DNA of 52,146 nt from Candidatus Wolfebacteria bacterium RIFCSPLOWO2_01_FULL_45_19 (GTDB taxonomy: Bacteria; Patescibacteriota; Minisyncoccia; UBA6257; GWB1-45-9). The notes below the pieces were generated by a model, which searched no databases, was not told the origin of the DNA, and was given only the letters and a program-made list of their open reading frames with translations. The position numbers and the translations under genes are program-made. The stretch's first letter is position 1; every line of letters begins with the position of its first letter. The stretch is taken from contig MGIR01000005.1 of the NCBI GenBank assembly GCA_001793855.1, positions 1-52,146 on the forward strand, written 5' to 3'. Shown here piece after piece: positions 1-52,146 of this stretch.

Positions 1-1626
1 CGGAACCGAGATGGTGGCTGATGAAACTTCGTTGCTTCCAGTGGAAAGACCCGCTTTGTCAAAGACGAAGAGTTTGTAGAAGAAGGTTGTGTTTGGGGTT
101 AAGTTGGCATCGGTGAAAGAAGTTTGGTTTTGATTGGTGATTGTGGAGATTGAAGTGTTGTTCGTGGTTACGTTTGGAGAAGTTGAGCGAAATATTCTGT
201 ACGAATCAAAATCGGGATTCTGGAAATCAAAGTCGGAAGGCAAAGACCATTCTAAAGTTATGCTGTTTGAGGTTGTGGTTGGCGCTTGAAGTTCTTGAAT
301 CGCTTTTGGCGGGAAAAACCATGCAGATGCTCGGTGTGAATTTAAACGACAGCCGGTATGAATGGCGGAGTTAAAATTGAAACAATCTTTGCCGAGGGGT
401 TTATCAAATTCGCCGGTGTTAATGGGGTCTGCAGAAGCAACAAGGATTTCCTTTATTTTTTCTGGGGTCAGCTGCAATCCCGAAGTGTATTTCTGATACT
501 CCGGTTCAAGAGCTTTGAGGATTGCGGCTACGCCGGTAACCATGGGGGCGGAAGCGGAGGTGCCTTCAAAAGCGGTTGAATAATTAAAGACCTCACTATC
601 AAAAGTTGGAAAATTGCCTTTTCCTTGAATTGCCGGTGCATAAACTTCAATGCCTGGGGCAGAAAGATCTGTGCCGACGCCAAAATTTGATGACTGTAAA
701 AATCTAAAAACTGCTCGTTCATCATTTAAATTGGTAGCGGCGACTATGATTGTATTATTTAAATTTATATTGGCCGGAACAGAACCACCAACATCAATGC
801 CTTCATTGCCGGCCGATATCACAAAAGTCTTATCCGGATGTGCTATAAATCCATCTTTATAATAATTCGTAGCATCGTCAAAATCTTCGCTCTTTATGCA
901 AAATATTATTAAGAATATGCAATCTGTATGGCTGAAACTCATGTTCACAATTGCATCAGGAGGCAATGTATCAAGGATATTGCCAAAAGTCGCAAAGTTT
1001 ATGAGTTTAGCGGTTCGCGATTCAAGGAAATATTGATTGGTAACTCCTGAAATAATGCCATTCATTTGCGGACTTCCCACGGGCAAAACTTGCGTTGCGG
1101 AAAGATTGTTGGCGCCGATAATTCCAGCTACCGCTGTGCCATGTCCGGCAGTTAAATCCGACCTGAATTCTTCAGCGCGATCCTCAAGTGCTTGAAATGC
1201 CGGCAGTCCAAGAATGCCTAAATTCACGCCTGCAAATTCGGGGTGGTTAGCATCAACGCCAGTATCAATAATACCGATGACTACTGCAGAAATATTTGCG
1301 GCCGCTTTGTTTACAAACTTCCAAGCATCAAAAATATTTATTTTATCATAAGCAACGGCCAGATCTGGAAAATTATTTTTTAAGCTTTCCAGATCAAATG
1401 CTGTAGTTTGGGCTTCTGCCTTATTTATAAAACTAACAGGGAGTGGCTTGTAGCGAGGGCAAAAATTAGTTGCATACCAGAACAAGGGATGTTCGAGTAT
1501 CGTATACGGCTTTATCCGAATGCTAGGGACAAGCTTGGGGCATGGCCTAAAAATTAGAATAGCTGACACAAACAGGATTATAATGATTAACAACGCTAAT
1601 AAGATCTTGAAAATTAATTTTTTCAT
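1..1626 (-). CDS. S8 (subtilisin-like) serine peptidase, N-terminally membrane anchored, Fn3-like C-terminal region; 3' end runs off the window
   Basis: Absent from the ORF track because it has no stop inside the window. My translation from ATG 1626 stays open to base 1 (542 codons). It starts MKKLIFKILLALLIIIILFV. Triad motifs occur in order: IIDTGVD (Asp), GHGTAVAG (His), SAGNEG (Asn), GTSASAPMVTG (Ser, about nt 535-567). Its ATG overlaps the stop of the upstream gene (ATGA). Confidence 0.85.
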   Translation of the reverse strand, partial: MKKLIFKILLALLIIIILFVSAILIFRPCPKLVPSIRIKPYTILEHPLFWYATNFCPRYKPLPVSFINKAEAQTTAFDLESLKNNFPDLAVAYDKINIFDAWKFVNKAAANISAVVIGIIDTGVDANHPEFAGVNLGILGLPAFQALEDRAEEFRSDLTAGHGTAVAGIIGANNLSATQVLPVGSPQMNGIISGVTNQYFLESRTAKLINFATFGNILDTLPPDAIVNMSFSHTDCIFLIIFCIKSEDFDDATNYYKDGFIAHPDKTFVISAGNEGIDVGGSVPANINLNNTIIVAATNLNDERAVFRFLQSSNFGVGTDLSAPGIEVYAPAIQGKGNFPTFDSEVFNYSTAFEGTSASAPMVTGVAAILKALEPEYQKYTSGLQLTPEKIKEILVASADPINTGEFDKPLGKDCFNFNSAIHTGCRLNSHRASAWFFPPKAIQELQAPTTTSNSITLEWSLPSDFDFQNPDFDSYRIFRSTSPNVTTNNTSISTITNQNQTSFTDANLTPNTTFFYKLFVFDKAGLSTGSNEVSSATISVP

Positions 1627-2831
1627 TTTGCTAAATTAAGAAGATAATTTCTAAATACTCCTTCAACCAAAGGATGACTTAATTGACGGACAAGCTGAAT
1701 CTTGGTTTCTAGTTCTTCCGGGGTGTCAGTAATAACCTCAATCTGATAGGCATTGACTGACTTAATAAAACCTATAATTCTGCCGTCAACTAAATTCGCA
1801 ATATTTTGAGCATCAAGAAGAGTAGCGACGTCAGTAAAGTTGACTATGATTTCATTAACAAGAAATCTGCTGTTGTCTTGGTCAATGATAACTTTCTTTG
1901 GATCGCTTTCTTTTACAAAAAGTTCTGCCCTGCTCAACACCGAACCCTTTCCAATCTTTATTTCTTTAGCTAAAATTTGTCCTCTGAAAGTAGTTTCGTC
2001 TCCCAAATTTACCTTTGCCTTCGGCGCAACAAGCTTGAAATTAAGGAAATTGTCTTTGCCGAAAACGACTGGTCTTCCTATTTTCCCGTCTTTGAGGTCT
2101 TTCCTTTCCTTCTCGTCCATCTCTGATTCAATTTCATCGTCGTCTTCCTTCTGTTGTTTTTCTTTTTTGGATTTAATGCCGATATAGTTTACGGCCAAAT
2201 CAGTCGGGTTTAGATTCTGACCCGGCAGAATTGATACGCGTTGCTGTCCTTTGAGTTTAAATTGGATGTTGAGAGTGATTGGAGCTTGGAATATGAGGGT
2301 AGAGTTTTCTTTGAGTTCCAGTTTGTTCAGGTTGTATGTTCCGCCGGTTAAGATGAGTTTGGAGTTTTTTTCAATGGTTATATTGCGGTAGTTTCCTGAT
2401 GGTAAGGTGTTGTTTTCTCCTTCAAACTTGAAGTCCTGAGTTCCGATGGTGAATTCCGGTATTTCCGGGAGATTGACTATCGGCAGTTGGATTGGTTTGG
2501 TTTGAGTACCGAGGATTTCCGATTCCTTTTTGATTTGAAGTTTATTAAACGAGGCGTTGCCGTTGATTGTCGTGTTTTTGTCTATGGATATTCTGTCGGC
2601 AAAGAGGTTGCCGTTTATTATCGCATCTTTTTCAATGTCTATTTTCTTATTTGAGCCGAGATCTCCGCTGGATATTTGAACTCCTTGTTCCAATTTGATT
2701 TCTTCTTGAGCAAAGAGAACGAAGTTGTCCGTATTCTGAAATAGCGGCTGACTGTTGAAATTAACAGCGGCCAGGACAATCCCGCCAAATGCAAGAACTG
2801 AAATTATATGATGCGGCCGTACAGTTGGCAT
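1623..2831 (-). CDS. Membrane-anchored extracytoplasmic protein: repetitive beta-helix-like middle, KE/D-rich linker, C-terminal domain resembling an S8 propeptide (inhibitor I9 / fervidolysin prodomain-like)
   Basis: 402-aa ORF with N-terminal TM HHIISVLAFGGIVLAAVNF. The C-terminus IIVNFTDVATLLDAQNIANLVDGRIIGFIKSVNAYQIEVITDTPEELETKIQLVRQLSHPLVEGVFRNYLL has the pattern of protease prodomains. It is ATGA-coupled to the S8 gene. Confidence 0.6.
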   Translation of the reverse strand: MPTVRPHHIISVLAFGGIVLAAVNFNSQPLFQNTDNFVLFAQEEIKLEQGVQISSGDLGSNKKIDIEKDAIINGNLFADRISIDKNTTINGNASFNKLQIKKESEILGTQTKPIQLPIVNLPEIPEFTIGTQDFKFEGENNTLPSGNYRNITIEKNSKLILTGGTYNLNKLELKENSTLIFQAPITLNIQFKLKGQQRVSILPGQNLNPTDLAVNYIGIKSKKEKQQKEDDDEIESEMDEKERKDLKDGKIGRPVVFGKDNFLNFKLVAPKAKVNLGDETTFRGQILAKEIKIGKGSVLSRAELFVKESDPKKVIIDQDNSRFLVNEIIVNFTDVATLLDAQNIANLVDGRIIGFIKSVNAYQIEVITDTPEELETKIQLVRQLSHPLVEGVFRNYLLNLAK

Positions 2832-2838
2832 GTTTTTA

Positions 2839-2900
2839 TTATATCACAGCCGATGAAACCTCATTGCTCTCGGCTGAAAGGCCGGCTTTGTCAAAGACAA
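2839..2900 (-). pseudogene. Relic of an Fn3-domain coding segment, paralogous to nt 18-66 of the S8 gene
   Basis: The minus strand reads FVFDKAGLSAESNEVSSAVI-stop. The S8 gene at nt 18-66 encodes FVFDKAGLSTGSNEVSSA. By hand alignment about 39/49 nt are identical. No start codon is present, and the fragment is out of frame with the upstream gene that stops at 2904. Confidence 0.6.
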
Positions 2901-2903
2901 AAA

Positions 2904-4145
2904 TTAAAACCTAATCACCCCTTTCTCAAAATTATCTATCAGCATTTTTTCCATTTTTTCTTCTCCGCCCGCGTATGCCGCAAAAATTTTTGTCCACATC
3001 GCTTCGCGTTGATGATAGGTGAAATTTTTTTCTTTTCCCTCCATAACCGAAACAAGAGCCATAGCATTGTCTTCCAAATCAAAGCTTACAAGGTCCTCTG
3101 CGAATTCAGAAGGAAACAATCCACCAACCCAATCCAATCCGCCCCAAATTTCCAAATCGCAGCACTCGGTATCTCTAAAATAATTCGCGAGGTCGCGTTC
3201 GCCTCTGGCCCAATGAAGAGATTCAGGATTTACTCTCGGCATTCGCAAACGCGGGTCATCGGGATTTTCTTTCCAAAGATAACGCTGAACAATTAGCCAC
3301 TCGCCTTCTTTAATCTCTTTCACTTCATTGACATCGCCGCGTAAAAGCGACTTGAAGCGCTCCGAAAAGTTCTTGGAAGAAAAGTTTTTATGAAACAATT
3401 TGGAATAAAATATAATCTCGTGGAAATAATGGAGCAGTAACGCGAAATCACGCAAAAGTTTTCCGGGAATGTCTTGCATGACCGGATTCAGAAAAATCAC
3501 GCCGAACTCTTTAAGATGGCTGACGTTGTGATGTTTTTTCGCGACAAATTTCAGAGAAATGTCGTGCCATTTCGGACCAAGCACGCGAAGTTCAATTTCC
3601 CGCTCTTCAAAGTCGTCTGGCGTAAAATTACCATAAACCTCGTCAAAGGTTTTGTGCATCCACTCATCGCTTTCAATAAATCTTAAAGCGCTGAAACATT
3701 CAGTAAGGTCCTCGCGTAAAACGAGCTCTTCAACGTTATTATAACCGAGGTACTTCAGCAAATTGGGCGGCGGCCGCTTCAATAAAATGTCCTTTATAAG
3801 TTCTTTTCTTAAAAAATGGCCGTGGTTGGTTTTTACCATTTTAAGAGCCACCATCGCCATTCTGCCAAAAACATCGTGGTCGGGCACTTTATTTATATGC
3901 GTTTCAAGCAAACGCTCGTGTTTAACCACCGTTCGCCGCAAAACTCCGCGGGCATAATCCGCCCCGGATTTGTCGCCGTTAAGTTTTTTTAAAACGGCTT
4001 CAATGGTTTTGGCATTTTCTTCAAACACCGCTTCCAAAATTCCGGTCTTACCCGTTGACGCAGCTATATGCTTGTCCAAAGATACGAGAACATTTTCATT
4101 AACGCCGAGAATATTCGCAAGTTGTTTTATAGAAAAAATGGGCAT
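2904..4145 (-). CDS. Hypothetical cytoplasmic protein (413 aa), family not recognised
   Basis: Long uninterrupted ORF with no TM segments, packed between the PfkB kinase gene and the protease module. I recognise no motif. Confidence 0.6.
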   Translation of the reverse strand: MPIFSIKQLANILGVNENVLVSLDKHIAASTGKTGILEAVFEENAKTIEAVLKKLNGDKSGADYARGVLRRTVVKHERLLETHINKVPDHDVFGRMAMVALKMVKTNHGHFLRKELIKDILLKRPPPNLLKYLGYNNVEELVLREDLTECFSALRFIESDEWMHKTFDEVYGNFTPDDFEEREIELRVLGPKWHDISLKFVAKKHHNVSHLKEFGVIFLNPVMQDIPGKLLRDFALLLHYFHEIIFYSKLFHKNFSSKNFSERFKSLLRGDVNEVKEIKEGEWLIVQRYLWKENPDDPRLRMPRVNPESLHWARGERDLANYFRDTECCDLEIWGGLDWVGGLFPSEFAEDLVSFDLEDNAMALVSVMEGKEKNFTYHQREAMWTKIFAAYAGGEEKMEKMLIDNFEKGVIRF

Positions 4146-4203
4146 TTTTTGTGTAACCTAAGAACTCAAAAACCCAAGAACTTATGAACCGTTCTTACGT
4201 TCT

Positions 4204-5250
4204 TTAGTTTAACTCAATCACCTTAATCGGTAAACGCGCCCAGCGCGCTGCAGAAAAATCACGCTTGGATAAAATTCCTTCCGTCGCTCCGATACGCTCA
4301 ACAACGGAAGTCGCGTTGGCGGATGCAAAGCGAATGGCGTATTTCACCGCCTCTGGCGGTAAATTTTGAATTTTGAATTTTGAATTTTGAATTTGTTGAA
4401 TAAGGCCCACTACGAATCCGGAGCCGAAAGCATCTCCGGCGCCGGTGCGATCAAGAATTTTTTTATTTTTGAAAATTCCAGCTTTGTAAATATTTTTTCC
4501 GTCAGACGCGAAAACGCCGCGCGGCCCGTCCGTCATTATTGCGATTCCGCGCGTAAGCTCGTCAAATTTTTGAAAAATCCCGCGCTCATTTTTATAGTCA
4601 ATGCCGGTAAGATAGGCGGCTTCTTCCCGGTTTACAAGCACAACGTCAAGCTTATTTAAAAGCGCCTTCATTTTTGCCGCTCCGGCTTTAAGATAATTTT
4701 TTGACGGATTCATCGCGATTTTCGTGCCGTCGTTCTTAAATCGCGTTATGATTCTTTGAATCGCCGCGATTGGTATTCCTCCGGGACTGACGTAAATCCA
4801 TTTGGTCTTTATTTTCCCGAAAACCGGCTCTCTGCCGTTTATTCTCCGCGAAGCGCCGCGATAGTGAAGGATAGTTCGTTCTCCGCCAGATGAAATAAGA
4901 ATAACCGAATAACCGGTCATATCTTTCTCGTCATAAACCGGCAAAGTGGCTATCTTTTCGTCTTTAAGCTCTTTGAGCGCGGCTTCTCCATTTGAATCAA
5001 TGCCTATACCAACGACAGCTCCGGCCCTCAAGCCTTGACGCGCGAAAGTTACCGCCGCGTTTGCCGCTCCGCCGCCGACAGTTAAAATGGGCTGTTCAAC
5101 CTCAATCTTCGCGCCAAGAGCAAAGCATTGGGCCTCGCCCATCGGCATACCGGCGCGCTTCAAGTGCTCGGGGTCTTTTAAAACCTTAAAAAGCGGGCTC
5201 GCCAAAAAAACATCCAGAGTCGCCGTGCCGATTGTAATGATGTCGTACAT
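4204..5250 (-). CDS. PfkB-family carbohydrate kinase (ribokinase-like)
   Basis: 348 aa. The C-terminal signature DRTGAGDAFGSGFV and an N-terminal GGGAANAA sugar-binding region are typical of the ribokinase/PfkB family. Confidence 0.85.
   Translation of the reverse strand: MYDIITIGTATLDVFLASPLFKVLKDPEHLKRAGMPMGEAQCFALGAKIEVEQPILTVGGGAANAAVTFARQGLRAGAVVGIGIDSNGEAALKELKDEKIATLPVYDEKDMTGYSVILISSGGERTILHYRGASRRINGREPVFGKIKTKWIYVSPGGIPIAAIQRIITRFKNDGTKIAMNPSKNYLKAGAAKMKALLNKLDVVLVNREEAAYLTGIDYKNERGIFQKFDELTRGIAIMTDGPRGVFASDGKNIYKAGIFKNKKILDRTGAGDAFGSGFVVGLIQQIQNSKFKIQNLPPEAVKYAIRFASANATSVVERIGATEGILSKRDFSAARWARLPIKVIELN
4364..4391. repeat. Tandem heptamer TTTTGAA x4 (plus a degenerate fifth unit) inside the PfkB CDS
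   Basis: Direct reading: ttttgaa ttttgaa ttttgaa ttttgaa tttgttgaa. It encodes QQIQNSKFKIQN just after the GAGDAF motif. Confidence 0.9.
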
Positions 5251-5252
5251 TT

Positions 5253-5287
5253 TAGATTTATGATTTAAGATTTAGGATTTAAGATTC
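5253..5287. repeat. Tandem heptamer array (tagattt atgattt aagattt aggattt aagattc) abutting the PfkB start codon
   Basis: Direct reading of five 7-nt units of the form ARGATTY. It is the same word family as the array inside rpe. Confidence 0.9.
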
Positions 5288-5308
5288 TTACTTCTTGCTT
5301 CTTAAATC

Positions 5309-6304
5309 TTATTTCCGCTTTATTGCTTTTTTCACGGCTCTAATAACATCCTTAACTCCCATACCATATTCGTCAATAAGTTCTTTCCCCGGACCGGATT
5401 CGCCAAAAACGCCCTGCATTCCGACAAATTCCATCGGAGTCGGCGCGTTTTTAGACAAAAATTCCGCGACCGCGCCCCCAAGCCCGCCGCTAATTTGATG
5501 CTCCTCAACGGTTACGACAGCGCCGCATTTTTTGGCGTATTCAAGAATTGTTTTTTCATCCAGTGGTTTTATCGTGTGGTTATTAATAACTGCGACATCA
5601 ATGCCATCCTCCTCAAGTTCTTTAGCCGCGAGTAGAGCATTATACATAAGAAGACCGCATCCGATTATAACCGCCTTTGGTTTCTTTTTACTCTCCCAAA
5701 AAACCTCCGCCTTTCCGGGCGTATATGGCGTGGCTTCAGTTGTAAGCACAGACGACTTTTCACGCGCGAAACGTATGTAAATCGGCCCCCAAATTTTCGC
5801 GGCGGCGATGGTAGCTTTTTTTGCCTCAATGGCGTCGCAGGGTACAAATACTTTCATATTCGCGAGCACTCGCATAGTAGCTATGTCTTCAACGGCTTGG
5901 TGCGTCGCTCCATCGGGACCGGTTACAAGACCGGCGTGATGTCCGGCTATTTTCACATTGGAATCGTTGTAAGAAATTGTGGTGCGTATCTGCTCCCAGT
6001 TTCTTCCCGGAGAAAAAGTCGCGTAAGAAGAAATAAACGGAATTTTTCCCGAAACGCCGAGGCCGGCCGCGATGGCGGCCATATTCTGTTCGGCTACGCC
6101 GATTTCAAAAAATCTTTCCGGAAATTTTTTGGCAAAGTCCTCGGAGCGCGTGGATTCGGATAGGTCGGCGCAAAGAACAACAACATTTGGGTTTTCCTCT
6201 CCGGCCGAAACGAGACCCGGTCCGTAACCGTCGCGAATTGCTTTCTGCTCAACGTCTTTGTCAAACAGTTTAGAATTTAACTTTGCGCGAGAATTAACAG
6301 GCAT
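5309..6304 (-). CDS. Transketolase, C-terminal (pyrimidine-binding plus C-terminal domain) subunit
   Basis: 331 aa. FFEIGVAEQNMAAIAAGL and HHAGLVTGPDGATHQAVEDIATMR are classic transketolase Pyr-domain motifs. Confidence 0.9.
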   Translation of the reverse strand: MPVNSRAKLNSKLFDKDVEQKAIRDGYGPGLVSAGEENPNVVVLCADLSESTRSEDFAKKFPERFFEIGVAEQNMAAIAAGLGVSGKIPFISSYATFSPGRNWEQIRTTISYNDSNVKIAGHHAGLVTGPDGATHQAVEDIATMRVLANMKVFVPCDAIEAKKATIAAAKIWGPIYIRFAREKSSVLTTEATPYTPGKAEVFWESKKKPKAVIIGCGLLMYNALLAAKELEEDGIDVAVINNHTIKPLDEKTILEYAKKCGAVVTVEEHQISGGLGGAVAEFLSKNAPTPMEFVGMQGVFGESGPGKELIDEYGMGVKDVIRAVKKAIKRK

Positions 6305-6307
6305 ACT

Positions 6308-6673
6308 CTATGACGGAGGAAATAAAAAGGTTACCAGCCAAAAAAGCACAAGGTATGTAATCAGGAAAGTAAAACCAAGCGTTCCAACAAAAAGGCGGTG
6401 CCGAGTTATATCTGCAATAGTAATTTTTCTGACTCCTTGTTTTTTGAAATAAATAAACACGGTCGTAAAAGCGAGCAATAATCCTAAAATTACAAATTGC
6501 CAGCGGTATTCATGAAAAAGAATATTCTGAAACGCGATCGCGGTTGAAAAAGACGCCAAGCCGAGAATAAAAAGCATCCACGGAGTAAAGTAAAAGCCTA
6601 AAGACACAAGACCGTAAACAATGCCCCAGAAAACTCCCCACTTGTTTATTTTTTCGCGCAATGCCTCAAGCAT
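6308..6673 (-). CDS. Small multi-pass membrane protein (121 aa)
   Basis: Four hydrophobic segments. The gene is tightly packed, with 1-3 nt gaps on both sides. Confidence 0.6.
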   Translation of the reverse strand: MLEALREKINKWGVFWGIVYGLVSLGFYFTPWMLFILGLASFSTAIAFQNILFHEYRWQFVILGLLLAFTTVFIYFKKQGVRKITIADITRHRLFVGTLGFTFLITYLVLFWLVTFLFPPS

Positions 6674-6674
6674 G

Positions 6675-7619
6675 TTAAAACGGACGCTTCGGATAAAGTT
6701 CCGGGTCTATAGTCCGACTAAAACAAACTTCCCCGGAATTATGCTCCCAATTTTCTCCAAAACCGCCGAAAGGATATGCCGGTTCAAAATATGGCTTGGA
6801 CGCAATTTTCGCACCACCGCTAGAGGGGAGATTAAAACTGGCGCATAATTCAAAAGACAATTCGCCAACGGCGCGATAAACATATTCTTCTCGCATCTGC
6901 GAATCGAGCGGCGGAACGTAGCCGGAAATACTATCACGCAAATCGTCCAACGATTGCGGCAAACTGCCTTTCTGCGTCCAATAATTTACTACAGACATCT
7001 GAATTGATTGCAGGTCTGAAACTTTTTGCTGGTCAAAACGAACCAATCTTTGGGTAAACGGCGAACCGGCGACAAAAAAGCCGGCAACGACAGTAATCGC
7101 GACAACCGCGCAAGCCGCCCATACGAATGCTCTCACTCTGAAAGAGAATTCTCCAGCGGCTCTTCGCAGGTCATAAAGATAGTAGGCGAAAATCGCGGAA
7201 GCAACCGCGAAAACAGAAAGAATTTTCAGAAAGAAACGAACAGTCAGTTCTCCTTGCAAAAAATTGTATACGAGAGCGATCAAATCGCCTATCACCAAAA
7301 CCCCGGCGGCGAAAAGGGTAAAATAAAGAAGCCACTTTCTAACGCGAATCTCGCCTTTCTCCGGATTTTTCGCGCGATCTTTATACAAAGACCTTGAAGC
7401 CCATAAAAATACGGGGAATATTATTATAAGGGAAGCCAATGCCCATCTTATTGCTCCGCCGGCATCATAGTATAGATTGAGCGGGTCCGGAAAATAAACG
7501 TTAATATACTGAAAAAACAACGTCAGTAAACTAAACGCGCCGACATAAAGGGCAATAATCGCCAAAAGATGCATAAAAACGTCTTTCGGCGTGCTTTCTA
7601 TGTTTTGATTTGTTTCCAT
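6675..7619 (-). CDS. Multi-pass membrane protein with extracytoplasmic C-terminal domain (possibly DUF5671-like)
   Basis: 314 aa with about 6 TM segments in the first 200 aa. The family assignment is from memory only. Confidence 0.55.
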   Translation of the reverse strand: METNQNIESTPKDVFMHLLAIIALYVGAFSLLTLFFQYINVYFPDPLNLYYDAGGAIRWALASLIIIFPVFLWASRSLYKDRAKNPEKGEIRVRKWLLYFTLFAAGVLVIGDLIALVYNFLQGELTVRFFLKILSVFAVASAIFAYYLYDLRRAAGEFSFRVRAFVWAACAVVAITVVAGFFVAGSPFTQRLVRFDQQKVSDLQSIQMSVVNYWTQKGSLPQSLDDLRDSISGYVPPLDSQMREEYVYRAVGELSFELCASFNLPSSGGAKIASKPYFEPAYPFGGFGENWEHNSGEVCFSRTIDPELYPKRPF

Positions 7620-7623
7620 ATCC

Positions 7624-7651
7624 TAAATTCTAAATTCTAGATTCTAGATTC
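7624..7651. repeat. Tandem heptamer array (taaattc taaattc tagattc tagattc) between the transketolase-N stop and the next start codon
   Basis: Direct reading. The last unit overlaps the TGA stop at 7650-7652. Confidence 0.9.
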
Positions 7652-8513
7652 AATGGTGCTCTCTTTTCATCCTATCATAATTCGCGGCTAATTCCATAAG
7701 CGCGGCTTCGGCCTCGTCCGAATTTGGCGGCTTGCCGTGCCATTCAAACTTATTCTCCATAAAACTGACCCCCTTCCCGGGTATAGTATGGGCGATAATT
7801 ACCGTCGGTTTTTCGTAAATTGCGTGAGCTTCGTTAACCGCGTCAACAAAATGATGAATATTGTGCCCGTCAATCTCAATAACATGCCAATTGAACGCTT
7901 CGTATTTGTCCCTCAGCGGTTCAAGCGGCATTATGTTTTCGGTAAATCCGTCTATCTGGATGTTATTGCGGTCAATGACGCCGATAAGGTTATTCAGTTT
8001 GTTCTTGCCCGCGAACATCGCCGCCTCCCAAATGTTACCGCACTGCTGTTCGCCGTCAGACATCAAGCAATAAATTTTGCAACGCTTCTTGTCTAATTTC
8101 ACCGCCAAAGCCATACCGACAGCCTGCGACAAACCCGAACCGAGCGGACCGGAAGTCGTTTCCATTCCCGGTAAAGTGGCGCGGTGCGGATGTCCCTGCA
8201 GACGAGAATGAATTTTGCGGAGAGTTTTCAGTTCTTCCAGCGAAAAATATCCTGCGTGGGCCATAGCCGCGTAACGCACGGGACAAATGTGGCCGTTTGA
8301 TAAAACCAAGCGGTCGCGCTCGGGCCAATCCGGCTTCTTGGGGTCGTGCTTCAAAACGTGAAAATAAAGCGCGGTAAAAATATCGGCCATTCCCAGCGGT
8401 CCGGCCGAATGCCCGGACTCTGCTTCAACCAACATAGAAATAATGTCTTGGCGAATACGATTCGCCATCTCTTCGAGGAACTTTAGTTTTTTGTCGTGTA
8501 AACTCTCCAGCAT
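7650..8513 (-). CDS. Transketolase, N-terminal (thiamine-diphosphate-binding) subunit
   Basis: 287 aa. GHSAGPLGMADI, SNGH and GDGEQQCGNIWEA (the GDG-x-N TPP motif) are present. Confidence 0.9.
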   Translation of the reverse strand: MLESLHDKKLKFLEEMANRIRQDIISMLVEAESGHSAGPLGMADIFTALYFHVLKHDPKKPDWPERDRLVLSNGHICPVRYAAMAHAGYFSLEELKTLRKIHSRLQGHPHRATLPGMETTSGPLGSGLSQAVGMALAVKLDKKRCKIYCLMSDGEQQCGNIWEAAMFAGKNKLNNLIGVIDRNNIQIDGFTENIMPLEPLRDKYEAFNWHVIEIDGHNIHHFVDAVNEAHAIYEKPTVIIAHTIPGKGVSFMENKFEWHGKPPNSDEAEAALMELAANYDRMKREHH

Positions 8514-8597
8514 AAAAAATTTAAAATGTAAAAATCGAAGTTAAAAATGACAAATCAAAATTAAAAATCATTTTGAATTTTACATTGTCATTTTGCA
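8514..8597 (-). promoter_or_regulatory. AT-rich upstream module with inverted repeats aaaatgacaa / ttgtcatttt, related to 24074-24163
   Basis: Read on the minus strand it starts aatgcaaaatgacaatgtaaaatt and ends tttacattttaaatttttt-ATG. The element upstream of topA uses the same words in the same order. Confidence 0.5.
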
Positions 8598-9275
8598 TTA
8601 AATTTCGGCCAATTCCTCATACGCTTTTCTTGGATCTGCGCTGTCAAAAATATAAGATGCGGAAACTATTATATTCGCTCCCGCTTCTTTCGCTGTTCTT
8701 GCGATTTGCGGAGTTATTCCTCCGTCTACTTCTAGTGTAGCATCAGAAACGCGTTCTCTCAAAAATTTTATTTTGTCCAAAACGCTCATTTGAAAACCTT
8801 GCCCGGCCAAACCCGGTTTTACGCCAAGAATCTGAAACGATTTGAACTGACCAAAGTAAGGCGTGAGTTTATCCGATGGCGTATCGGGATTAATAGCGAG
8901 CATAGCTTCAACTCCCGCGGCTTTACATTTGGAAACAATTTCTTCCGCGTTTTTCATCACCTCCAAATGAACAATTATTCTTTTAACCCTATATGGGCGA
9001 GCCCATCGAGCTTTAGCCATTCCGATTTTTAGCCAAGCATCAATAACTTTTTCCGGATTCACGACCATCAAGTGAACCTCAATGTTAAGATTTAAGATGT
9101 AAGATTTAAGAGTTAAGAGTTCCACGGGGTTGCCCCAGGTTATGTTTGGCGCAAATTTACCGTCAACTACGTCAATATGAACCCACAAAACATCTGACAA
9201 TTGATTTTTGACAATTGACAGTTTTGCTTCTGCGCACTCAAAGTCAAGACAATTTATGGCCGGAACGACAATCAT
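8598..9275 (-). CDS. rpe: Ribulose-phosphate 3-epimerase
   Basis: 225 aa. HIDVVDGKFAPNITWG, VHLMV and EVDGGI are Rpe TIM-barrel motifs. Confidence 0.9.
   Translation of the reverse strand: MIVVPAINCLDFECAEAKLSIVKNQLSDVLWVHIDVVDGKFAPNITWGNPVELLTLKSYILNLNIEVHLMVVNPEKVIDAWLKIGMAKARWARPYRVKRIIVHLEVMKNAEEIVSKCKAAGVEAMLAINPDTPSDKLTPYFGQFKSFQILGVKPGLAGQGFQMSVLDKIKFLRERVSDATLEVDGGITPQIARTAKEAGANIIVSASYIFDSADPRKAYEELAEI
9087..9121. repeat. Tandem heptamer array (aagattt aagatgt aagattt aagagtt aagagtt) inside the rpe CDS
   Basis: Direct reading. With the degenerate unit at 9080-9086 it spans 42 nt in frame and encodes LTLKSYILNLNIEV just before the catalytic HLMV. Confidence 0.9.
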
Positions 9276-9317
9276 TCCATTAAGTATAGCAAAATAAAAC
9301 CTTATACGAGGCCTGAT

Positions 9318-9863
9318 CTATACGAATTTTTCTTGCGCAACTGATTCCTTAAATTTCGGCAAGATAAACCACACGGCCGCGAAACTCAAAAGCCCAGTGG
9401 CCGCTCCGCCAATAATATCGCTCGGCCAATGAACGCCGGCAGCTACGCGCGCAAATCCCATCAATACGACGGCGCCGGTAAACCAGTAGCCGAATTTTTT
9501 ATCCAACAAAAACGCGAACGGAACAAGCGCGAAAAAGAAAGCCGCGTGGCCGGAAGGAAAAGAGGCGCTCGCACTTTCAATCAGCGGCGCGAAATCAAAC
9601 GCCAAAAATGGGCGCGGTCGGTAGTAAAAAAAACGTATAACGTCAGTAACAATCCAGCGCGCGAGAAAAACCGAAAGCAGTCCGGCAGCAAAATAATACC
9701 AACGCTCTCGCCAATCTTTTTTTACGGCAAAAATAAAATAAAAAAGGGCCGCGACCAAAATATATCCAAGATACTCCGCCAAAAAAACAATTAACCAATT
9801 AACGGCGAAGTGAAATTCGGTTAGAGACCTAAGCAAATTAAAAATAATGAGATCGGGATTCAT
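9318..9863 (-). CDS. PAP2-family membrane phosphatase (undecaprenyl-diphosphatase-like)
   Basis: 181 aa. The PSGH and ARVAAGVHWPSDIIGG acid-phosphatase motifs are present, with several TM segments. Confidence 0.8.
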   Translation of the reverse strand: MNPDLIIFNLLRSLTEFHFAVNWLIVFLAEYLGYILVAALFYFIFAVKKDWRERWYYFAAGLLSVFLARWIVTDVIRFFYYRPRPFLAFDFAPLIESASASFPSGHAAFFFALVPFAFLLDKKFGYWFTGAVVLMGFARVAAGVHWPSDIIGGAATGLLSFAAVWFILPKFKESVAQEKFV

Positions 9864-10060
9864 CTGGTAAACGGTAACAGCCCCATAAATCTAGCCCTTT
9901 TTATTGAACGGGCCAAAAGACGCTGATGCTTGGCGCAAGTGCCGGTATGTTTCGGGTCAACAATTTTCGCCTGCGAAGAAACAAACCGTCTCAAAAGCTC
10001 GATTTCCTTGTAATCAATTTCTTTTAAATTTTGGGAACAAAAAAAACACTGTTGATTCAT
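9860..10060 (-). CDS. rpsR: 30S ribosomal protein S18
   Basis: 66 aa with IDYKEIELLRRFVSSQAKIVDPKHTGTCAKHQRLLARSIKRARFMGLLPF. Confidence 0.9.
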   Translation of the reverse strand: MNQQCFFCSQNLKEIDYKEIELLRRFVSSQAKIVDPKHTGTCAKHQRLLARSIKRARFMGLLPFTR

Positions 10061-10061
10061 T

Positions 10062-10499
10062 TTAAAAAGGCAGGTCTTCGGGTTTTACTTCATTCTCTTC
10101 TATTTCTATAATCGGCACCTCCTCTTTTGCGGTCGCCTGCGGTTGCTGTCTTTGCTCAGTCCTGGCGGAAGCGGTGCGTGGCCCAAACTGCAAGCGCTCG
10201 GCGACAATTTCAGTCCTATATTGCTTAGTGCCATCTTTACCGTCCCAAGATCGAGTTTGTAGGCGACCTTCAATCAAAACTAAACTTCCCTTCGTTAAAA
10301 ACTGCGCGGTTATTTCCGCCTGGCGACCCCATACAACGACATTATGAAATTGGACATCTTCCTTTTTATCGCCTTTCTGGTCTTTCCAAACGCGATTTGT
10401 CGCCATACCAAATGAAGCCACCGTGGCGCCGGAGGGTAAAGCTTTGAGCTCTGGATCTCTGGTTAAATTTCCCGCTAAAAAAACTTTGTTTAAATTCAT
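10062..10499 (-). CDS. ssb: Single-stranded DNA-binding protein
   Basis: 145 aa. MNLNKVFLAGNLTRDPELK begins the OB fold, and the acidic tail ends DLPF. Confidence 0.9.
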   Translation of the reverse strand: MNLNKVFLAGNLTRDPELKALPSGATVASFGMATNRVWKDQKGDKKEDVQFHNVVVWGRQAEITAQFLTKGSLVLIEGRLQTRSWDGKDGTKQYRTEIVAERLQFGPRTASARTEQRQQPQATAKEEVPIIEIEENEVKPEDLPF

Positions 10500-10507
10500 C
10501 TATAAAT

Positions 10508-10963
10508 TTATTTTAGTATTTCTTCCAGTTTTTCTTCAAGCTCTTCATTGCTTACAACTTCCTGCCTTCTTGGAAACTCTTCGCTTCTGTCCGTTCTTTC
10601 CGACCGTTCGCCCTCCGCCGGTTTTGCCGCGGAAGTTGCTCGCGGACCGCGTCTAAAGAAAGAAGCGGTTCTCGGCAAAATAGGCGGCGCGACTATAAGA
10701 TGACGAAGAATTTTATTGTTCAAACGCAAATCCTCTTCAATTTCCAAGACACGCCCTGCTTCACATTGAAAATGAAAAAAGCCGAAATGCGCCGAGTTCC
10801 GCTTCATTATGGGGTAAAACAAATCCGCTTTCTTGAGCGGCCCTTCAAAAACAATAACAGCGCCGCGGGCGTTTAAAATCTTAACCGCCTCGTGCGCGTC
10901 ATCTTCGCCGTCAACCAAAAAAGCGAGCTCATAATTCTTTATGTTTTTTTCATCCATATCCAT
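10508..10963 (-). CDS. rpsF: 30S ribosomal protein S6 with extended charged C-terminus
   Basis: The YELAFLV start motif is present, and the gene lies in the conserved rpsF-ssb-rpsR order. Confidence 0.8.
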   Translation of the reverse strand: MDMDEKNIKNYELAFLVDGEDDAHEAVKILNARGAVIVFEGPLKKADLFYPIMKRNSAHFGFFHFQCEAGRVLEIEEDLRLNNKILRHLIVAPPILPRTASFFRRGPRATSAAKPAEGERSERTDRSEEFPRRQEVVSNEELEEKLEEILK

Positions 10964-10987
10964 ATAATTCTTCCTAAATTAACACGT

Positions 10988-11578
10988 TTAAAAAAGTCCG
11001 TCAAATTCATCCATAAGAACGCCGAATCTTTCGTTTAGTTTATTTATGTCGTCGGCCGCGTCGTTCATTCTGAAAATCAATACATCCACGCTGGTTTCTC
11101 GAGGTTCTCCGGCGAATTTGGAACGAAGCGTTTCCAAAAGCCGGTTGAAATATTCATTGTAAGTAATCAGCTGGGTAACAAGATTGATTTCAACGGCTAC
11201 GGCCTCCAGAGCTTTCGCCCGTATGGTTTGCGATTTCAAGAGAGAGGCCGCCCGAGTCATTCTTTCAAGCTCGACGGCGAGTTCCTGTGCTTTTGACCTT
11301 ATTTCGGAATTAGCCTCCATTTCATCCAAAACAATTCTTAATCCCTCAAGGTGGCGGCCGCTTCCGTCCAATTCGGAAATTTTTTTAAGCTTTTCCGCCG
11401 ACTGTCCATAATGCGCCACTATGTCTTTGCTTATTTCCGCGCCGCGATGACGCGCTTCTTTAAATTCCGCGGGTGTTGATTCTGCCTCGGGAATAACGAG
11501 CAGCGGCAAAGCCACGAAGAGCAAAACGGCTCCCGTGCTAAAAATAGCGATTTTCCAAAACTTTTTTGATTTAAACAT
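10988..11578 (-). CDS. Membrane-anchored hypothetical protein, helical/coiled ectodomain
   Basis: 196 aa with N-terminal TM WKIAIFSTGAVLLFVALPLLVI. Confidence 0.55.
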   Translation of the reverse strand: MFKSKKFWKIAIFSTGAVLLFVALPLLVIPEAESTPAEFKEARHRGAEISKDIVAHYGQSAEKLKKISELDGSGRHLEGLRIVLDEMEANSEIRSKAQELAVELERMTRAASLLKSQTIRAKALEAVAVEINLVTQLITYNEYFNRLLETLRSKFAGEPRETSVDVLIFRMNDAADDINKLNERFGVLMDEFDGLF

Positions 11579-11637
11579 TGCGATATGCTTATTTTTATGA
11601 TAAAAATGGAATTAGTCAACTTTTCCATTGTAAATAC

Positions 11638-11712
11638 GCGAGCGTAGTATAACGGCTATTATGGCTGCCTTCCAAGCAGCAGACGCGGGTTCGACTCCCG
11701 CCGCTCGCACCA
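11638..11712 (+). tRNA. tRNA-Gly (anticodon UCC), CCA encoded
   Basis: Hand-folded cloverleaf. The acceptor GCGAGCG pairs with CGCTCGC, the anticodon stem GCTGC pairs with GCAGC around loop CTTCCAA, the T-arm is GCGGG-TTCGACT-CCCGC, and the 3' end is ACCA. The D-arm resembles E. coli glyT. Confidence 0.9.
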
Positions 11713-11740
11713 AACGTCAAAAAAAGTTATACTCAAACTT

Positions 11741-12040
11741 ATGGACAAGCTGCCGAAATCCTATTATTTGTATCTCGCGGTGCTCGCGATTTCTGCCTCT
11801 GCTTATTTTTTATATAAATCTCCGGGCGCCGAAACGTTTCCGGCCTCTCTCGTATCTCCTGTAACTCCCGCGACCGAAACGCCCCCGACCTCATCTTCAC
11901 CAGCCGAAATTTCGACAAAAGAGGAGCTCAGCCCTCCTGAAATTAAAAAAACAACTCCGCCGCCGAAATTTGACGCGTTTGAAGGACAAGAGGAAGAATT
12001 GGAAAAAATTGACGACTTGGAGAGTTCTTTACTTGACTAA
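11741..12040 (+). CDS. Small membrane-anchored Pro/Ser/Thr-rich protein
   Basis: 99 aa with one TM (YYLYLAVLAISASAYFLY) followed by a low-complexity tail. Confidence 0.45.
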   Translation: MDKLPKSYYLYLAVLAISASAYFLYKSPGAETFPASLVSPVTPATETPPTSSSPAEISTKEELSPPEIKKTTPPPKFDAFEGQEEELEKIDDLESSLLD

Positions 12041-12078
12041 TATCCGAAAAACTGCCATTGTGGGACATAATTGTCTTT

Positions 12079-12104
12079 GTAACTAAAGCTTTGCTTATTC
12101 GTTT
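12079..12104 (+). promoter_or_regulatory. Candidate ECF-type promoter GTAAC-N16-CGTTT ending 3 nt before the sigma factor ATG (implies a leaderless mRNA)
   Basis: GTAAC lies at 12079-12083 and CGTTT at 12100-12104. No Shine-Dalgarno sequence precedes ATG 12108. Confidence 0.3.
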
Positions 12105-12107
12105 ACT

Positions 12108-12641
12108 ATGTTAGATGGCGAAAAAAACATAATTCAGCGCGCCATTCGGGGTGAGTCCTCGGCTTTTGGTCAGCTTTACGACCATTATATGCCGATGATA
12201 TATCGCTTTGTTCTGTTGAAAGTTGGCCGCCGTGAGGAGGCTGAGGACCTCACCCATCAGGTATTTCTTAGCGCATTACAAAATATATCCGGCTATAAAC
12301 ATCTGGGACACCCATTTTCAAGTTGGCTGTACAAAATCGCGCGGAACTCAATTATAGACAATGCCCGCACCAAGAAAGAAACCATCCCACTTTACGACCT
12401 TGACATGGAACCGCACATTGAGCCGGCGATTGAAAAAACGCTGGACCTGAACAAAGAATTTAACAGCGCAATGAAAGCAATCGGACAATTGAACGAAGAA
12501 CAACAAAATGTAGTTATAATGAAGTTCATTGAAGGATTTTCTCACAAAGAAATAGCTGAAGCTTTAGATAAAAATGAGGGGGCGATAAGAACCATTCAGC
12601 ATCGAGCCATAATCAAATTAAAAAAACTTCTTTCGGTATGA
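12108..12641 (+). CDS. RNA polymerase sigma factor, sigma-70 family, ECF-like (regions 2 and 4)
   Basis: 177 aa. Region 2 is DLTHQVFLSALQNI...WLYKIARNSIID. Region 4 HTH is GFSHKEIAEALDKNEGAIRTIQHRAIIKLKKLL. Confidence 0.85.
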   Translation: MLDGEKNIIQRAIRGESSAFGQLYDHYMPMIYRFVLLKVGRREEAEDLTHQVFLSALQNISGYKHLGHPFSSWLYKIARNSIIDNARTKKETIPLYDLDMEPHIEPAIEKTLDLNKEFNSAMKAIGQLNEEQQNVVIMKFIEGFSHKEIAEALDKNEGAIRTIQHRAIIKLKKLLSV

Positions 12642-13159
12642 TGGAACAAGAAATAATTTCAAAACTTAAACAACTACAAAACATAAAACCGGATCCGGGA
12701 TACGCCGGGGTTTCGCGTAGCATGCTGATGGCGTTAATGCAGATGCCCAAACCGCGCCGAACGTGGTTTTTGTTGAGACAGCCACAGGCCCAGCCGCGGA
12801 TAACCTTAGCCGCCGTTTTGAGATACGCTCTGCCAGCAACTATCGCGGCAAGTTTTATGTTTTTGATGCTCGGCGGATATTCCACAATGCGCACCGCCTA
12901 TTTTGCCTTCAATTTTCCAGGACTTATGAATGAAAAAATCTTGGCCGCGGAACTCAATGATTTTGAAATACAGATTAAGATCGCGGAACTTCAGTACCAT
13001 GCCGACTCTTCAAAAACCGTGTCGCTCGCCCTGAACGAAGCGGGTTATTACGCCAATAATTTAAGTAACGATTTGATAAAAAACGAGGGGGATTTTCTCA
13101 ATGCGAAAAATCCGACAAACGAAAAAATAGACGAAGCTCTCAATGACCTTATATTATAA
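12638..13159 (+). CDS. Single-pass membrane protein, candidate anti-sigma factor
   Basis: ATGA overlap with the sigma gene, and one central TM (LPATIAASFMFLMLGGY). The assignment rests on position only. Confidence 0.35.
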   Translation: MMEQEIISKLKQLQNIKPDPGYAGVSRSMLMALMQMPKPRRTWFLLRQPQAQPRITLAAVLRYALPATIAASFMFLMLGGYSTMRTAYFAFNFPGLMNEKILAAELNDFEIQIKIAELQYHADSSKTVSLALNEAGYYANNLSNDLIKNEGDFLNAKNPTNEKIDEALNDLIL

Positions 13160-13991
13160 AAAACAAATATCATATATCTTAGCGGCGGCTATGTTCGCTG
13201 TTCCCGCGTTAACTTTGGCTGAATCAAACACCACGTCAACTTTAGCGCTGACAAATTCAACCTCGTCAACTGCCACGGAAGATATTGATACTCTACGAGC
13301 TCAACTCAACGCGCTGTTAAACCCAAAGGATGAGATGGGATTTATTTCCAACGAAGAAAAAAACGCGAGAGAGCTTAAGTTAAGGCACAAAATTTTGATT
13401 GGCAGTATCGCGCTTTCTTATATAGAAATAGACCAGCTGGCAAATCGTTTGAACGCCCTGGTTGAATTAAACGCAAAAGAGCAAGAAAAGAAGGAGGCCT
13501 ATTTGGAAAAGCTGGTCGGATATCTCAACTATCACGATGTAATCAGAGAAAAGGTTAATAATTTATCCAATGAAACGCTGAACGTTGAAAACATAAAGAC
13601 AGCGGCGAAAGAACTGCTTGATTGGCGACGCGATTTTTACATTTCGCCGATGAAAGAGATGTCGGCTTTTATATTGACGATAAAACAGCCGGCCGTATTA
13701 AAAATATCTCTTGAGCGACACGAAAAAATAGCATCTGACTTGCGAAAGCTCTCCCAGGGCGGATATATCAACCAAGAACAATTGTTTGAATTAACTCAAC
13801 TGCTTAATAAGGCAAGAGAATTACTAAGCGAAGCGCAAGCCATGAACAACGACGCGTACAACGTGCTGTTTACCGAAGAAAATAAAACCGGCCTTGACGA
13901 GCTTGCAAGATCGTCGCTTGAAAACATAAAATCCGCATACGCCATATTTATGGAAATGAGCGTTAAAGTTAAACAAATACTCTCAATATAA
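13143..13991 (+). CDS. Secreted helical protein
   Basis: 282 aa. The signal-like N-terminus is ISYILAAAMFAVPALTLAES, and the remainder is rich in coiled-coil-type sequence. Confidence 0.55.
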   Translation: MTLYYKKQISYILAAAMFAVPALTLAESNTTSTLALTNSTSSTATEDIDTLRAQLNALLNPKDEMGFISNEEKNARELKLRHKILIGSIALSYIEIDQLANRLNALVELNAKEQEKKEAYLEKLVGYLNYHDVIREKVNNLSNETLNVENIKTAAKELLDWRRDFYISPMKEMSAFILTIKQPAVLKISLERHEKIASDLRKLSQGGYINQEQLFELTQLLNKARELLSEAQAMNNDAYNVLFTEENKTGLDELARSSLENIKSAYAIFMEMSVKVKQILSI

Positions 13992-13993
13992 AA

Positions 13994-14025
13994 ACCCCCC
14001 CAATCGCGATTATAGGGGGAGTTTT
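13994..14025. terminator. Bidirectional rho-independent terminator between convergent genes
   Basis: The sequence is aaaCCCCCCCaatcgcgattataGGGGGagTTTTT. The A-run on the left serves the opposite strand. Confidence 0.7.
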
Positions 14026-14048
14026 TAGTTTACATTACAGTACAGTAT

Positions 14049-14324
14049 CTAAAGTACCGCTTCTTTTAATTGTTTGGCGGCTCGGAATTTCGGCTTAGTT
14101 GAGGCGGCGATCTGAATAGTTTCGCCGGTTTTGGGATTTCTCCCTTGGCGCGCGGCTCTTTTTGTCGCGCGGAAAACTCCAAATCCCGGAACGGCTACCT
14201 CTTCGCCTCTGCCCATCGTTTTGGTAATGATGTCAAAAACGCTGTCAACTATCTCCTGAGCTTTCTTTTTGGTCTCAATTCCGTTGGCTTGCATCACCGC
14301 ATCGACAAGTTCTGGTTTCTTCAT
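14049..14324 (-). CDS. hup: HU-family DNA-binding protein
   Basis: 91 aa counted from the internal ATG 14324 (MKKPELVDAVMQ...). The GFGVFRATKRAARQGRNPKTGETIQI arm is present. The longer ORF to 14414 would overlap rny. An extended -10 (TGcTACAAT) lies at 14385-14393. Confidence 0.85.
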   Translation of the reverse strand: MKKPELVDAVMQANGIETKKKAQEIVDSVFDIITKTMGRGEEVAVPGFGVFRATKRAARQGRNPKTGETIQIAASTKPKFRAAKQLKEAVL

Positions 14325-14397
14325 TGTTTTCTGTTTTATGAAATAAATGAATAATCGACCTTTGCGTAAAAACTCTACCCTTTCATTGTAGCACAAA

Positions 14398-15927
14398 TTA
14401 TCTAGCGTATTCAACAGCCCTCATTTCGCGAATAACATTCACCTTTATCTCTCCTGGATAGCGAAGGTCGGTTTGTATCTTGTTGGCGATATTTTTAGCA
14501 AGCTGAAGCGCGCCAAAGTCGTCAATTTTTTCCGGAACGACAAAAACTCTCAATTCACGGCCGGCTGAAATGGCGTACGACATCTTAACTCCCTCAAACT
14601 GACCGGCTATTTTTTCAAGGTCTTCCAGGCGCTTTATATAATTTTCAACCGTGCCACGACGCGCTCCTGGACGAGCCGCCGAAAGAACGTCTGCGGCCGT
14701 TACTATATACGATTCCGGCGTAGCGTAAGGATAATCTTCGTGATGTGATTGCATAGCATCTATAATCGCGTCGTCAACGCCATATTTTTTAAGAAGCTTT
14801 CTGCCAAGTTCAACGTGCGTACCCTGCACTTCGTGGTCAATAGCTTTGCCGATGTCATGCACCAGAGCCCCCCTTTTCGCCACTTCAACATTAGCGCCAA
14901 GTTCGGCGGCAAGCATTGCGGAAATATAAGCCATCTCTATTGAATGTGTAAGAACGTTTTGGCCGAAGCTTGTGCGGAAATGCAGGCGGCCGATAAGCTG
15001 TATAACTTCTTTCGGCAAATCAAGCACCCCAACTTCAAACGCCGCGGCCTCGCCTATCTCATACATTTTCTTTTCGAGTTCTTTGCGCGCTTCTTCCACT
15101 TTTTCTTCAATTTTGGCAGGCTGTATTCTACCGTCTTTTATCAATTTTTCAAGCGCCATTTTCGCTATTTCGCGGCGCACAGGATCAAACGAGGAAATAA
15201 CTATCGCTTCCGGCGTCTCATCTATAATAAATTCCACGCCGGTTAAACGCTCAAGAGTACGGACGTTTCTCCCTTCGCGGCCGATTATTTTACCCTTGAG
15301 GTCTTCGCTCGGAATATGAAACACGCTGGTGGTAATCTCTGAAACGTGAGAACGCGCGTAGCGCTGGACCGCCGTAGTTATTATACTCAAGCTTCTTTTT
15401 TCAACTTCTTCGCGGCGCTCGTTTTCCAGCTTCTGTAAAATCTGTGCCAGTTCCTGCCGATGCGAATCCTCAACGTTTTTTATTATTAAATTCCTTGCTT
15501 CTTCTTTTGTAAACCCCGCTGTTTTCTCAGCGATTTTTATCGCTTTTTCCAATTTCTCGTCCGTCTCCGCTTTTGCCAGCTTAACCTTGTTCATGTCCGT
15601 CTCAAGCGCCGCTTCACGGGTTCTGAGCTCATCCGCGCGCCTCTCCGCGTCTTTTTCGTACTTCAAAACGCGCTCTTCCATGCGCGCTAACTGCGCCTTC
15701 CTTTCGCGCTCGTCGTTTTTGGCGTCTTCAATAAGCTGGAGAGATTTATCTTTTGCCTGCGCGACAATTTCCTGCGCCTCTTTCTTCGCGCTCTCAAGTT
15801 CAAGATTGACTTTTTGCTCTAGTGTCTTAGCTCGCGAACGAACTACGAAGTGACGAATTAAGTACCCGACGGCAATGCCAACGGCCAAAACCAGCCCGCC
15901 CTCTAATGGGGTTATTTGCGTAAACAT
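14398..15927 (-). CDS. rny: Ribonuclease Y
   Basis: 509 aa with an N-terminal TM, a long KE-rich coiled coil, a KH domain (GKIIGREGRNVRTLE) and an HD domain (LVHDIGKA). Confidence 0.9.
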   Translation of the reverse strand: MFTQITPLEGGLVLAVGIAVGYLIRHFVVRSRAKTLEQKVNLELESAKKEAQEIVAQAKDKSLQLIEDAKNDERERKAQLARMEERVLKYEKDAERRADELRTREAALETDMNKVKLAKAETDEKLEKAIKIAEKTAGFTKEEARNLIIKNVEDSHRQELAQILQKLENERREEVEKRSLSIITTAVQRYARSHVSEITTSVFHIPSEDLKGKIIGREGRNVRTLERLTGVEFIIDETPEAIVISSFDPVRREIAKMALEKLIKDGRIQPAKIEEKVEEARKELEKKMYEIGEAAAFEVGVLDLPKEVIQLIGRLHFRTSFGQNVLTHSIEMAYISAMLAAELGANVEVAKRGALVHDIGKAIDHEVQGTHVELGRKLLKKYGVDDAIIDAMQSHHEDYPYATPESYIVTAADVLSAARPGARRGTVENYIKRLEDLEKIAGQFEGVKMSYAISAGRELRVFVVPEKIDDFGALQLAKNIANKIQTDLRYPGEIKVNVIREMRAVEYAR

Positions 15928-16043
15928 TTATTAAATTGTCCGCTATTTTCTCCACAATGATAAACATATTATCAGTATGAATTTATAGGAACATAAATTC
16001 GTTACCTTTAATTATTTACATTATAGCGTATGCAAAAAAAACG

Positions 16044-16484
16044 TCAAGCGTCCAGTTTCTTGATTCTCCTGACGTGTCGTTCTTCGTTAGAGAAAGGCGT
16101 ATTCAGCCATAGCTCCACGGCTTCCTTGGCTTCTTCAATAGAAACAAAACCAGCTGCCAAGGAAAGAACATTGGCGTCGTTATGTTCGCGCGAAAGTTTA
16201 AGAAGCTCCGCGTTTCCGCCGTACCACACAGCCGCGCGAACTCCTTTTACGCGGTTGGCGGTCATCGCCTCCCCCTGTCCGGATTTACCCATTACCAATC
16301 CGCGGCTATTTTTGTCTGCGGCTACGGCTTTCGCCACCAAAAAAATAAAATCCGGATAATCATCGGCAGGGTCGCGACTGAACGCGCCTTTGTCTTCAAC
16401 TTGGTGTCCCAGCCCCGAAAGATATTTTTTTAACTCTTCTTTCATCTCAAAGCCGGCGTGGTCAGAACCGATATAAATCATCAT
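16044..16484 (-). CDS. rpiB: Ribose-5-phosphate isomerase B
   Basis: 146 aa with IYIGSDHAGFEMKEELKKYL and GKSGQGEAMTANR (RpiB/LacAB family). Confidence 0.85.
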   Translation of the reverse strand: MMIYIGSDHAGFEMKEELKKYLSGLGHQVEDKGAFSRDPADDYPDFIFLVAKAVAADKNSRGLVMGKSGQGEAMTANRVKGVRAAVWYGGNAELLKLSREHNDANVLSLAAGFVSIEEAKEAVELWLNTPFSNEERHVRRIKKLDA

Positions 16485-17239
16485 AGAAATTCTGAAAATA
16501 CAAAAGCTAAAATCGCGACTGCTCCAAGCGCGCCGCTAAAAATAAAAAGGTTGCGCGTTGACTTTGAAATAACCGTTTCTCCGGAAACCGGTTTTAATTC
16601 CTTAAGATTTTTATAAATCATGAAAAGATACGCAACCGCGAACGGCGAAAGCATGGTGCCAAACAGCGCATTAAATATTGAAGACGAAGGAATTAAAGTA
16701 AAAAAATAAGACAACGCGGAAAAGATAGCGAATAAAAACGCAAACCGCCAAAAAACCGGCAACCAATATCCACGAACGTATTCTTTACTGGCCAAAAGCG
16801 CGTAAAATCCCTTTTTGTTTTCAAGTACCAAAATAAAAACTCCGAAGATAAACCACACGGTAAAAATTAAAGCCGGCGCGAAAAGCATTACAAAACCTCC
16901 AAACACGATTAAGCCGCCGAGAACGCTTAACCAAAAATAGGACAAAATATAAGGCGTGGAATCGCGATATGCTGAAATAACGTCGCCGCCACGACTTACG
17001 ACAAGAACAAGCGCTACTGCAGAAGCAATGGAAAAAGCGATACCGGCAGCCGAAAATAAAACTCCGGCAAAATCTCCAAGAGGACTCCCCGGACCGATGG
17101 CGATTTCCGCGAAGAAAAAAAGAAGGTGCGGCACTACGGCTATGCCGACAAGAACCAAAAACTTGTCGCTATATACGCGCCATGCTCCGCGAAGAATTTC
17201 ATTTATTGAAATTAATTTGTTGCTTATAACGGGATTCAT
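16481..17239 (-). CDS. Multi-pass membrane protein, unknown function
   Basis: 252 aa with about 6 TM segments. It is ATGA-coupled to both gap (upstream) and rpiB (downstream). Confidence 0.6.
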   Translation of the reverse strand: MNPVISNKLISINEILRGAWRVYSDKFLVLVGIAVVPHLLFFFAEIAIGPGSPLGDFAGVLFSAAGIAFSIASAVALVLVVSRGGDVISAYRDSTPYILSYFWLSVLGGLIVFGGFVMLFAPALIFTVWFIFGVFILVLENKKGFYALLASKEYVRGYWLPVFWRFAFLFAIFSALSYFFTLIPSSSIFNALFGTMLSPFAVAYLFMIYKNLKELKPVSGETVISKSTRNLFIFSGALGAVAILAFVFSEFL

Positions 17240-18252
17240 TTGACTTTAGCGACGGCCTCCACGTGTTTTACCAGCGTCGCGACATAACCCATTTCGTTGT
17301 CATACCAGCTGAGAATTTTTACAAGGTCTCCGTCAATTACTTTTGTGAATTTCAAATCAACAATGGCGCCATACGGTTCACCTATTATATCCGAAGAAAC
17401 AATCTGTTCTTCTGTTACGGCAAGAATCCCCTGCCAGCGCTTGCTCTTCGCGGCTTTTTTTAAAATATCGTTTATTTCTTCAATTGACGTCTTACGTTTT
17501 GAAACAAAAGTTATGTCGGCAAGCGAACCGGTAGCGATAGGTACGCGCATGGCAACTCCGTCAAACTTTCCGTCAAGTTCTTTAATCGCGCGGGTAACGG
17601 CTATTGTCGCTCCCGTAAACGACGGCACAATGTTCTGCGCCGCGGCACGGCCTCGCCTGAAATCGTTTCCCCTAATCGGCCCATCAACTAAATTCTGCGT
17701 TGCCGTATAACCGTGAACCGTGCTGAGGACCGCCTTATGTATTCCCGGATTTTCGGCCAAAATCGCGATAACCGGAGACGCCGCGTTGGTAGTGCAAGAA
17801 CCGTTAGAAGTCATAACGACCGAATCAAGTTCGCCGTTATTTACGCCCATAAGCACGGTTTTCCCTTCCGCGCCGTCTGGGTCTTTTGCCGGAGCCGTTA
17901 TTACGACGCGCTTGGCTCCCGCCGAAAGATGCGCTTTGGATTTTTCATAGGACTCAAAAATTCCAGTTGACTCCACCACGATGTCAACGCCGAGCTCTTT
18001 CCACGGCAACATCGCCGGATCTTTCACTTGCAAAACTTTGACAATTTGTCCATCAACCACAAGATTGTCGCCCTTGACTTCAACTTTTTTGCCGAACCTG
18101 CCATACGTCGTGTCGTATTTCAAAAGATAGGCAAGGTTTTCCACGTCACCGAGGTCATTTATGGCGACGATATCAAAATTTTTATTTCCGAACGCGGCGC
18201 GGAAGAAAAGCCGTCCGATGCGCCCGAATCCGTTGATGGCTATTTTTGACAT
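17236..18252 (-). CDS. gap: Glyceraldehyde-3-phosphate dehydrogenase (type I)
   Basis: 338 aa with INGFGRIGR, the SNGSCTTN active site and WYDNEMGY. Confidence 0.95.
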   Translation of the reverse strand: MSKIAINGFGRIGRLFFRAAFGNKNFDIVAINDLGDVENLAYLLKYDTTYGRFGKKVEVKGDNLVVDGQIVKVLQVKDPAMLPWKELGVDIVVESTGIFESYEKSKAHLSAGAKRVVITAPAKDPDGAEGKTVLMGVNNGELDSVVMTSNGSCTTNAASPVIAILAENPGIHKAVLSTVHGYTATQNLVDGPIRGNDFRRGRAAAQNIVPSFTGATIAVTRAIKELDGKFDGVAMRVPIATGSLADITFVSKRKTSIEEINDILKKAAKSKRWQGILAVTEEQIVSSDIIGEPYGAIVDLKFTKVIDGDLVKILSWYDNEMGYVATLVKHVEAVAKVK

Positions 18253-18288
18253 ACTATCATTTTAACTTATTGAAGTTAATTTCAATAG

Positions 18289-18360
18289 TGCGCGGTAGAA
18301 GGATCGAACTTCTGGCCTTTCGCATGTCAAGCGAACGCTCTACCACTGAGCTAACCGCGC
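18289..18360 (-). tRNA. tRNA-Val (anticodon GAC)
   Basis: The reverse complement is GCGCGGT-TA-GCTCAGTGGTAGAGC-G-TTCGC-TTGACAT-GCGAA-AGGCC-AGAAG-TTCGATC-CTTCT-ACCGCGC-A. No CCA is encoded. Confidence 0.9.
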
Positions 18361-18460
18361 TCATTAAGCGTTATTTTACCAATTTTGACAAACCTGTAAA
18401 GCCGTACGCAATGTATCCAACGACGACCTTTTAAAACTTTCCGCGCGTGGAGAAGAAACG

Positions 18461-18670
18461 ATGAAACAGACCACATTCAACAATGTAATTACGCCATGCG
18501 CCGCGGTTTATCTTGCCTTAACGGCCATTTACGCAACAAACGCCCGAGCCGGAAGCATCGATGAACTAGAAAACGCCGGCCTGCCGACTTCGGTTCTTGA
18601 GTCAATAAAAAATGTCGAGACATCGAAAACTAATGCCTCGTTAAAGTTTTATGTGCGCACTTTTTTATAG
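18461..18670 (+). CDS. Small (69 aa) protein with signal/anchor-like N-terminus
   Basis: GGAG lies 8 nt upstream of the ATG. The hydrophobic stretch is VITPCAAVYLALTAIYATNARA. No family is recognised. Confidence 0.35.
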   Translation: MKQTTFNNVITPCAAVYLALTAIYATNARAGSIDELENAGLPTSVLESIKNVETSKTNASLKFYVRTFL

Positions 18671-18762
18671 ACGGTGTTAAAACCTATTTTGTGTTGCAAA
18701 AATGGTTAATGTTGTTAAAGTGAGAACAAATAAGCTGTTTAACAATATAAGGAGTTTCCAGC

Positions 18763-19284
18763 ATGGAACAATATTGGATGCCCAAGAAATTGGATTTTAA
18801 GAATTTAAGATTGTGCATAGATAACTATTCCGCCGATTTTCTGTACATTAGATTAGTCGGTTCAATGGGCGGCACGGTAAAAGTAAATGAAAAATTAGAA
18901 GACCGAACGCTTGATTTTAGGAAAGACAAATCGGGCTTGTATCTACTTATTGATTCAAGCGAGGTGTTCCACTTTCCTCTAAATGATTATCAAAAGGGAT
19001 TTTCCCTTGCATATGAAAGAATATTTGATGATGGAAGGATGTACATCCCCGGTGGCATTTCAGACAATCCTTATGACCCGAACCTTCCAGAGCCGGGAAG
19101 GTCGTTTTTAAGACACGTGCTTGACGATCATTTGATGGAGATTTTTTTTAAAGGGAGAGTAAATATCAAATTCCATTCCTGGTGGATTGAGCCGCATTGG
19201 AAATATTGGACAATTGATAAACCCAGAAACATTCAAGAAATCATTTTGAAACAACAAATTGAGTACGAAGAAGAAGATTCTTAG
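18763..19284 (+). CDS. Hypothetical cytoplasmic protein (173 aa), Trp-rich C-terminus
   Basis: AAGGAG lies 8 nt upstream of the ATG, and a strong terminator follows. No family is recognised. Confidence 0.55.
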   Translation: MEQYWMPKKLDFKNLRLCIDNYSADFLYIRLVGSMGGTVKVNEKLEDRTLDFRKDKSGLYLLIDSSEVFHFPLNDYQKGFSLAYERIFDDGRMYIPGGISDNPYDPNLPEPGRSFLRHVLDDHLMEIFFKGRVNIKFHSWWIEPHWKYWTIDKPRNIQEIILKQQIEYEEEDS

Positions 19285-19308
19285 AAATCAAGACGACGAT
19301 ATTTCGAG

Positions 19309-19333
19309 CCGCTCCTTCGGGGGCGGTTTTTTT
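19309..19333 (+). terminator. Rho-independent terminator
   Basis: CCGCTCC-TTCG-GGGGCGG followed by TTTTTTT. Confidence 0.8.
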
Positions 19334-19487
19334 ATCAAGTGGAGCACATTTGTTAGAACTTGCGCTTAGCAGTCAGAATATTGTTTATTTTTCAGAAGGG
19401 TTTGGACGACGTCAGAACCTCCAAGATTTGTTAAGTAGAAATGGCAAGAGATGCGCTGGAGCACTAAGAGTCCACTTTTCACCATTG

Positions 19488-19559
19488 TGGGTGTGGAAGG
19501 AATCGAACCTTCGACCTCTGTCTTATCAGGACAGCGTTCTACCACTGAACTACACACCC
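19488..19559 (-). tRNA. tRNA-Ile (anticodon GAU)
   Basis: The reverse complement is GGGTGTG-TA-GTTCAGTGGTAGAAC-G-CTGTC-CTGATAA-GACAG-AGGTC-GAAGG-TTCGATT-CCTTC-CACACCC-A. Confidence 0.9.
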
Positions 19560-19570
19560 AAAATTTTTAG

Positions 19571-19780
19571 TTAAAGCCCGAGCTCTCTCGCTTTTTCCAA
19601 ATTAAATCTTACCGGAGATTCATCCTCCGGCGTAGAAACGTTTATGGCGCCGCTAAGCGAACGGAAAAGAAAAGTAAACGTGAAAATAACGATAAGAACG
19701 ACTGCCAACAACATTGAAACGTTAATAATCAATATTGTCAACTGATTTTTATTTTTAATAAAAGGAAATTTGGGCATCAT
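19571..19780 (-). CDS. Small single-pass membrane protein
   Basis: 69 aa with TM LTILIINVSMLLAVVLIVIFTFTFLF. It has a 4-nt overlap with the upstream gene. Confidence 0.5.
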   Translation of the reverse strand: MMPKFPFIKNKNQLTILIINVSMLLAVVLIVIFTFTFLFRSLSGAINVSTPEDESPVRFNLEKARELGL

Positions 19781-20298
19781 CTTATAAACAACACGCCGGC
19801 AGTTCTCGCTTCCGCGGTGGTGGCGGCGCTGATTAATTCAAACAAACCAAAATTAACAATATATCCAGAATCATTGACGCTGTTTAAAAAAGAAAAAATG
19901 TCCTCAGATCGCCCTCTTGCAATCATGTTGAAAGATATGTTCCCGGCGGATGTTTCAGTACCGATAGTTTCTCCGGTTATATTAAGCGACACGTCCACGC
20001 CGTGTTCGGACGCAAAATCGGAAACATCCTGCATAAATTCAAACAATCTGCTTCTGTCCGGCAGAACCGTCGCTAAAACCTCTCTGTAAGCGCTCGCCAG
20101 TTCGGTTTCGGAGCGCAAAACCGCCAAGTTTTCAAGATTACTTGAGTAAAGCAAAATCCTGTCTCTTGACTCAATAACCGTTTCAACACGATTGTTTATT
20201 CCATAAAGAAGCGCGAGCAAAACAACACCCAAAGCAAAAAGCGCGGCCGATGCTATAACTAAACGTCTAATTAAAAGCTTGCGGAATCCAAGCGTCAT
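19777..20298 (-). CDS. Membrane-anchored protein, possibly PilO-like
   Basis: 173 aa with an N-terminal TM, a helical segment and then an alpha/beta domain. The PilO resemblance is architectural only, and no pilM/pilN is adjacent. Confidence 0.3.
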   Translation of the reverse strand: MTLGFRKLLIRRLVIASAALFALGVVLLALLYGINNRVETVIESRDRILLYSSNLENLAVLRSETELASAYREVLATVLPDRSRLFEFMQDVSDFASEHGVDVSLNITGETIGTETSAGNISFNMIARGRSEDIFSFLNSVNDSGYIVNFGLFELISAATTAEARTAGVLFIR

Positions 20299-20412
20299 AT
20301 CGGTCTGAATTCATTATAACACGCTTTGTACCGAAAGGATGCATCAATGACACTTTTAAATTCGAGGGGTGACAATCCCGATGTCGCCGATACATCTCGG
20401 GTTTTGCGCGAA

Positions 20413-20450
20413 TAAAAAAATCCGCCGAACAAAATCATTGTGTCCGGCGG
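20413..20450 (-). terminator. Candidate terminator after the secreted-protein gene
   Basis: On the minus strand a CCGCCGG...(loop)...TCGGCGG hairpin is followed by ATTTTTTTATT. The stem is short and the loop is large. Confidence 0.45.
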
Positions 20451-20463
20451 GTGAGCTGATTTT

Positions 20464-20913
20464 TTAAACTTTATATCTGAAATCTGTTCTTCCCGGCAAC
20501 TTGCGTTTTTTCAGCTCTTCATAAAAATGGGTGACGAGGGGCTTATTCGTCCATTCCCTTTTGTACAATTCGCCGCCGTCGTAACCAATCATTTTCACAA
20601 AAACGACAGTTGATTCGTCAAAATTTTGCGGAACTTGAAAATCTCCGTTTCCAATCTCAGTCAGCAATACTTGAAATATGAAAATTCTGACTTCGTTTCC
20701 ATTTTTCCGAACCAGCGTCAGCTTGATTGTCGGCAAAGCGCCGACCAGCGCCAACTGTTCGTCAACAAGCGGCGAGTTTAGAGCTTCCGCGAGCCATACG
20801 GCTACCTCGGAAGGAAACGCAGGAAAAACCGGTTTCTGTTTCTGTTCGGCGGAGTACGCGCCGAAAGAAACCGCTAACAACACGACTGCGAACAAAGATT
20901 TCATAACGTTCAT
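20464..20913 (-). CDS. Secreted protein (149 aa), unknown family
   Basis: I place the start at ATG 20913, with AAGGAG 6 nt upstream. The signal peptide is MNVMKSLFAVVLLAVSFGAYSA. The longer ORF to 20979 lacks a ribosome-binding site. Confidence 0.65.
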   Translation of the reverse strand: MNVMKSLFAVVLLAVSFGAYSAEQKQKPVFPAFPSEVAVWLAEALNSPLVDEQLALVGALPTIKLTLVRKNGNEVRIFIFQVLLTEIGNGDFQVPQNFDESTVVFVKMIGYDGGELYKREWTNKPLVTHFYEELKKRKLPGRTDFRYKV

Positions 20914-20938
20914 AACGCTCTCCTTTCTGGGTTGGCAG

Positions 20939-21061
20939 AACAACAAAAATAGGCAAGTCCCGATTGATTTTCGACTCAAAGAGCTGTGGCGCGTTCACGC
21001 CTCAGCCACTTAGGAATAGAGTCGACGCTCAATCGGAGCTTGCCCTTTTCTTTCTATGGTT
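20939..21061 (-). ncRNA. Candidate structured leader / small RNA: three nested stems followed by a U-rich tract
   Basis: Minus-strand RNA pairings:
- GCAAG-c-TCCGATTGA (21043-21029) pairs with TCAATCGG-ga-CTTGC (20967-20953).
- TCGACTC (21025-21019) pairs with GAGTCGA (20977-20971).
- GTGGC (21009-21005) pairs with GCCAC (20990-20986).
The structure is followed by UAUUUUUGUUGUU (20951-20939). Confidence 0.45.
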
Positions 21062-21067
21062 GCACAT

Positions 21068-21095
21068 ATTATATTCCTTTGCGAAAAAATGTCAA
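21068..21095 (-). promoter_or_regulatory. Consensus sigma-70-type promoter TTGACA-N16-TATAAT
   Basis: The minus strand has TTGACA at 21095-21090 and TATAAT at 21073-21068. Both hexamers match the consensus perfectly. Confidence 0.6.
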
Positions 21096-21136
21096 CCCCC
21101 ACGCCTAAGGCGTAGGTGTGGGAGTCAAGACACAAT

Positions 21137-21181
21137 AAAAAAACCCGCCTGGAACAAAAAATGTATTTTGCGCCAGACGGG
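21137..21181 (-). terminator. Rho-independent terminator ending the three-gene MotA/ExbD-like operon
   Basis: On the minus strand CCCGTCTGG pairs with CCAGGCGGG (9 bp, one G-U) and is followed by TTTTTTT. It begins 13 nt after the stop at 21194. Confidence 0.75.
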
Positions 21182-21193
21182 AACTGGTAATTT

Positions 21194-21721
21194 TTACTGA
21201 GACACTTCAGGTGGTCCGGGTTTTTCAAAATTCAGCTTCTCCTTGGGCCTCCAAGTCACGTTCGGTATCTCTTGTTTGCCTCCGAATGCGATAGTTGTCA
21301 CGCCCGGTTCAAATCCGAATTCTATTAAAAAAGCAATTATGCTTTTGGCTTTTTCGGAATCGCGCGGAAGAACGCAGAAGTGCATCGCGTCTCCCCACCG
21401 CTCGACTGCCCGCACTATGAGAATAAGAGTTTCGGGCCCGTATGGATTTGATGATTTCTCCGGACGCACATCAACGGACTCCAACACAAACACCGTTTTA
21501 CCGCCGCCATATTCCACACAATTGACGTCCGGCAATCCTCGATAAGCAGGCGGAACCATCAATAACGCAATCGCTATAAGCGGAAAAGAAAACGCTACCG
21601 CGACAATAACGGTCTTAGACAGCAATCTCTGCCTGAACCATATTCCGACCACAAAGAGAAAGGCCATCAGCGCTACGCCGATAAGCACAATGCCCGCGAT
21701 GTTGTCGGTGATATATATCAT
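21194..21721 (-). CDS. Two-TM membrane protein with about 110-aa C-terminal soluble domain, third gene of the MotA/ExbD-like operon
   Basis: 175 aa with TMs IAGIVLIGVALMAFLFVVGIWF and VIVAVAFSFPLIAIALLMV. It has an ATGA overlap with the upstream gene and a GAGGAG ribosome-binding site. Confidence 0.6.
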   Translation of the reverse strand: MIYITDNIAGIVLIGVALMAFLFVVGIWFRQRLLSKTVIVAVAFSFPLIAIALLMVPPAYRGLPDVNCVEYGGGKTVFVLESVDVRPEKSSNPYGPETLILIVRAVERWGDAMHFCVLPRDSEKAKSIIAFLIEFGFEPGVTTIAFGGKQEIPNVTWRPKEKLNFEKPGPPEVSQ

Positions 21722-22389
21722 CGATATCTCCTCGTAGCCATCGGCACGAATTCCGCATTCGGATAAATCTTAATCGATCCGGGAATGACCTGATTTTTTT
21801 CATCCCATTCCGCGTAAAAAAGCGTCAATTCTTCTCCGGGCTTTGTAAGTTCGGCGGCAACGACGGCTAAAGCTTTCTCGTTATCCCCGTCTTTCTGTTC
21901 TATAATCACGAGATCAAGAGCCACCGGTATCTCGCCGCCATGACTGTGATACAAGTGCGCATTAACACGGCAACGGGAATTCGGCAGCACTTCCGAAACT
22001 TCGGAATTGGACTTAATCACCTCCAAATTGAGAACGCTGGGTCGCCCCAAATCGTCTCTATCCAGGCCAAGCCATCGATGCAGGCGCTGCATATAGCTCA
22101 CTTCAACGACGTTTCTTTTTTCTCCGCCGATCTCTTGCCAGCAAGTCATCCATGTATCAATATCGTGCGGAAAGCCGGCGAGCCAGCGAAGCTGTATGAA
22201 AAGCGCGGTGGGCGCTATGGAGACTTTCTTTTCGGCGACATCTTTCGGCGGAGGATTTATGTAAGGGATTGACATCGCGGCTGTCAACAGACCGGTTGCC
22301 GCAGCGTTGGTCATCAAATCAATCATGGCCACGAAAATAGCTAAAAATCCCAAATTGGTGCGAGAGCCCTTATTTTTTCTCAGCCCCAT
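21718..22389 (-). CDS. ExbD/TolR/MotB-like single-pass protein (TM aspartate) with an unrecognised about 170-aa C-terminal domain
   Basis: 223 aa. After a basic tail, the TM GFLAIFVAMIDLMTNAAATGLL carries ID-L-M at the position of ExbD FIDVML and MotB ADFMT. GGAGG lies 6 nt upstream of the ATG. No OmpA-like motif is seen. Confidence 0.5.
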   Translation of the reverse strand: MGLRKNKGSRTNLGFLAIFVAMIDLMTNAAATGLLTAAMSIPYINPPPKDVAEKKVSIAPTALFIQLRWLAGFPHDIDTWMTCWQEIGGEKRNVVEVSYMQRLHRWLGLDRDDLGRPSVLNLEVIKSNSEVSEVLPNSRCRVNAHLYHSHGGEIPVALDLVIIEQKDGDNEKALAVVAAELTKPGEELTLFYAEWDEKNQVIPGSIKIYPNAEFVPMATRRYR

Positions 22390-23179
22390 ATTCCACCTCC
22401 TTCAGTTCATTGTCTTTATAACCGAATTCCTCGCTATGAATAACCGGAAATACGGCTTCAAACATTTTTGTTCTGAAACGGAAAGCGATATCCGTGGCGC
22501 ACTCGTCTATAAAGCCGTGAAGCACGAAAAGAATAAGGCCGCCGCCTATGCCCAAAGCGCTAGTGGTATAAGCCAAGCCGGCGCCGGAGAGAATTCCGAA
22601 AGAAAACTCTCTGATTTGTTCGACATTAGCGGGAATGCTCTGCACCGCCAAAGCCAAAATAATTCCGACGAGCGTTCCAAGAAATCCGACGTTGAACAAG
22701 ACCCATTGAAACTTCTCAAGAATCGCGAGGTTACGCGTTAATTCGGCTTCAAAATAATCCTGAAACATGCTGCGGTTGACCGGTTCAAAAGTTTTCACTT
22801 TTCGCGTGACTCTTATGCGTTCGGCCAAACTCGCCACAAAACGGCAAACCGTAGAGTTTTTCACGGCTCGTTCATTGCGACGCGCGTAAAATTCATCAAG
22901 TATTCTCCGCGCCGTCGCAACACCGTCTTCCGGCGAATGGATAAGGCATTCCTCCAAATAACGCAGATGTTGGTCATCGCGATAAAGCTGTAAAGCGGCT
23001 TTATATCCAATTACGATATAAGCCCACAAAAATATGCACAAAAGAAAAATTGAAGCCACCAAAATCTTTGGCTCGCTAAAGCGTTCATAAGCCCAAGCAA
23101 AAAATCCGTATTGCCATCCCATCAAAACAAGAACAATCAAAAGAACCGTAAACAACCAGTAACGAACGTAGGCTCTCAT
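22370..23179 (-). CDS. MotA/TolQ/ExbB-family proton-channel-like protein
   Basis: I place the start at ATG 23179, with AAGGAG 6 nt upstream (269 aa). There are four TM segments and an approximately 100-aa loop between TM2 and TM3. The C-terminal GFLGTLVGIILAL...GLAYTTSALGIGGGLILFVLHGF resembles the MotA_ExbB signature. Confidence 0.6.
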   Translation of the reverse strand: MRAYVRYWLFTVLLIVLVLMGWQYGFFAWAYERFSEPKILVASIFLLCIFLWAYIVIGYKAALQLYRDDQHLRYLEECLIHSPEDGVATARRILDEFYARRNERAVKNSTVCRFVASLAERIRVTRKVKTFEPVNRSMFQDYFEAELTRNLAILEKFQWVLFNVGFLGTLVGIILALAVQSIPANVEQIREFSFGILSGAGLAYTTSALGIGGGLILFVLHGFIDECATDIAFRFRTKMFEAVFPVIHSEEFGYKDNELKEVEYGAEKK

Positions 23180-23193
23180 TCTGCTCTCCTTAA

Positions 23194-23223
23194 TTGTCAA
23201 GATAACCTCCGTTATACTATACT
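23194..23223 (+). promoter_or_regulatory. Candidate dprA promoter TTGTCA-N18-TATACT (leaderless or very short leader)
   Basis: The hexamers lie at 23194-23199 and 23218-23223. ATG is at 23231 with no Shine-Dalgarno sequence. Confidence 0.3.
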
Positions 23224-23230
23224 CCACAGT

Positions 23231-24073
23231 ATGAAAACACAACCCCTGTCGCCTTCTTTAAAAGAAATTCCCAATCCGCCGAAAAATTTTTATGTGGAAG
23301 GAATTTTGCCGGATTTTTCGCGTCCGTGGCTCGCGATTGTCGGCACAAGAAAAGCTACAAGCGAAGGATTGCGGCTCGCAAAAAATTTCGCGAAAGAACT
23401 CGCGCAAAATAACTGCGTTATAGTCAGCGGCCTTGCGCTCGGAATTGATTCCGCAGCGCATCAAGGCGCGCTTGACGGCGGCGGCCAAACAGTCGCCGTC
23501 CTGGCAAACGGGCTAGACAACATTTATCCGGCGCAAAACGAAAATCTTGCGAAAAAAATTTTAGAAACTGGCGGGGCTATTGTTTCCGAGTATCCCGACG
23601 GAACGCCATCTTTGCCGCATCAGTTTTTAGAACGCAATCGGATCATAAGCGGCTTGTCCATCGCCACCGTGGTAATTGAAGCTCCGCAAAAATCCGGAGC
23701 GCTGGCCACCGCGGGATTTGCCGCTTCGCAAGGCAGAGAGGTTTTTGTTATTCCCGGCCCTATTAGCCATTCGAATTATCGCGGCTCCCACGCCCTAATA
23801 AGAGACGGCGCGCGACTTGTAACCTCACCGGAGGAAGTTCTTGAAGACCTCGGCCTTCAGACGAAAGAACTGAAGAACAATGCGACTCTCCCTTTTGGAG
23901 GTAGCGATGAACAAAAGAAAATAATTTACCACATAGAATCCGCCGGCCGTCCGCTTGCGGTTGACGAAATAATTATTTTAGCTAAACTTGAACCCCGAGT
24001 CGTCAACCGAGAGCTGGCTCTGCTAACGATTCAGAGCATAATTAAAGAAACAGAAAAAGGATACACGATTTAA
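23231..24073 (+). CDS. dprA: DNA-processing protein DprA
   Basis: The protein starts at the internal ATG (MKTQPLSPSLKEI...). Motifs include IVGTRKATSEG, SGLALGIDSAAHQGAL and a C-terminal winged-helix-like tail. Confidence 0.85.
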   Translation: MKTQPLSPSLKEIPNPPKNFYVEGILPDFSRPWLAIVGTRKATSEGLRLAKNFAKELAQNNCVIVSGLALGIDSAAHQGALDGGGQTVAVLANGLDNIYPAQNENLAKKILETGGAIVSEYPDGTPSLPHQFLERNRIISGLSIATVVIEAPQKSGALATAGFAASQGREVFVIPGPISHSNYRGSHALIRDGARLVTSPEEVLEDLGLQTKELKNNATLPFGGSDEQKKIIYHIESAGRPLAVDEIIILAKLEPRVVNRELALLTIQSIIKETEKGYTI

Positions 24074-24163
24074 TAATGCAAAATTTAAAAATCAAAATGA
24101 CAACGTAAAATTTTAAAATTTTTAACTGTCATTTTCCATTTTGATATTTACATTTTTAATTTT
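24074..24163 (+). promoter_or_regulatory. AT-rich upstream module with inverted repeats (aaaatgaca / tgtcatttt; atcaaaatg / cattttgat), related to 8514-8597
   Basis: It reads aatgcaaaat...caaaatgacaacgtaaaatt...ctgtcattttccattttgatatttacatttttaatttt-ATG, sharing vocabulary and order with the tkt upstream element. Confidence 0.5.
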
Positions 24164-26329
24164 ATGAATTTGATAATAGTAGAGTCTCCGACAAAATCCA
24201 AAACAATTAAAAACTTCCTTGGCAAACAATACAGAGTAGAATCTTCCGTAGGCCATGTGCGCGACCTGCCGAAAAGCAACAGAGAGGCAATCGACATAGA
24301 GGCCGGTTTCGTTCCTCGCTATGAGGTCAGCGAAAACAAGAAAGACATACTCAACGACTTGAAAGACGCCGCGTCAAAAGCGGACGAAATCTATCTTGCC
24401 ACCGACCCGGATCGCGAAGGGGAAGCCATTGCCTGGCACTTATCTAAAGTGCTCGGTTTAAAAAACCCGAAGCGCATTGTTTTTCACGAGATTACCGATG
24501 AAGCCATACAAGAGGCGCTGAAACAGCCTCGGAAAATTGATCAAGAACTTGTAAAAGCGCAGGAGGCGCGCAGAGTTATCGACCGACTGGTGGGTTACGA
24601 CCTTTCCGGCTTGATCTGGAGAAAGATACGCTACGGGCTATCGGCCGGGCGCGTCCAATCGCCGGCGCTCCGAATAATCGTCGAACGCGAACGCGAAATC
24701 CGCGCTTTCAAAAGCGAAACTTACTATGTACTCACCGCCGATGTCTTCGGAAATAATAAAAATATTTTTCGCGTTACCTGCGAAGAAGAGCCGCGTGACA
24801 AAAAAATAGTTGAAGAAATTCTTAAAAACGGCGGGGCCGGCGCGTGGTTCGTCAAAGATATTACGGAAAGCGAAGTCAAGCGAACGCCGCGACCGCCGTT
24901 CACGACTTCCACACTCCAGCAAGCGGCAAGTTCACGTCTCGGTTTTTCACCGTCACGAACAATGAGCATTGCCCAAAAACTGTACGAGCAAGGGTTCATT
25001 ACTTATATGCGCACCGACAGCGTCAATCTGGCCGTTTCCGCGCAAGAACATATCATAAGCTACATAATAAAAACCTACGGCAAAGAGTATGCTGAATCCC
25101 GAATATACAAAACAAAAAGCAAAAACGCTCAAGAAGCGCACGAAGCAGTACGCCCGACTGACGCAAAAAAAGAAAACGCCGGACATACGGAAGAACAAAA
25201 AAACCTGTATCGACTTATAAGAGAACGGACAATCGCATCGCAAATGGCCGACGCCAAACTTTTACGCGCGAAAATCACGGCCACAATTACAGTGAACAAA
25301 TACCCGGACTTCTCCGCTACCGGCTCGCGCGTTATTTTTGACGGCTGGCTTGCTTGCGATACGCGCGCGCGGGGAGAAGACGTAGAACTGCCGAAGGTTG
25401 CTCAAAGCGAAAAGCTAACCCTAAAAGAAATAATGAGCGAAGAAAAACACACGGAACCGCCGCCCCGATACACCGAAGCCGGCCTGGTAAAAGAATTGGA
25501 AAAGCGTGAAATCGGACGGCCGTCCACTTACGCCGCAATAATAAAGACCCTGCACGACCGAAAATACGTGGAGAGGGAAGGCCGCGCGCTCAAACCCACT
25601 GATACAGGTGAAGTCGTTAGCGCGTTCCTAGAAAAAAATTTCATGAACTACATCAGCGACACGTTTACCGCCGAGATGGAAAATGAACTGGATGAAATCG
25701 CGACCGGAAAAAGAGAATACGTTAAAACTCTCCGCGACTTCTACGCGCCGTTCCACAAAGACGTCAAAGCAAAAGAAAAAACGGCGGAAAAAATAACGAA
25801 TCTCGGCGAAGCCGACAAAAAACACAAATGTCCAGTTTGCGGCGGGCTGATGGTCATCAAACTGTCTAGAACGGGGAAATTTTTAAGCTGTAAGAAATTT
25901 CCGGAATGCGCCGGCGCGAGAAAAATAGACGGCTCCATTATGGAAGGGCCCAAGGAAACCGGAGAAACCTGCCCAAAATGCCAAACCGGCAAGCTTGTAG
26001 AACGCGAAGGCCGTTTTGGAAAATTCATCTCCTGCAATAATTATCCCAAATGCAAATTCATTAAAAAAAGCGCCGAAGAAGAAGCCAGAACAAAAACCGG
26101 CGTTGCCTGTCCCAAATGCGGGAATGGCGAAATAGTGGAACGCCGCGGCAGATTCGGGCTATTTTATTCATGTTCCAATTATCCAAAATGCGATTTTGTA
26201 ATGAAGTCCAGGCCGACCGGAAAAATATGCGAACTTTGCAAATCACTGATGATGGAAGGCACAAAAACCATACCCGAAAGATGCTCCAATAAAAATTGCC
26301 CGAACCACAATCCGCACAAAACCAATTAG
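24164..26329 (+). CDS. topA: DNA topoisomerase I with multiple C-terminal zinc ribbons
   Basis: 721 aa. It has a Toprim start (LIIVESPTKSKTI), DPDREGE, the active-site region YITYMRTDS and four Cys4-type repeats (CPVCGG, CPKCQTG, CPKCGNG, CELC). Confidence 0.95.
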   Translation: MNLIIVESPTKSKTIKNFLGKQYRVESSVGHVRDLPKSNREAIDIEAGFVPRYEVSENKKDILNDLKDAASKADEIYLATDPDREGEAIAWHLSKVLGLKNPKRIVFHEITDEAIQEALKQPRKIDQELVKAQEARRVIDRLVGYDLSGLIWRKIRYGLSAGRVQSPALRIIVEREREIRAFKSETYYVLTADVFGNNKNIFRVTCEEEPRDKKIVEEILKNGGAGAWFVKDITESEVKRTPRPPFTTSTLQQAASSRLGFSPSRTMSIAQKLYEQGFITYMRTDSVNLAVSAQEHIISYIIKTYGKEYAESRIYKTKSKNAQEAHEAVRPTDAKKENAGHTEEQKNLYRLIRERTIASQMADAKLLRAKITATITVNKYPDFSATGSRVIFDGWLACDTRARGEDVELPKVAQSEKLTLKEIMSEEKHTEPPPRYTEAGLVKELEKREIGRPSTYAAIIKTLHDRKYVEREGRALKPTDTGEVVSAFLEKNFMNYISDTFTAEMENELDEIATGKREYVKTLRDFYAPFHKDVKAKEKTAEKITNLGEADKKHKCPVCGGLMVIKLSRTGKFLSCKKFPECAGARKIDGSIMEGPKETGETCPKCQTGKLVEREGRFGKFISCNNYPKCKFIKKSAEEEARTKTGVACPKCGNGEIVERRGRFGLFYSCSNYPKCDFVMKSRPTGKICELCKSLMMEGTKTIPERCSNKNCPNHNPHKTN

Positions 26330-26332
26330 AAA

Positions 26333-28024
26333 ATGATTGTCAAAGAGTTCGCAAAAAAAAATCCGGAATCTTTAATAGGCAAGGCGTACCGAGCCGCCAA
26401 AGAGGCCCATGCCGGACAAAAACGCAAAAGCAGCGAACCGTATTTTAACCACTCCATCGCCGCGGCGCAGGCGATTGCCGAATGGAATTTGGATGAGCAA
26501 AGCATCGCCGCGGCGCTCCTTCACGATGTTATTGAGGATACTTCTTATTCTCTTGAAAAAATAAAAGAAAAATTCGGCGAAGAGGTCTCTTTTCTCGTTG
26601 ACGGCGTAACCAAGATCGGAAAAATAAAATACCGCGGAATTGAAGCGAAGGCGGAAAACCTCAGAAAAATGATTCTGGCGCTGAGCCAGGATATCCGCGT
26701 AATTCTTATAAAACTCGCCGACCGACTGCACAATATGCGCACATTGCGGGCCTTGCCGCCGCAAAAACAAAAACGCATCGCCCTTGAAACGCTTGAAATC
26801 TACTCTCCGCTGGCCTACCGGCTCGGAATGCAACACCTCGCCGGAGATCTTGAAGACCTGGCTTTTCCTTATATATATCCGAGGGAATACAAATGGCTGA
26901 TAAAAACCGTGAAGGAAAAATACGATGAGCGCGAAAAGTATTTAAAAAGCGCGGAGCCAATATTGCGAAGCGAGCTTGAAAAAAACGAGGTCTCCGTGAT
27001 CAAAACAGATTATCGCGCGAAAAGATATTACAGCTTGTATAAAAAACTTCTGCGTTACGATATGGACGTTGAAAAGATACACGACTTGGTGGCCTTGCGC
27101 GTTATAGTTCCAGATATAAGCGACTGCTACGCCGCGCTCGGAGTCGTCCACAAACTATGGCCGCCACTGCCGGGACGATTCAAGGATTATATCGCTCTTC
27201 CCAAACCTAACGGCTACCGCAGTTTGCACACCACCGTATTCTGCATTGACGGCAAAATAACTGAAATACAAATCAAAACGCAGGAAATGCACGACGAAGC
27301 CGAAAATGGCATCGCCGCGCATTGGGCTTATGAAGAAAAAAAGGGGCATTCGGATTATCTCGCGAGAAAGTCAATTACCGCCGGCACCAAAGAATTGGCG
27401 TGGGTCCAACAATTAAGAAACTGGCAGCGTGAATTTTCCGACCCGGACGAATTTATGAAGTCGCTTAAAATTGATTTTTTTCAAGACAGAATTTTCGCCA
27501 TCACGCCGCAAGGTTCGGTCATCGACCTACCGGTCGGCTCAACTCCGGTTGATTTCGCTTATCAAATTCACAGCGAAATCGGCGACAGCGCGAGCGGAGC
27601 CAAAGTAAACGGAAAAATAGCGCCGCTTGATTACCAATTAAAATCGGGGGATGTGGTTGAAATTCTTACACAAAAAAATAAAAAGCCATCCGGGTCATGG
27701 CTGAAATCCGTAAAAACCGGCTCCGCGAAAAATCGGATTAAATCCGCTATGCGCCGCGGCATTAAAACAATCATAGGAGAAAAATATTCAAAAACCGAAC
27801 TGCGCGTAATCTGCGACGACAGAATCGGCTTGCTGAAAGACATTATGTCAATTATTTCCCGTTCTCACATAAACATGAACGGAGTTCAAACCGGCAGAAG
27901 CGGGCGCTTCGTCACGATTAAAATAGGATGTGAAATAATCGACAAAACAAAAATAGAAAAACTTATTCTCAAACTCAAAAGAGCAGTGAAAGAAATAAAA
28001 GAAATAAGTTATTCTTTGAAATAA
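26333..28024 (+). CDS. rel: RelA/SpoT-homolog (p)ppGpp synthetase/hydrolase
   Basis: 563 aa with an HD domain (LLHDVIEDT), a synthetase core (NGYRSLHTTV) and TGS and ACT-like C-terminal regions. Confidence 0.85.
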   Translation: MIVKEFAKKNPESLIGKAYRAAKEAHAGQKRKSSEPYFNHSIAAAQAIAEWNLDEQSIAAALLHDVIEDTSYSLEKIKEKFGEEVSFLVDGVTKIGKIKYRGIEAKAENLRKMILALSQDIRVILIKLADRLHNMRTLRALPPQKQKRIALETLEIYSPLAYRLGMQHLAGDLEDLAFPYIYPREYKWLIKTVKEKYDEREKYLKSAEPILRSELEKNEVSVIKTDYRAKRYYSLYKKLLRYDMDVEKIHDLVALRVIVPDISDCYAALGVVHKLWPPLPGRFKDYIALPKPNGYRSLHTTVFCIDGKITEIQIKTQEMHDEAENGIAAHWAYEEKKGHSDYLARKSITAGTKELAWVQQLRNWQREFSDPDEFMKSLKIDFFQDRIFAITPQGSVIDLPVGSTPVDFAYQIHSEIGDSASGAKVNGKIAPLDYQLKSGDVVEILTQKNKKPSGSWLKSVKTGSAKNRIKSAMRRGIKTIIGEKYSKTELRVICDDRIGLLKDIMSIISRSHINMNGVQTGRSGRFVTIKIGCEIIDKTKIEKLILKLKRAVKEIKEISYSLK

Positions 28025-28974
28025 GAACCTCCAAACTTTTCTAAAATTCCCCGAAGCTCCTCGGGAGAGTAAAAAGTTATCGTGATTTTTCCGGTTTCGC
28101 CGCTTCGTTCCACTTTTACCGGCGCTCCGAGAATTTCGCACAGCCGCTCTTGAACCGCTATTAATTCCACGTCAACCTCGGCGGCATTCTGTCCTTTGTT
28201 TTCTGTCCTTCGTTCTTTGCCAACACGCGTCCTCGCTCTCAGCTCGCGAGTCGTCAAATTATTAAAAATAATTTCGTTAAAAAGCTTGATTTGCTCGCCA
28301 ATGTCCGTAACCGACAAAAGAAAACGCGCGTGGCTCTCGTTTAATTTGCTAGCGGCCAAAGCGTCCTGTATTTCGCTCGGCAAACCCAAAAGGCGGACTG
28401 CGTTCGCGACCGATTCGCGGCTCTTGCCTATTCTTGTTCCTATTTCACGCTGGGTCATTCCGAATTCGTCCTGCAATTTGGCGTAAGCACGGGCGGTTTC
28501 AACCGGATTCAAGTCCTGCCTCTGAAGATTTTCAATAATTGCCAGCTCAAGACGCTCGCGGTCGTGCTCAACAGCTCTCACAACAACCGGCACTCTCTCA
28601 AATCCCGCCATTTTGGCCGCGAGCAAACGCCGCTCTCCGGCGATAAGCTGATATTCAACGTTCGCGCCGCTCTCGGTTTCAATTTCTATCTTTGAAACAA
28701 CAAGCGGCTGAATGATGCCCACCTCGCGTATGGAAGATGCCAATTCGCGTAAATTATCGTCATTGAAATATTTTCTAGGCTGATGAGGATTGGATTTAAT
28801 TTTTTCTACTTCAATCTGAAAAACCGCGTCGCTGAGAACATCTCTCCTTTGACGAGCGGGTGGGGGTTGAGAAAATGTCTCGGGGGCCAAACGAACATGG
28901 TTTCCGAGCGCCGAAGGCGTTTCACCTTCTTCGTTCTTATCCGGTATTAATGATTCTAATCCTCGTCCTAACAT
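28009..28974 (-). CDS. parB: Chromosome partitioning protein ParB (Spo0J)
   Basis: 321 aa with MLGRGLESLIP, GIIQPLVV, GERRLLAAKMAG and the HTH MTQREIGTRIGKSRESVANAVRLL. Confidence 0.9.
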   Translation of the reverse strand: MLGRGLESLIPDKNEEGETPSALGNHVRLAPETFSQPPPARQRRDVLSDAVFQIEVEKIKSNPHQPRKYFNDDNLRELASSIREVGIIQPLVVSKIEIETESGANVEYQLIAGERRLLAAKMAGFERVPVVVRAVEHDRERLELAIIENLQRQDLNPVETARAYAKLQDEFGMTQREIGTRIGKSRESVANAVRLLGLPSEIQDALAASKLNESHARFLLSVTDIGEQIKLFNEIIFNNLTTRELRARTRVGKERRTENKGQNAAEVDVELIAVQERLCEILGAPVKVERSGETGKITITFYSPEELRGILEKFGGSYFKE

Positions 28975-28984
28975 TGTAGTTAAT

Positions 28985-29785
28985 TTAAATACGACCTTGG
29001 CTCTCCTGTTCTATAATCTCTCTCGCAAATCTCTCGTATGCTCTTGCCGCCGGAGAATACGGCGCGTACGTAAAAATGGTTTTTGAAAAACTCGGCGCTT
29101 CTGCAAGAGCTACGGCGCGCGGTATTTCGACTTCAAAAACTTTGTGTGGGAAATTCTTCCTTAGATTATTGGCGACTTCGCGCGATAAATGTTCGCGCTT
29201 ATCATACATCGTAATTAAAACACCCGCAATCTTCAAATGATGCCGCAAATTTTTATTAATCATTTCAATTGTCTGAAGCAGTTGGCTTAATCCTTCAAGG
29301 CCGTAATATTCCGCTTGCGCCGGAATAATCACCTCATCCGCCGCGACCAAGCCGTTAATCGTGAGCAAGCTCAAACTCGGGGGCAGGTCAATCAAAATAT
29401 AATCATATTTGTGCCGTATTTTGGTAATATATTTTCTCAAAAAATATTCGCGTTCCGGCTGATTTACGAATTCAATCAACGCCCCGGCCAAATGCTTTCC
29501 CGACGGCACGAAATGATAATTAAAAACGTCGGATTCCTGAATAAATTTTTCGGGCCTGTCCGCCACAGCCGTGGCGTCGGCAGACTCGGCCGCTTCCAGT
29601 ACGGCATGGTAAACAATGGAATGAAAACGCTCTCCCGAAAGAGCGGAGGTGGCGTTTGCCTGCGGGTCAAAGTCCACAAGCAATACCTTTTTGCCCATAG
29701 CCGCGAGATAAACTCCGAGGTTTACCGCGGTGGTAGTTTTTCCAACCCCCCCTTTTTGGTTGCAGATAGCGATTGCGCGTGCCAT
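28985..29785 (-). CDS. parA: ParA/Soj partitioning ATPase
   Basis: 266 aa with the deviant Walker A NQKGGVGKTTT and DFDPQANAT. Confidence 0.9.
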   Translation of the reverse strand: MARAIAICNQKGGVGKTTTAVNLGVYLAAMGKKVLLVDFDPQANATSALSGERFHSIVYHAVLEAAESADATAVADRPEKFIQESDVFNYHFVPSGKHLAGALIEFVNQPEREYFLRKYITKIRHKYDYILIDLPPSLSLLTINGLVAADEVIIPAQAEYYGLEGLSQLLQTIEMINKNLRHHLKIAGVLITMYDKREHLSREVANNLRKNFPHKVFEVEIPRAVALAEAPSFSKTIFTYAPYSPAARAYERFAREIIEQESQGRI

Positions 29786-29791
29786 TACAAG

Positions 29792-29823
29792 TTGATTTTA
29801 CCGCAAATTTTCAGTAAAATCAA
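29792..29823. promoter_or_regulatory. Perfect 10-bp inverted repeat TTGATTTTAC-N12-GTAAAATCAA, 7 nt upstream of the parA start
   Basis: Direct reading, with arms at 29792-29801 and 29814-29823. Confidence 0.5.
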
Positions 29824-29894
29824 TGAAATAAGCGGTCGGGTGGCGCCTGCCGGCGGGCAGGCAGGGAATGGCAGATTTTCCCCGCACTAATTTT

Positions 29895-29977
29895 GCCGCG
29901 GTGGCGGAATGGCAGACGCACAGGACTCAAAATCCTGCGAGGGCAACCTCATGAGAGTTCGACTCTCTCCCGCGGCA
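29895..29977 (+). tRNA. tRNA-Leu (anticodon CAA), long variable arm
   Basis: GCCGCGG-TG-GCGGAATGGCAGACGC-A-CAGGA-CTCAAAA-TCCTG-CGAGGGCAACCTCAT-GAGAG-TTCGACT-CTCTC-CCGCGGC-A. Confidence 0.9.
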
Positions 29978-30016
29978 CTTTTAACAATTTTTGGAAACTG
30001 CGTTAAAATTAAATCA

Positions 30017-30286
30017 GTGAACTCCATTTTTGATTTTTTTTCTTGGCTTGCGATGGCGATTTTGTTGATAACAGCCATACCCCAAATCGTTTTGAATTAT
30101 AAAAGAGGGTCAACGGAGGGGGCGAGCTGGCTGACATTCGGCATGCTTTTTTTCGGCATGACTGTTTTAGCGATTCGCTCTTGGTTTGTGACCACCGACA
30201 TAATCATCCTGCTTAACTACAACCTTGGCGCTGTAATCGTTTTAATCGCCAACATGCAATTTGTTTATTATCGTATCAAAAAATAA
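30017..30286 (+). CDS. PQ-loop / SemiSWEET-like three-TM membrane protein
   Basis: The AIPQIVLNYKRGST PQ motif and three TM segments are present. The start is uncertain (GTG 30017 or ATG 30053). The longer ORF from 29909 overlaps tRNA-Leu. Confidence 0.55.
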   Translation: MNSIFDFFSWLAMAILLITAIPQIVLNYKRGSTEGASWLTFGMLFFGMTVLAIRSWFVTTDIIILLNYNLGAVIVLIANMQFVYYRIKK

Positions 30287-30288
30287 TT

Positions 30289-30528
30289 ATGCCGAAAATA
30301 ACAATTTACACAACGCCAACTTGCGTTTACTGCAAAATGGCAAAAGCGTTTTTTAAAGAAAACAGCGTCGCTTATGACGAAAAAAATGTCGCCTCCGACG
30401 CCAAGGCCCGCGAAGAAATGATAGAAAAATCCGGCCAGCTCGGAGTGCCGGTCATAGATGTAGACGGAGAAATCATAGTCGGCTTTAACAAAGAAAAATT
30501 AAGCGAACTTATCAATCCCACTGGCTAA
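30289..30528 (+). CDS. Glutaredoxin-like protein (NrdH/YruB type)
   Basis: 79 aa with a CVYC redox motif early in the thioredoxin fold and GVPVIDVDGEIIVGF. Confidence 0.8.
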   Translation: MPKITIYTTPTCVYCKMAKAFFKENSVAYDEKNVASDAKAREEMIEKSGQLGVPVIDVDGEIIVGFNKEKLSELINPTG

Positions 30529-30547
30529 TGAATGTTATACTTATTCT

Positions 30548-31513
30548 ATGCCTATGCGCGACACAATCCTAAATTTTTGCGGACAATTTAAATACGAACC
30601 AGAAATTATAAATCCCGACAAGCTCGGACGTTTCAATAAATTTATTATCGCCGGAATGGGCGGTTCTAACCTTGTAGCCGACCTTTTGAAAATTCGCGCT
30701 CCGGAGATTGATATAATCGCCCACAGAAATTATGGTCTGCCCACCGTGCCTGATTTGAGCCAACGCCTTCTCATTGCCAATTCTTATTCCGGCAATACCG
30801 AGGAAACCATTGACTCTCTGAATCACGCGTTTAAAAAATCAGTTCCGGCGACAGTAGTCGCTACCGGAGGAAAATTGATTGAGCTCGCCAAAAAACACGG
30901 GCTTCCTTATATCCAAATGCCCGCAACCGGCATACAGCCGCGTTCCGCGCTCGGCTTCAATATCAAAGCCATAGCTAAACTGATAGGCAGAAATGACTTT
31001 ATTGAAGAACTAAACGAAATTCACAAAATACTGCATCCCGAAGAATACGAAAAACAAGGCAAAACGCTCGCGAAAAAACTGAAAGGATATATACCGGTTA
31101 TTTATTCTTCGGTAGAAAACTCCGGTATCGCTTACAACTGGAAAATAAAATTCAACGAAACCGGGAAAATCCCCGCCTTCTACAACGTTTTCTCGGAACT
31201 TAATCACAATGAGATGACCGGCTTCAACGTTCAAAAATCAACGGCCGGATTATCCAAAAATTTCCATTTTATATTCCTAAAAGACCCTGCTGACCATCCG
31301 AAGATTCAAAAAAGAATGGAAATAACCGCCAAGCTTTATACTGATCGGGAACTGCCGGTTGAAATTTTAGAACTGCGCGGCAAAGGCATTTTCCATAAAA
31401 TTTTTTCTTCGCTGGTTTTAGCCGACTGGACTTCCTACTACACCGCGGAACAATACGGCGTTGAACCTGAACAAGTCCCGATTGTGGAAGAATTCAAAAA
31501 ACTGATAGCTTAA
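30548..31513 (+). CDS. Bifunctional phosphoglucose/phosphomannose isomerase (SIS family, archaeal-type PGI/PMI)
   Basis: 321 aa with GMGGSNLVADLL and ANSYSGNTEET SIS motifs. The size and layout fit the short PGI/PMI family. Confidence 0.75.
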   Translation: MPMRDTILNFCGQFKYEPEIINPDKLGRFNKFIIAGMGGSNLVADLLKIRAPEIDIIAHRNYGLPTVPDLSQRLLIANSYSGNTEETIDSLNHAFKKSVPATVVATGGKLIELAKKHGLPYIQMPATGIQPRSALGFNIKAIAKLIGRNDFIEELNEIHKILHPEEYEKQGKTLAKKLKGYIPVIYSSVENSGIAYNWKIKFNETGKIPAFYNVFSELNHNEMTGFNVQKSTAGLSKNFHFIFLKDPADHPKIQKRMEITAKLYTDRELPVEILELRGKGIFHKIFSSLVLADWTSYYTAEQYGVEPEQVPIVEEFKKLIA

Positions 31514-31518
31514 AATCT

Positions 31519-31553
31519 ACTTACATAATTGAACGATCGCAGAATATGTAAGT
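31519..31553. repeat. 35-bp palindromic repeat, copy A (inverted relative to B and C)
   Basis: The sequence is acttacataattgaacgatcgcagaatatgtaagt. Its reverse complement differs from copy B at 1 position. Confidence 0.9.
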
Positions 31554-31564
31554 GAATTAGCGGT

Positions 31565-32059
31565 TTAGCATGCGTATCTAAAGCGAAACACGACTATCCC
31601 AAACGCCACCGCGACATTCAATGATTCTTTTTTGCCACGCATCGGAATTTCCAAAATCTTGTCCGCGCGGTTCAAAATTGATTTCGGTAATCCATGCACT
31701 TCGTTGCCTAATACTAAACAAAATTTGGAATCTTGAATCTGGAATCTGGAAATTTTATAATATGGAATTGAATTTTTGTCCTGTTCAACGGCAAAAATTT
31801 TGTAGTTGTCCTTTTTTAATTTCTCAATCAATTTCGCAATTCCTTGTGCTGAGCGCGCCGAAGCATCCCATTTCACAAATTTCTCCGCGCCGAGCGAAAC
31901 TTTGGCCAGCTGCGGCCTGATTTTTCCGAACCGGTCCACAGGTGTTGGCGTAATGCCACAAAGATAAATTTTCTCAACACCCGTGGCGTCCGCGGTTCGG
32001 AAAATAGACCCGACGTTATGCAAACTGCGGACGTTGTGAAGAATAACTGTAAGTTTCAT
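31565..32059 (-). CDS. SpoU/TrmH-family RNA 2'-O-methyltransferase
   Basis: 164 aa with NVGSIFRTADA, LVLGNEVHGL and SLNVAVAFGI motifs. Confidence 0.8.
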   Translation of the reverse strand: MKLTVILHNVRSLHNVGSIFRTADATGVEKIYLCGITPTPVDRFGKIRPQLAKVSLGAEKFVKWDASARSAQGIAKLIEKLKKDNYKIFAVEQDKNSIPYYKISRFQIQDSKFCLVLGNEVHGLPKSILNRADKILEIPMRGKKESLNVAVAFGIVVFRFRYAC

Positions 32060-32069
32060 TGAATAAATT

Positions 32070-35000
32070 TTACGGACTCTCTAAAATAATTTCATTAGCC
32101 GTGTCGCGCACCATAAACTTTGCGTTAATAAGCGATGAATCGCTAAACAGTCCGCCTGCGGAATTGGTATCAGTGCCGAAAAATCTGACCTTACCAGAAG
32201 ACTTAATGCTAAAAGTCCATCGATACGTTTTGCCGGCTTCAAGCAAGGGATTAAGCGCATTATCGTAACTAAATGTCAAACTGTCAGCGCATCCACTGCC
32301 GCGATAAGCGTAAACCTCGCTTTCGCCGTCCGCCGGATTGGTTAAATCGTTGTTCGCGATTAATTTCGGCGCAGAACCGTCAACCAGCTCATACAAACCA
32401 AGATAGCAAATATTGGAATTTCTGTTTCTGCTGTTCGTTTGAAAATCAGCGATGGAAACTTGAATTGAAGACAAATTGCCGCTCTTTTGTGGAACAAAAT
32501 CCTGACTGGCGTTATCAAGTTGAGAACTCACGGAATATTGAATAAAATCCGACGGGAAAGACCAGGTTGAAGTGGCCGTGTCGGAAACATTGCCAAAATC
32601 ATCAATAGCGCGCAACCCGATCAAATAGTCGTTGCCCTGCTCTACAATTTTTCCGCCCACTTCTGTCCACGCGTCATCCAAAAATTCAGACGATGCGGAA
32701 TAGTTGGACTGATACCTGATCAACCAATCAAACGTATCCGAGTCGGTTGATTTGTTCCAATTAAAACTCAAATTCGCGGTTAAATCGCCGAACAGAAGCT
32801 CTGTAATTTCCGGCTTTGTAGGTTTTGCTTGCGGAGGAAGTTCTTCCTGAAAAAATATTTTTGTATTATCAACGGCGACCAACGAAAACGCTTGCCTGTT
32901 ACTTGGACCTGAATCTGAAAAATCATAAAAAGACGCCGTCAAATAATCTGCCGGCGACAAACTTTCTCCTTCTGGCAAATTAACATTTAGTCGTATCACC
33001 GGTATTTGCAACTGCCAGGAACTCAAAGCGCTGTTCGTAACGCCGCCCCCATCGCCGCAACCAGAACCAGAATCCGGAAGAATAAGAATTGGGCCAGCCG
33101 AACTCGATCCGCTGCCACAACGCGGATAGCTTACGTTAAGTATTTTATTATCGCCTTCCGGAGGAAACCAGCCCTGCGGATTGTTTATAGATCCAATATT
33201 ATATGCGTCTCTGTTTAGTGAAAAAATGGCTAACTTCCATTTATCCCTTAACTCTCCAAAAATATCCGGCACAAAAGGATAATCACTAAAACGCAATTCA
33301 ATTAAATAATCAGTATCCGATTCGGTGCGCGTATCGGGAAAGAAATAAATCGCATCTAAAAAACTCGGCACATTTATTTGTGCCGAACCCGCTATTTTTT
33401 CCGTTCCTTCTTCATCCACGGCCCGTATTTCAAAATTATAATCCCGGCCAATTTCATAAACCGGATAAACATAGCTTATCTCCGTGGTGGTCGCGACTAA
33501 AACGGAGGGACTGTTGAAAGTGTAAACTGCGTAATAACTGGCGCCTTCGCCGCCAGACGCGTCCCAAGCAAGATTAATTGTCATTGTTTCCGGATTATAG
33601 CTCGCTTCCGTCTCGGGAACGCATGTCGCCTCCTGCGCTTTCGGACTGGGGCAATCGCGCAACTCAAAATCCGCGGAGTTATTATCGATATCTGCAAACA
33701 ATCCCCCGTCCCATTTACGCTGAATGCTCTGCATGGCTCCAGGCTCTTGGGCTGGAATATTTTCAACAAAAACATTCAGGGCATTGCCCCACCCGACGCT
33801 GTCAATAATTTCGCCGGTGTCCGCCGGACCAAAACGCAAAGCAATGCCGTTATCTGACGCCATAGAACCACTCGTCGTAACATCTGGAGACACGGATATG
33901 TCAACGTATCCGCTATTTGCCCAGAGATAATAACCTCCGGCCGAAATAAGCGCGTCGTCGGTCCATGACTTAATTCCAGTATCCGAACTGCCGCTCTGAG
34001 TCCTCTTAACCAGCCTGTATCCTTTTAAATTCACCGCGGAACTATTTGGATTATGTAACTCAATAAAATCATTTGTGGTTTTACCCGGACCGCCGGTTAT
34101 CTGAACTTCGCTTATTAGAATTTTCATGGCTTGTTGCTGTGTACTGGTTGCTTCATTTTGATTTTGTTCGTTATCTTGCTGCTGATTGGAATCGTTGTTT
34201 GTCGGTTGAGAAAGATTAGTTTGCGAACCGCTCCCGCCACCGCTCGGCGGCGTTACGTTGCCTACCGTAATCTGGTCTTTCATTTTTTCAAAAGTCGCGT
34301 CTCCGATGCCGCTCACCTTCTTGATGTCTTCAATATAGTAAAAAAGTCCATTGGCGTTCCTATAGTCAATAATGAGCTGGGCCTTGGCCTGTTTTATTCC
34401 TGTAATTTTTTGAAGCTCCTCCAAGCTCGCGGTGTTTATGTTGATTGGAAACACAACTTCTACTGCCGTCTCCGCCACAGTCGCCTCTTCTATAACATCA
34501 TTTGTGATTTCCTTTACTATTTGCTGAGCCACTTTTTCCGCCGTCGCTTCAACATTCGCGGTTGTCTCGGTCTTCGTTTCTTCTATTGTCCTCTCCACCT
34601 TCGCCGCAAGCTCCTCTTCGCTGATTGTAATTTCTTTAATTGTAACTCCGTTTTCTTCGCCGCTGAACAAATTCTTAACGGCGTCTATCACGCGCGCAAG
34701 AAAAGATTTTCGTTTCTGCTCAGCGAAGCTCGGGTCATTTTTCGCTTTTTCAACTTCCTCAAAGAAAAGATTGATAACACCGGCACCGTGTTGGATGGAC
34801 TTGGCAGAGAGGAGACGCCAATAGTCTTTTAAAACTTCGTCTCCTCCTTCTTTGGTGCCCTCTATCAAAATTTTTGAACTAACGATATGACTAAAAGCGC
34901 TGGGTTCTTGAAGGGCTAATTTATATTCTCCAAAATTTTTATCTATCCTGATAGCAAATTCATATTTGCCATCTAATACAAAGTATTCTGGGTCTGGTGA

Positions 35001-35741
35001 TTTATATTTACCTAACCCTATGGTTCCCTTGCTATAAAAATTATTATTTGAGTAATTTGCAACATCATTAAAATAATTCTTAAGTTCTGAAAGAATAATT
35101 GGCTGTCTATTCTGCAAATTTTTTAATAAATCGGCATTGTAAACTTCCGGTTGCTTTGCGTAATTTTCATAAGGGCTGTAATCCTCTCCCCATCCCGGAT
35201 GCGCGTCATTGCGGGTATGGTCCGGCACCGAAGCGTCTTCATTAAGATGCAGAATATGGCCCAAAAGAAACATCGCTTTTTCTTCGTCGCCGTTCACATA
35301 AAAATAAATAGCCCGCCTCCATGTGAAATCAGTTTCGGTCGTAAGCGCGCCCAAACTTTTCTGCTGTACAGCGTTAAGAATTGATGCGAAGGCCGTTGTT
35401 ATTTTATATTTCGGCTCATTTTGTTTATCGGCGTCAACTGCCCATTCCTTTGACCGGTAGCCGTTGCCGTATATTGATTCCAGTCCGCGGTCATAAACCG
35501 GGTCGTAAAAATGGTTCATCCAGCGCGGCAAGTCGTCTTCGCGTCGCGCGCCATCCACCAGATAATTTTTCAATTCTTCCGGAATTATTTGGTTGGGAAA
35601 ATTTTGATTGTAGAAATCAAAAATGTTCTCCGTCAAAGCCGCGTGCGTATCCACGCCATAAGCAAAAATATTCTGCGGTATTAAAAAAACTCCAACCAAA
35701 ACAGCCGGAGCTAAAAATTTTACAAACTTTCTATTTTCCAT
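32070..35741 (-). CDS. 1223-aa secreted multidomain protein: Zn-dependent phospholipase C / P1-nuclease-like domain, ComEA-type helix-hairpin-helix DNA-binding domain, lamin-tail domain, then Fn3/Ig-like repeats
   Basis: The signal peptide is KFLAPAVLVGVFLIPQNIFA. Domain evidence:
- Phospholipase C / P1-nuclease-like motifs are YGVDTHAAL, RREDD, NHFYDP and GHILHLNEDASVPDHTRND (nt about 35187-35663).
- The ComEA-type domain is ININTASLEELQKITGIKQAKAQLIIDYR...VSGIGDATFEKM (nt about 34260-34448).
- The lamin-tail domain is ILISEVQITG...NDFIELHNPNSSAVNLKGYRL (nt about 33648-34127). Confidence 0.75.
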   Translation of the reverse strand: MENRKFVKFLAPAVLVGVFLIPQNIFAYGVDTHAALTENIFDFYNQNFPNQIIPEELKNYLVDGARREDDLPRWMNHFYDPVYDRGLESIYGNGYRSKEWAVDADKQNEPKYKITTAFASILNAVQQKSLGALTTETDFTWRRAIYFYVNGDEEKAMFLLGHILHLNEDASVPDHTRNDAHPGWGEDYSPYENYAKQPEVYNADLLKNLQNRQPIILSELKNYFNDVANYSNNNFYSKGTIGLGKYKSPDPEYFVLDGKYEFAIRIDKNFGEYKLALQEPSAFSHIVSSKILIEGTKEGGDEVLKDYWRLLSAKSIQHGAGVINLFFEEVEKAKNDPSFAEQKRKSFLARVIDAVKNLFSGEENGVTIKEITISEEELAAKVERTIEETKTETTANVEATAEKVAQQIVKEITNDVIEEATVAETAVEVVFPININTASLEELQKITGIKQAKAQLIIDYRNANGLFYYIEDIKKVSGIGDATFEKMKDQITVGNVTPPSGGGSGSQTNLSQPTNNDSNQQQDNEQNQNEATSTQQQAMKILISEVQITGGPGKTTNDFIELHNPNSSAVNLKGYRLVKRTQSGSSDTGIKSWTDDALISAGGYYLWANSGYVDISVSPDVTTSGSMASDNGIALRFGPADTGEIIDSVGWGNALNVFVENIPAQEPGAMQSIQRKWDGGLFADIDNNSADFELRDCPSPKAQEATCVPETEASYNPETMTINLAWDASGGEGASYYAVYTFNSPSVLVATTTEISYVYPVYEIGRDYNFEIRAVDEEGTEKIAGSAQINVPSFLDAIYFFPDTRTESDTDYLIELRFSDYPFVPDIFGELRDKWKLAIFSLNRDAYNIGSINNPQGWFPPEGDNKILNVSYPRCGSGSSSAGPILILPDSGSGCGDGGGVTNSALSSWQLQIPVIRLNVNLPEGESLSPADYLTASFYDFSDSGPSNRQAFSLVAVDNTKIFFQEELPPQAKPTKPEITELLFGDLTANLSFNWNKSTDSDTFDWLIRYQSNYSASSEFLDDAWTEVGGKIVEQGNDYLIGLRAIDDFGNVSDTATSTWSFPSDFIQYSVSSQLDNASQDFVPQKSGNLSSIQVSIADFQTNSRNRNSNICYLGLYELVDGSAPKLIANNDLTNPADGESEVYAYRGSGCADSLTFSYDNALNPLLEAGKTYRWTFSIKSSGKVRFFGTDTNSAGGLFSDSSLINAKFMVRDTANEIILESP

Positions 35742-36268
35742 ACGCCTGAACGAGTGTTAAATCGCAATCCAATCGTTCCAATAACCTTACCGTTATCACC
35801 TAAAAGATCAAAGCCTGCAAGATTTTCATTCCATAGTGCCACTCCAGTAAATTGATTATTTTCTAACAAAGCAATGGTGCGATCAATGCCATATTCCTCG
35901 ACAATTTTTTCTAAATTCTCCTCCCATTTCCTCCGCGTCAAATAATCAGGGTCTTCAGTATTTGTCTCAATATGAAAATATTTCGCGGCGAGTTCTATAT
36001 CATCGGCGCGAAGGGCTTCAACGAACAAATCCAGCGTCTCCTGCGGCGTTTTGCCGCCCCAAGTATCCGCTTTCATCGCCTCTTCAAAATCCGTAACCAG
36101 CCCCTTGTAAAGACGCTCATAGTTTTCATTCGCCGCCCGCCTTTGTTTGGCTTCGGGGCTCAAATAACTGTTATATGTCCAATATCCGCCCCCCGCGAGC
36201 AAAATAATCGCCAAAAACGCGCCTGTGAATTTATATATTGGACTTAATTGAAATGGTTTTTGGTCCAT
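35720..36268 (-). CDS. Membrane-anchored hypothetical protein (182 aa)
   Basis: It has the N-terminal TM FTGAFLAIILLAGGGYW and overlaps the start of the giant gene by 22 nt. Confidence 0.6.
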   Translation of the reverse strand: MDQKPFQLSPIYKFTGAFLAIILLAGGGYWTYNSYLSPEAKQRRAANENYERLYKGLVTDFEEAMKADTWGGKTPQETLDLFVEALRADDIELAAKYFHIETNTEDPDYLTRRKWEENLEKIVEEYGIDRTIALLENNQFTGVALWNENLAGFDLLGDNGKVIGTIGLRFNTRSGVWKIESL

Positions 36269-36324
36269 ATTGCTAAAAAATTGCTAAAAAGACGAAAAAT
36301 ATGAGCAAATTAACGATAATAACC

Positions 36325-36333
36325 TGTGGATAA
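36325..36333 (-). promoter_or_regulatory. Perfect DnaA box TTATCCACA (minus strand), within the 16-bp direct repeat aacctgtggataactc
   Basis: The plus strand reads tgtggataa at 36325-36333. The 16-mer spans 36321-36336. Confidence 0.6.
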
Positions 36334-36401
36334 CTCGTTCAATAATTCCCCTAACACTACCCGACCGCTCGTAACTTCGTCAATCCCAAATAATGCCAAC
36401 C

Positions 36402-36410
36402 TGTGGATAA
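36402..36410 (-). promoter_or_regulatory. Second perfect DnaA box TTATCCACA, second copy of the 16-bp repeat
   Basis: The plus strand reads tgtggataa at 36402-36410. The 16-mer spans 36398-36413 and directly abuts palindromic repeat copy B. Confidence 0.6.
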
Positions 36411-36413
36411 CTC

Positions 36414-36448
36414 ACTTACATATTCTGCGATCGTTCAGTTATGTAAGT
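36414..36448. repeat. 35-bp palindromic repeat, copy B
   Basis: The sequence is acttacatattctgcgatcgttcagttatgtaagt. The 9-bp arms acttacata / tatgtaagt flank a 17-nt centre containing cgatcg. Confidence 0.9.
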
Positions 36449-36476
36449 AGACAATTTAAACAAATAATTAATTAAA

Positions 36477-36500
36477 CAACTAGCGACTCAACTAGCGACT
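36477..36500. repeat. Tandem 12-mer caactagcgact x2
   Basis: Direct reading. A degenerate third unit (gcaacgacta) follows at about 36510. Confidence 0.85.
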
Positions 36501-36534
36501 GAACAATGTAGCAACGACTATCGTACGGCTGAAA

Positions 36535-37128
36535 TCAGGACTGCTGAAAATCGAAGTTAATTGTTCCTTTTTTTTCTACGGCAAAAATATGCACGCACGG
36601 CAAAATTTTCATCGAGCGAAGATGCGTAAAAAGTTCCTCCGGCAATTTATTATCCCCTACCCATACGCTTTTTTGCAGCATTGAAAATTCCAGATTGTGA
36701 AGAGTTTGCCGCAACCAATTTCTTTTCCTTTTTTCTTTTTCTGGAATGTCAAACACAACTACTTTGAAATAATCTTTCTCAAGGTCACCGATGGGGCGTA
36801 GCGGTCTTAGGCCAATTAATTTTCGCAGTTTTTCTTTTCCTTTCGCGGTATTGCGCCAAACTATCCCAAATTTGCCATGCTCCTTTTTCTCAATTAATCC
36901 CTGACGATGAAGATGCGCTAACATTCTGTAAAATCTCTGTTCCAGCAAACGCTTTTCTTCATAAACTTTTATTTTCCGCTCCATCGCCAATCGTGATTTT
37001 GATTTCCAGCCTGGCCTATGAATTGCGTTCCACATGCCGCGATAGGTAAGACAATAACTGCCAAAAATCGCTTCTGTAGTGGCAATATCTATTTCTTCAA
37101 TTATTTTTAACAATAGTCTAGTCAACAT
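36535..37128 (-). CDS. Winged-helix plus Cas2/VapD-fold (PaaX-C-like) protein, putative transcription regulator
   Basis: I place the start at ATG 37128, because the listed TTG start at 37164 lies inside repeat copy C. The wHTH-like segment is RFYRMLAHLHRQGLIEKKEHGKF. The C-terminal KVVVFDIPEKEKRKRNWLRQTLHNLEFSMLQKSVWVG resembles the Cas2 beta-alpha-beta core. Confidence 0.55.
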   Translation of the reverse strand: MLTRLLLKIIEEIDIATTEAIFGSYCLTYRGMWNAIHRPGWKSKSRLAMERKIKVYEEKRLLEQRFYRMLAHLHRQGLIEKKEHGKFGIVWRNTAKGKEKLRKLIGLRPLRPIGDLEKDYFKVVVFDIPEKEKRKRNWLRQTLHNLEFSMLQKSVWVGDNKLPEELFTHLRSMKILPCVHIFAVEKKGTINFDFQQS

Positions 37129-37140
37129 TAAAAGTAGCTT

Positions 37141-37175
37141 ACTTACATATTCTGCGATCGTCAAGTTATGTAAGT
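37141..37175. repeat. 35-bp palindromic repeat, copy C
   Basis: The sequence is acttacatattctgcgatcgtcaagttatgtaagt. It has 2 mismatches to copy B and the same orientation. Confidence 0.9.
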
Positions 37176-37205
37176 AATTTAATGTTCGTGCTTTAACCGT
37201 ATATT

Positions 37206-37697
37206 TTAGCGATGCTGGATAGCGATGCTGTGATATTGGGAGATTATATCGCGGAGACGATGCGGATCGGGGAAGTGCCGCATCACGAATTTTCTGTTGG
37301 CGCCGGCGCTTTGTATGGTAAGATTTCCGAAATTAAACATCGTCGCCAGTATTCCAAAAACCTCCACGCGCTGGTCTTGAATATTTCTTATCGCGATTTC
37401 GCTCAAATGGCGAGAAAAAAGCCCGGCCTGTTCAATATAAATAACGCGTTTGTCGGTTATCAAAATAGCGTCAAGATAATAATTGGTCCACATCACAAAA
37501 GCGATAATCCACAGCAAAAGAAGCCAAAGAGAGTAAGAAAAAACGAACAAAGCGCCGTAGCCGGTTATGTCCGCCCAAATTAAAAGAAAAAGAGGGGCAA
37601 AAGCGATAATAACAAGCGGAAAAATTTCCACCGCTAAAATAAACCAATGTTTGCGGGTTGTTAAAATAAGTTTTTCGTCCGGATGCAAGGTAATCAT
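37206..37697 (-). CDS. Bacterial PH-domain (bPH_2, YdbS/YdbT-like) membrane protein
   Basis: The start ATG 37697 has an ATGA overlap with the upstream gene. Two TM segments are followed by ITDKRVIYIEQAGLFSRHLSEIAIRNIQD...FGNLTIQSAG. Confidence 0.65.
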   Translation of the reverse strand: MITLHPDEKLILTTRKHWFILAVEIFPLVIIAFAPLFLLIWADITGYGALFVFSYSLWLLLLWIIAFVMWTNYYLDAILITDKRVIYIEQAGLFSRHLSEIAIRNIQDQRVEVFGILATMFNFGNLTIQSAGANRKFVMRHFPDPHRLRDIISQYHSIAIQHR

Positions 37698-37930
37698 TGT
37701 ATGCCAGAAAGAGAAGACGCCGCGACAACAAGCAGTGAAATAGAAACAAGCAAATAAATCACCTGCGCCTTCCAAACGCTAAAGCGGTTCAAGCCGTAAG
37801 TTTTCCAATGATAGCTAAAAACCATGCTGATGACCGCGTAAAAAACCGCCATCATCAAAAAAATGGCGAATGCCGCCGGTTTTATAAACTGAACAAGAAG
37901 CGAATTAATTTGGCTTAAATCTTCAATCAT
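37694..37930 (-). CDS. Small two-TM membrane protein (78 aa)
   Basis: It has two hydrophobic segments and is coupled to the downstream PH-domain gene. Confidence 0.5.
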   Translation of the reverse strand: MIEDLSQINSLLVQFIKPAAFAIFLMMAVFYAVISMVFSYHWKTYGLNRFSVWKAQVIYLLVSISLLVVAASSLSGIQ

Positions 37931-37934
37931 AATC

Positions 37935-38885
37935 TTACTTTTTTCTCTTGAGCAAATAGCCGTAAGCGGCCAAGGCGGCTTTTACCGCGTCTCCCGCAGA
38001 AATATTATTTTGTTTGTACGGATCATCGGTTATGTCACCTGCGGCAAAAATTCCAGAAACGGAAGCGGCGGCGTGCTTGGAATCAATTTTAACCTGTCCC
38101 CATTGATCCAGCTCAACAAAACCTTTGACCATTTCGGAATTTGGGACGGAGCCAACCTCAACAAAAACGCCTTCAACTTTCAATATATTCTCCTCGCCGC
38201 TTTTGACGTTTTGGTACTTTATGCCGTCAACCATTTTGTCTCCAAAAATTTCGTAGGGCTTGGCATTGAATATTACTTGTTTGAGTTTCGGGTTGTTTCT
38301 GATTTCTTCTTGAATAACGGGGTCCCCTTTCAAGGTTTCTCCGCGCGTTATAAGATAAATTTCCGAGGCGTAAGGAAATAAATCCTGCACTGCTTCAAGT
38401 CCGGCGTTGCCGCCGCCGATTACTGCCACTTTCTTGTCCGCGAAAATCGGGGCGTCGCAAGTTGAACAAAAAGAAACGCCCCTGCCATCAAATTTGTCTT
38501 CGCCCGGCACGCCGAGGCGGCGGCGACGCGCGCCTGCCGCAAGAATCAAGGTCTTGCTCTGATATTTGCCGCCTTTGTCGGTTTCAACTTCAAAATCATA
38601 TTCGCGGTCGCCATCCGCGCATTTTATTTTTGAAACCCTAATCACAAGTTCCGGCATTTTAATGGCAACGTCGTCTGGAAAGGCACGGACATGCTCCTCA
38701 AATTTTTTCGCCAAATCAAAACCGGTGATACTTTTTTCCCCTATCCAGTTCTGAATGCCATCGGAAACAATGGACTGGCCGCCGAACGATTCGGTTATTA
38801 AAAGCGTTTTAAGTTTTTTTCTTGCGGCGTATACAGCGGCTGCAACACCGGCTGGACCGCCGCCAACTATAATCACATCGTACAT
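37935..38885 (-). CDS. trxB: Thioredoxin-disulfide reductase
   Basis: 316 aa with the FAD site VIIVGGGPAG, the redox-active CSTC, the NADPH site VIGGGNAG and GIFAAGD. Confidence 0.9.
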   Translation of the reverse strand: MYDVIIVGGGPAGVAAAVYAARKKLKTLLITESFGGQSIVSDGIQNWIGEKSITGFDLAKKFEEHVRAFPDDVAIKMPELVIRVSKIKCADGDREYDFEVETDKGGKYQSKTLILAAGARRRRLGVPGEDKFDGRGVSFCSTCDAPIFADKKVAVIGGGNAGLEAVQDLFPYASEIYLITRGETLKGDPVIQEEIRNNPKLKQVIFNAKPYEIFGDKMVDGIKYQNVKSGEENILKVEGVFVEVGSVPNSEMVKGFVELDQWGQVKIDSKHAAASVSGIFAAGDITDDPYKQNNISAGDAVKAALAAYGYLLKRKK

Positions 38886-38889
38886 AGGG

Positions 38890-39141
38890 CTATGCCTCTC
38901 TAATCTTCAACGCTTCTTCGTAAGCAACGCGGTCGAAGCCGACGTAAATTTCATCATTAACCGCGAGCACCGGCACCCCGAACTGATGCGACGCACTCGC
39001 CATTTCCGCGCGCGCCAAATGGTTGTCAGAAACATTGAGTTCTTCGTATTGAACGCCGTGCCGCGCCAAAAGATTCCGCGCTAAATCGCAATAGCGACAA
39101 TTTTCCACAGTATAAAGTTTTACTCTCCGAAAATTTGCCAT
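38890..39141 (-). CDS. Glutaredoxin-like protein (NrdH type)
   Basis: 83 aa with a CRYC motif and GVPVLAVNDEIYVGF. Confidence 0.8.
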   Translation of the reverse strand: MANFRRVKLYTVENCRYCDLARNLLARHGVQYEELNVSDNHLARAEMASASHQFGVPVLAVNDEIYVGFDRVAYEEALKIREA

Positions 39142-39281
39142 AGGACTATTGTCACGAGCAGAACGCCGACGATTGTATCGCTTATCAAAGCCAGATTAAT
39201 CGCGTAGAAACCAAGAATCCACGGAGAAATAACAAGCCAGATTCCTAAAATCAATACGGACCAATTTAACGTCCTTTCCAT
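39120..39281 (-). CDS. SPW-repeat small membrane protein
   Basis: WSVLILGIWLVISPWILGF contains the SPW motif. I chose ATG 39281 as the start because the longer ORF to 39317 runs into the terminator hairpin. Confidence 0.55.
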   Translation of the reverse strand: MERTLNWSVLILGIWLVISPWILGFYAINLALISDTIVGVLLVTIVLWQIFGE

Positions 39282-39303
39282 TGTCCTAAATATATAAAAA
39301 TTT

Positions 39304-39344
39304 AAACACAAAAACAATACCGCCCCTCATAGAGGAGCGGTATT
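39304..39344 (-). terminator. Rho-independent terminator after the zinc-ribbon gene
   Basis: On the minus strand, AATACCGC-TCCTC-TAT-GAGGG-GCGGTATT is followed by GTTTTTGTGTTT. Confidence 0.7.
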
Positions 39345-39351
39345 GAATTCG

Positions 39352-39549
39352 TTAGTGGCGCCTAAACGATTGGCGACGTTCACGATGACAGTCGCGGCAC
39401 AGAAGCTGATCAAGACGGTTCTGGTCTGGTTCAAACGGCAGCTCGGTTATAGCCGCACCGCATTTTGAACACTTCCAGTCGCCCTGAAACATCTGTCTCT
39501 GAGGGAAACCTCCCCCTCCATTGCCACGATCATTTCTCTGAAAATCCAT
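39352..39549 (-). CDS. Small basic zinc-ribbon protein (CxxC-N20-CxxC)
   Basis: 65 aa with a Gly/Arg-rich N-terminus and WKCSKCGAAITELPFEPDQNRLDQLLCRDCHRERR. Confidence 0.6.
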   Translation of the reverse strand: MDFQRNDRGNGGGGFPQRQMFQGDWKCSKCGAAITELPFEPDQNRLDQLLCRDCHRERRQSFRRH

Positions 39550-39649
39550 TTGCTCTTATACTAATTGTTTTTCGCCCTTTATGTTATCGGCGAGGCAAAT
39601 GGATAAGTTTTAGCTAATCGCACTTTCCTCGTTTAAACTGCTGATAATG

Positions 39650-40360
39650 TTACCTTGCCTCCAGCGCTTTGTCAATAGCGTCCTTAAATACCGAATACGG
39701 CTGTGCGCCAAGAATCATTACATCGTTAACATATACTGTCGGGGTTGAATTTGCGCCGATCGCCCGCGCCTCTTGAATGTCGCCTTCTACTTCAACTTTA
39801 TATTTACGAGAATCAACACAAGTTTCAAACGCAGATAAATCTAATTCTAAACTGGAAGCAATATCCATAAAAAGCGCCTTATTGAGATTACCGTTATGTT
39901 CCCGTCCATCACGAATCTCCTCTTCAAATAAAGCATCGTGATAAATCCAATATTTGCCATGGTCCCTGGCGCATTCCGCGGCTTCAGCGGCGGCTACGGA
40001 CTCCGGGCCCAAAAATGCGAGGTCCTTGTATACCATCTTTATTTTGCCGGTTTCTATGTAATCCTTTCTTAACAAGGGTTCGGTTTGGGAAAAAAATCTG
40101 CCGCAAAACGGACATTGATAATCCCCGAACTCCACAAGCGTAACCGGCGCATCGGGATCGCCAAGAATAACGTCGTCGCCAATTTCCGGCGCTGTTCCAA
40201 CAGGAAGGACTCCTTCTCCCGGCGAGAGCGCAGCAGTTTCATTATCATTCCCGCTCAATCCCGCGGAATAAACAACCGCGCCGGCTATAATCACACCGGC
40301 GATCAAAACACTTATCGGCAAAAAATAATCTCCCTGCTTTTTTTCCATTTCGCCGTCCAT
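39650..40360 (-). CDS. DsbA-family thiol:disulfide oxidoreductase, membrane anchored
   Basis: 236 aa with an N-terminal TM and a CPFC active site in FGDYQCPFCGRF. The start may instead be the ATG at 40348. Confidence 0.8.
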   Translation of the reverse strand: MDGEMEKKQGDYFLPISVLIAGVIIAGAVVYSAGLSGNDNETAALSPGEGVLPVGTAPEIGDDVILGDPDAPVTLVEFGDYQCPFCGRFFSQTEPLLRKDYIETGKIKMVYKDLAFLGPESVAAAEAAECARDHGKYWIYHDALFEEEIRDGREHNGNLNKALFMDIASSLELDLSAFETCVDSRKYKVEVEGDIQEARAIGANSTPTVYVNDVMILGAQPYSVFKDAIDKALEAR

Positions 40361-40388
40361 TGGTTACAATATAGCATATACCAATCCG

Positions 40389-41831
40389 ATGCTGTCAAGG
40401 ATTAAAAACTTTCTGTTAACCAATCAGTCCATAAGACAAACGGTTGCCAAAAACGCTTTTTGGAATACCGTCGGACAATTCGGCGGCAGACTTCTTCGCG
40501 CGGGCATAATTATCTACGCGGCGCGAGAACTCGGAGCCGAAAGCTGGGGCGCTTTTTCATACGCGCTTTCACTCGCGGCCTTGTTAACCATATTTTCCGA
40601 CCTCGGAATAACCGGGCTTTTAACCCGCGAAGGCAGTAAACATCCCGAACTGCGCGCCAAATATCTGGCGACTGCTTTTTTCACAAAACTCATGCTGATG
40701 GTAACGGGCGCCGCTGTTTTTTTAATTATTACGCGCAGTTTTATAGACAACATTGAAGTGCTTGCCCTCTTACCCGTGGTTGTCATCCTTACCGCGATTG
40801 ATGGCTTGCACGACTTGAGCAACGGAATGGCCCGCGCCGTTCAAAGAATGGAGCTTGAAGCGTGGGCGAATATAATGACGAATTTAGGCATTCTGATTTT
40901 CGGATTCACGGCGCTGTTTTTGTACGGCAACAGCTTTGCCCTGGCAATCGGCTACACGGTCGGAAGCAGTATCGGTCTTGCGGCAATAATTATCACTTTA
41001 CGAAAATATTTCGTCGGGCTTTTAAAAAATTTCTCATTTTCATTCATAAAACCGATGATTGCGAAGGCGTGGCCGTTCGGCCTGGCCGGTTTAATGGGAG
41101 CGATAATGATAAATACCGACATCGTTATGCTGAGTTTTTTCCGCTCCATTGAAGAAGTCGGTTTTTATTCCGCGGCGCAAAGAATAATTCTGCTTCTTTA
41201 CATATTGCCGGGCTTACTGGTCGTTCCGTTATTTCCGGTTTTGAGCAAATTATTGTCCGAGCCGGAACGATTCCGCGCGATTGTAAGCAAGGGCCTGCGG
41301 GTTCTTTTGATTATGGCCCTGCCGCTGACCGCCGGCGGAATAATTCTCGGCGGAGGAATAATTGAACTTATTTACGGCAAAGAATATTTACAGGCAACTC
41401 TAAGTTTTCAAATTATGGCCATAACCGCGCTGACTACTTTTCCGGCGATACTGATAGGAAACGCGATTTACGCCACAGACCGGATGCGCGTTCTCATAAC
41501 TTACGCCATAATCGGAATTTTCGGCAATGTTTTTCTAAACCTTTTGCTTATACCGCCGCTTGGAATGGTGGGCGTGGCGATAGCCACCGTCCTAGTCCAA
41601 TTTATCGGCAACACTTACGCTTTCATAAAAATGCGCGAGTTTATTGACGTAAGCAAAATAATAAAATTCATCCAGCCCATTTTTGCGGTTGCGGCGATGA
41701 TTGGCGTTATTCTTATCTTAAAATTTTTGCCCGTCATAATGCTTGTCGCTATCGGCGGCATAACTTATTTCGCGGTTTTATGGCTCGCAAAAGAACCGTC
41801 TCTGCTTGAAATAAAATCAATCTTCCGTTAA
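40389..41831 (+). CDS. Wzx-like oligosaccharide/polysaccharide flippase (MOP superfamily)
   Basis: 480 aa with about 14 TM segments. The layout is typical of polysaccharide-biosynthesis proteins, and the gene heads a sugar-modification cluster. Confidence 0.7.
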   Translation: MLSRIKNFLLTNQSIRQTVAKNAFWNTVGQFGGRLLRAGIIIYAARELGAESWGAFSYALSLAALLTIFSDLGITGLLTREGSKHPELRAKYLATAFFTKLMLMVTGAAVFLIITRSFIDNIEVLALLPVVVILTAIDGLHDLSNGMARAVQRMELEAWANIMTNLGILIFGFTALFLYGNSFALAIGYTVGSSIGLAAIIITLRKYFVGLLKNFSFSFIKPMIAKAWPFGLAGLMGAIMINTDIVMLSFFRSIEEVGFYSAAQRIILLLYILPGLLVVPLFPVLSKLLSEPERFRAIVSKGLRVLLIMALPLTAGGIILGGGIIELIYGKEYLQATLSFQIMAITALTTFPAILIGNAIYATDRMRVLITYAIIGIFGNVFLNLLLIPPLGMVGVAIATVLVQFIGNTYAFIKMREFIDVSKIIKFIQPIFAVAAMIGVILILKFLPVIMLVAIGGITYFAVLWLAKEPSLLEIKSIFR

Positions 41832-41841
41832 ACTTCACGTC

Positions 41842-43098
41842 ATGAAACCAAATGTCGCGATAATAGGCCTGGGCTACGTTGGAGTGCCGACAGCCATAGC
41901 AATGGCGAAAGCCGGAATGAACGTGACGGGAATAGACATTGACGCAAAGCGGGTCAGCCAGCTTAACGCCTGCAAAAGCTTCATAAACGAAATAAAAGAC
42001 GACGAACTTAAAGCCGTTCGCGGAAATTTCCGCGCCACAACCGACTGGCAGGAGCTAAAAAAGTGCAGTGTCATTTTAATAGCGGTTCCAACGCCTCTTA
42101 CAAAAAACAAAACTCCCGACACTTCGGCCATAGAATCCGCCGCCGAAAACATTTCCAAAAATTTCAAAAAAGGCTCGCTTGTAGTTCTGAAAAGCAGCAC
42201 CTATCCGGGCACAACCGAAGAATTGTTGAAACCGATTCTGGAAAAAAGCGGGTTTCGCGCAGGCAAAGATTTTGATTTGGCGTTCGCACCTGAACGTATT
42301 GACCCAGGAAACAAAACCCACAAACTTGAGGACGTCCCAAAGGTTGTGGGCGGAATAAATAAAAAATCAACAAAAAGGGCGGCGGAATTTTTCGGATTGT
42401 TTCTGAATAAAATCCATACGGTCTCCTCGCCGCGCGCCGCGGAAATGAGCAAAATTTATGAAAACGTTTTCCGTCTGGTAAACGTCTCGCTCGTAAACGA
42501 ACTTAAAATGCTCTCTGATAAAATGGGCATTGATTTCTGGGAGGTGATTGAAGCGGCTAAAACAAAACCATACGGATTTATGCCCTTTTATCCCGGCCCT
42601 GGAATAGGCGGACATTGCATACCGATAGACCCGTTTTATCTTTCGTGGAAAGCGCGCGAAATTAATTTCTTCACGCATTTTATTGACCTTGCGGCAAAAG
42701 TCAATGAATCAATGCCGCACACCATTGTTACGAAAATTATTTGGGCGCTGAACAAACGCAAAAAAACCGTAGCCGGCTCGAAAATTCTGGTGCTTGGAGT
42801 CGCTTATAAAAAAGACGTAGACGACCCGCGTGAATCGCCGGCGATAGAAATTATCTGGGATCTCCTAAAAAAAAGCGGCAAGGTGCTTTACAACGATCCG
42901 TTTATCTCCAAAATCAAAATCAACGGCAAAAAAATGCTGTCCAAACCGCTGAACAGGGCTCTTGTAAAAGGCGCGGATTGCGTGGTTATTCTAGCGGATC
43001 ACAGCGTTTACGATTACAAAATGATTGCCCAGAACGCCAAACTGGTAATTGACACGCGAAACGCGATTAAAATAAAATCCCAGAAAATAATCAAATGA
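41842..43098 (+). CDS. UDP-N-acetyl-hexosamine 6-dehydrogenase (WbpA/WecC-type nucleotide-sugar dehydrogenase)
   Basis: 418 aa with the Rossmann motif VAIIGLGYVGVP and the catalytic GPGIGGHCIPIDP. Confidence 0.8.
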   Translation: MKPNVAIIGLGYVGVPTAIAMAKAGMNVTGIDIDAKRVSQLNACKSFINEIKDDELKAVRGNFRATTDWQELKKCSVILIAVPTPLTKNKTPDTSAIESAAENISKNFKKGSLVVLKSSTYPGTTEELLKPILEKSGFRAGKDFDLAFAPERIDPGNKTHKLEDVPKVVGGINKKSTKRAAEFFGLFLNKIHTVSSPRAAEMSKIYENVFRLVNVSLVNELKMLSDKMGIDFWEVIEAAKTKPYGFMPFYPGPGIGGHCIPIDPFYLSWKAREINFFTHFIDLAAKVNESMPHTIVTKIIWALNKRKKTVAGSKILVLGVAYKKDVDDPRESPAIEIIWDLLKKSGKVLYNDPFISKIKINGKKMLSKPLNRALVKGADCVVILADHSVYDYKMIAQNAKLVIDTRNAIKIKSQKIIK

Positions 43099-43886
43099 CA
43101 TTTTCCATAATCGGGACCGGGTTTATACTCCCCGCGCATATTGAAGCAATCCGTCACGTCGGCGGGAAAATTATTGATGTTGTAAACACTGCTCGTGGCG
43201 AAGATACTTGGCGCGATATGATTAAAACCACCAAAGCCGACTGTGTAGTTATACTGACGCCGAATGACCTTCATTTTCCGATGGCAATGGCCGCGGCCGA
43301 AGCGGGCAAAACAGTGCTCTGCGAAAAACCTCTTACTCTCAAATCAGAAGAGGCAAAAATTTTGGCGGAAAAATCAAAAAATATTTTTACCGTTCTTCAG
43401 CTACGTCATCATCCGCTTGTTAAAAAACTAAAGAGAGAAATTAAGCCGGGTGAAACCTATGAAATCTTGATGGACATATCGGTTTATAGAGACCCCGAAT
43501 ATTATCAAAGCTGGAAAGGCAAAACAGAACGCTCCGGCGGAGTTTTGATAAATCTGGGCATACATTATTTTGACCTGCTCTTGCATCTGTTCGGCGAACC
43601 GGAAAAAATCTCGCTCTCCGCCATTAACGAAAAAACCGGCGAAGGAACGCTTGAGGGCAAAAATTACCGTTGCTCTTTCAAAATCAGCACCGACGCGAAA
43701 CGAGACGAACAGCGTCGCGTTTTCAAAATAAACGGCGTTTCGTACAATTTTTCATCCAAAGACAATCTTTCTTACGAAAATCTGCATAAATTTGTATATG
43801 AGGATTTGCTGAAAGGACAAGGAAATTCGCCGCAAGACACAGTGCCTTCGCTTTCGTTAATTGAAAACCTTTACGCCCGAAGATAA
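43095..43886 (+). CDS. Gfo/Idh/MocA-family oxidoreductase (WbpB-like)
   Basis: 263 aa with the LCEKPL motif. It has an ATGA overlap with the dehydrogenase gene. Confidence 0.7.
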   Translation: MTFSIIGTGFILPAHIEAIRHVGGKIIDVVNTARGEDTWRDMIKTTKADCVVILTPNDLHFPMAMAAAEAGKTVLCEKPLTLKSEEAKILAEKSKNIFTVLQLRHHPLVKKLKREIKPGETYEILMDISVYRDPEYYQSWKGKTERSGGVLINLGIHYFDLLLHLFGEPEKISLSAINEKTGEGTLEGKNYRCSFKISTDAKRDEQRRVFKINGVSYNFSSKDNLSYENLHKFVYEDLLKGQGNSPQDTVPSLSLIENLYARR

Positions 43887-43931
43887 AACTGATATAATCA
43901 CCGCAGTAATTAAATAAGCGAGGTAAAATTT

Positions 43932-44342
43932 ATGGCAGGCAAAAATACCGTCATCTACCATCCCGAGCTTTCAAACATTTCTGATCAAGCCGTTATCGGC
44001 GATAATTGCAAAATCCATTCTCATGTATGGATAGGCGCTGGAGTAAAAATCGGCGACAACTGCAAAATCCAGGCGTTCGCCTTCATTCCCGACGGCGTAA
44101 CCGTGGAAGATAACGCGTTCGTTGGTCCGCACGCCTGTTTTACCAACGATAAATATCCGCCATCCGGCGGGAAGGGGTGGCAGCCCACGCTCGTGAAACG
44201 AGGCGCGAAAATCGGAGCCGGAGCGATAATTCTTCCTGGGATTGTCATTGGAGAAAACGCCATAATCGGCGCCGGTGCTGTTGTGACAAAAGACGTTCTC
44301 GACAACACGACGGTTGTCGGCAATCCCGCGCGCCCTGTATAA
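43932..44342 (+). CDS. Left-handed beta-helix (hexapeptide) acetyltransferase (WbpD-like)
   Basis: 136 aa with repeated [LIV]-G-x-x-x-x hexapeptides ([45 protein letters not shown]). Confidence 0.8.
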
Positions 44343-44371
44343 TAATGGGGCGCTTTTCTATCCTATGCCCT

Positions 44372-45502
44372 ATGACAAAATTTTTTGATACAACCGCCCA
44401 ATACAAATCAATAGAAAAAAGCATTGACTCAGCCGCTAAGAGAGTTTTCAAAAGCGGAATTTTTATCGGCGGCGAAGAAGTCAGAAAATTTGAAAATGAA
44501 TTCGCGAAATTTTGCGATGTTAAATACGCAATATCGGTTAATTCCGGAACTGACGCGCTTTTCCTTTCGCTAAAAGCGTTGGGTATCGGAAAAGGCGACG
44601 AGGTTATCACGACGCCATTCACTTTTATCGCCACCGCGGGAACAATAGCCAATACGGGAGCTGGGCCGGTTTTCGCTGATATTGAAAGCGATACTTTCAA
44701 TATCAATCCTGAGCTTGTCGAAGGATTGATTACTCCGCGCACCAAAGCAATTATGCCGGTTCATTTGTTCGGCCAAATGGCAGATATGACGGCAATTATG
44801 CGAATAGCAAAAAAATATAAACTCTTTGTGATAGAAGACGCGGCGCAAGCAGTAGGAGCTCGGATGGCCGGAAGTGTCGGAGATTTGGGTTGTTTTTCAT
44901 TTTTTCCGGCGAAAAATATCGGCGCTTATGGCGACGGAGGTATGATAACTACAAACAACAAAAAACTTGCCGAGAAATTGCGTCTTCTAAAAAACCACGG
45001 CTCATCGCCGAAAGATAAATACCGAAATCTTATTGTCGGGACGAATTCGCGATTAGATTCCTTACAGGCGGCAATTTTGAGAGTAAAGCTGAAACATCTC
45101 CGAAAATGGAACAAAGCGCGCGCGGAAAAAGCAAAATATTATAACAATGCTTTGAAAAATATTGACGGCTTAATAACGCCCGCTATCACGCCAAATGGAA
45201 GTCATGTTTTTCATCAATATACCCTTCAACTTCCTTCGACTTCGCTCAGGACAAGTCGCTCAGGGCAAGCAAGAAACGCGTTGAAAAAACATTTGGAAAA
45301 ACAAGGAATTCCTACGATGGTTTATTATCCTTTGCCGCTTCATCTCCAGCCGGCTCTGAAATACTTGGGGTACAAGAAGGGCGACTTTCCCGAAGCGGAA
45401 AGGGCGGCAAACGAAGTTTTGTCGTTGCCGATTTATCCGGAGATAACCGAAAAAGAACAGGGAAAAATCGTAGAAACAATAAAAAACTTTTACGCAAAAT
45501 AA
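44372..45502 (+). CDS. DegT/DnrJ/EryC1-family PLP aminotransferase (WbpE-like)
   Basis: The protein starts MTKFFDTTAQYKSI (the alternative start is ATG 44345). Motifs include NSGTDAL, DAAQAVGA and FSFFPAKNIGAYGDGG (PLP lysine region). The long ORF from 44177 overlaps the acetyltransferase gene. Confidence 0.85.
   Translation: MTKFFDTTAQYKSIEKSIDSAAKRVFKSGIFIGGEEVRKFENEFAKFCDVKYAISVNSGTDALFLSLKALGIGKGDEVITTPFTFIATAGTIANTGAGPVFADIESDTFNINPELVEGLITPRTKAIMPVHLFGQMADMTAIMRIAKKYKLFVIEDAAQAVGARMAGSVGDLGCFSFFPAKNIGAYGDGGMITTNNKKLAEKLRLLKNHGSSPKDKYRNLIVGTNSRLDSLQAAILRVKLKHLRKWNKARAEKAKYYNNALKNIDGLITPAITPNGSHVFHQYTLQLPSTSLRTSRSGQARNALKKHLEKQGIPTMVYYPLPLHLQPALKYLGYKKGDFPEAERAANEVLSLPIYPEITEKEQGKIVETIKNFYAK
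45242..45269. repeat. Tandem 14-mer tcgctcaggacaag / tcgctcagggcaag inside the aminotransferase CDS
   Basis: Direct reading. It encodes part of PSTSLRTSRSGQA, a low-complexity stretch between HQYTLQL and the conserved C-terminal part. Confidence 0.85.
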
Positions 45503-46557
45503 TGAAAATTTGTTTTCTGGCTGGCGCGGATTCCGTGCACAGCTACAAATGGGTTAAATTTTTTGCCGAAAAAGGACACGAGATTCATTGGATTTCGTTT
45601 ACGCCAAACACCCAAGGAGAAATTCCGGGCGTCCATTTTTATAAAATTGATAAGCCATTCCCGCTCGGTTTTTTCGCGCTGAACAAAATTGTCAGAAGCA
45701 TAAAGCCGAATATTTTCCACGCGCATTATGCCGGAAAAAACGGCCTGCTCGCGGCTCTCGCCAATTTTCATCCTTTTATTCTTACGGCATGGGGCTCCGA
45801 CGTTCTTTTGGCCGGAAAATCAAAGCTAAAAAAGCCATTCGTGAAATACGCGCTGAAAAAGGCCGACTTAATAACCTGCGATGCCGAACATATGAAGAAA
45901 GCGATTATTGAGCTCGGAGTTGAGCCGGAAAAGATTAAAATTATATATTTCGGCATAGACACCAAAAAATTTCAACCGGCTAAAAGCTATAAGCTAAAAG
46001 CTAAAAGCTATGAAGTTATTTCACTGCGAAGCTTAGAGCCGGTGTATGACGTTGAGACACTTGTCCGGGCCGCGCCTTTGGTATTACGACAAATTCCGGA
46101 GGCAAATTTTATAATCGCCGGCAGGGGTTCCGAGGAAGAAAAACTGAAGAAATTAGCAAGCGAGCTCGGCGTTTTACGAAATATGGAATTCATCGGGTTT
46201 GTTAAACAAAACGACCTGCCATGCCTTCTTCAATCAGCCGACATTTACGTTTCCACTTCTTTGTCCGACGCCGGAATAGCCGCCAGCACCGCGGAAGCAA
46301 TGGCTTGCGGCCTGCCTGTTGTAATTACCAACACGGGCGAAAACGAACTCTGGGTAAAAAATGGCGCGGGCGGATTTATTGTTCCGGTCAAAACTCCGAA
46401 AATTCTTGCGGAAAAAATAATTGAACTCTTGAAAAACCCGCAAACCCGCCGACAGTTCGGCGAAACCAATAGAAAAACAATTGAAGAAAAAAACGATTAC
46501 TATACAGAGATGGCTAAAGCAGAACGCTCATATTATGACCTCAAAACTCCTTTCTGA
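45502..46557 (+). CDS. GT4-family glycosyltransferase
   Basis: 351 aa with the C-terminal motif SLSDAGIAASTAEAMACGLPVVITNTGE (E-x7-E type). The start overlaps the upstream stop (TAATG). Confidence 0.8.
   Translation: MKICFLAGADSVHSYKWVKFFAEKGHEIHWISFTPNTQGEIPGVHFYKIDKPFPLGFFALNKIVRSIKPNIFHAHYAGKNGLLAALANFHPFILTAWGSDVLLAGKSKLKKPFVKYALKKADLITCDAEHMKKAIIELGVEPEKIKIIYFGIDTKKFQPAKSYKLKAKSYEVISLRSLEPVYDVETLVRAAPLVLRQIPEANFIIAGRGSEEEKLKKLASELGVLRNMEFIGFVKQNDLPCLLQSADIYVSTSLSDAGIAASTAEAMACGLPVVITNTGENELWVKNGAGGFIVPVKTPKILAEKIIELLKNPQTRRQFGETNRKTIEEKNDYYTEMAKAERSYYDLKTPF
45979..46013. repeat. Tandem heptamer array gctaaaa gctataa gctaaaa gctaaaa gctatga inside the GT4 CDS
   Basis: Direct reading. 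It encodes AKSYKLKAKSYE in the inter-domain linker. Confidence 0.9.
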
Positions 46558-47017
46558 GCTTAATGCCGAACATTTTAAAAATGCGGTGATTATTCTTGAT
46601 ATTGACGGGGCTATCGTGCCAGATAAGACATCCGATATAAGCGCGGCAGCGGAACGTTTCGTAAAACTGCTCGCGGAAACAAATGAAGTCCATCTTGTTT
46701 CAAACGGAAAGAGGCACGAAAGAAACGCAAAACTCGCCCACCGGCTTGGCGTTTCGTATTTTGAAACGCCGCATAAAAAACCTACGAAACGCGCGGTACT
46801 TCATATACTTGAAAATCAAAGCGGCCGTCCTGTCATCGTTATCGGAGACAAATTTCTCACGGACGGCTTCTTGGCCATGCGCATAAAAGCGGAATTTGTA
46901 AAAGTGAAACGGCTCACATCGGGAAAGGAAGGCGCGTTTACTTTTTTTGTAAACTTTATTGATGACGCAATATACGCGATTTATCAAAAATTAGAAAAGG
47001 GCTTTAGCAAGTTTTAA
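46535..47017 (+). CDS. HAD-superfamily phosphatase (YqeG-like, subfamily IIIA)
   Basis: The protein starts MTSKLLSEL. Motifs are ILDIDGAIV (DxD), LVSNG and VIGDKFLTD. The ORF listed from 46481 would overlap the GT4 gene more deeply. Confidence 0.65.
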   Translation: MTSKLLSELNAEHFKNAVIILDIDGAIVPDKTSDISAAAERFVKLLAETNEVHLVSNGKRHERNAKLAHRLGVSYFETPHKKPTKRAVLHILENQSGRPVIVIGDKFLTDGFLAMRIKAEFVKVKRLTSGKEGAFTFFVNFIDDAIYAIYQKLEKGFSKF

Positions 47018-48028
47018 GATTCCCTGTTTCCACGGCACGCGGTGAGAAACGCCGATTTTCCCTTCAAACTCCTTAAGGTGAGAAAGATACCACTCATAAT
47101 TCCGCACAAGCGCCTGCTTATTTGAATATTTTGGCTTAAAACCGAGAACGCGCTCGGCTTTTTCAATAGAAACAAAAGAGTCCTTGGACGCCGTCTCATA
47201 AACCCATTTGTAGAGCGGAGAAAGATGGAGCAATTCCAAAAGACGAAGTGTCAAAATTACCGGACCGGCAGGCAGTGGAATTATTTTCTTGCCGAACCCA
47301 GCGCGGTCCAAAACCGCCTGATAATCTTCGCCCATGGTAGTAAATTCCTTTGCGCCGATATTAAACGTGTCATTCACCGCCGTTTTATCCAAAGTTACGG
47401 CCAGATAAATCGCCTCGCAAAGATCCTCAACATCCAAAAGCTGATAACGATTTTTGCCGTTCCCTATCATCGGAAAATTTTTGCCGTCCTTCGCCCAATC
47501 GTAGAAAAGCGCGAAAACGCCGAGACGCTCAGGGCCAACAAAAGATTTTGGACGAATTATGGGAACGCACATCCCCCTCCTGCGAAACTCCAGACAAATT
47601 TCCTCCGCGGCTATCTTGGCTTTTCCGTAAGGACCCACGCCTTCAAGCTTATCGTCTTCGCGAAGAGGATGGTGGTCAGGGATGCCGTAAACGGCAGTGG
47701 AAGATATGTGAACGACACGATCAACGTTGTGCCGGAAAGCGGCATCAAGGATATTTCTTGCGCCATCAATATCAATTGAGAGAATCTCTTTTTCCGCGTA
47801 CAGCGGGAGCGCCGCCGCGGTATGTATTACGACGTCAGCGCCGGATACGGCGCGGTCCACAACGTCTTTGTCGCGAATATCTCCGGTTATTGCCTCAATC
47901 CGAGACGCTTCGGGATAATCAAATGGCGCCTTATCCAAAGACCGCACGGCGTAGCCCCTTTTCAAAAAATAACGCGCGAGGTTTATTCCAAGAAAACCGG
48001 CTCCGCCGGTAATTAGTACAAGTTTCAT
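46991..48028 (-). CDS. NAD-dependent epimerase/dehydratase (extended SDR)
   Basis: 345 aa with ITGGAGFLG and the catalytic YGKAK. Confidence 0.85.
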   Translation of the reverse strand: MKLVLITGGAGFLGINLARYFLKRGYAVRSLDKAPFDYPEASRIEAITGDIRDKDVVDRAVSGADVVIHTAAALPLYAEKEILSIDIDGARNILDAAFRHNVDRVVHISSTAVYGIPDHHPLREDDKLEGVGPYGKAKIAAEEICLEFRRRGMCVPIIRPKSFVGPERLGVFALFYDWAKDGKNFPMIGNGKNRYQLLDVEDLCEAIYLAVTLDKTAVNDTFNIGAKEFTTMGEDYQAVLDRAGFGKKIIPLPAGPVILTLRLLELLHLSPLYKWVYETASKDSFVSIEKAERVLGFKPKYSNKQALVRNYEWYLSHLKEFEGKIGVSHRVPWKQGILKLAKALF

Positions 48029-48034
48029 AAATTC

Positions 48035-48895
48035 TTAAACCACGTGATAAAAAATAATGTACATAAAAATCCCCCAACCGAAAAGGCTGGCGAGTATAAA
48101 GCGATCGGTAAATATCATCTTTTCGGGATACTCGGCATCGTTCCTCACATATACCACGAGCATATAACGCAGTACTCCGGCGAGCACGAAAAAAACAGAA
48201 TAAACCGCGAGTGGCGAGTTCAAAACCAGAACGGTATAAATGCTGTAAGAGAAAATTATAAGCGTAGCCGACATGGCGAGAAATACGTCAAGCACAGCCG
48301 GAGTGTACGCCTCAAGCACTTTTCGTTTCGTCTCTTCCCGATATTCCGCCTTGCGCTTGCCGACCACGAGAAAAAGAGCGAGAAACGTTACGCAAAGCAG
48401 TAGCCAATTCGATACGAAAACAGACGCGGCAATGCCGCCCGCGATTACTCGCAAAAGATAAAAAAACGAGACGAGCAGAATATCAAGAACGGCAACGTAC
48501 TTCAAAAAGAAGGAGTATAAAACGTTCAACAAAAAATACAGCGCGAGAACCGGAACAATCGCTGGGACAAGCGCGTAAGCGGCAACAAACGCAACTAAAA
48601 ACAGAACACCGAAAAATAATTTCGCGTTCAAAACTGATATCCGGCCCGAAGCGATTGGCCTCGCTTTTTTGGCAGAATGATTGCGGTCATGCTCCAAGTC
48701 AGCGATGTCGTTCAAGACATACACGCTTGATGAAACGAGTGAAAAGACCACGAAAGCAGATGCCGCGAGAAGAAGGCTTGGGTAGTCGAAAATTGCTCCG
48801 GCAAAAAAAATCGGGGCGAAAACAAAAATATTTTTCACCCAGCCGAACGGGCGCATGAGAACAATATACTGAAGCATGTCGCGCATAGATACCAT
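48035..48895 (-). CDS. UbiA-family prenyltransferase, decaprenyl-phosphate phosphoribosyltransferase-like
   Basis: About 9 TM segments and the NDIADLEHDRNHSAKKARPIASG motif are present. The start is uncertain (ATG 48895, 48886 or 48877). The ORF to 48994 would overlap the divergent gene. Confidence 0.75.
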   Translation of the reverse strand: MVSMRDMLQYIVLMRPFGWVKNIFVFAPIFFAGAIFDYPSLLLAASAFVVFSLVSSSVYVLNDIADLEHDRNHSAKKARPIASGRISVLNAKLFFGVLFLVAFVAAYALVPAIVPVLALYFLLNVLYSFFLKYVAVLDILLVSFFYLLRVIAGGIAASVFVSNWLLLCVTFLALFLVVGKRKAEYREETKRKVLEAYTPAVLDVFLAMSATLIIFSYSIYTVLVLNSPLAVYSVFFVLAGVLRYMLVVYVRNDAEYPEKMIFTDRFILASLFGWGIFMYIIFYHVV

Positions 48896-48941
48896 TATAA
48901 TATCTGGATAAGCATAATAAAAGCGGCTATAATGCAATAAT

Positions 48942-50534
48942 ATGAACAAACATTGGCCATTTTTTGCGGCGATATTCGTTTTCGTCGCGGGCATGGCGCT
49001 GCTTATATTGATAAGCTTGCAAAAAACCGGCGGTGTTTTTGCTTACGCGCTGGACGATATCTACATCCACATGGCTATTTCAAAAAACCTCGCGTTAAAT
49101 GGCGCGTGGGGCATCAACGCCGGTGAATTTTCTTCTTCCGCTTCCTCAATTCTTTACCCGCTTATAATAGCCGCCTCGTTTGTCGTGTTTGGAGTTAACG
49201 AAATAAGCCCGCTCGCCATAAACATTATCTTCGGATTACTTTCCATTCTCGCCGCCTATTTCATACTTAAAAAAACAGATATGCCGCCAGCGTGGACGTT
49301 CGCCGCTTTGCTTTTTTTTGTTTTCGCGACGCCGTTTTTTATCGTAGCGCTCACGGGGCTTGAACATATGATTCAAATCGCGGTTTTTCTTTTCTTTGTA
49401 TATCTCGCGACGCGCGCCATCGCGTCGGAAAAACCGAGCGGCAAGGAAATCGCCGCGCTCGCGCTTCTCGCGGCCATACTCACGAGCGTCCGTTATGAAA
49501 GCATGTTTGTCTTGTTTGTCGTTTGCGGATTATTCATTCTCAAAAAGCAGTGGAATACGGCGTTTGTCTTGGGTGCGATTGGCATGCTCCCTATTGTTAT
49601 TTTCGGCCTTTACGCCGTCGCGCAAGGGTCATATTTTTTTCCTAACCCAGTTTTGCTCAAAGCCAAGTTTGAACACTTCGCGATATGGGATCTGATGAAG
49701 CTTGGGTATTACGCACTAAGCAATATGGCAGAGTCGCACATTCTGCTTCTTCTCGCGGGCGCGCTTTCCGCATTCGCTATGCGCGTGAGAAATCATATAG
49801 CCTTTTGGAGTCAGCAACAACTTATGGTCGTTATATTCGCGGCGACTACGTTATTGCACCTCACTTTCGCCCAGACCGGCTGGTTTTACCGATATGAAGC
49901 ATATCTTGTGGCACTCGGAATAATTATTGTTTCAACGGGTATTTATGAATATTTCCGGAACAAAGACATATTAGCCATGCTTAAACTTAAAACAAATCCG
50001 CTTTTTTTCGGAACGCTTGTGGCGATATTTTTTGCGCTTTCTTTGCCATATGTCTTCAGAGCCGGCTCAGCGGTAGCAACTCCACAGGCAATGAAAAATA
50101 TTTACGAACAGCATTATCAATTGGGCCTTTTTATACAAAAATATTACGGCGGCGAAACCATAGTGGCGAACGATATCGGCTTCATAAGCTTTCTCCCTAA
50201 CGCGTATATCATTGACTGGGTCGGATTGGGCAATGTAGATGTGACGCGCGCCAGAAGAAATGGGAATTTCACGAGGGAGTGGATGGAAGATTACGCGCGG
50301 TCGAAAAACGCGAAGCTCGCTGTAATGCATGATGTCTGGTTCGCGAATACCGGCGTGCCGCAAAGCTGGACCAAAATCGGCGAGTGGAAAGTCACTAGCG
50401 GCGCCCCGTTCATCGCAAGAAACGTGGCTTTCTATTCAACTGACCGGAACGAGATTGAGGGTCTCCGGCAATACTTCGCGGACTTTTCGGCGAACGAGCT
50501 TCCTAATTCGGTTGAAGCAACAAAATATTTTTGA
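48942..50534 (+). CDS. Large polytopic membrane protein, GT-C-fold glycosyltransferase-like
   Basis: 530 aa with more than 10 TM segments. The acidic motif ALDDIYIHM lies in the first extracytoplasmic loop, and there is a C-terminal soluble domain. The family call is tentative. Confidence 0.5.
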   Translation: MNKHWPFFAAIFVFVAGMALLILISLQKTGGVFAYALDDIYIHMAISKNLALNGAWGINAGEFSSSASSILYPLIIAASFVVFGVNEISPLAINIIFGLLSILAAYFILKKTDMPPAWTFAALLFFVFATPFFIVALTGLEHMIQIAVFLFFVYLATRAIASEKPSGKEIAALALLAAILTSVRYESMFVLFVVCGLFILKKQWNTAFVLGAIGMLPIVIFGLYAVAQGSYFFPNPVLLKAKFEHFAIWDLMKLGYYALSNMAESHILLLLAGALSAFAMRVRNHIAFWSQQQLMVVIFAATTLLHLTFAQTGWFYRYEAYLVALGIIIVSTGIYEYFRNKDILAMLKLKTNPLFFGTLVAIFFALSLPYVFRAGSAVATPQAMKNIYEQHYQLGLFIQKYYGGETIVANDIGFISFLPNAYIIDWVGLGNVDVTRARRNGNFTREWMEDYARSKNAKLAVMHDVWFANTGVPQSWTKIGEWKVTSGAPFIARNVAFYSTDRNEIEGLRQYFADFSANELPNSVEATKYF

Positions 50535-52104
50535 ATATTCCGAGCTTAAGCGCTGATTTTATCGGCATTACGACTATCCTATCGGCGCCCATCCATCCGG
50601 GATAGTAGTTAAAATTAACTTCATAAGGGCCGAACCAGCGTTCGGTGTAATTGAATCTGTTCGGAGTCCATTTGTTCCAGGTCTCGTCATTTTCGGGGTC
50701 AAGCTCAAAAGCCCTGAAAACCGCGAGGCCGTCCGGTGAAAACGATTCGCTTTTTACGTTTGGGGGCAATTCCCCGGAAAGAACCGACAATTCTTTCTGC
50801 ACCGCCGAAGAAACGGCGAATTCAACGTCTGGACGGCCATTTATATATTGCAGAAGCTGGTCGGCATAATTCGCGGTATGTCTTTCCCTAATACTTTGGG
50901 CGGCGTTAAACAACCAAACTGCGTTGGCGACAAGCATAAAAACAATTAAACCGATGAACAAAAAATGGGACGCCAGTTTCTTATAAAAATACGAAACTCC
51001 GATTGCGGCAAACATCGCGAAAAACGGAAATACAGGAAGAAAGTTCCGCACATACATCGTATTTAGAGAAATGAGAAAAATTAGAAACGCCGCAAGCGGA
51101 ACAAGAAAAATGTACGCGGTTTTCCGGTCTTCTTTAATCAAAACGTAAACTCCGACCAAAGAAGCGACGGCGAAAAACAAAGAAATAAGAAAGTAGGGAG
51201 AAAAAACGACAAAAACGAAGTACTGTGAAAGCAAAGAGGCGTGCTCAAAAGAAGTTACGGTGTATCCTACCCCATGCAGCGCATATGCTTTGAATTCATA
51301 CAAAAGATTGCCAACGAATCTCACCGGGTCGAGAATCGTGCCCGGTGTGGAAACTAGATACGCGCCGGCGAAAACAGACGCGAGGATGCCCGCTTGTTTT
51401 AAAAAGTCGGTCAGCCGCCATCCGCTCTCCTTGACATAAAAATAAAGAGCTAATGCAACAGGCAGAATAAACACTCCGCCGTTGTACAGCGTCCCAGTAG
51501 TGAGCCCGGCCGCGCCGGCCGCAAAATAAAGCCACAAGAACTTTTTTTTCTGCTCGGCGTGCCGTGTCGCGAATACGACGCCCATCATCGTAAGAACCGC
51601 GAACTGGGTCATAACTAGATGCGGGATAATCCAGCGCATATGATAACCCATCTCCCAGGAAAGGCCGGTAAGCGCCGCGGCAAGAAGCGCCTCAAAATGG
51701 TTATTTCTTAACCGCAGAACAAGAAAATAAATCCACAAAACCGACAACGCGGACACCGCGATAAAAATCCCTCTCGTCCGGAGCTTAAAGGCCTCGCTCT
51801 CGGAAGCGGCGACAAGCCAATCTTTAAAATCGTGCGCGATTGACTCTCGCAGGTCGCCGTAATCCACCGTCTTCAAAAACGCGAACGCGTCCGGCACAAG
51901 TCCGGTCAAAGAAAGATGATACCAAACCGACGGATAATAATAGTAACCGGGCAATATTCTGCCGTTCTCAATGGATTTGGTTATAAGAGGAACGGTAAAG
52001 GCGGTCTCGTCCCAGTGCCTGCCGACATCTACGCCATAGACACCGACAAAAAATACCCATAAAACCAAAAGGGTTATCAACGCGGAAAATATGCGTTTGT
52101 CCAT
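50503..52104 (-). CDS. Large polytopic membrane protein, GT-C-fold (ArnT/PMT-like) glycosyltransferase-like
   Basis: 533 aa with more than 10 TM segments. HWDETAF follows the first TM, and there is a C-terminal soluble domain. Its 3' end overlaps the convergent gene by 32 nt. Confidence 0.5.
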   Translation of the reverse strand: MDKRIFSALITLLVLWVFFVGVYGVDVGRHWDETAFTVPLITKSIENGRILPGYYYYPSVWYHLSLTGLVPDAFAFLKTVDYGDLRESIAHDFKDWLVAASESEAFKLRTRGIFIAVSALSVLWIYFLVLRLRNNHFEALLAAALTGLSWEMGYHMRWIIPHLVMTQFAVLTMMGVVFATRHAEQKKKFLWLYFAAGAAGLTTGTLYNGGVFILPVALALYFYVKESGWRLTDFLKQAGILASVFAGAYLVSTPGTILDPVRFVGNLLYEFKAYALHGVGYTVTSFEHASLLSQYFVFVVFSPYFLISLFFAVASLVGVYVLIKEDRKTAYIFLVPLAAFLIFLISLNTMYVRNFLPVFPFFAMFAAIGVSYFYKKLASHFLFIGLIVFMLVANAVWLFNAAQSIRERHTANYADQLLQYINGRPDVEFAVSSAVQKELSVLSGELPPNVKSESFSPDGLAVFRAFELDPENDETWNKWTPNRFNYTERWFGPYEVNFNYYPGWMGADRIVVMPIKSALKLGIFKNILLLQPN

Positions 52105-52146
52105 CTTAATTAAGCAGAAATTACTTTAAACTCCGGAAGAGGAACA

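Follow-up and report, generated by a model that had tools for sequence, protein, structure and literature searches.

What does a MotA/ExbB-like gene pair with a third membrane partner do in a stretch of DNA that holds none of the systems such pairs are known to drive? This question was raised by three minus-strand genes (referred to as A, B, and C) in the window, the whole stretch of 52,146 nucleotides analyzed here. MotA/ExbB-type motors drive flagella, force transduction by Ton/Tol, gliding together with type IX secretion, and Zorya defence, and each new output has revealed another use of the same rotary core. Neither the window nor the flanks that were fetched contained partner genes of Ton, Tol, flagellar, gliding, or Zorya systems, as the initial annotation had reported for the vicinity of the operon, or genes for TonB-dependent transporters or Pal/TolB. 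We consider it probable (roughly 0.6) that the three proteins together make up a self-contained complex of the cytoplasmic membrane, of the MotA/ExbB "5:2 motor" type and restricted to CPR/Patescibacteria as far as sampled. With every known partner system missing from the window and fetched flanks, and with very small CPR genomes as the labelled hosts, this would place a known engine in a new setting.

The ORF listing and a re-reading of the sequence gave gene A at 22370..23179 (269 aa), gene B at 21718..22389 (223 aa), and gene C at 21194..21721 (175 aa), all on the minus strand and coupled by the 20-nt and ATGA overlaps previously described: the ATG of B is at 22389 and the TAA of A ends at 22370, while B and C share ATGA at 21721-21718. 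The ATG at 23179 was preferred over an alternative TTG at 23242 as the true start of A, because the resulting N-terminus (MRAY..) aligned with the N-termini of homologues. A ribosome-binding site, as expected, was read directly for each gene, again on the minus strand: AAGGAG (23186..23191), 6 nt 5' of the ATG of A; AAGGAGGTG (22394..22402), within the 3' end of A; and GAGGAG (21728..21733), within the 3' end of B. The second site, by lying inside A, points to translational coupling. An intrinsic terminator closes the set at 21137..21181 (minus strand), with a 9-bp stem (one G-U pair), a structured loop, and U7; its hairpin, already noted by eye, had a dG of -23.1 kcal/mol (z = -4.8), and its folding was equalled by 0 of 200 shuffles. 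A simple terminator scan overlooked it owing to the long, internally paired loop. The three genes are a single operon, translationally coupled and ended by a strong terminator. Beyond the terminator, a consensus promoter scan revealed a perfect TTGACA-16-TATAAT (21095-21068), and the next downstream gene is, therefore, a separate transcription unit; the same scan found no minus-strand promoter upstream of A, where none was annotated either.

Protein A had four TM segments (residues ~8-27, 39-57, 160-178, and 202-224), a loop of ~100 aa between TM2 and TM3, and the two motifs quoted earlier (GFLGT169LVGI and GLAYTTS), and may be a pentameric ion-channel/rotor subunit. Its assignment to the MotA/ExbB superfamily held at the level of profiles, whereas A as a single sequence did not reach the curated thresholds of Pfam and NCBIfam: PF01618 (MotA_ExbB) gave E 0.0019 and 18.4 bits, below the gathering cut-off of 22.9 bits, and NCBIfam exbB2 gave 19.2 against a cut-off of 135. 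When a family profile (n=42) was compared with the PDB, the matches included ExbB (7ajq; E 1.7e-5; query 42-250 vs 68-268, spanning TM1 to TM3 of ExbB), ZorA (8qyh; E 3.4e-5; ZorA residues 23-216 covered), and TolQ (E 0.026), and the ten best were all ExbB, ZorA, TolQ, or "MotA/TolQ/ExbB" chains rather than MotA chains. The hhalign comparison of the family with E. coli TolQ and ExbB yielded a probability of 87.5% (E 3.6e-6), and PF01618 was matched by 72 of 107 relatives of A (best 1e-14). These relatives came from an exhaustive HMMER search; a word-indexed search returned only A when started from A, and one further protein when started from the family alignment. By sequence profile, A was thus shown to be a divergent member of the MotA/TolQ/ExbB superfamily.

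The match to the TM2-TM3 core of ExbB/TolQ covered residues ~143-250 of A (22430..22753, minus strand), and the register of the TM residues was fixed by the PDB-profile alignments and the hhalign alignment with TolQ/ExbB. Thr169 is part of a G-T motif that falls on the conserved G-T of TolQ/ExbB in the alignment, and the two C-terminal TM helices carried the small and polar residues of the family (G-x-x-G-T; T/S): G165, T169, and G172 were present in 37, 34, and 35 of the 42 sequences, respectively, and T or S was common at positions 206-207. F162, G165, G172, P183, G201, and Y204 were invariant among close relatives, and the outer loop was conserved as Q-x-x-P183-x-N-P-E-E. The Glu of ExbB/TolQ TM3 was absent from A in the hhalign alignment, which counts against a motor. 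Although A aligned with ExbB/TolQ across the TM core, it has an extra N-terminal TM helix; the count of four, like the long cytoplasmic TM2-TM3 loop, is that of MotA/PomA.

The best single-sequence similarity of A was to ZorA models (NCBIfam ZorA_2, E 3.7e-5; PADLOC ZorA1, a weak match with E 4e-4), and the initial annotation had named defence as one possible output. In such a Zorya-like system, the A/B channel would sense the perturbation of the envelope by phages, a prospect to which the ZorA chain among the best PDB matches also lends weight. However, the ZorA_2 score was far under its curated cut-off (22.9 vs 100 bits), and A ends ~45 residues after TM4 and, therefore, lacks the long cytoplasmic tail of ZorA. 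B and C had no PADLOC match; unlike ZorB, B had no Pfam domain and hence no detected peptidoglycan-binding domain. The combination of a long-tailed ZorA, ZorB, and effectors was not present in the triad: no ZorC/D/E-like or other effector was conserved nearby, nor was there a defence-island context, and core genes in a syntenic arrangement surround the locus, in genomes down to 0.86 Mb. Scans of viral contigs and PHROGs yielded no relatives of the triad. Anti-phage defence is highly improbable on these grounds. A phage origin of the triad was likewise rejected from the viral contig scan.

Protein B is bitopic (a candidate axle/stator subunit), with a basic N-terminal tail, one TM helix containing Asp24, a conserved P-x-x-N-P-P-P-K linker, and a predicted beta-sandwich ectodomain. 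The codon for this membrane-embedded carboxylate (GAT; 22318..22320, minus strand) was read directly from the sequence. D24 was invariant in an alignment of 11 close homologues (11/11), and its conservation, which had been proposed as a check, extended to all 17 homologues examined, with Asp in 16 and Glu in one (locus L019). It precedes the conserved exit motif by 17-19 residues, which puts it in the part of the helix nearer the cytoplasm, at a depth resembling that of TolR D23, ExbD D25, and MotB D32 in sequence comparisons. B accordingly showed what is looked for in the second subunit of a 5:2 motor: one N-terminal TM helix, a conserved carboxylate close to the cytoplasm, and a gene directly after that of A. 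On the other hand, a lone conserved TM Asp is not unique to stators, which was counted against the motor.

The claim that B is ExbD/MotB-like stood for the conserved carboxylate at a similar position, but not for homology. No match was found in Pfam (PF02472 for ExbD/TolR and PF13677 for MotB included), PADLOC, NCBIfam (11 members for the family scans), or PHROGs, or when the B profile was compared with PDB sequences, and hhalign with TolR and ExbD gave a probability of 0.3%. Pfam also revealed no OmpA-type, TonB-type, or peptidoglycan-binding domain and no plug motif, in line with the initial annotation. As judged from sequence, the likeness of B to ExbD, TolR, and MotB is architectural, without detectable homology. 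It extends in MotB/PomB to the basic N-terminal tail, the single TM helix with its Asp, and the overlap between the A and B genes; B differs from MotB in the OmpA-type domain and plug motif, and the window differs from a flagellar stator locus in having no flagellar genes.

The ectodomain of B (residues ~58-215; 21745..22218, minus strand) was predicted by AF2 and Foldseek to be a TerD-like beta-sandwich, in place of an ExbD/TolR domain. The AF2 model had a pLDDT of 81 overall and > 90 over residues 60-220, giving a confident all-beta ectodomain. In the Foldseek comparison suggested earlier for the soluble domains of B and C, B gave TerD homologues as its top PDB matches (2qz7 and 2qng; probability 1.0 and 0.99, E 4-5e-3, TMt 0.47-0.53), and in a second, independent library, the BFVD viral models matching B included proteins annotated as TerD-like, so that the TerD family (PF02342) was the best structural match in both. 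With a TM-score of ~0.5, this link is one of predicted fold, and the support for a TerD-type beta-sandwich is moderate, not strong. Since PF02342 itself had no match in B at E up to 1 (11 members) and hhalign with TerD/TerE/TerZ was not significant (probability 0.7%, E 0.076), membership in the TerD family is not claimed.

D76, D78, D112, N121, E123, and the Cys83/Cys140 pair were invariant in the ectodomain, and the acidic positions were the most conserved. In the non-significant alignment with TerD, D112, D113, N121, and E123 lay opposite GDNxTGEGDGDDE, and the five invariant residues other than Cys lay opposite or beside this motif and DxD, both of which we take to be Ca2+-binding acidic motifs. 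The ectodomain may bind cations. The TerD family is a tellurite-resistance/Ca2+-binding beta-sandwich, and its proteins are soluble and cytoplasmic; in contrast, the domain of B is predicted to be membrane-anchored and extracytoplasmic and has a conserved Cys pair, and no other ter genes were found near the triad.

The TerD-like fold and the conserved acidic positions could also fit a complex that does not generate force. A-B-C would then be a regulated ion channel or sensor: on binding Ca2+ or another metal, or in response to stress on the envelope, the ectodomain of B would gate a leak of ions across A/B, and C would modulate it. Such a complex would be a counterpart, bound to the membrane, of stress modules of the Ter type. 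The cytoplasmic loop of A has no recognizable torque or partner interface, and the variable neighbors of the triad in other loci are often related to the envelope or stress (an ECF sigma factor with DUF5667, an M48 peptidase, MscS, MsrB, and PspC/PadR, the last recognized from translations). These neighbor themes, however, vary among loci, making the association with stress impressionistic, and TerD homology lacks support at the level of sequence. Moreover, all characterized MotA/ExbB-family complexes transduce force (PMC9389320). We regard a channel or sensor of this type as rather unlikely.

Protein C consists of a 2-TM hairpin and a small ectodomain, in which alignments showed an invariant Cys68/Cys116 pair, an F-G-(G) motif, E-x-P-N, and a P-P-E tail. 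Its description as a 2-TM partner with an unrecognized domain was borne out: it was constant in 13/13 loci and had no match in Pfam (6 members), among PDB sequences (profile search), or by fold (Foldseek; best E 0.1). The AF2 model was of moderate confidence (pLDDT 71), and because it was also without a match, the role in output proposed for C below is one of analogy.

The order of the three genes (first a multi-TM channel, then a bitopic protein bearing an Asp in its TM helix, and last another membrane-anchored protein) is the same as in ExbB-ExbD-TonB and TolQ-TolR-TolA. From this order, the triad might be taken as a degenerate Tol/Ton-like remnant without current function, C being the decayed equivalent of TolA/TonB. 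Strong purifying conservation of A, B, and C argues against decay (33 columns of B were invariant across sequences that are 40-55% identical), as do the intact ORFs, coupling, and terminator. Furthermore, C has two TM helices and no TonB_C/TolA domain, and the fold of the B ectodomain differs from that of ExbD/TolR. A remnant is thus extremely improbable. Partners of the TonB/TolA type have a single N-terminal TM anchor and an extended periplasmic rod, Pro-rich or helical; C has no Pro-rich rod and no SHLS-type helix. The labelled hosts are CPR bacteria, and the Ton/Tol motors are those of diderm bacteria.

The A-B-C order was repeated in every related locus found, also around members of the A family as distant as E 1e-9. 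B adjoined C in 13/13 loci, and A was upstream in all 11 loci with a contig reaching far enough; the genes in the other loci were separated by gaps of 21 nt or less, or overlapped. No fourth gene was conserved across the 13 loci, in which only shadow ORFs of the triad recurred, and the flanking genes varied. A, B, and C strictly co-occur. Taxon labels, where present, were all Parcubacteria/Paceibacterota or Saccharibacteria (the latter on L010), a CPR distribution that agrees with the CPR-type genome suggested from the window alone. For one genetically tractable Saccharibacterium, transposon-fitness data exist. A scan of a genome collection gave at least two matches among ~185,000 species; it used two exact peptide patterns, which do not capture distant members such as L019.

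No Ton, Tol, flagellar, or pilus context was seen for the homologues among the loci found, as the neighborhood survey called for earlier confirmed. The suggestion of a tRNA-flanked accessory stretch was not upheld: the two tRNAs (18288-18360 and 19487-19559) are on one side of the triad only, at a distance of 1.6-2.9 kb, and the opposite flank is dprA-topA-relA. The GC content at the locus was unremarkable, and dprA, divergent and upstream of the triad, occupied the same place in locus L008; a mobile or accessory island was rejected based on this normal composition, the core neighbors, and the shared synteny.

This same divergent dprA, in the window and L008, may be read as a hint that the triad acts on type IV pili or DNA uptake, both central to the way CPR bacteria live, by energizing or regulating them; a ComEA-like protein encoded elsewhere in the window and a PilO-like gene 1.4 kb downstream of the triad point the same way. 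However, the Pfam match of the latter was weak and sub-threshold (E 4.8e-4), and the terminator, the promoter, and another gene stand between it and the triad. No pilus or competence gene was conserved beside the triad in the 13 loci, and type IV pili are driven by ATP. The pilus-associated output offered by the initial annotation, resting on one neighbor that did not recur elsewhere, is quite improbable.

Returning to the 5:2-type motor, the following mechanism may be proposed, with complex formation, stoichiometry, ion flow, rotation, and cation binding all putative. A would multimerize, as a pentamer by analogy, and enclose the TM helices of two B subunits, and H+ or Na+ would run down its gradient through the A/B interface via the buried Asp24, with polar Thr/Ser residues of TM3 and TM4 of A flanking the route. 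Ion flow would move A relative to B. The Pro-rich linker, probably rigid, would keep the ectodomain of B outside the membrane. This disulfide-stabilized beta-sandwich of TerD-like fold would probably hold a site for divalent cations (D76, D78, D112, D113, N121, and E123); replacing a peptidoglycan-binding or ExbD-type domain, it may tie the axle to the wall or to a surface layer, or it may sense cations. C may be peripheral, held by its 2-TM hairpin and displaying its own small ectodomain on the outside, and could stand in for TonB/TolA as the moved or regulating element.

A precedent for an axle of this type is GldL-GldM/PorL-PorM, a 5:2-type motor whose axle has a large all-beta, non-peptidoglycan-binding periplasmic extension that transmits movement outward (PMC8986121, PMC9389320). 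None of the searches returned a sequence match to GldL/GldM, and T9SS genes were absent; GldM is long and multi-domain, whereas the ectodomain of B is a single TerD-like domain. We infer that the extracytoplasmic output of the A-B-C module is new and directed at the envelope. More tentatively, and at somewhat less than even odds, the module may represent an undescribed, CPR-specific functional class of 5:2 ion-driven rotary motor, in which an axle with a cation-binding TerD-like domain, together with C, performs mechanical work on the cell surface. If so, this work would be done on the surface of an organism with neither an outer membrane nor a flagellum, and envelope remodelling, surface-layer or appendage dynamics, and host-cell attachment would be candidate tasks.

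Outer domains like those of B and C were not reported for such motors in the literature searched, and by sequence neither matched an assigned family. The same literature contained nothing that ties a TerD-type fold to a membrane energy transducer; B, as modelled, would be the first such case found, and in a membrane-anchored form. A working motor, with its three genes and single critical Asp, would also offer a compact genetic route to the mechanics of the CPR envelope. The conserved Cys pairs in B and C would fit outward-facing ectodomains, and a DsbA-like gene was present within the window.

The three minus-strand ORFs described in the initial annotation were all found: gene A (22370-23179; 269 aa counted from ATG), gene B (21718-22389; 223 aa), and gene C (21194-21721; 175 aa). 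In the public record of protein A (P0001), the gene caller chose an upstream TTG at 23242; since the N-terminus, MRAYVRYW, aligned with the first residues of homologues, and AAGGAG was read in the sequence 6 nt 5' of the ATG, the start of A was assigned to 23179. The ATG of B, preceded by AAGGAGGTG, is located 20 nt within A, and that of C, preceded by GAGGAG, overlaps the TGA of B (ATGA). After the stop codon of C, a minus-strand terminator hairpin (21137-21181) consists of a 9-bp stem, a structured loop, and seven U: -23.1 kcal/mol and z = -4.8, with 0 of 200 shuffles folding as well. Sequence and folding hence agreed with the overlap coupling and closing terminator originally proposed. A perfect TTGACA-16-TATAAT promoter consensus (21095-21068, minus strand) directly past this terminator serves the next gene. 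Based on the gene overlaps, preceding ribosome-binding sequences, terminator, and separate promoter, A, B, and C are a single operon. Hydropathy gave four, one, and two TM segments, respectively, with a loop of ~100 residues between TM2 and TM3 of A.

The initial assignment of A to the MotA/TolQ/ExbB superfamily was supported only at the profile level: the single sequence scored below the Pfam MotA_ExbB threshold (18.4 vs 22.9 bits), and it matched the NCBIfam and PADLOC models for ZorA and ExbB only marginally. A word-indexed protein search returned A itself and no other protein. Relatives were collected from the genes upstream of B homologues and by exhaustively searching 1.84 billion representatives with HMMER, which yielded 107 proteins at E <= 1e-3 (~45 in the close family); 72 of the 107 matched PF01618 (best, 1e-14). 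The best PDB match of a 42-sequence close-family profile was ExbB (7ajq; E 1.7e-5), aligned from the first ExbB TM helix through to the end, and the ten best comprised ExbB, ZorA (3.4e-5), further "MotA/TolQ/ExbB" chains, and TolQ. In hhalign against E. coli TolQ and ExbB (87.5% probability, spanning the last two TM helices), GFLGT169LVGI of A was opposite GLFGTVWGI, and Thr169 was present in 34 of the 42 family members. These profile matches and the motif register together indicate that A is a divergent member of this superfamily. Its count of four TM helices is MotA-like, the C-terminal tail is short, and the outer loop between the last two helices contains a conserved Q-x-x-P-x-N-P-E-E.

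About a dozen relatives of B were found at 40-55% identity, and more distant ones occurred beside distant A homologues. B begins with a short basic N-tail and a single TM helix, in which the acidic D24 is invariant across the close family; a carboxylate was present in 17/17 sequences examined (Asp, 16; Glu, 1). This residue was 17-19 residues ahead of an exit motif, P-(F/Y/H)-(I/V)-N-P-P-P-K, that is itself strongly conserved, which puts it towards the cytoplasmic end of the helix, at a depth similar to TolR D23, ExbD D25, and MotB D32, the role of which is established (PMC9389320). Thus, of the earlier ExbD/MotB-like call, the stator-subunit architecture predicted for B and the conserved TM carboxylate stood, but every ExbD/TolR/MotB sequence test failed: no match was found between B and TolR/ExbD by profile comparison, B and PDB sequences, or B with its relatives and the Pfam, NCBIfam, PADLOC, and PHROGs models. 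In the B homologue at L019 6804-7517 (CP066682.1; a complete 859 kb genome), Glu replaces Asp (FVENMIL vs MIDLMTN) and most His of the HLYHSHGG motif are lost; D76, D78, D112, N121, and E123 are still invariant.

Residues 60-220 of B were predicted as an all-beta domain (pLDDT above 90), for which the best Foldseek matches among solved structures were the TerD-family proteins 2qz7 and 2qng (probability 1.0 and 0.99; E 4-5e-3; TM about 0.5); matches among viral models included proteins annotated as TerD-like. The sequence link was not significant (hhalign E 0.076), and, therefore, the modelled ectodomain is regarded as TerD-like in fold rather than as a proven member of the TerD family. TerD binds Ca2+ through its acidic motifs. 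In the same weak alignment, D112, D113, N121, and E123 of B were opposite these motifs, with D76 and D78 near the TerD DLD, and the ectodomain is possibly cation-binding. A conserved Cys83/Cys140 pair is consistent with an extracytoplasmic location.

C (sequence-cluster representative KKU14907.1, "Parcubacteria group bacterium GW2011_GWB1_45_9") has a 2-TM hairpin, and since the connecting loop is positively charged (FRQRLLSK), both termini are predicted to be outside by the positive-inside rule. Its ectodomain of ~115 residues has the invariants Cys68/Cys116, W109-G110, H114, F146-G147, and E151-x-P-N, with a P-P-E tail; no match was found among families, PDB sequences, or folds, and the model was of moderate confidence (pLDDT 71). 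The window also encodes a thioredoxin reductase-like protein (37935-38885, minus) and a DsbA-like thioredoxin (39650-40360, minus), the latter of which fits the Cys pairs conserved in the ectodomains of B and C.

B and C were adjacent in 13/13 related loci, and A preceded them in all 11 whose contig extends upstream, with overlaps or gaps <=21 nt. An all-against-all ORF comparison of the loci revealed no fourth conserved gene, only opposite-strand shadow ORFs of the triad; the A-B-C triad is the unit, and it is improbable that its output is to energise a pilus. The flanks varied and included an M48 peptidase and large secreted proteins, MscS, and a PspC/PadR-like pair in L015 (read from translations). 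An ECF sigma and DUF5667 pair immediately upstream of the triad in L001/L002 (L001 102-1937) is a hint that envelope stress may regulate the triad. In the window, an ECF sigma gene (12108-12641) precedes two ORFs that overlap each other and match no family (12108-13991 in all, plus), possibly an anti-sigma pair. A block comprising MsrB, the GTPase BipA/TypA, and a GH18 hydrolase that carries a peptidoglycan-binding domain adjoins the triad in L015 (1325-9289) and L019 (6001-12795) in opposite relative orientations, which might reflect lineage synteny or a loose functional association. dprA (23234-24073, plus) is divergent and upstream of A (~55 bp intergenic), as in L008, and its sigma-70-like site (23194-23223) overlaps the leader of A. 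All taxon-labelled loci were from CPR (Parcubacteria, Paceibacterota, and Saccharibacteria). One locus is in a genome of 0.86 Mb that is complete. Scanning a single genome per species by sequence patterns gave only two loci; this is a lower bound, as the patterns are absent from distant members. No triad relatives were found in the viral contigs searched, and a defence function is considered unlikely, the ZorA matches of A notwithstanding.

As initially noted, no partner genes for flagellar, Ton, Tol-Pal, gliding, or Zorya systems, nor for type IX, were present in the window. The triad differs from Zorya, Ton, Tol, and flagellar stators in their defining features, and its extracytoplasmic parts from every described system. 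Given the homology of A and the architecture of B, the simplest model is a complex of the ExbBD/MotAB type, in which an A oligomer would surround two B helices, and ion flow via the buried B carboxylate would move A relative to B, as in the MotA/ExbB family (PMC9389320). B would display a TerD-like sandwich, stabilised by a disulfide and carried on a rigid Pro-rich linker, where other systems have a peptidoglycan-binding or ExbD-type domain, and C would take the place of TonB or TolA. Strongly conserved outward motifs in all three (the A TM3-TM4 loop, B linker and ectodomain, and C ectodomain) suggest that they meet on the outside. We favour an envelope-directed energy transducer, in which the complex and ion pathway are given a probability of about 0.6; true motor action is less probable, and a gated channel or sensor is the main rival. 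That the triad is a relic appears unlikely, given the strong conservation of all three proteins. This engine is familiar; the two outer components and host group are new. A recent survey of MotAB homologues placed the non-flagellar ones under "generic ion transporters", a few or more of them without known function, and mentioned neither CPR nor TerD-like partners (PMC12505986). Full-text searches for TerD with MotA/ExbB/TolQ, or Saccharibacteria with stator terms, gave nothing relevant.

The window is the ordinary chromosome of a CPR bacterium. The triad neighbours were RNase Y, RpiB, GAPDH, two tRNAs, DprA, TopA, RelA/SpoT, ParAB, and PGI (DprA, TopA, and RelA/SpoT read from translations), with pentose-phosphate enzymes, an ECF sigma factor, thioredoxin/DsbA-like proteins, and a polysaccharide cluster farther out. 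Since these neighbours are ordinary, the locus GC (0.47-0.48) is inside the range of the window, and both tRNAs are on one flank only, the "tRNA-flanked accessory stretch" first proposed was rejected.

Adjoining tRNA-Ile, two overlapping small genes (19571-20298, minus), not kept beside the triad in other loci, encode a 173-aa protein, the PilO match of which was sub-threshold (Pfam E 4.8e-4; 20.7 vs 22 bits), and a single-TM protein of 69 aa. A 171-aa ORF (20464-20979, minus), to which the promoter at 21095-21068 belongs, with a signal-peptide-like start, MNVMKSLFAVVLLAVSFGAYSA, had no family match, nor did a 252-aa multi-TM protein (16481-17239) encoded between GAPDH and RpiB (16044-18252, minus), with which it looks like one operon from the overlapping stops and starts. 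Transketolase is split (5309-8513, minus) into separate genes for the N-terminal (7650-8513) and pyrimidine-binding/C-terminal (5309-6304) halves, which are separated by a gene for a DUF5671 membrane protein (6675-7619). A 1223-aa protein (32070-35741, minus) with a ComEA-type helix-hairpin-helix DNA-binding module (HHH_3) and a lamin-tail domain possibly binds DNA at the surface as part of the competence apparatus.
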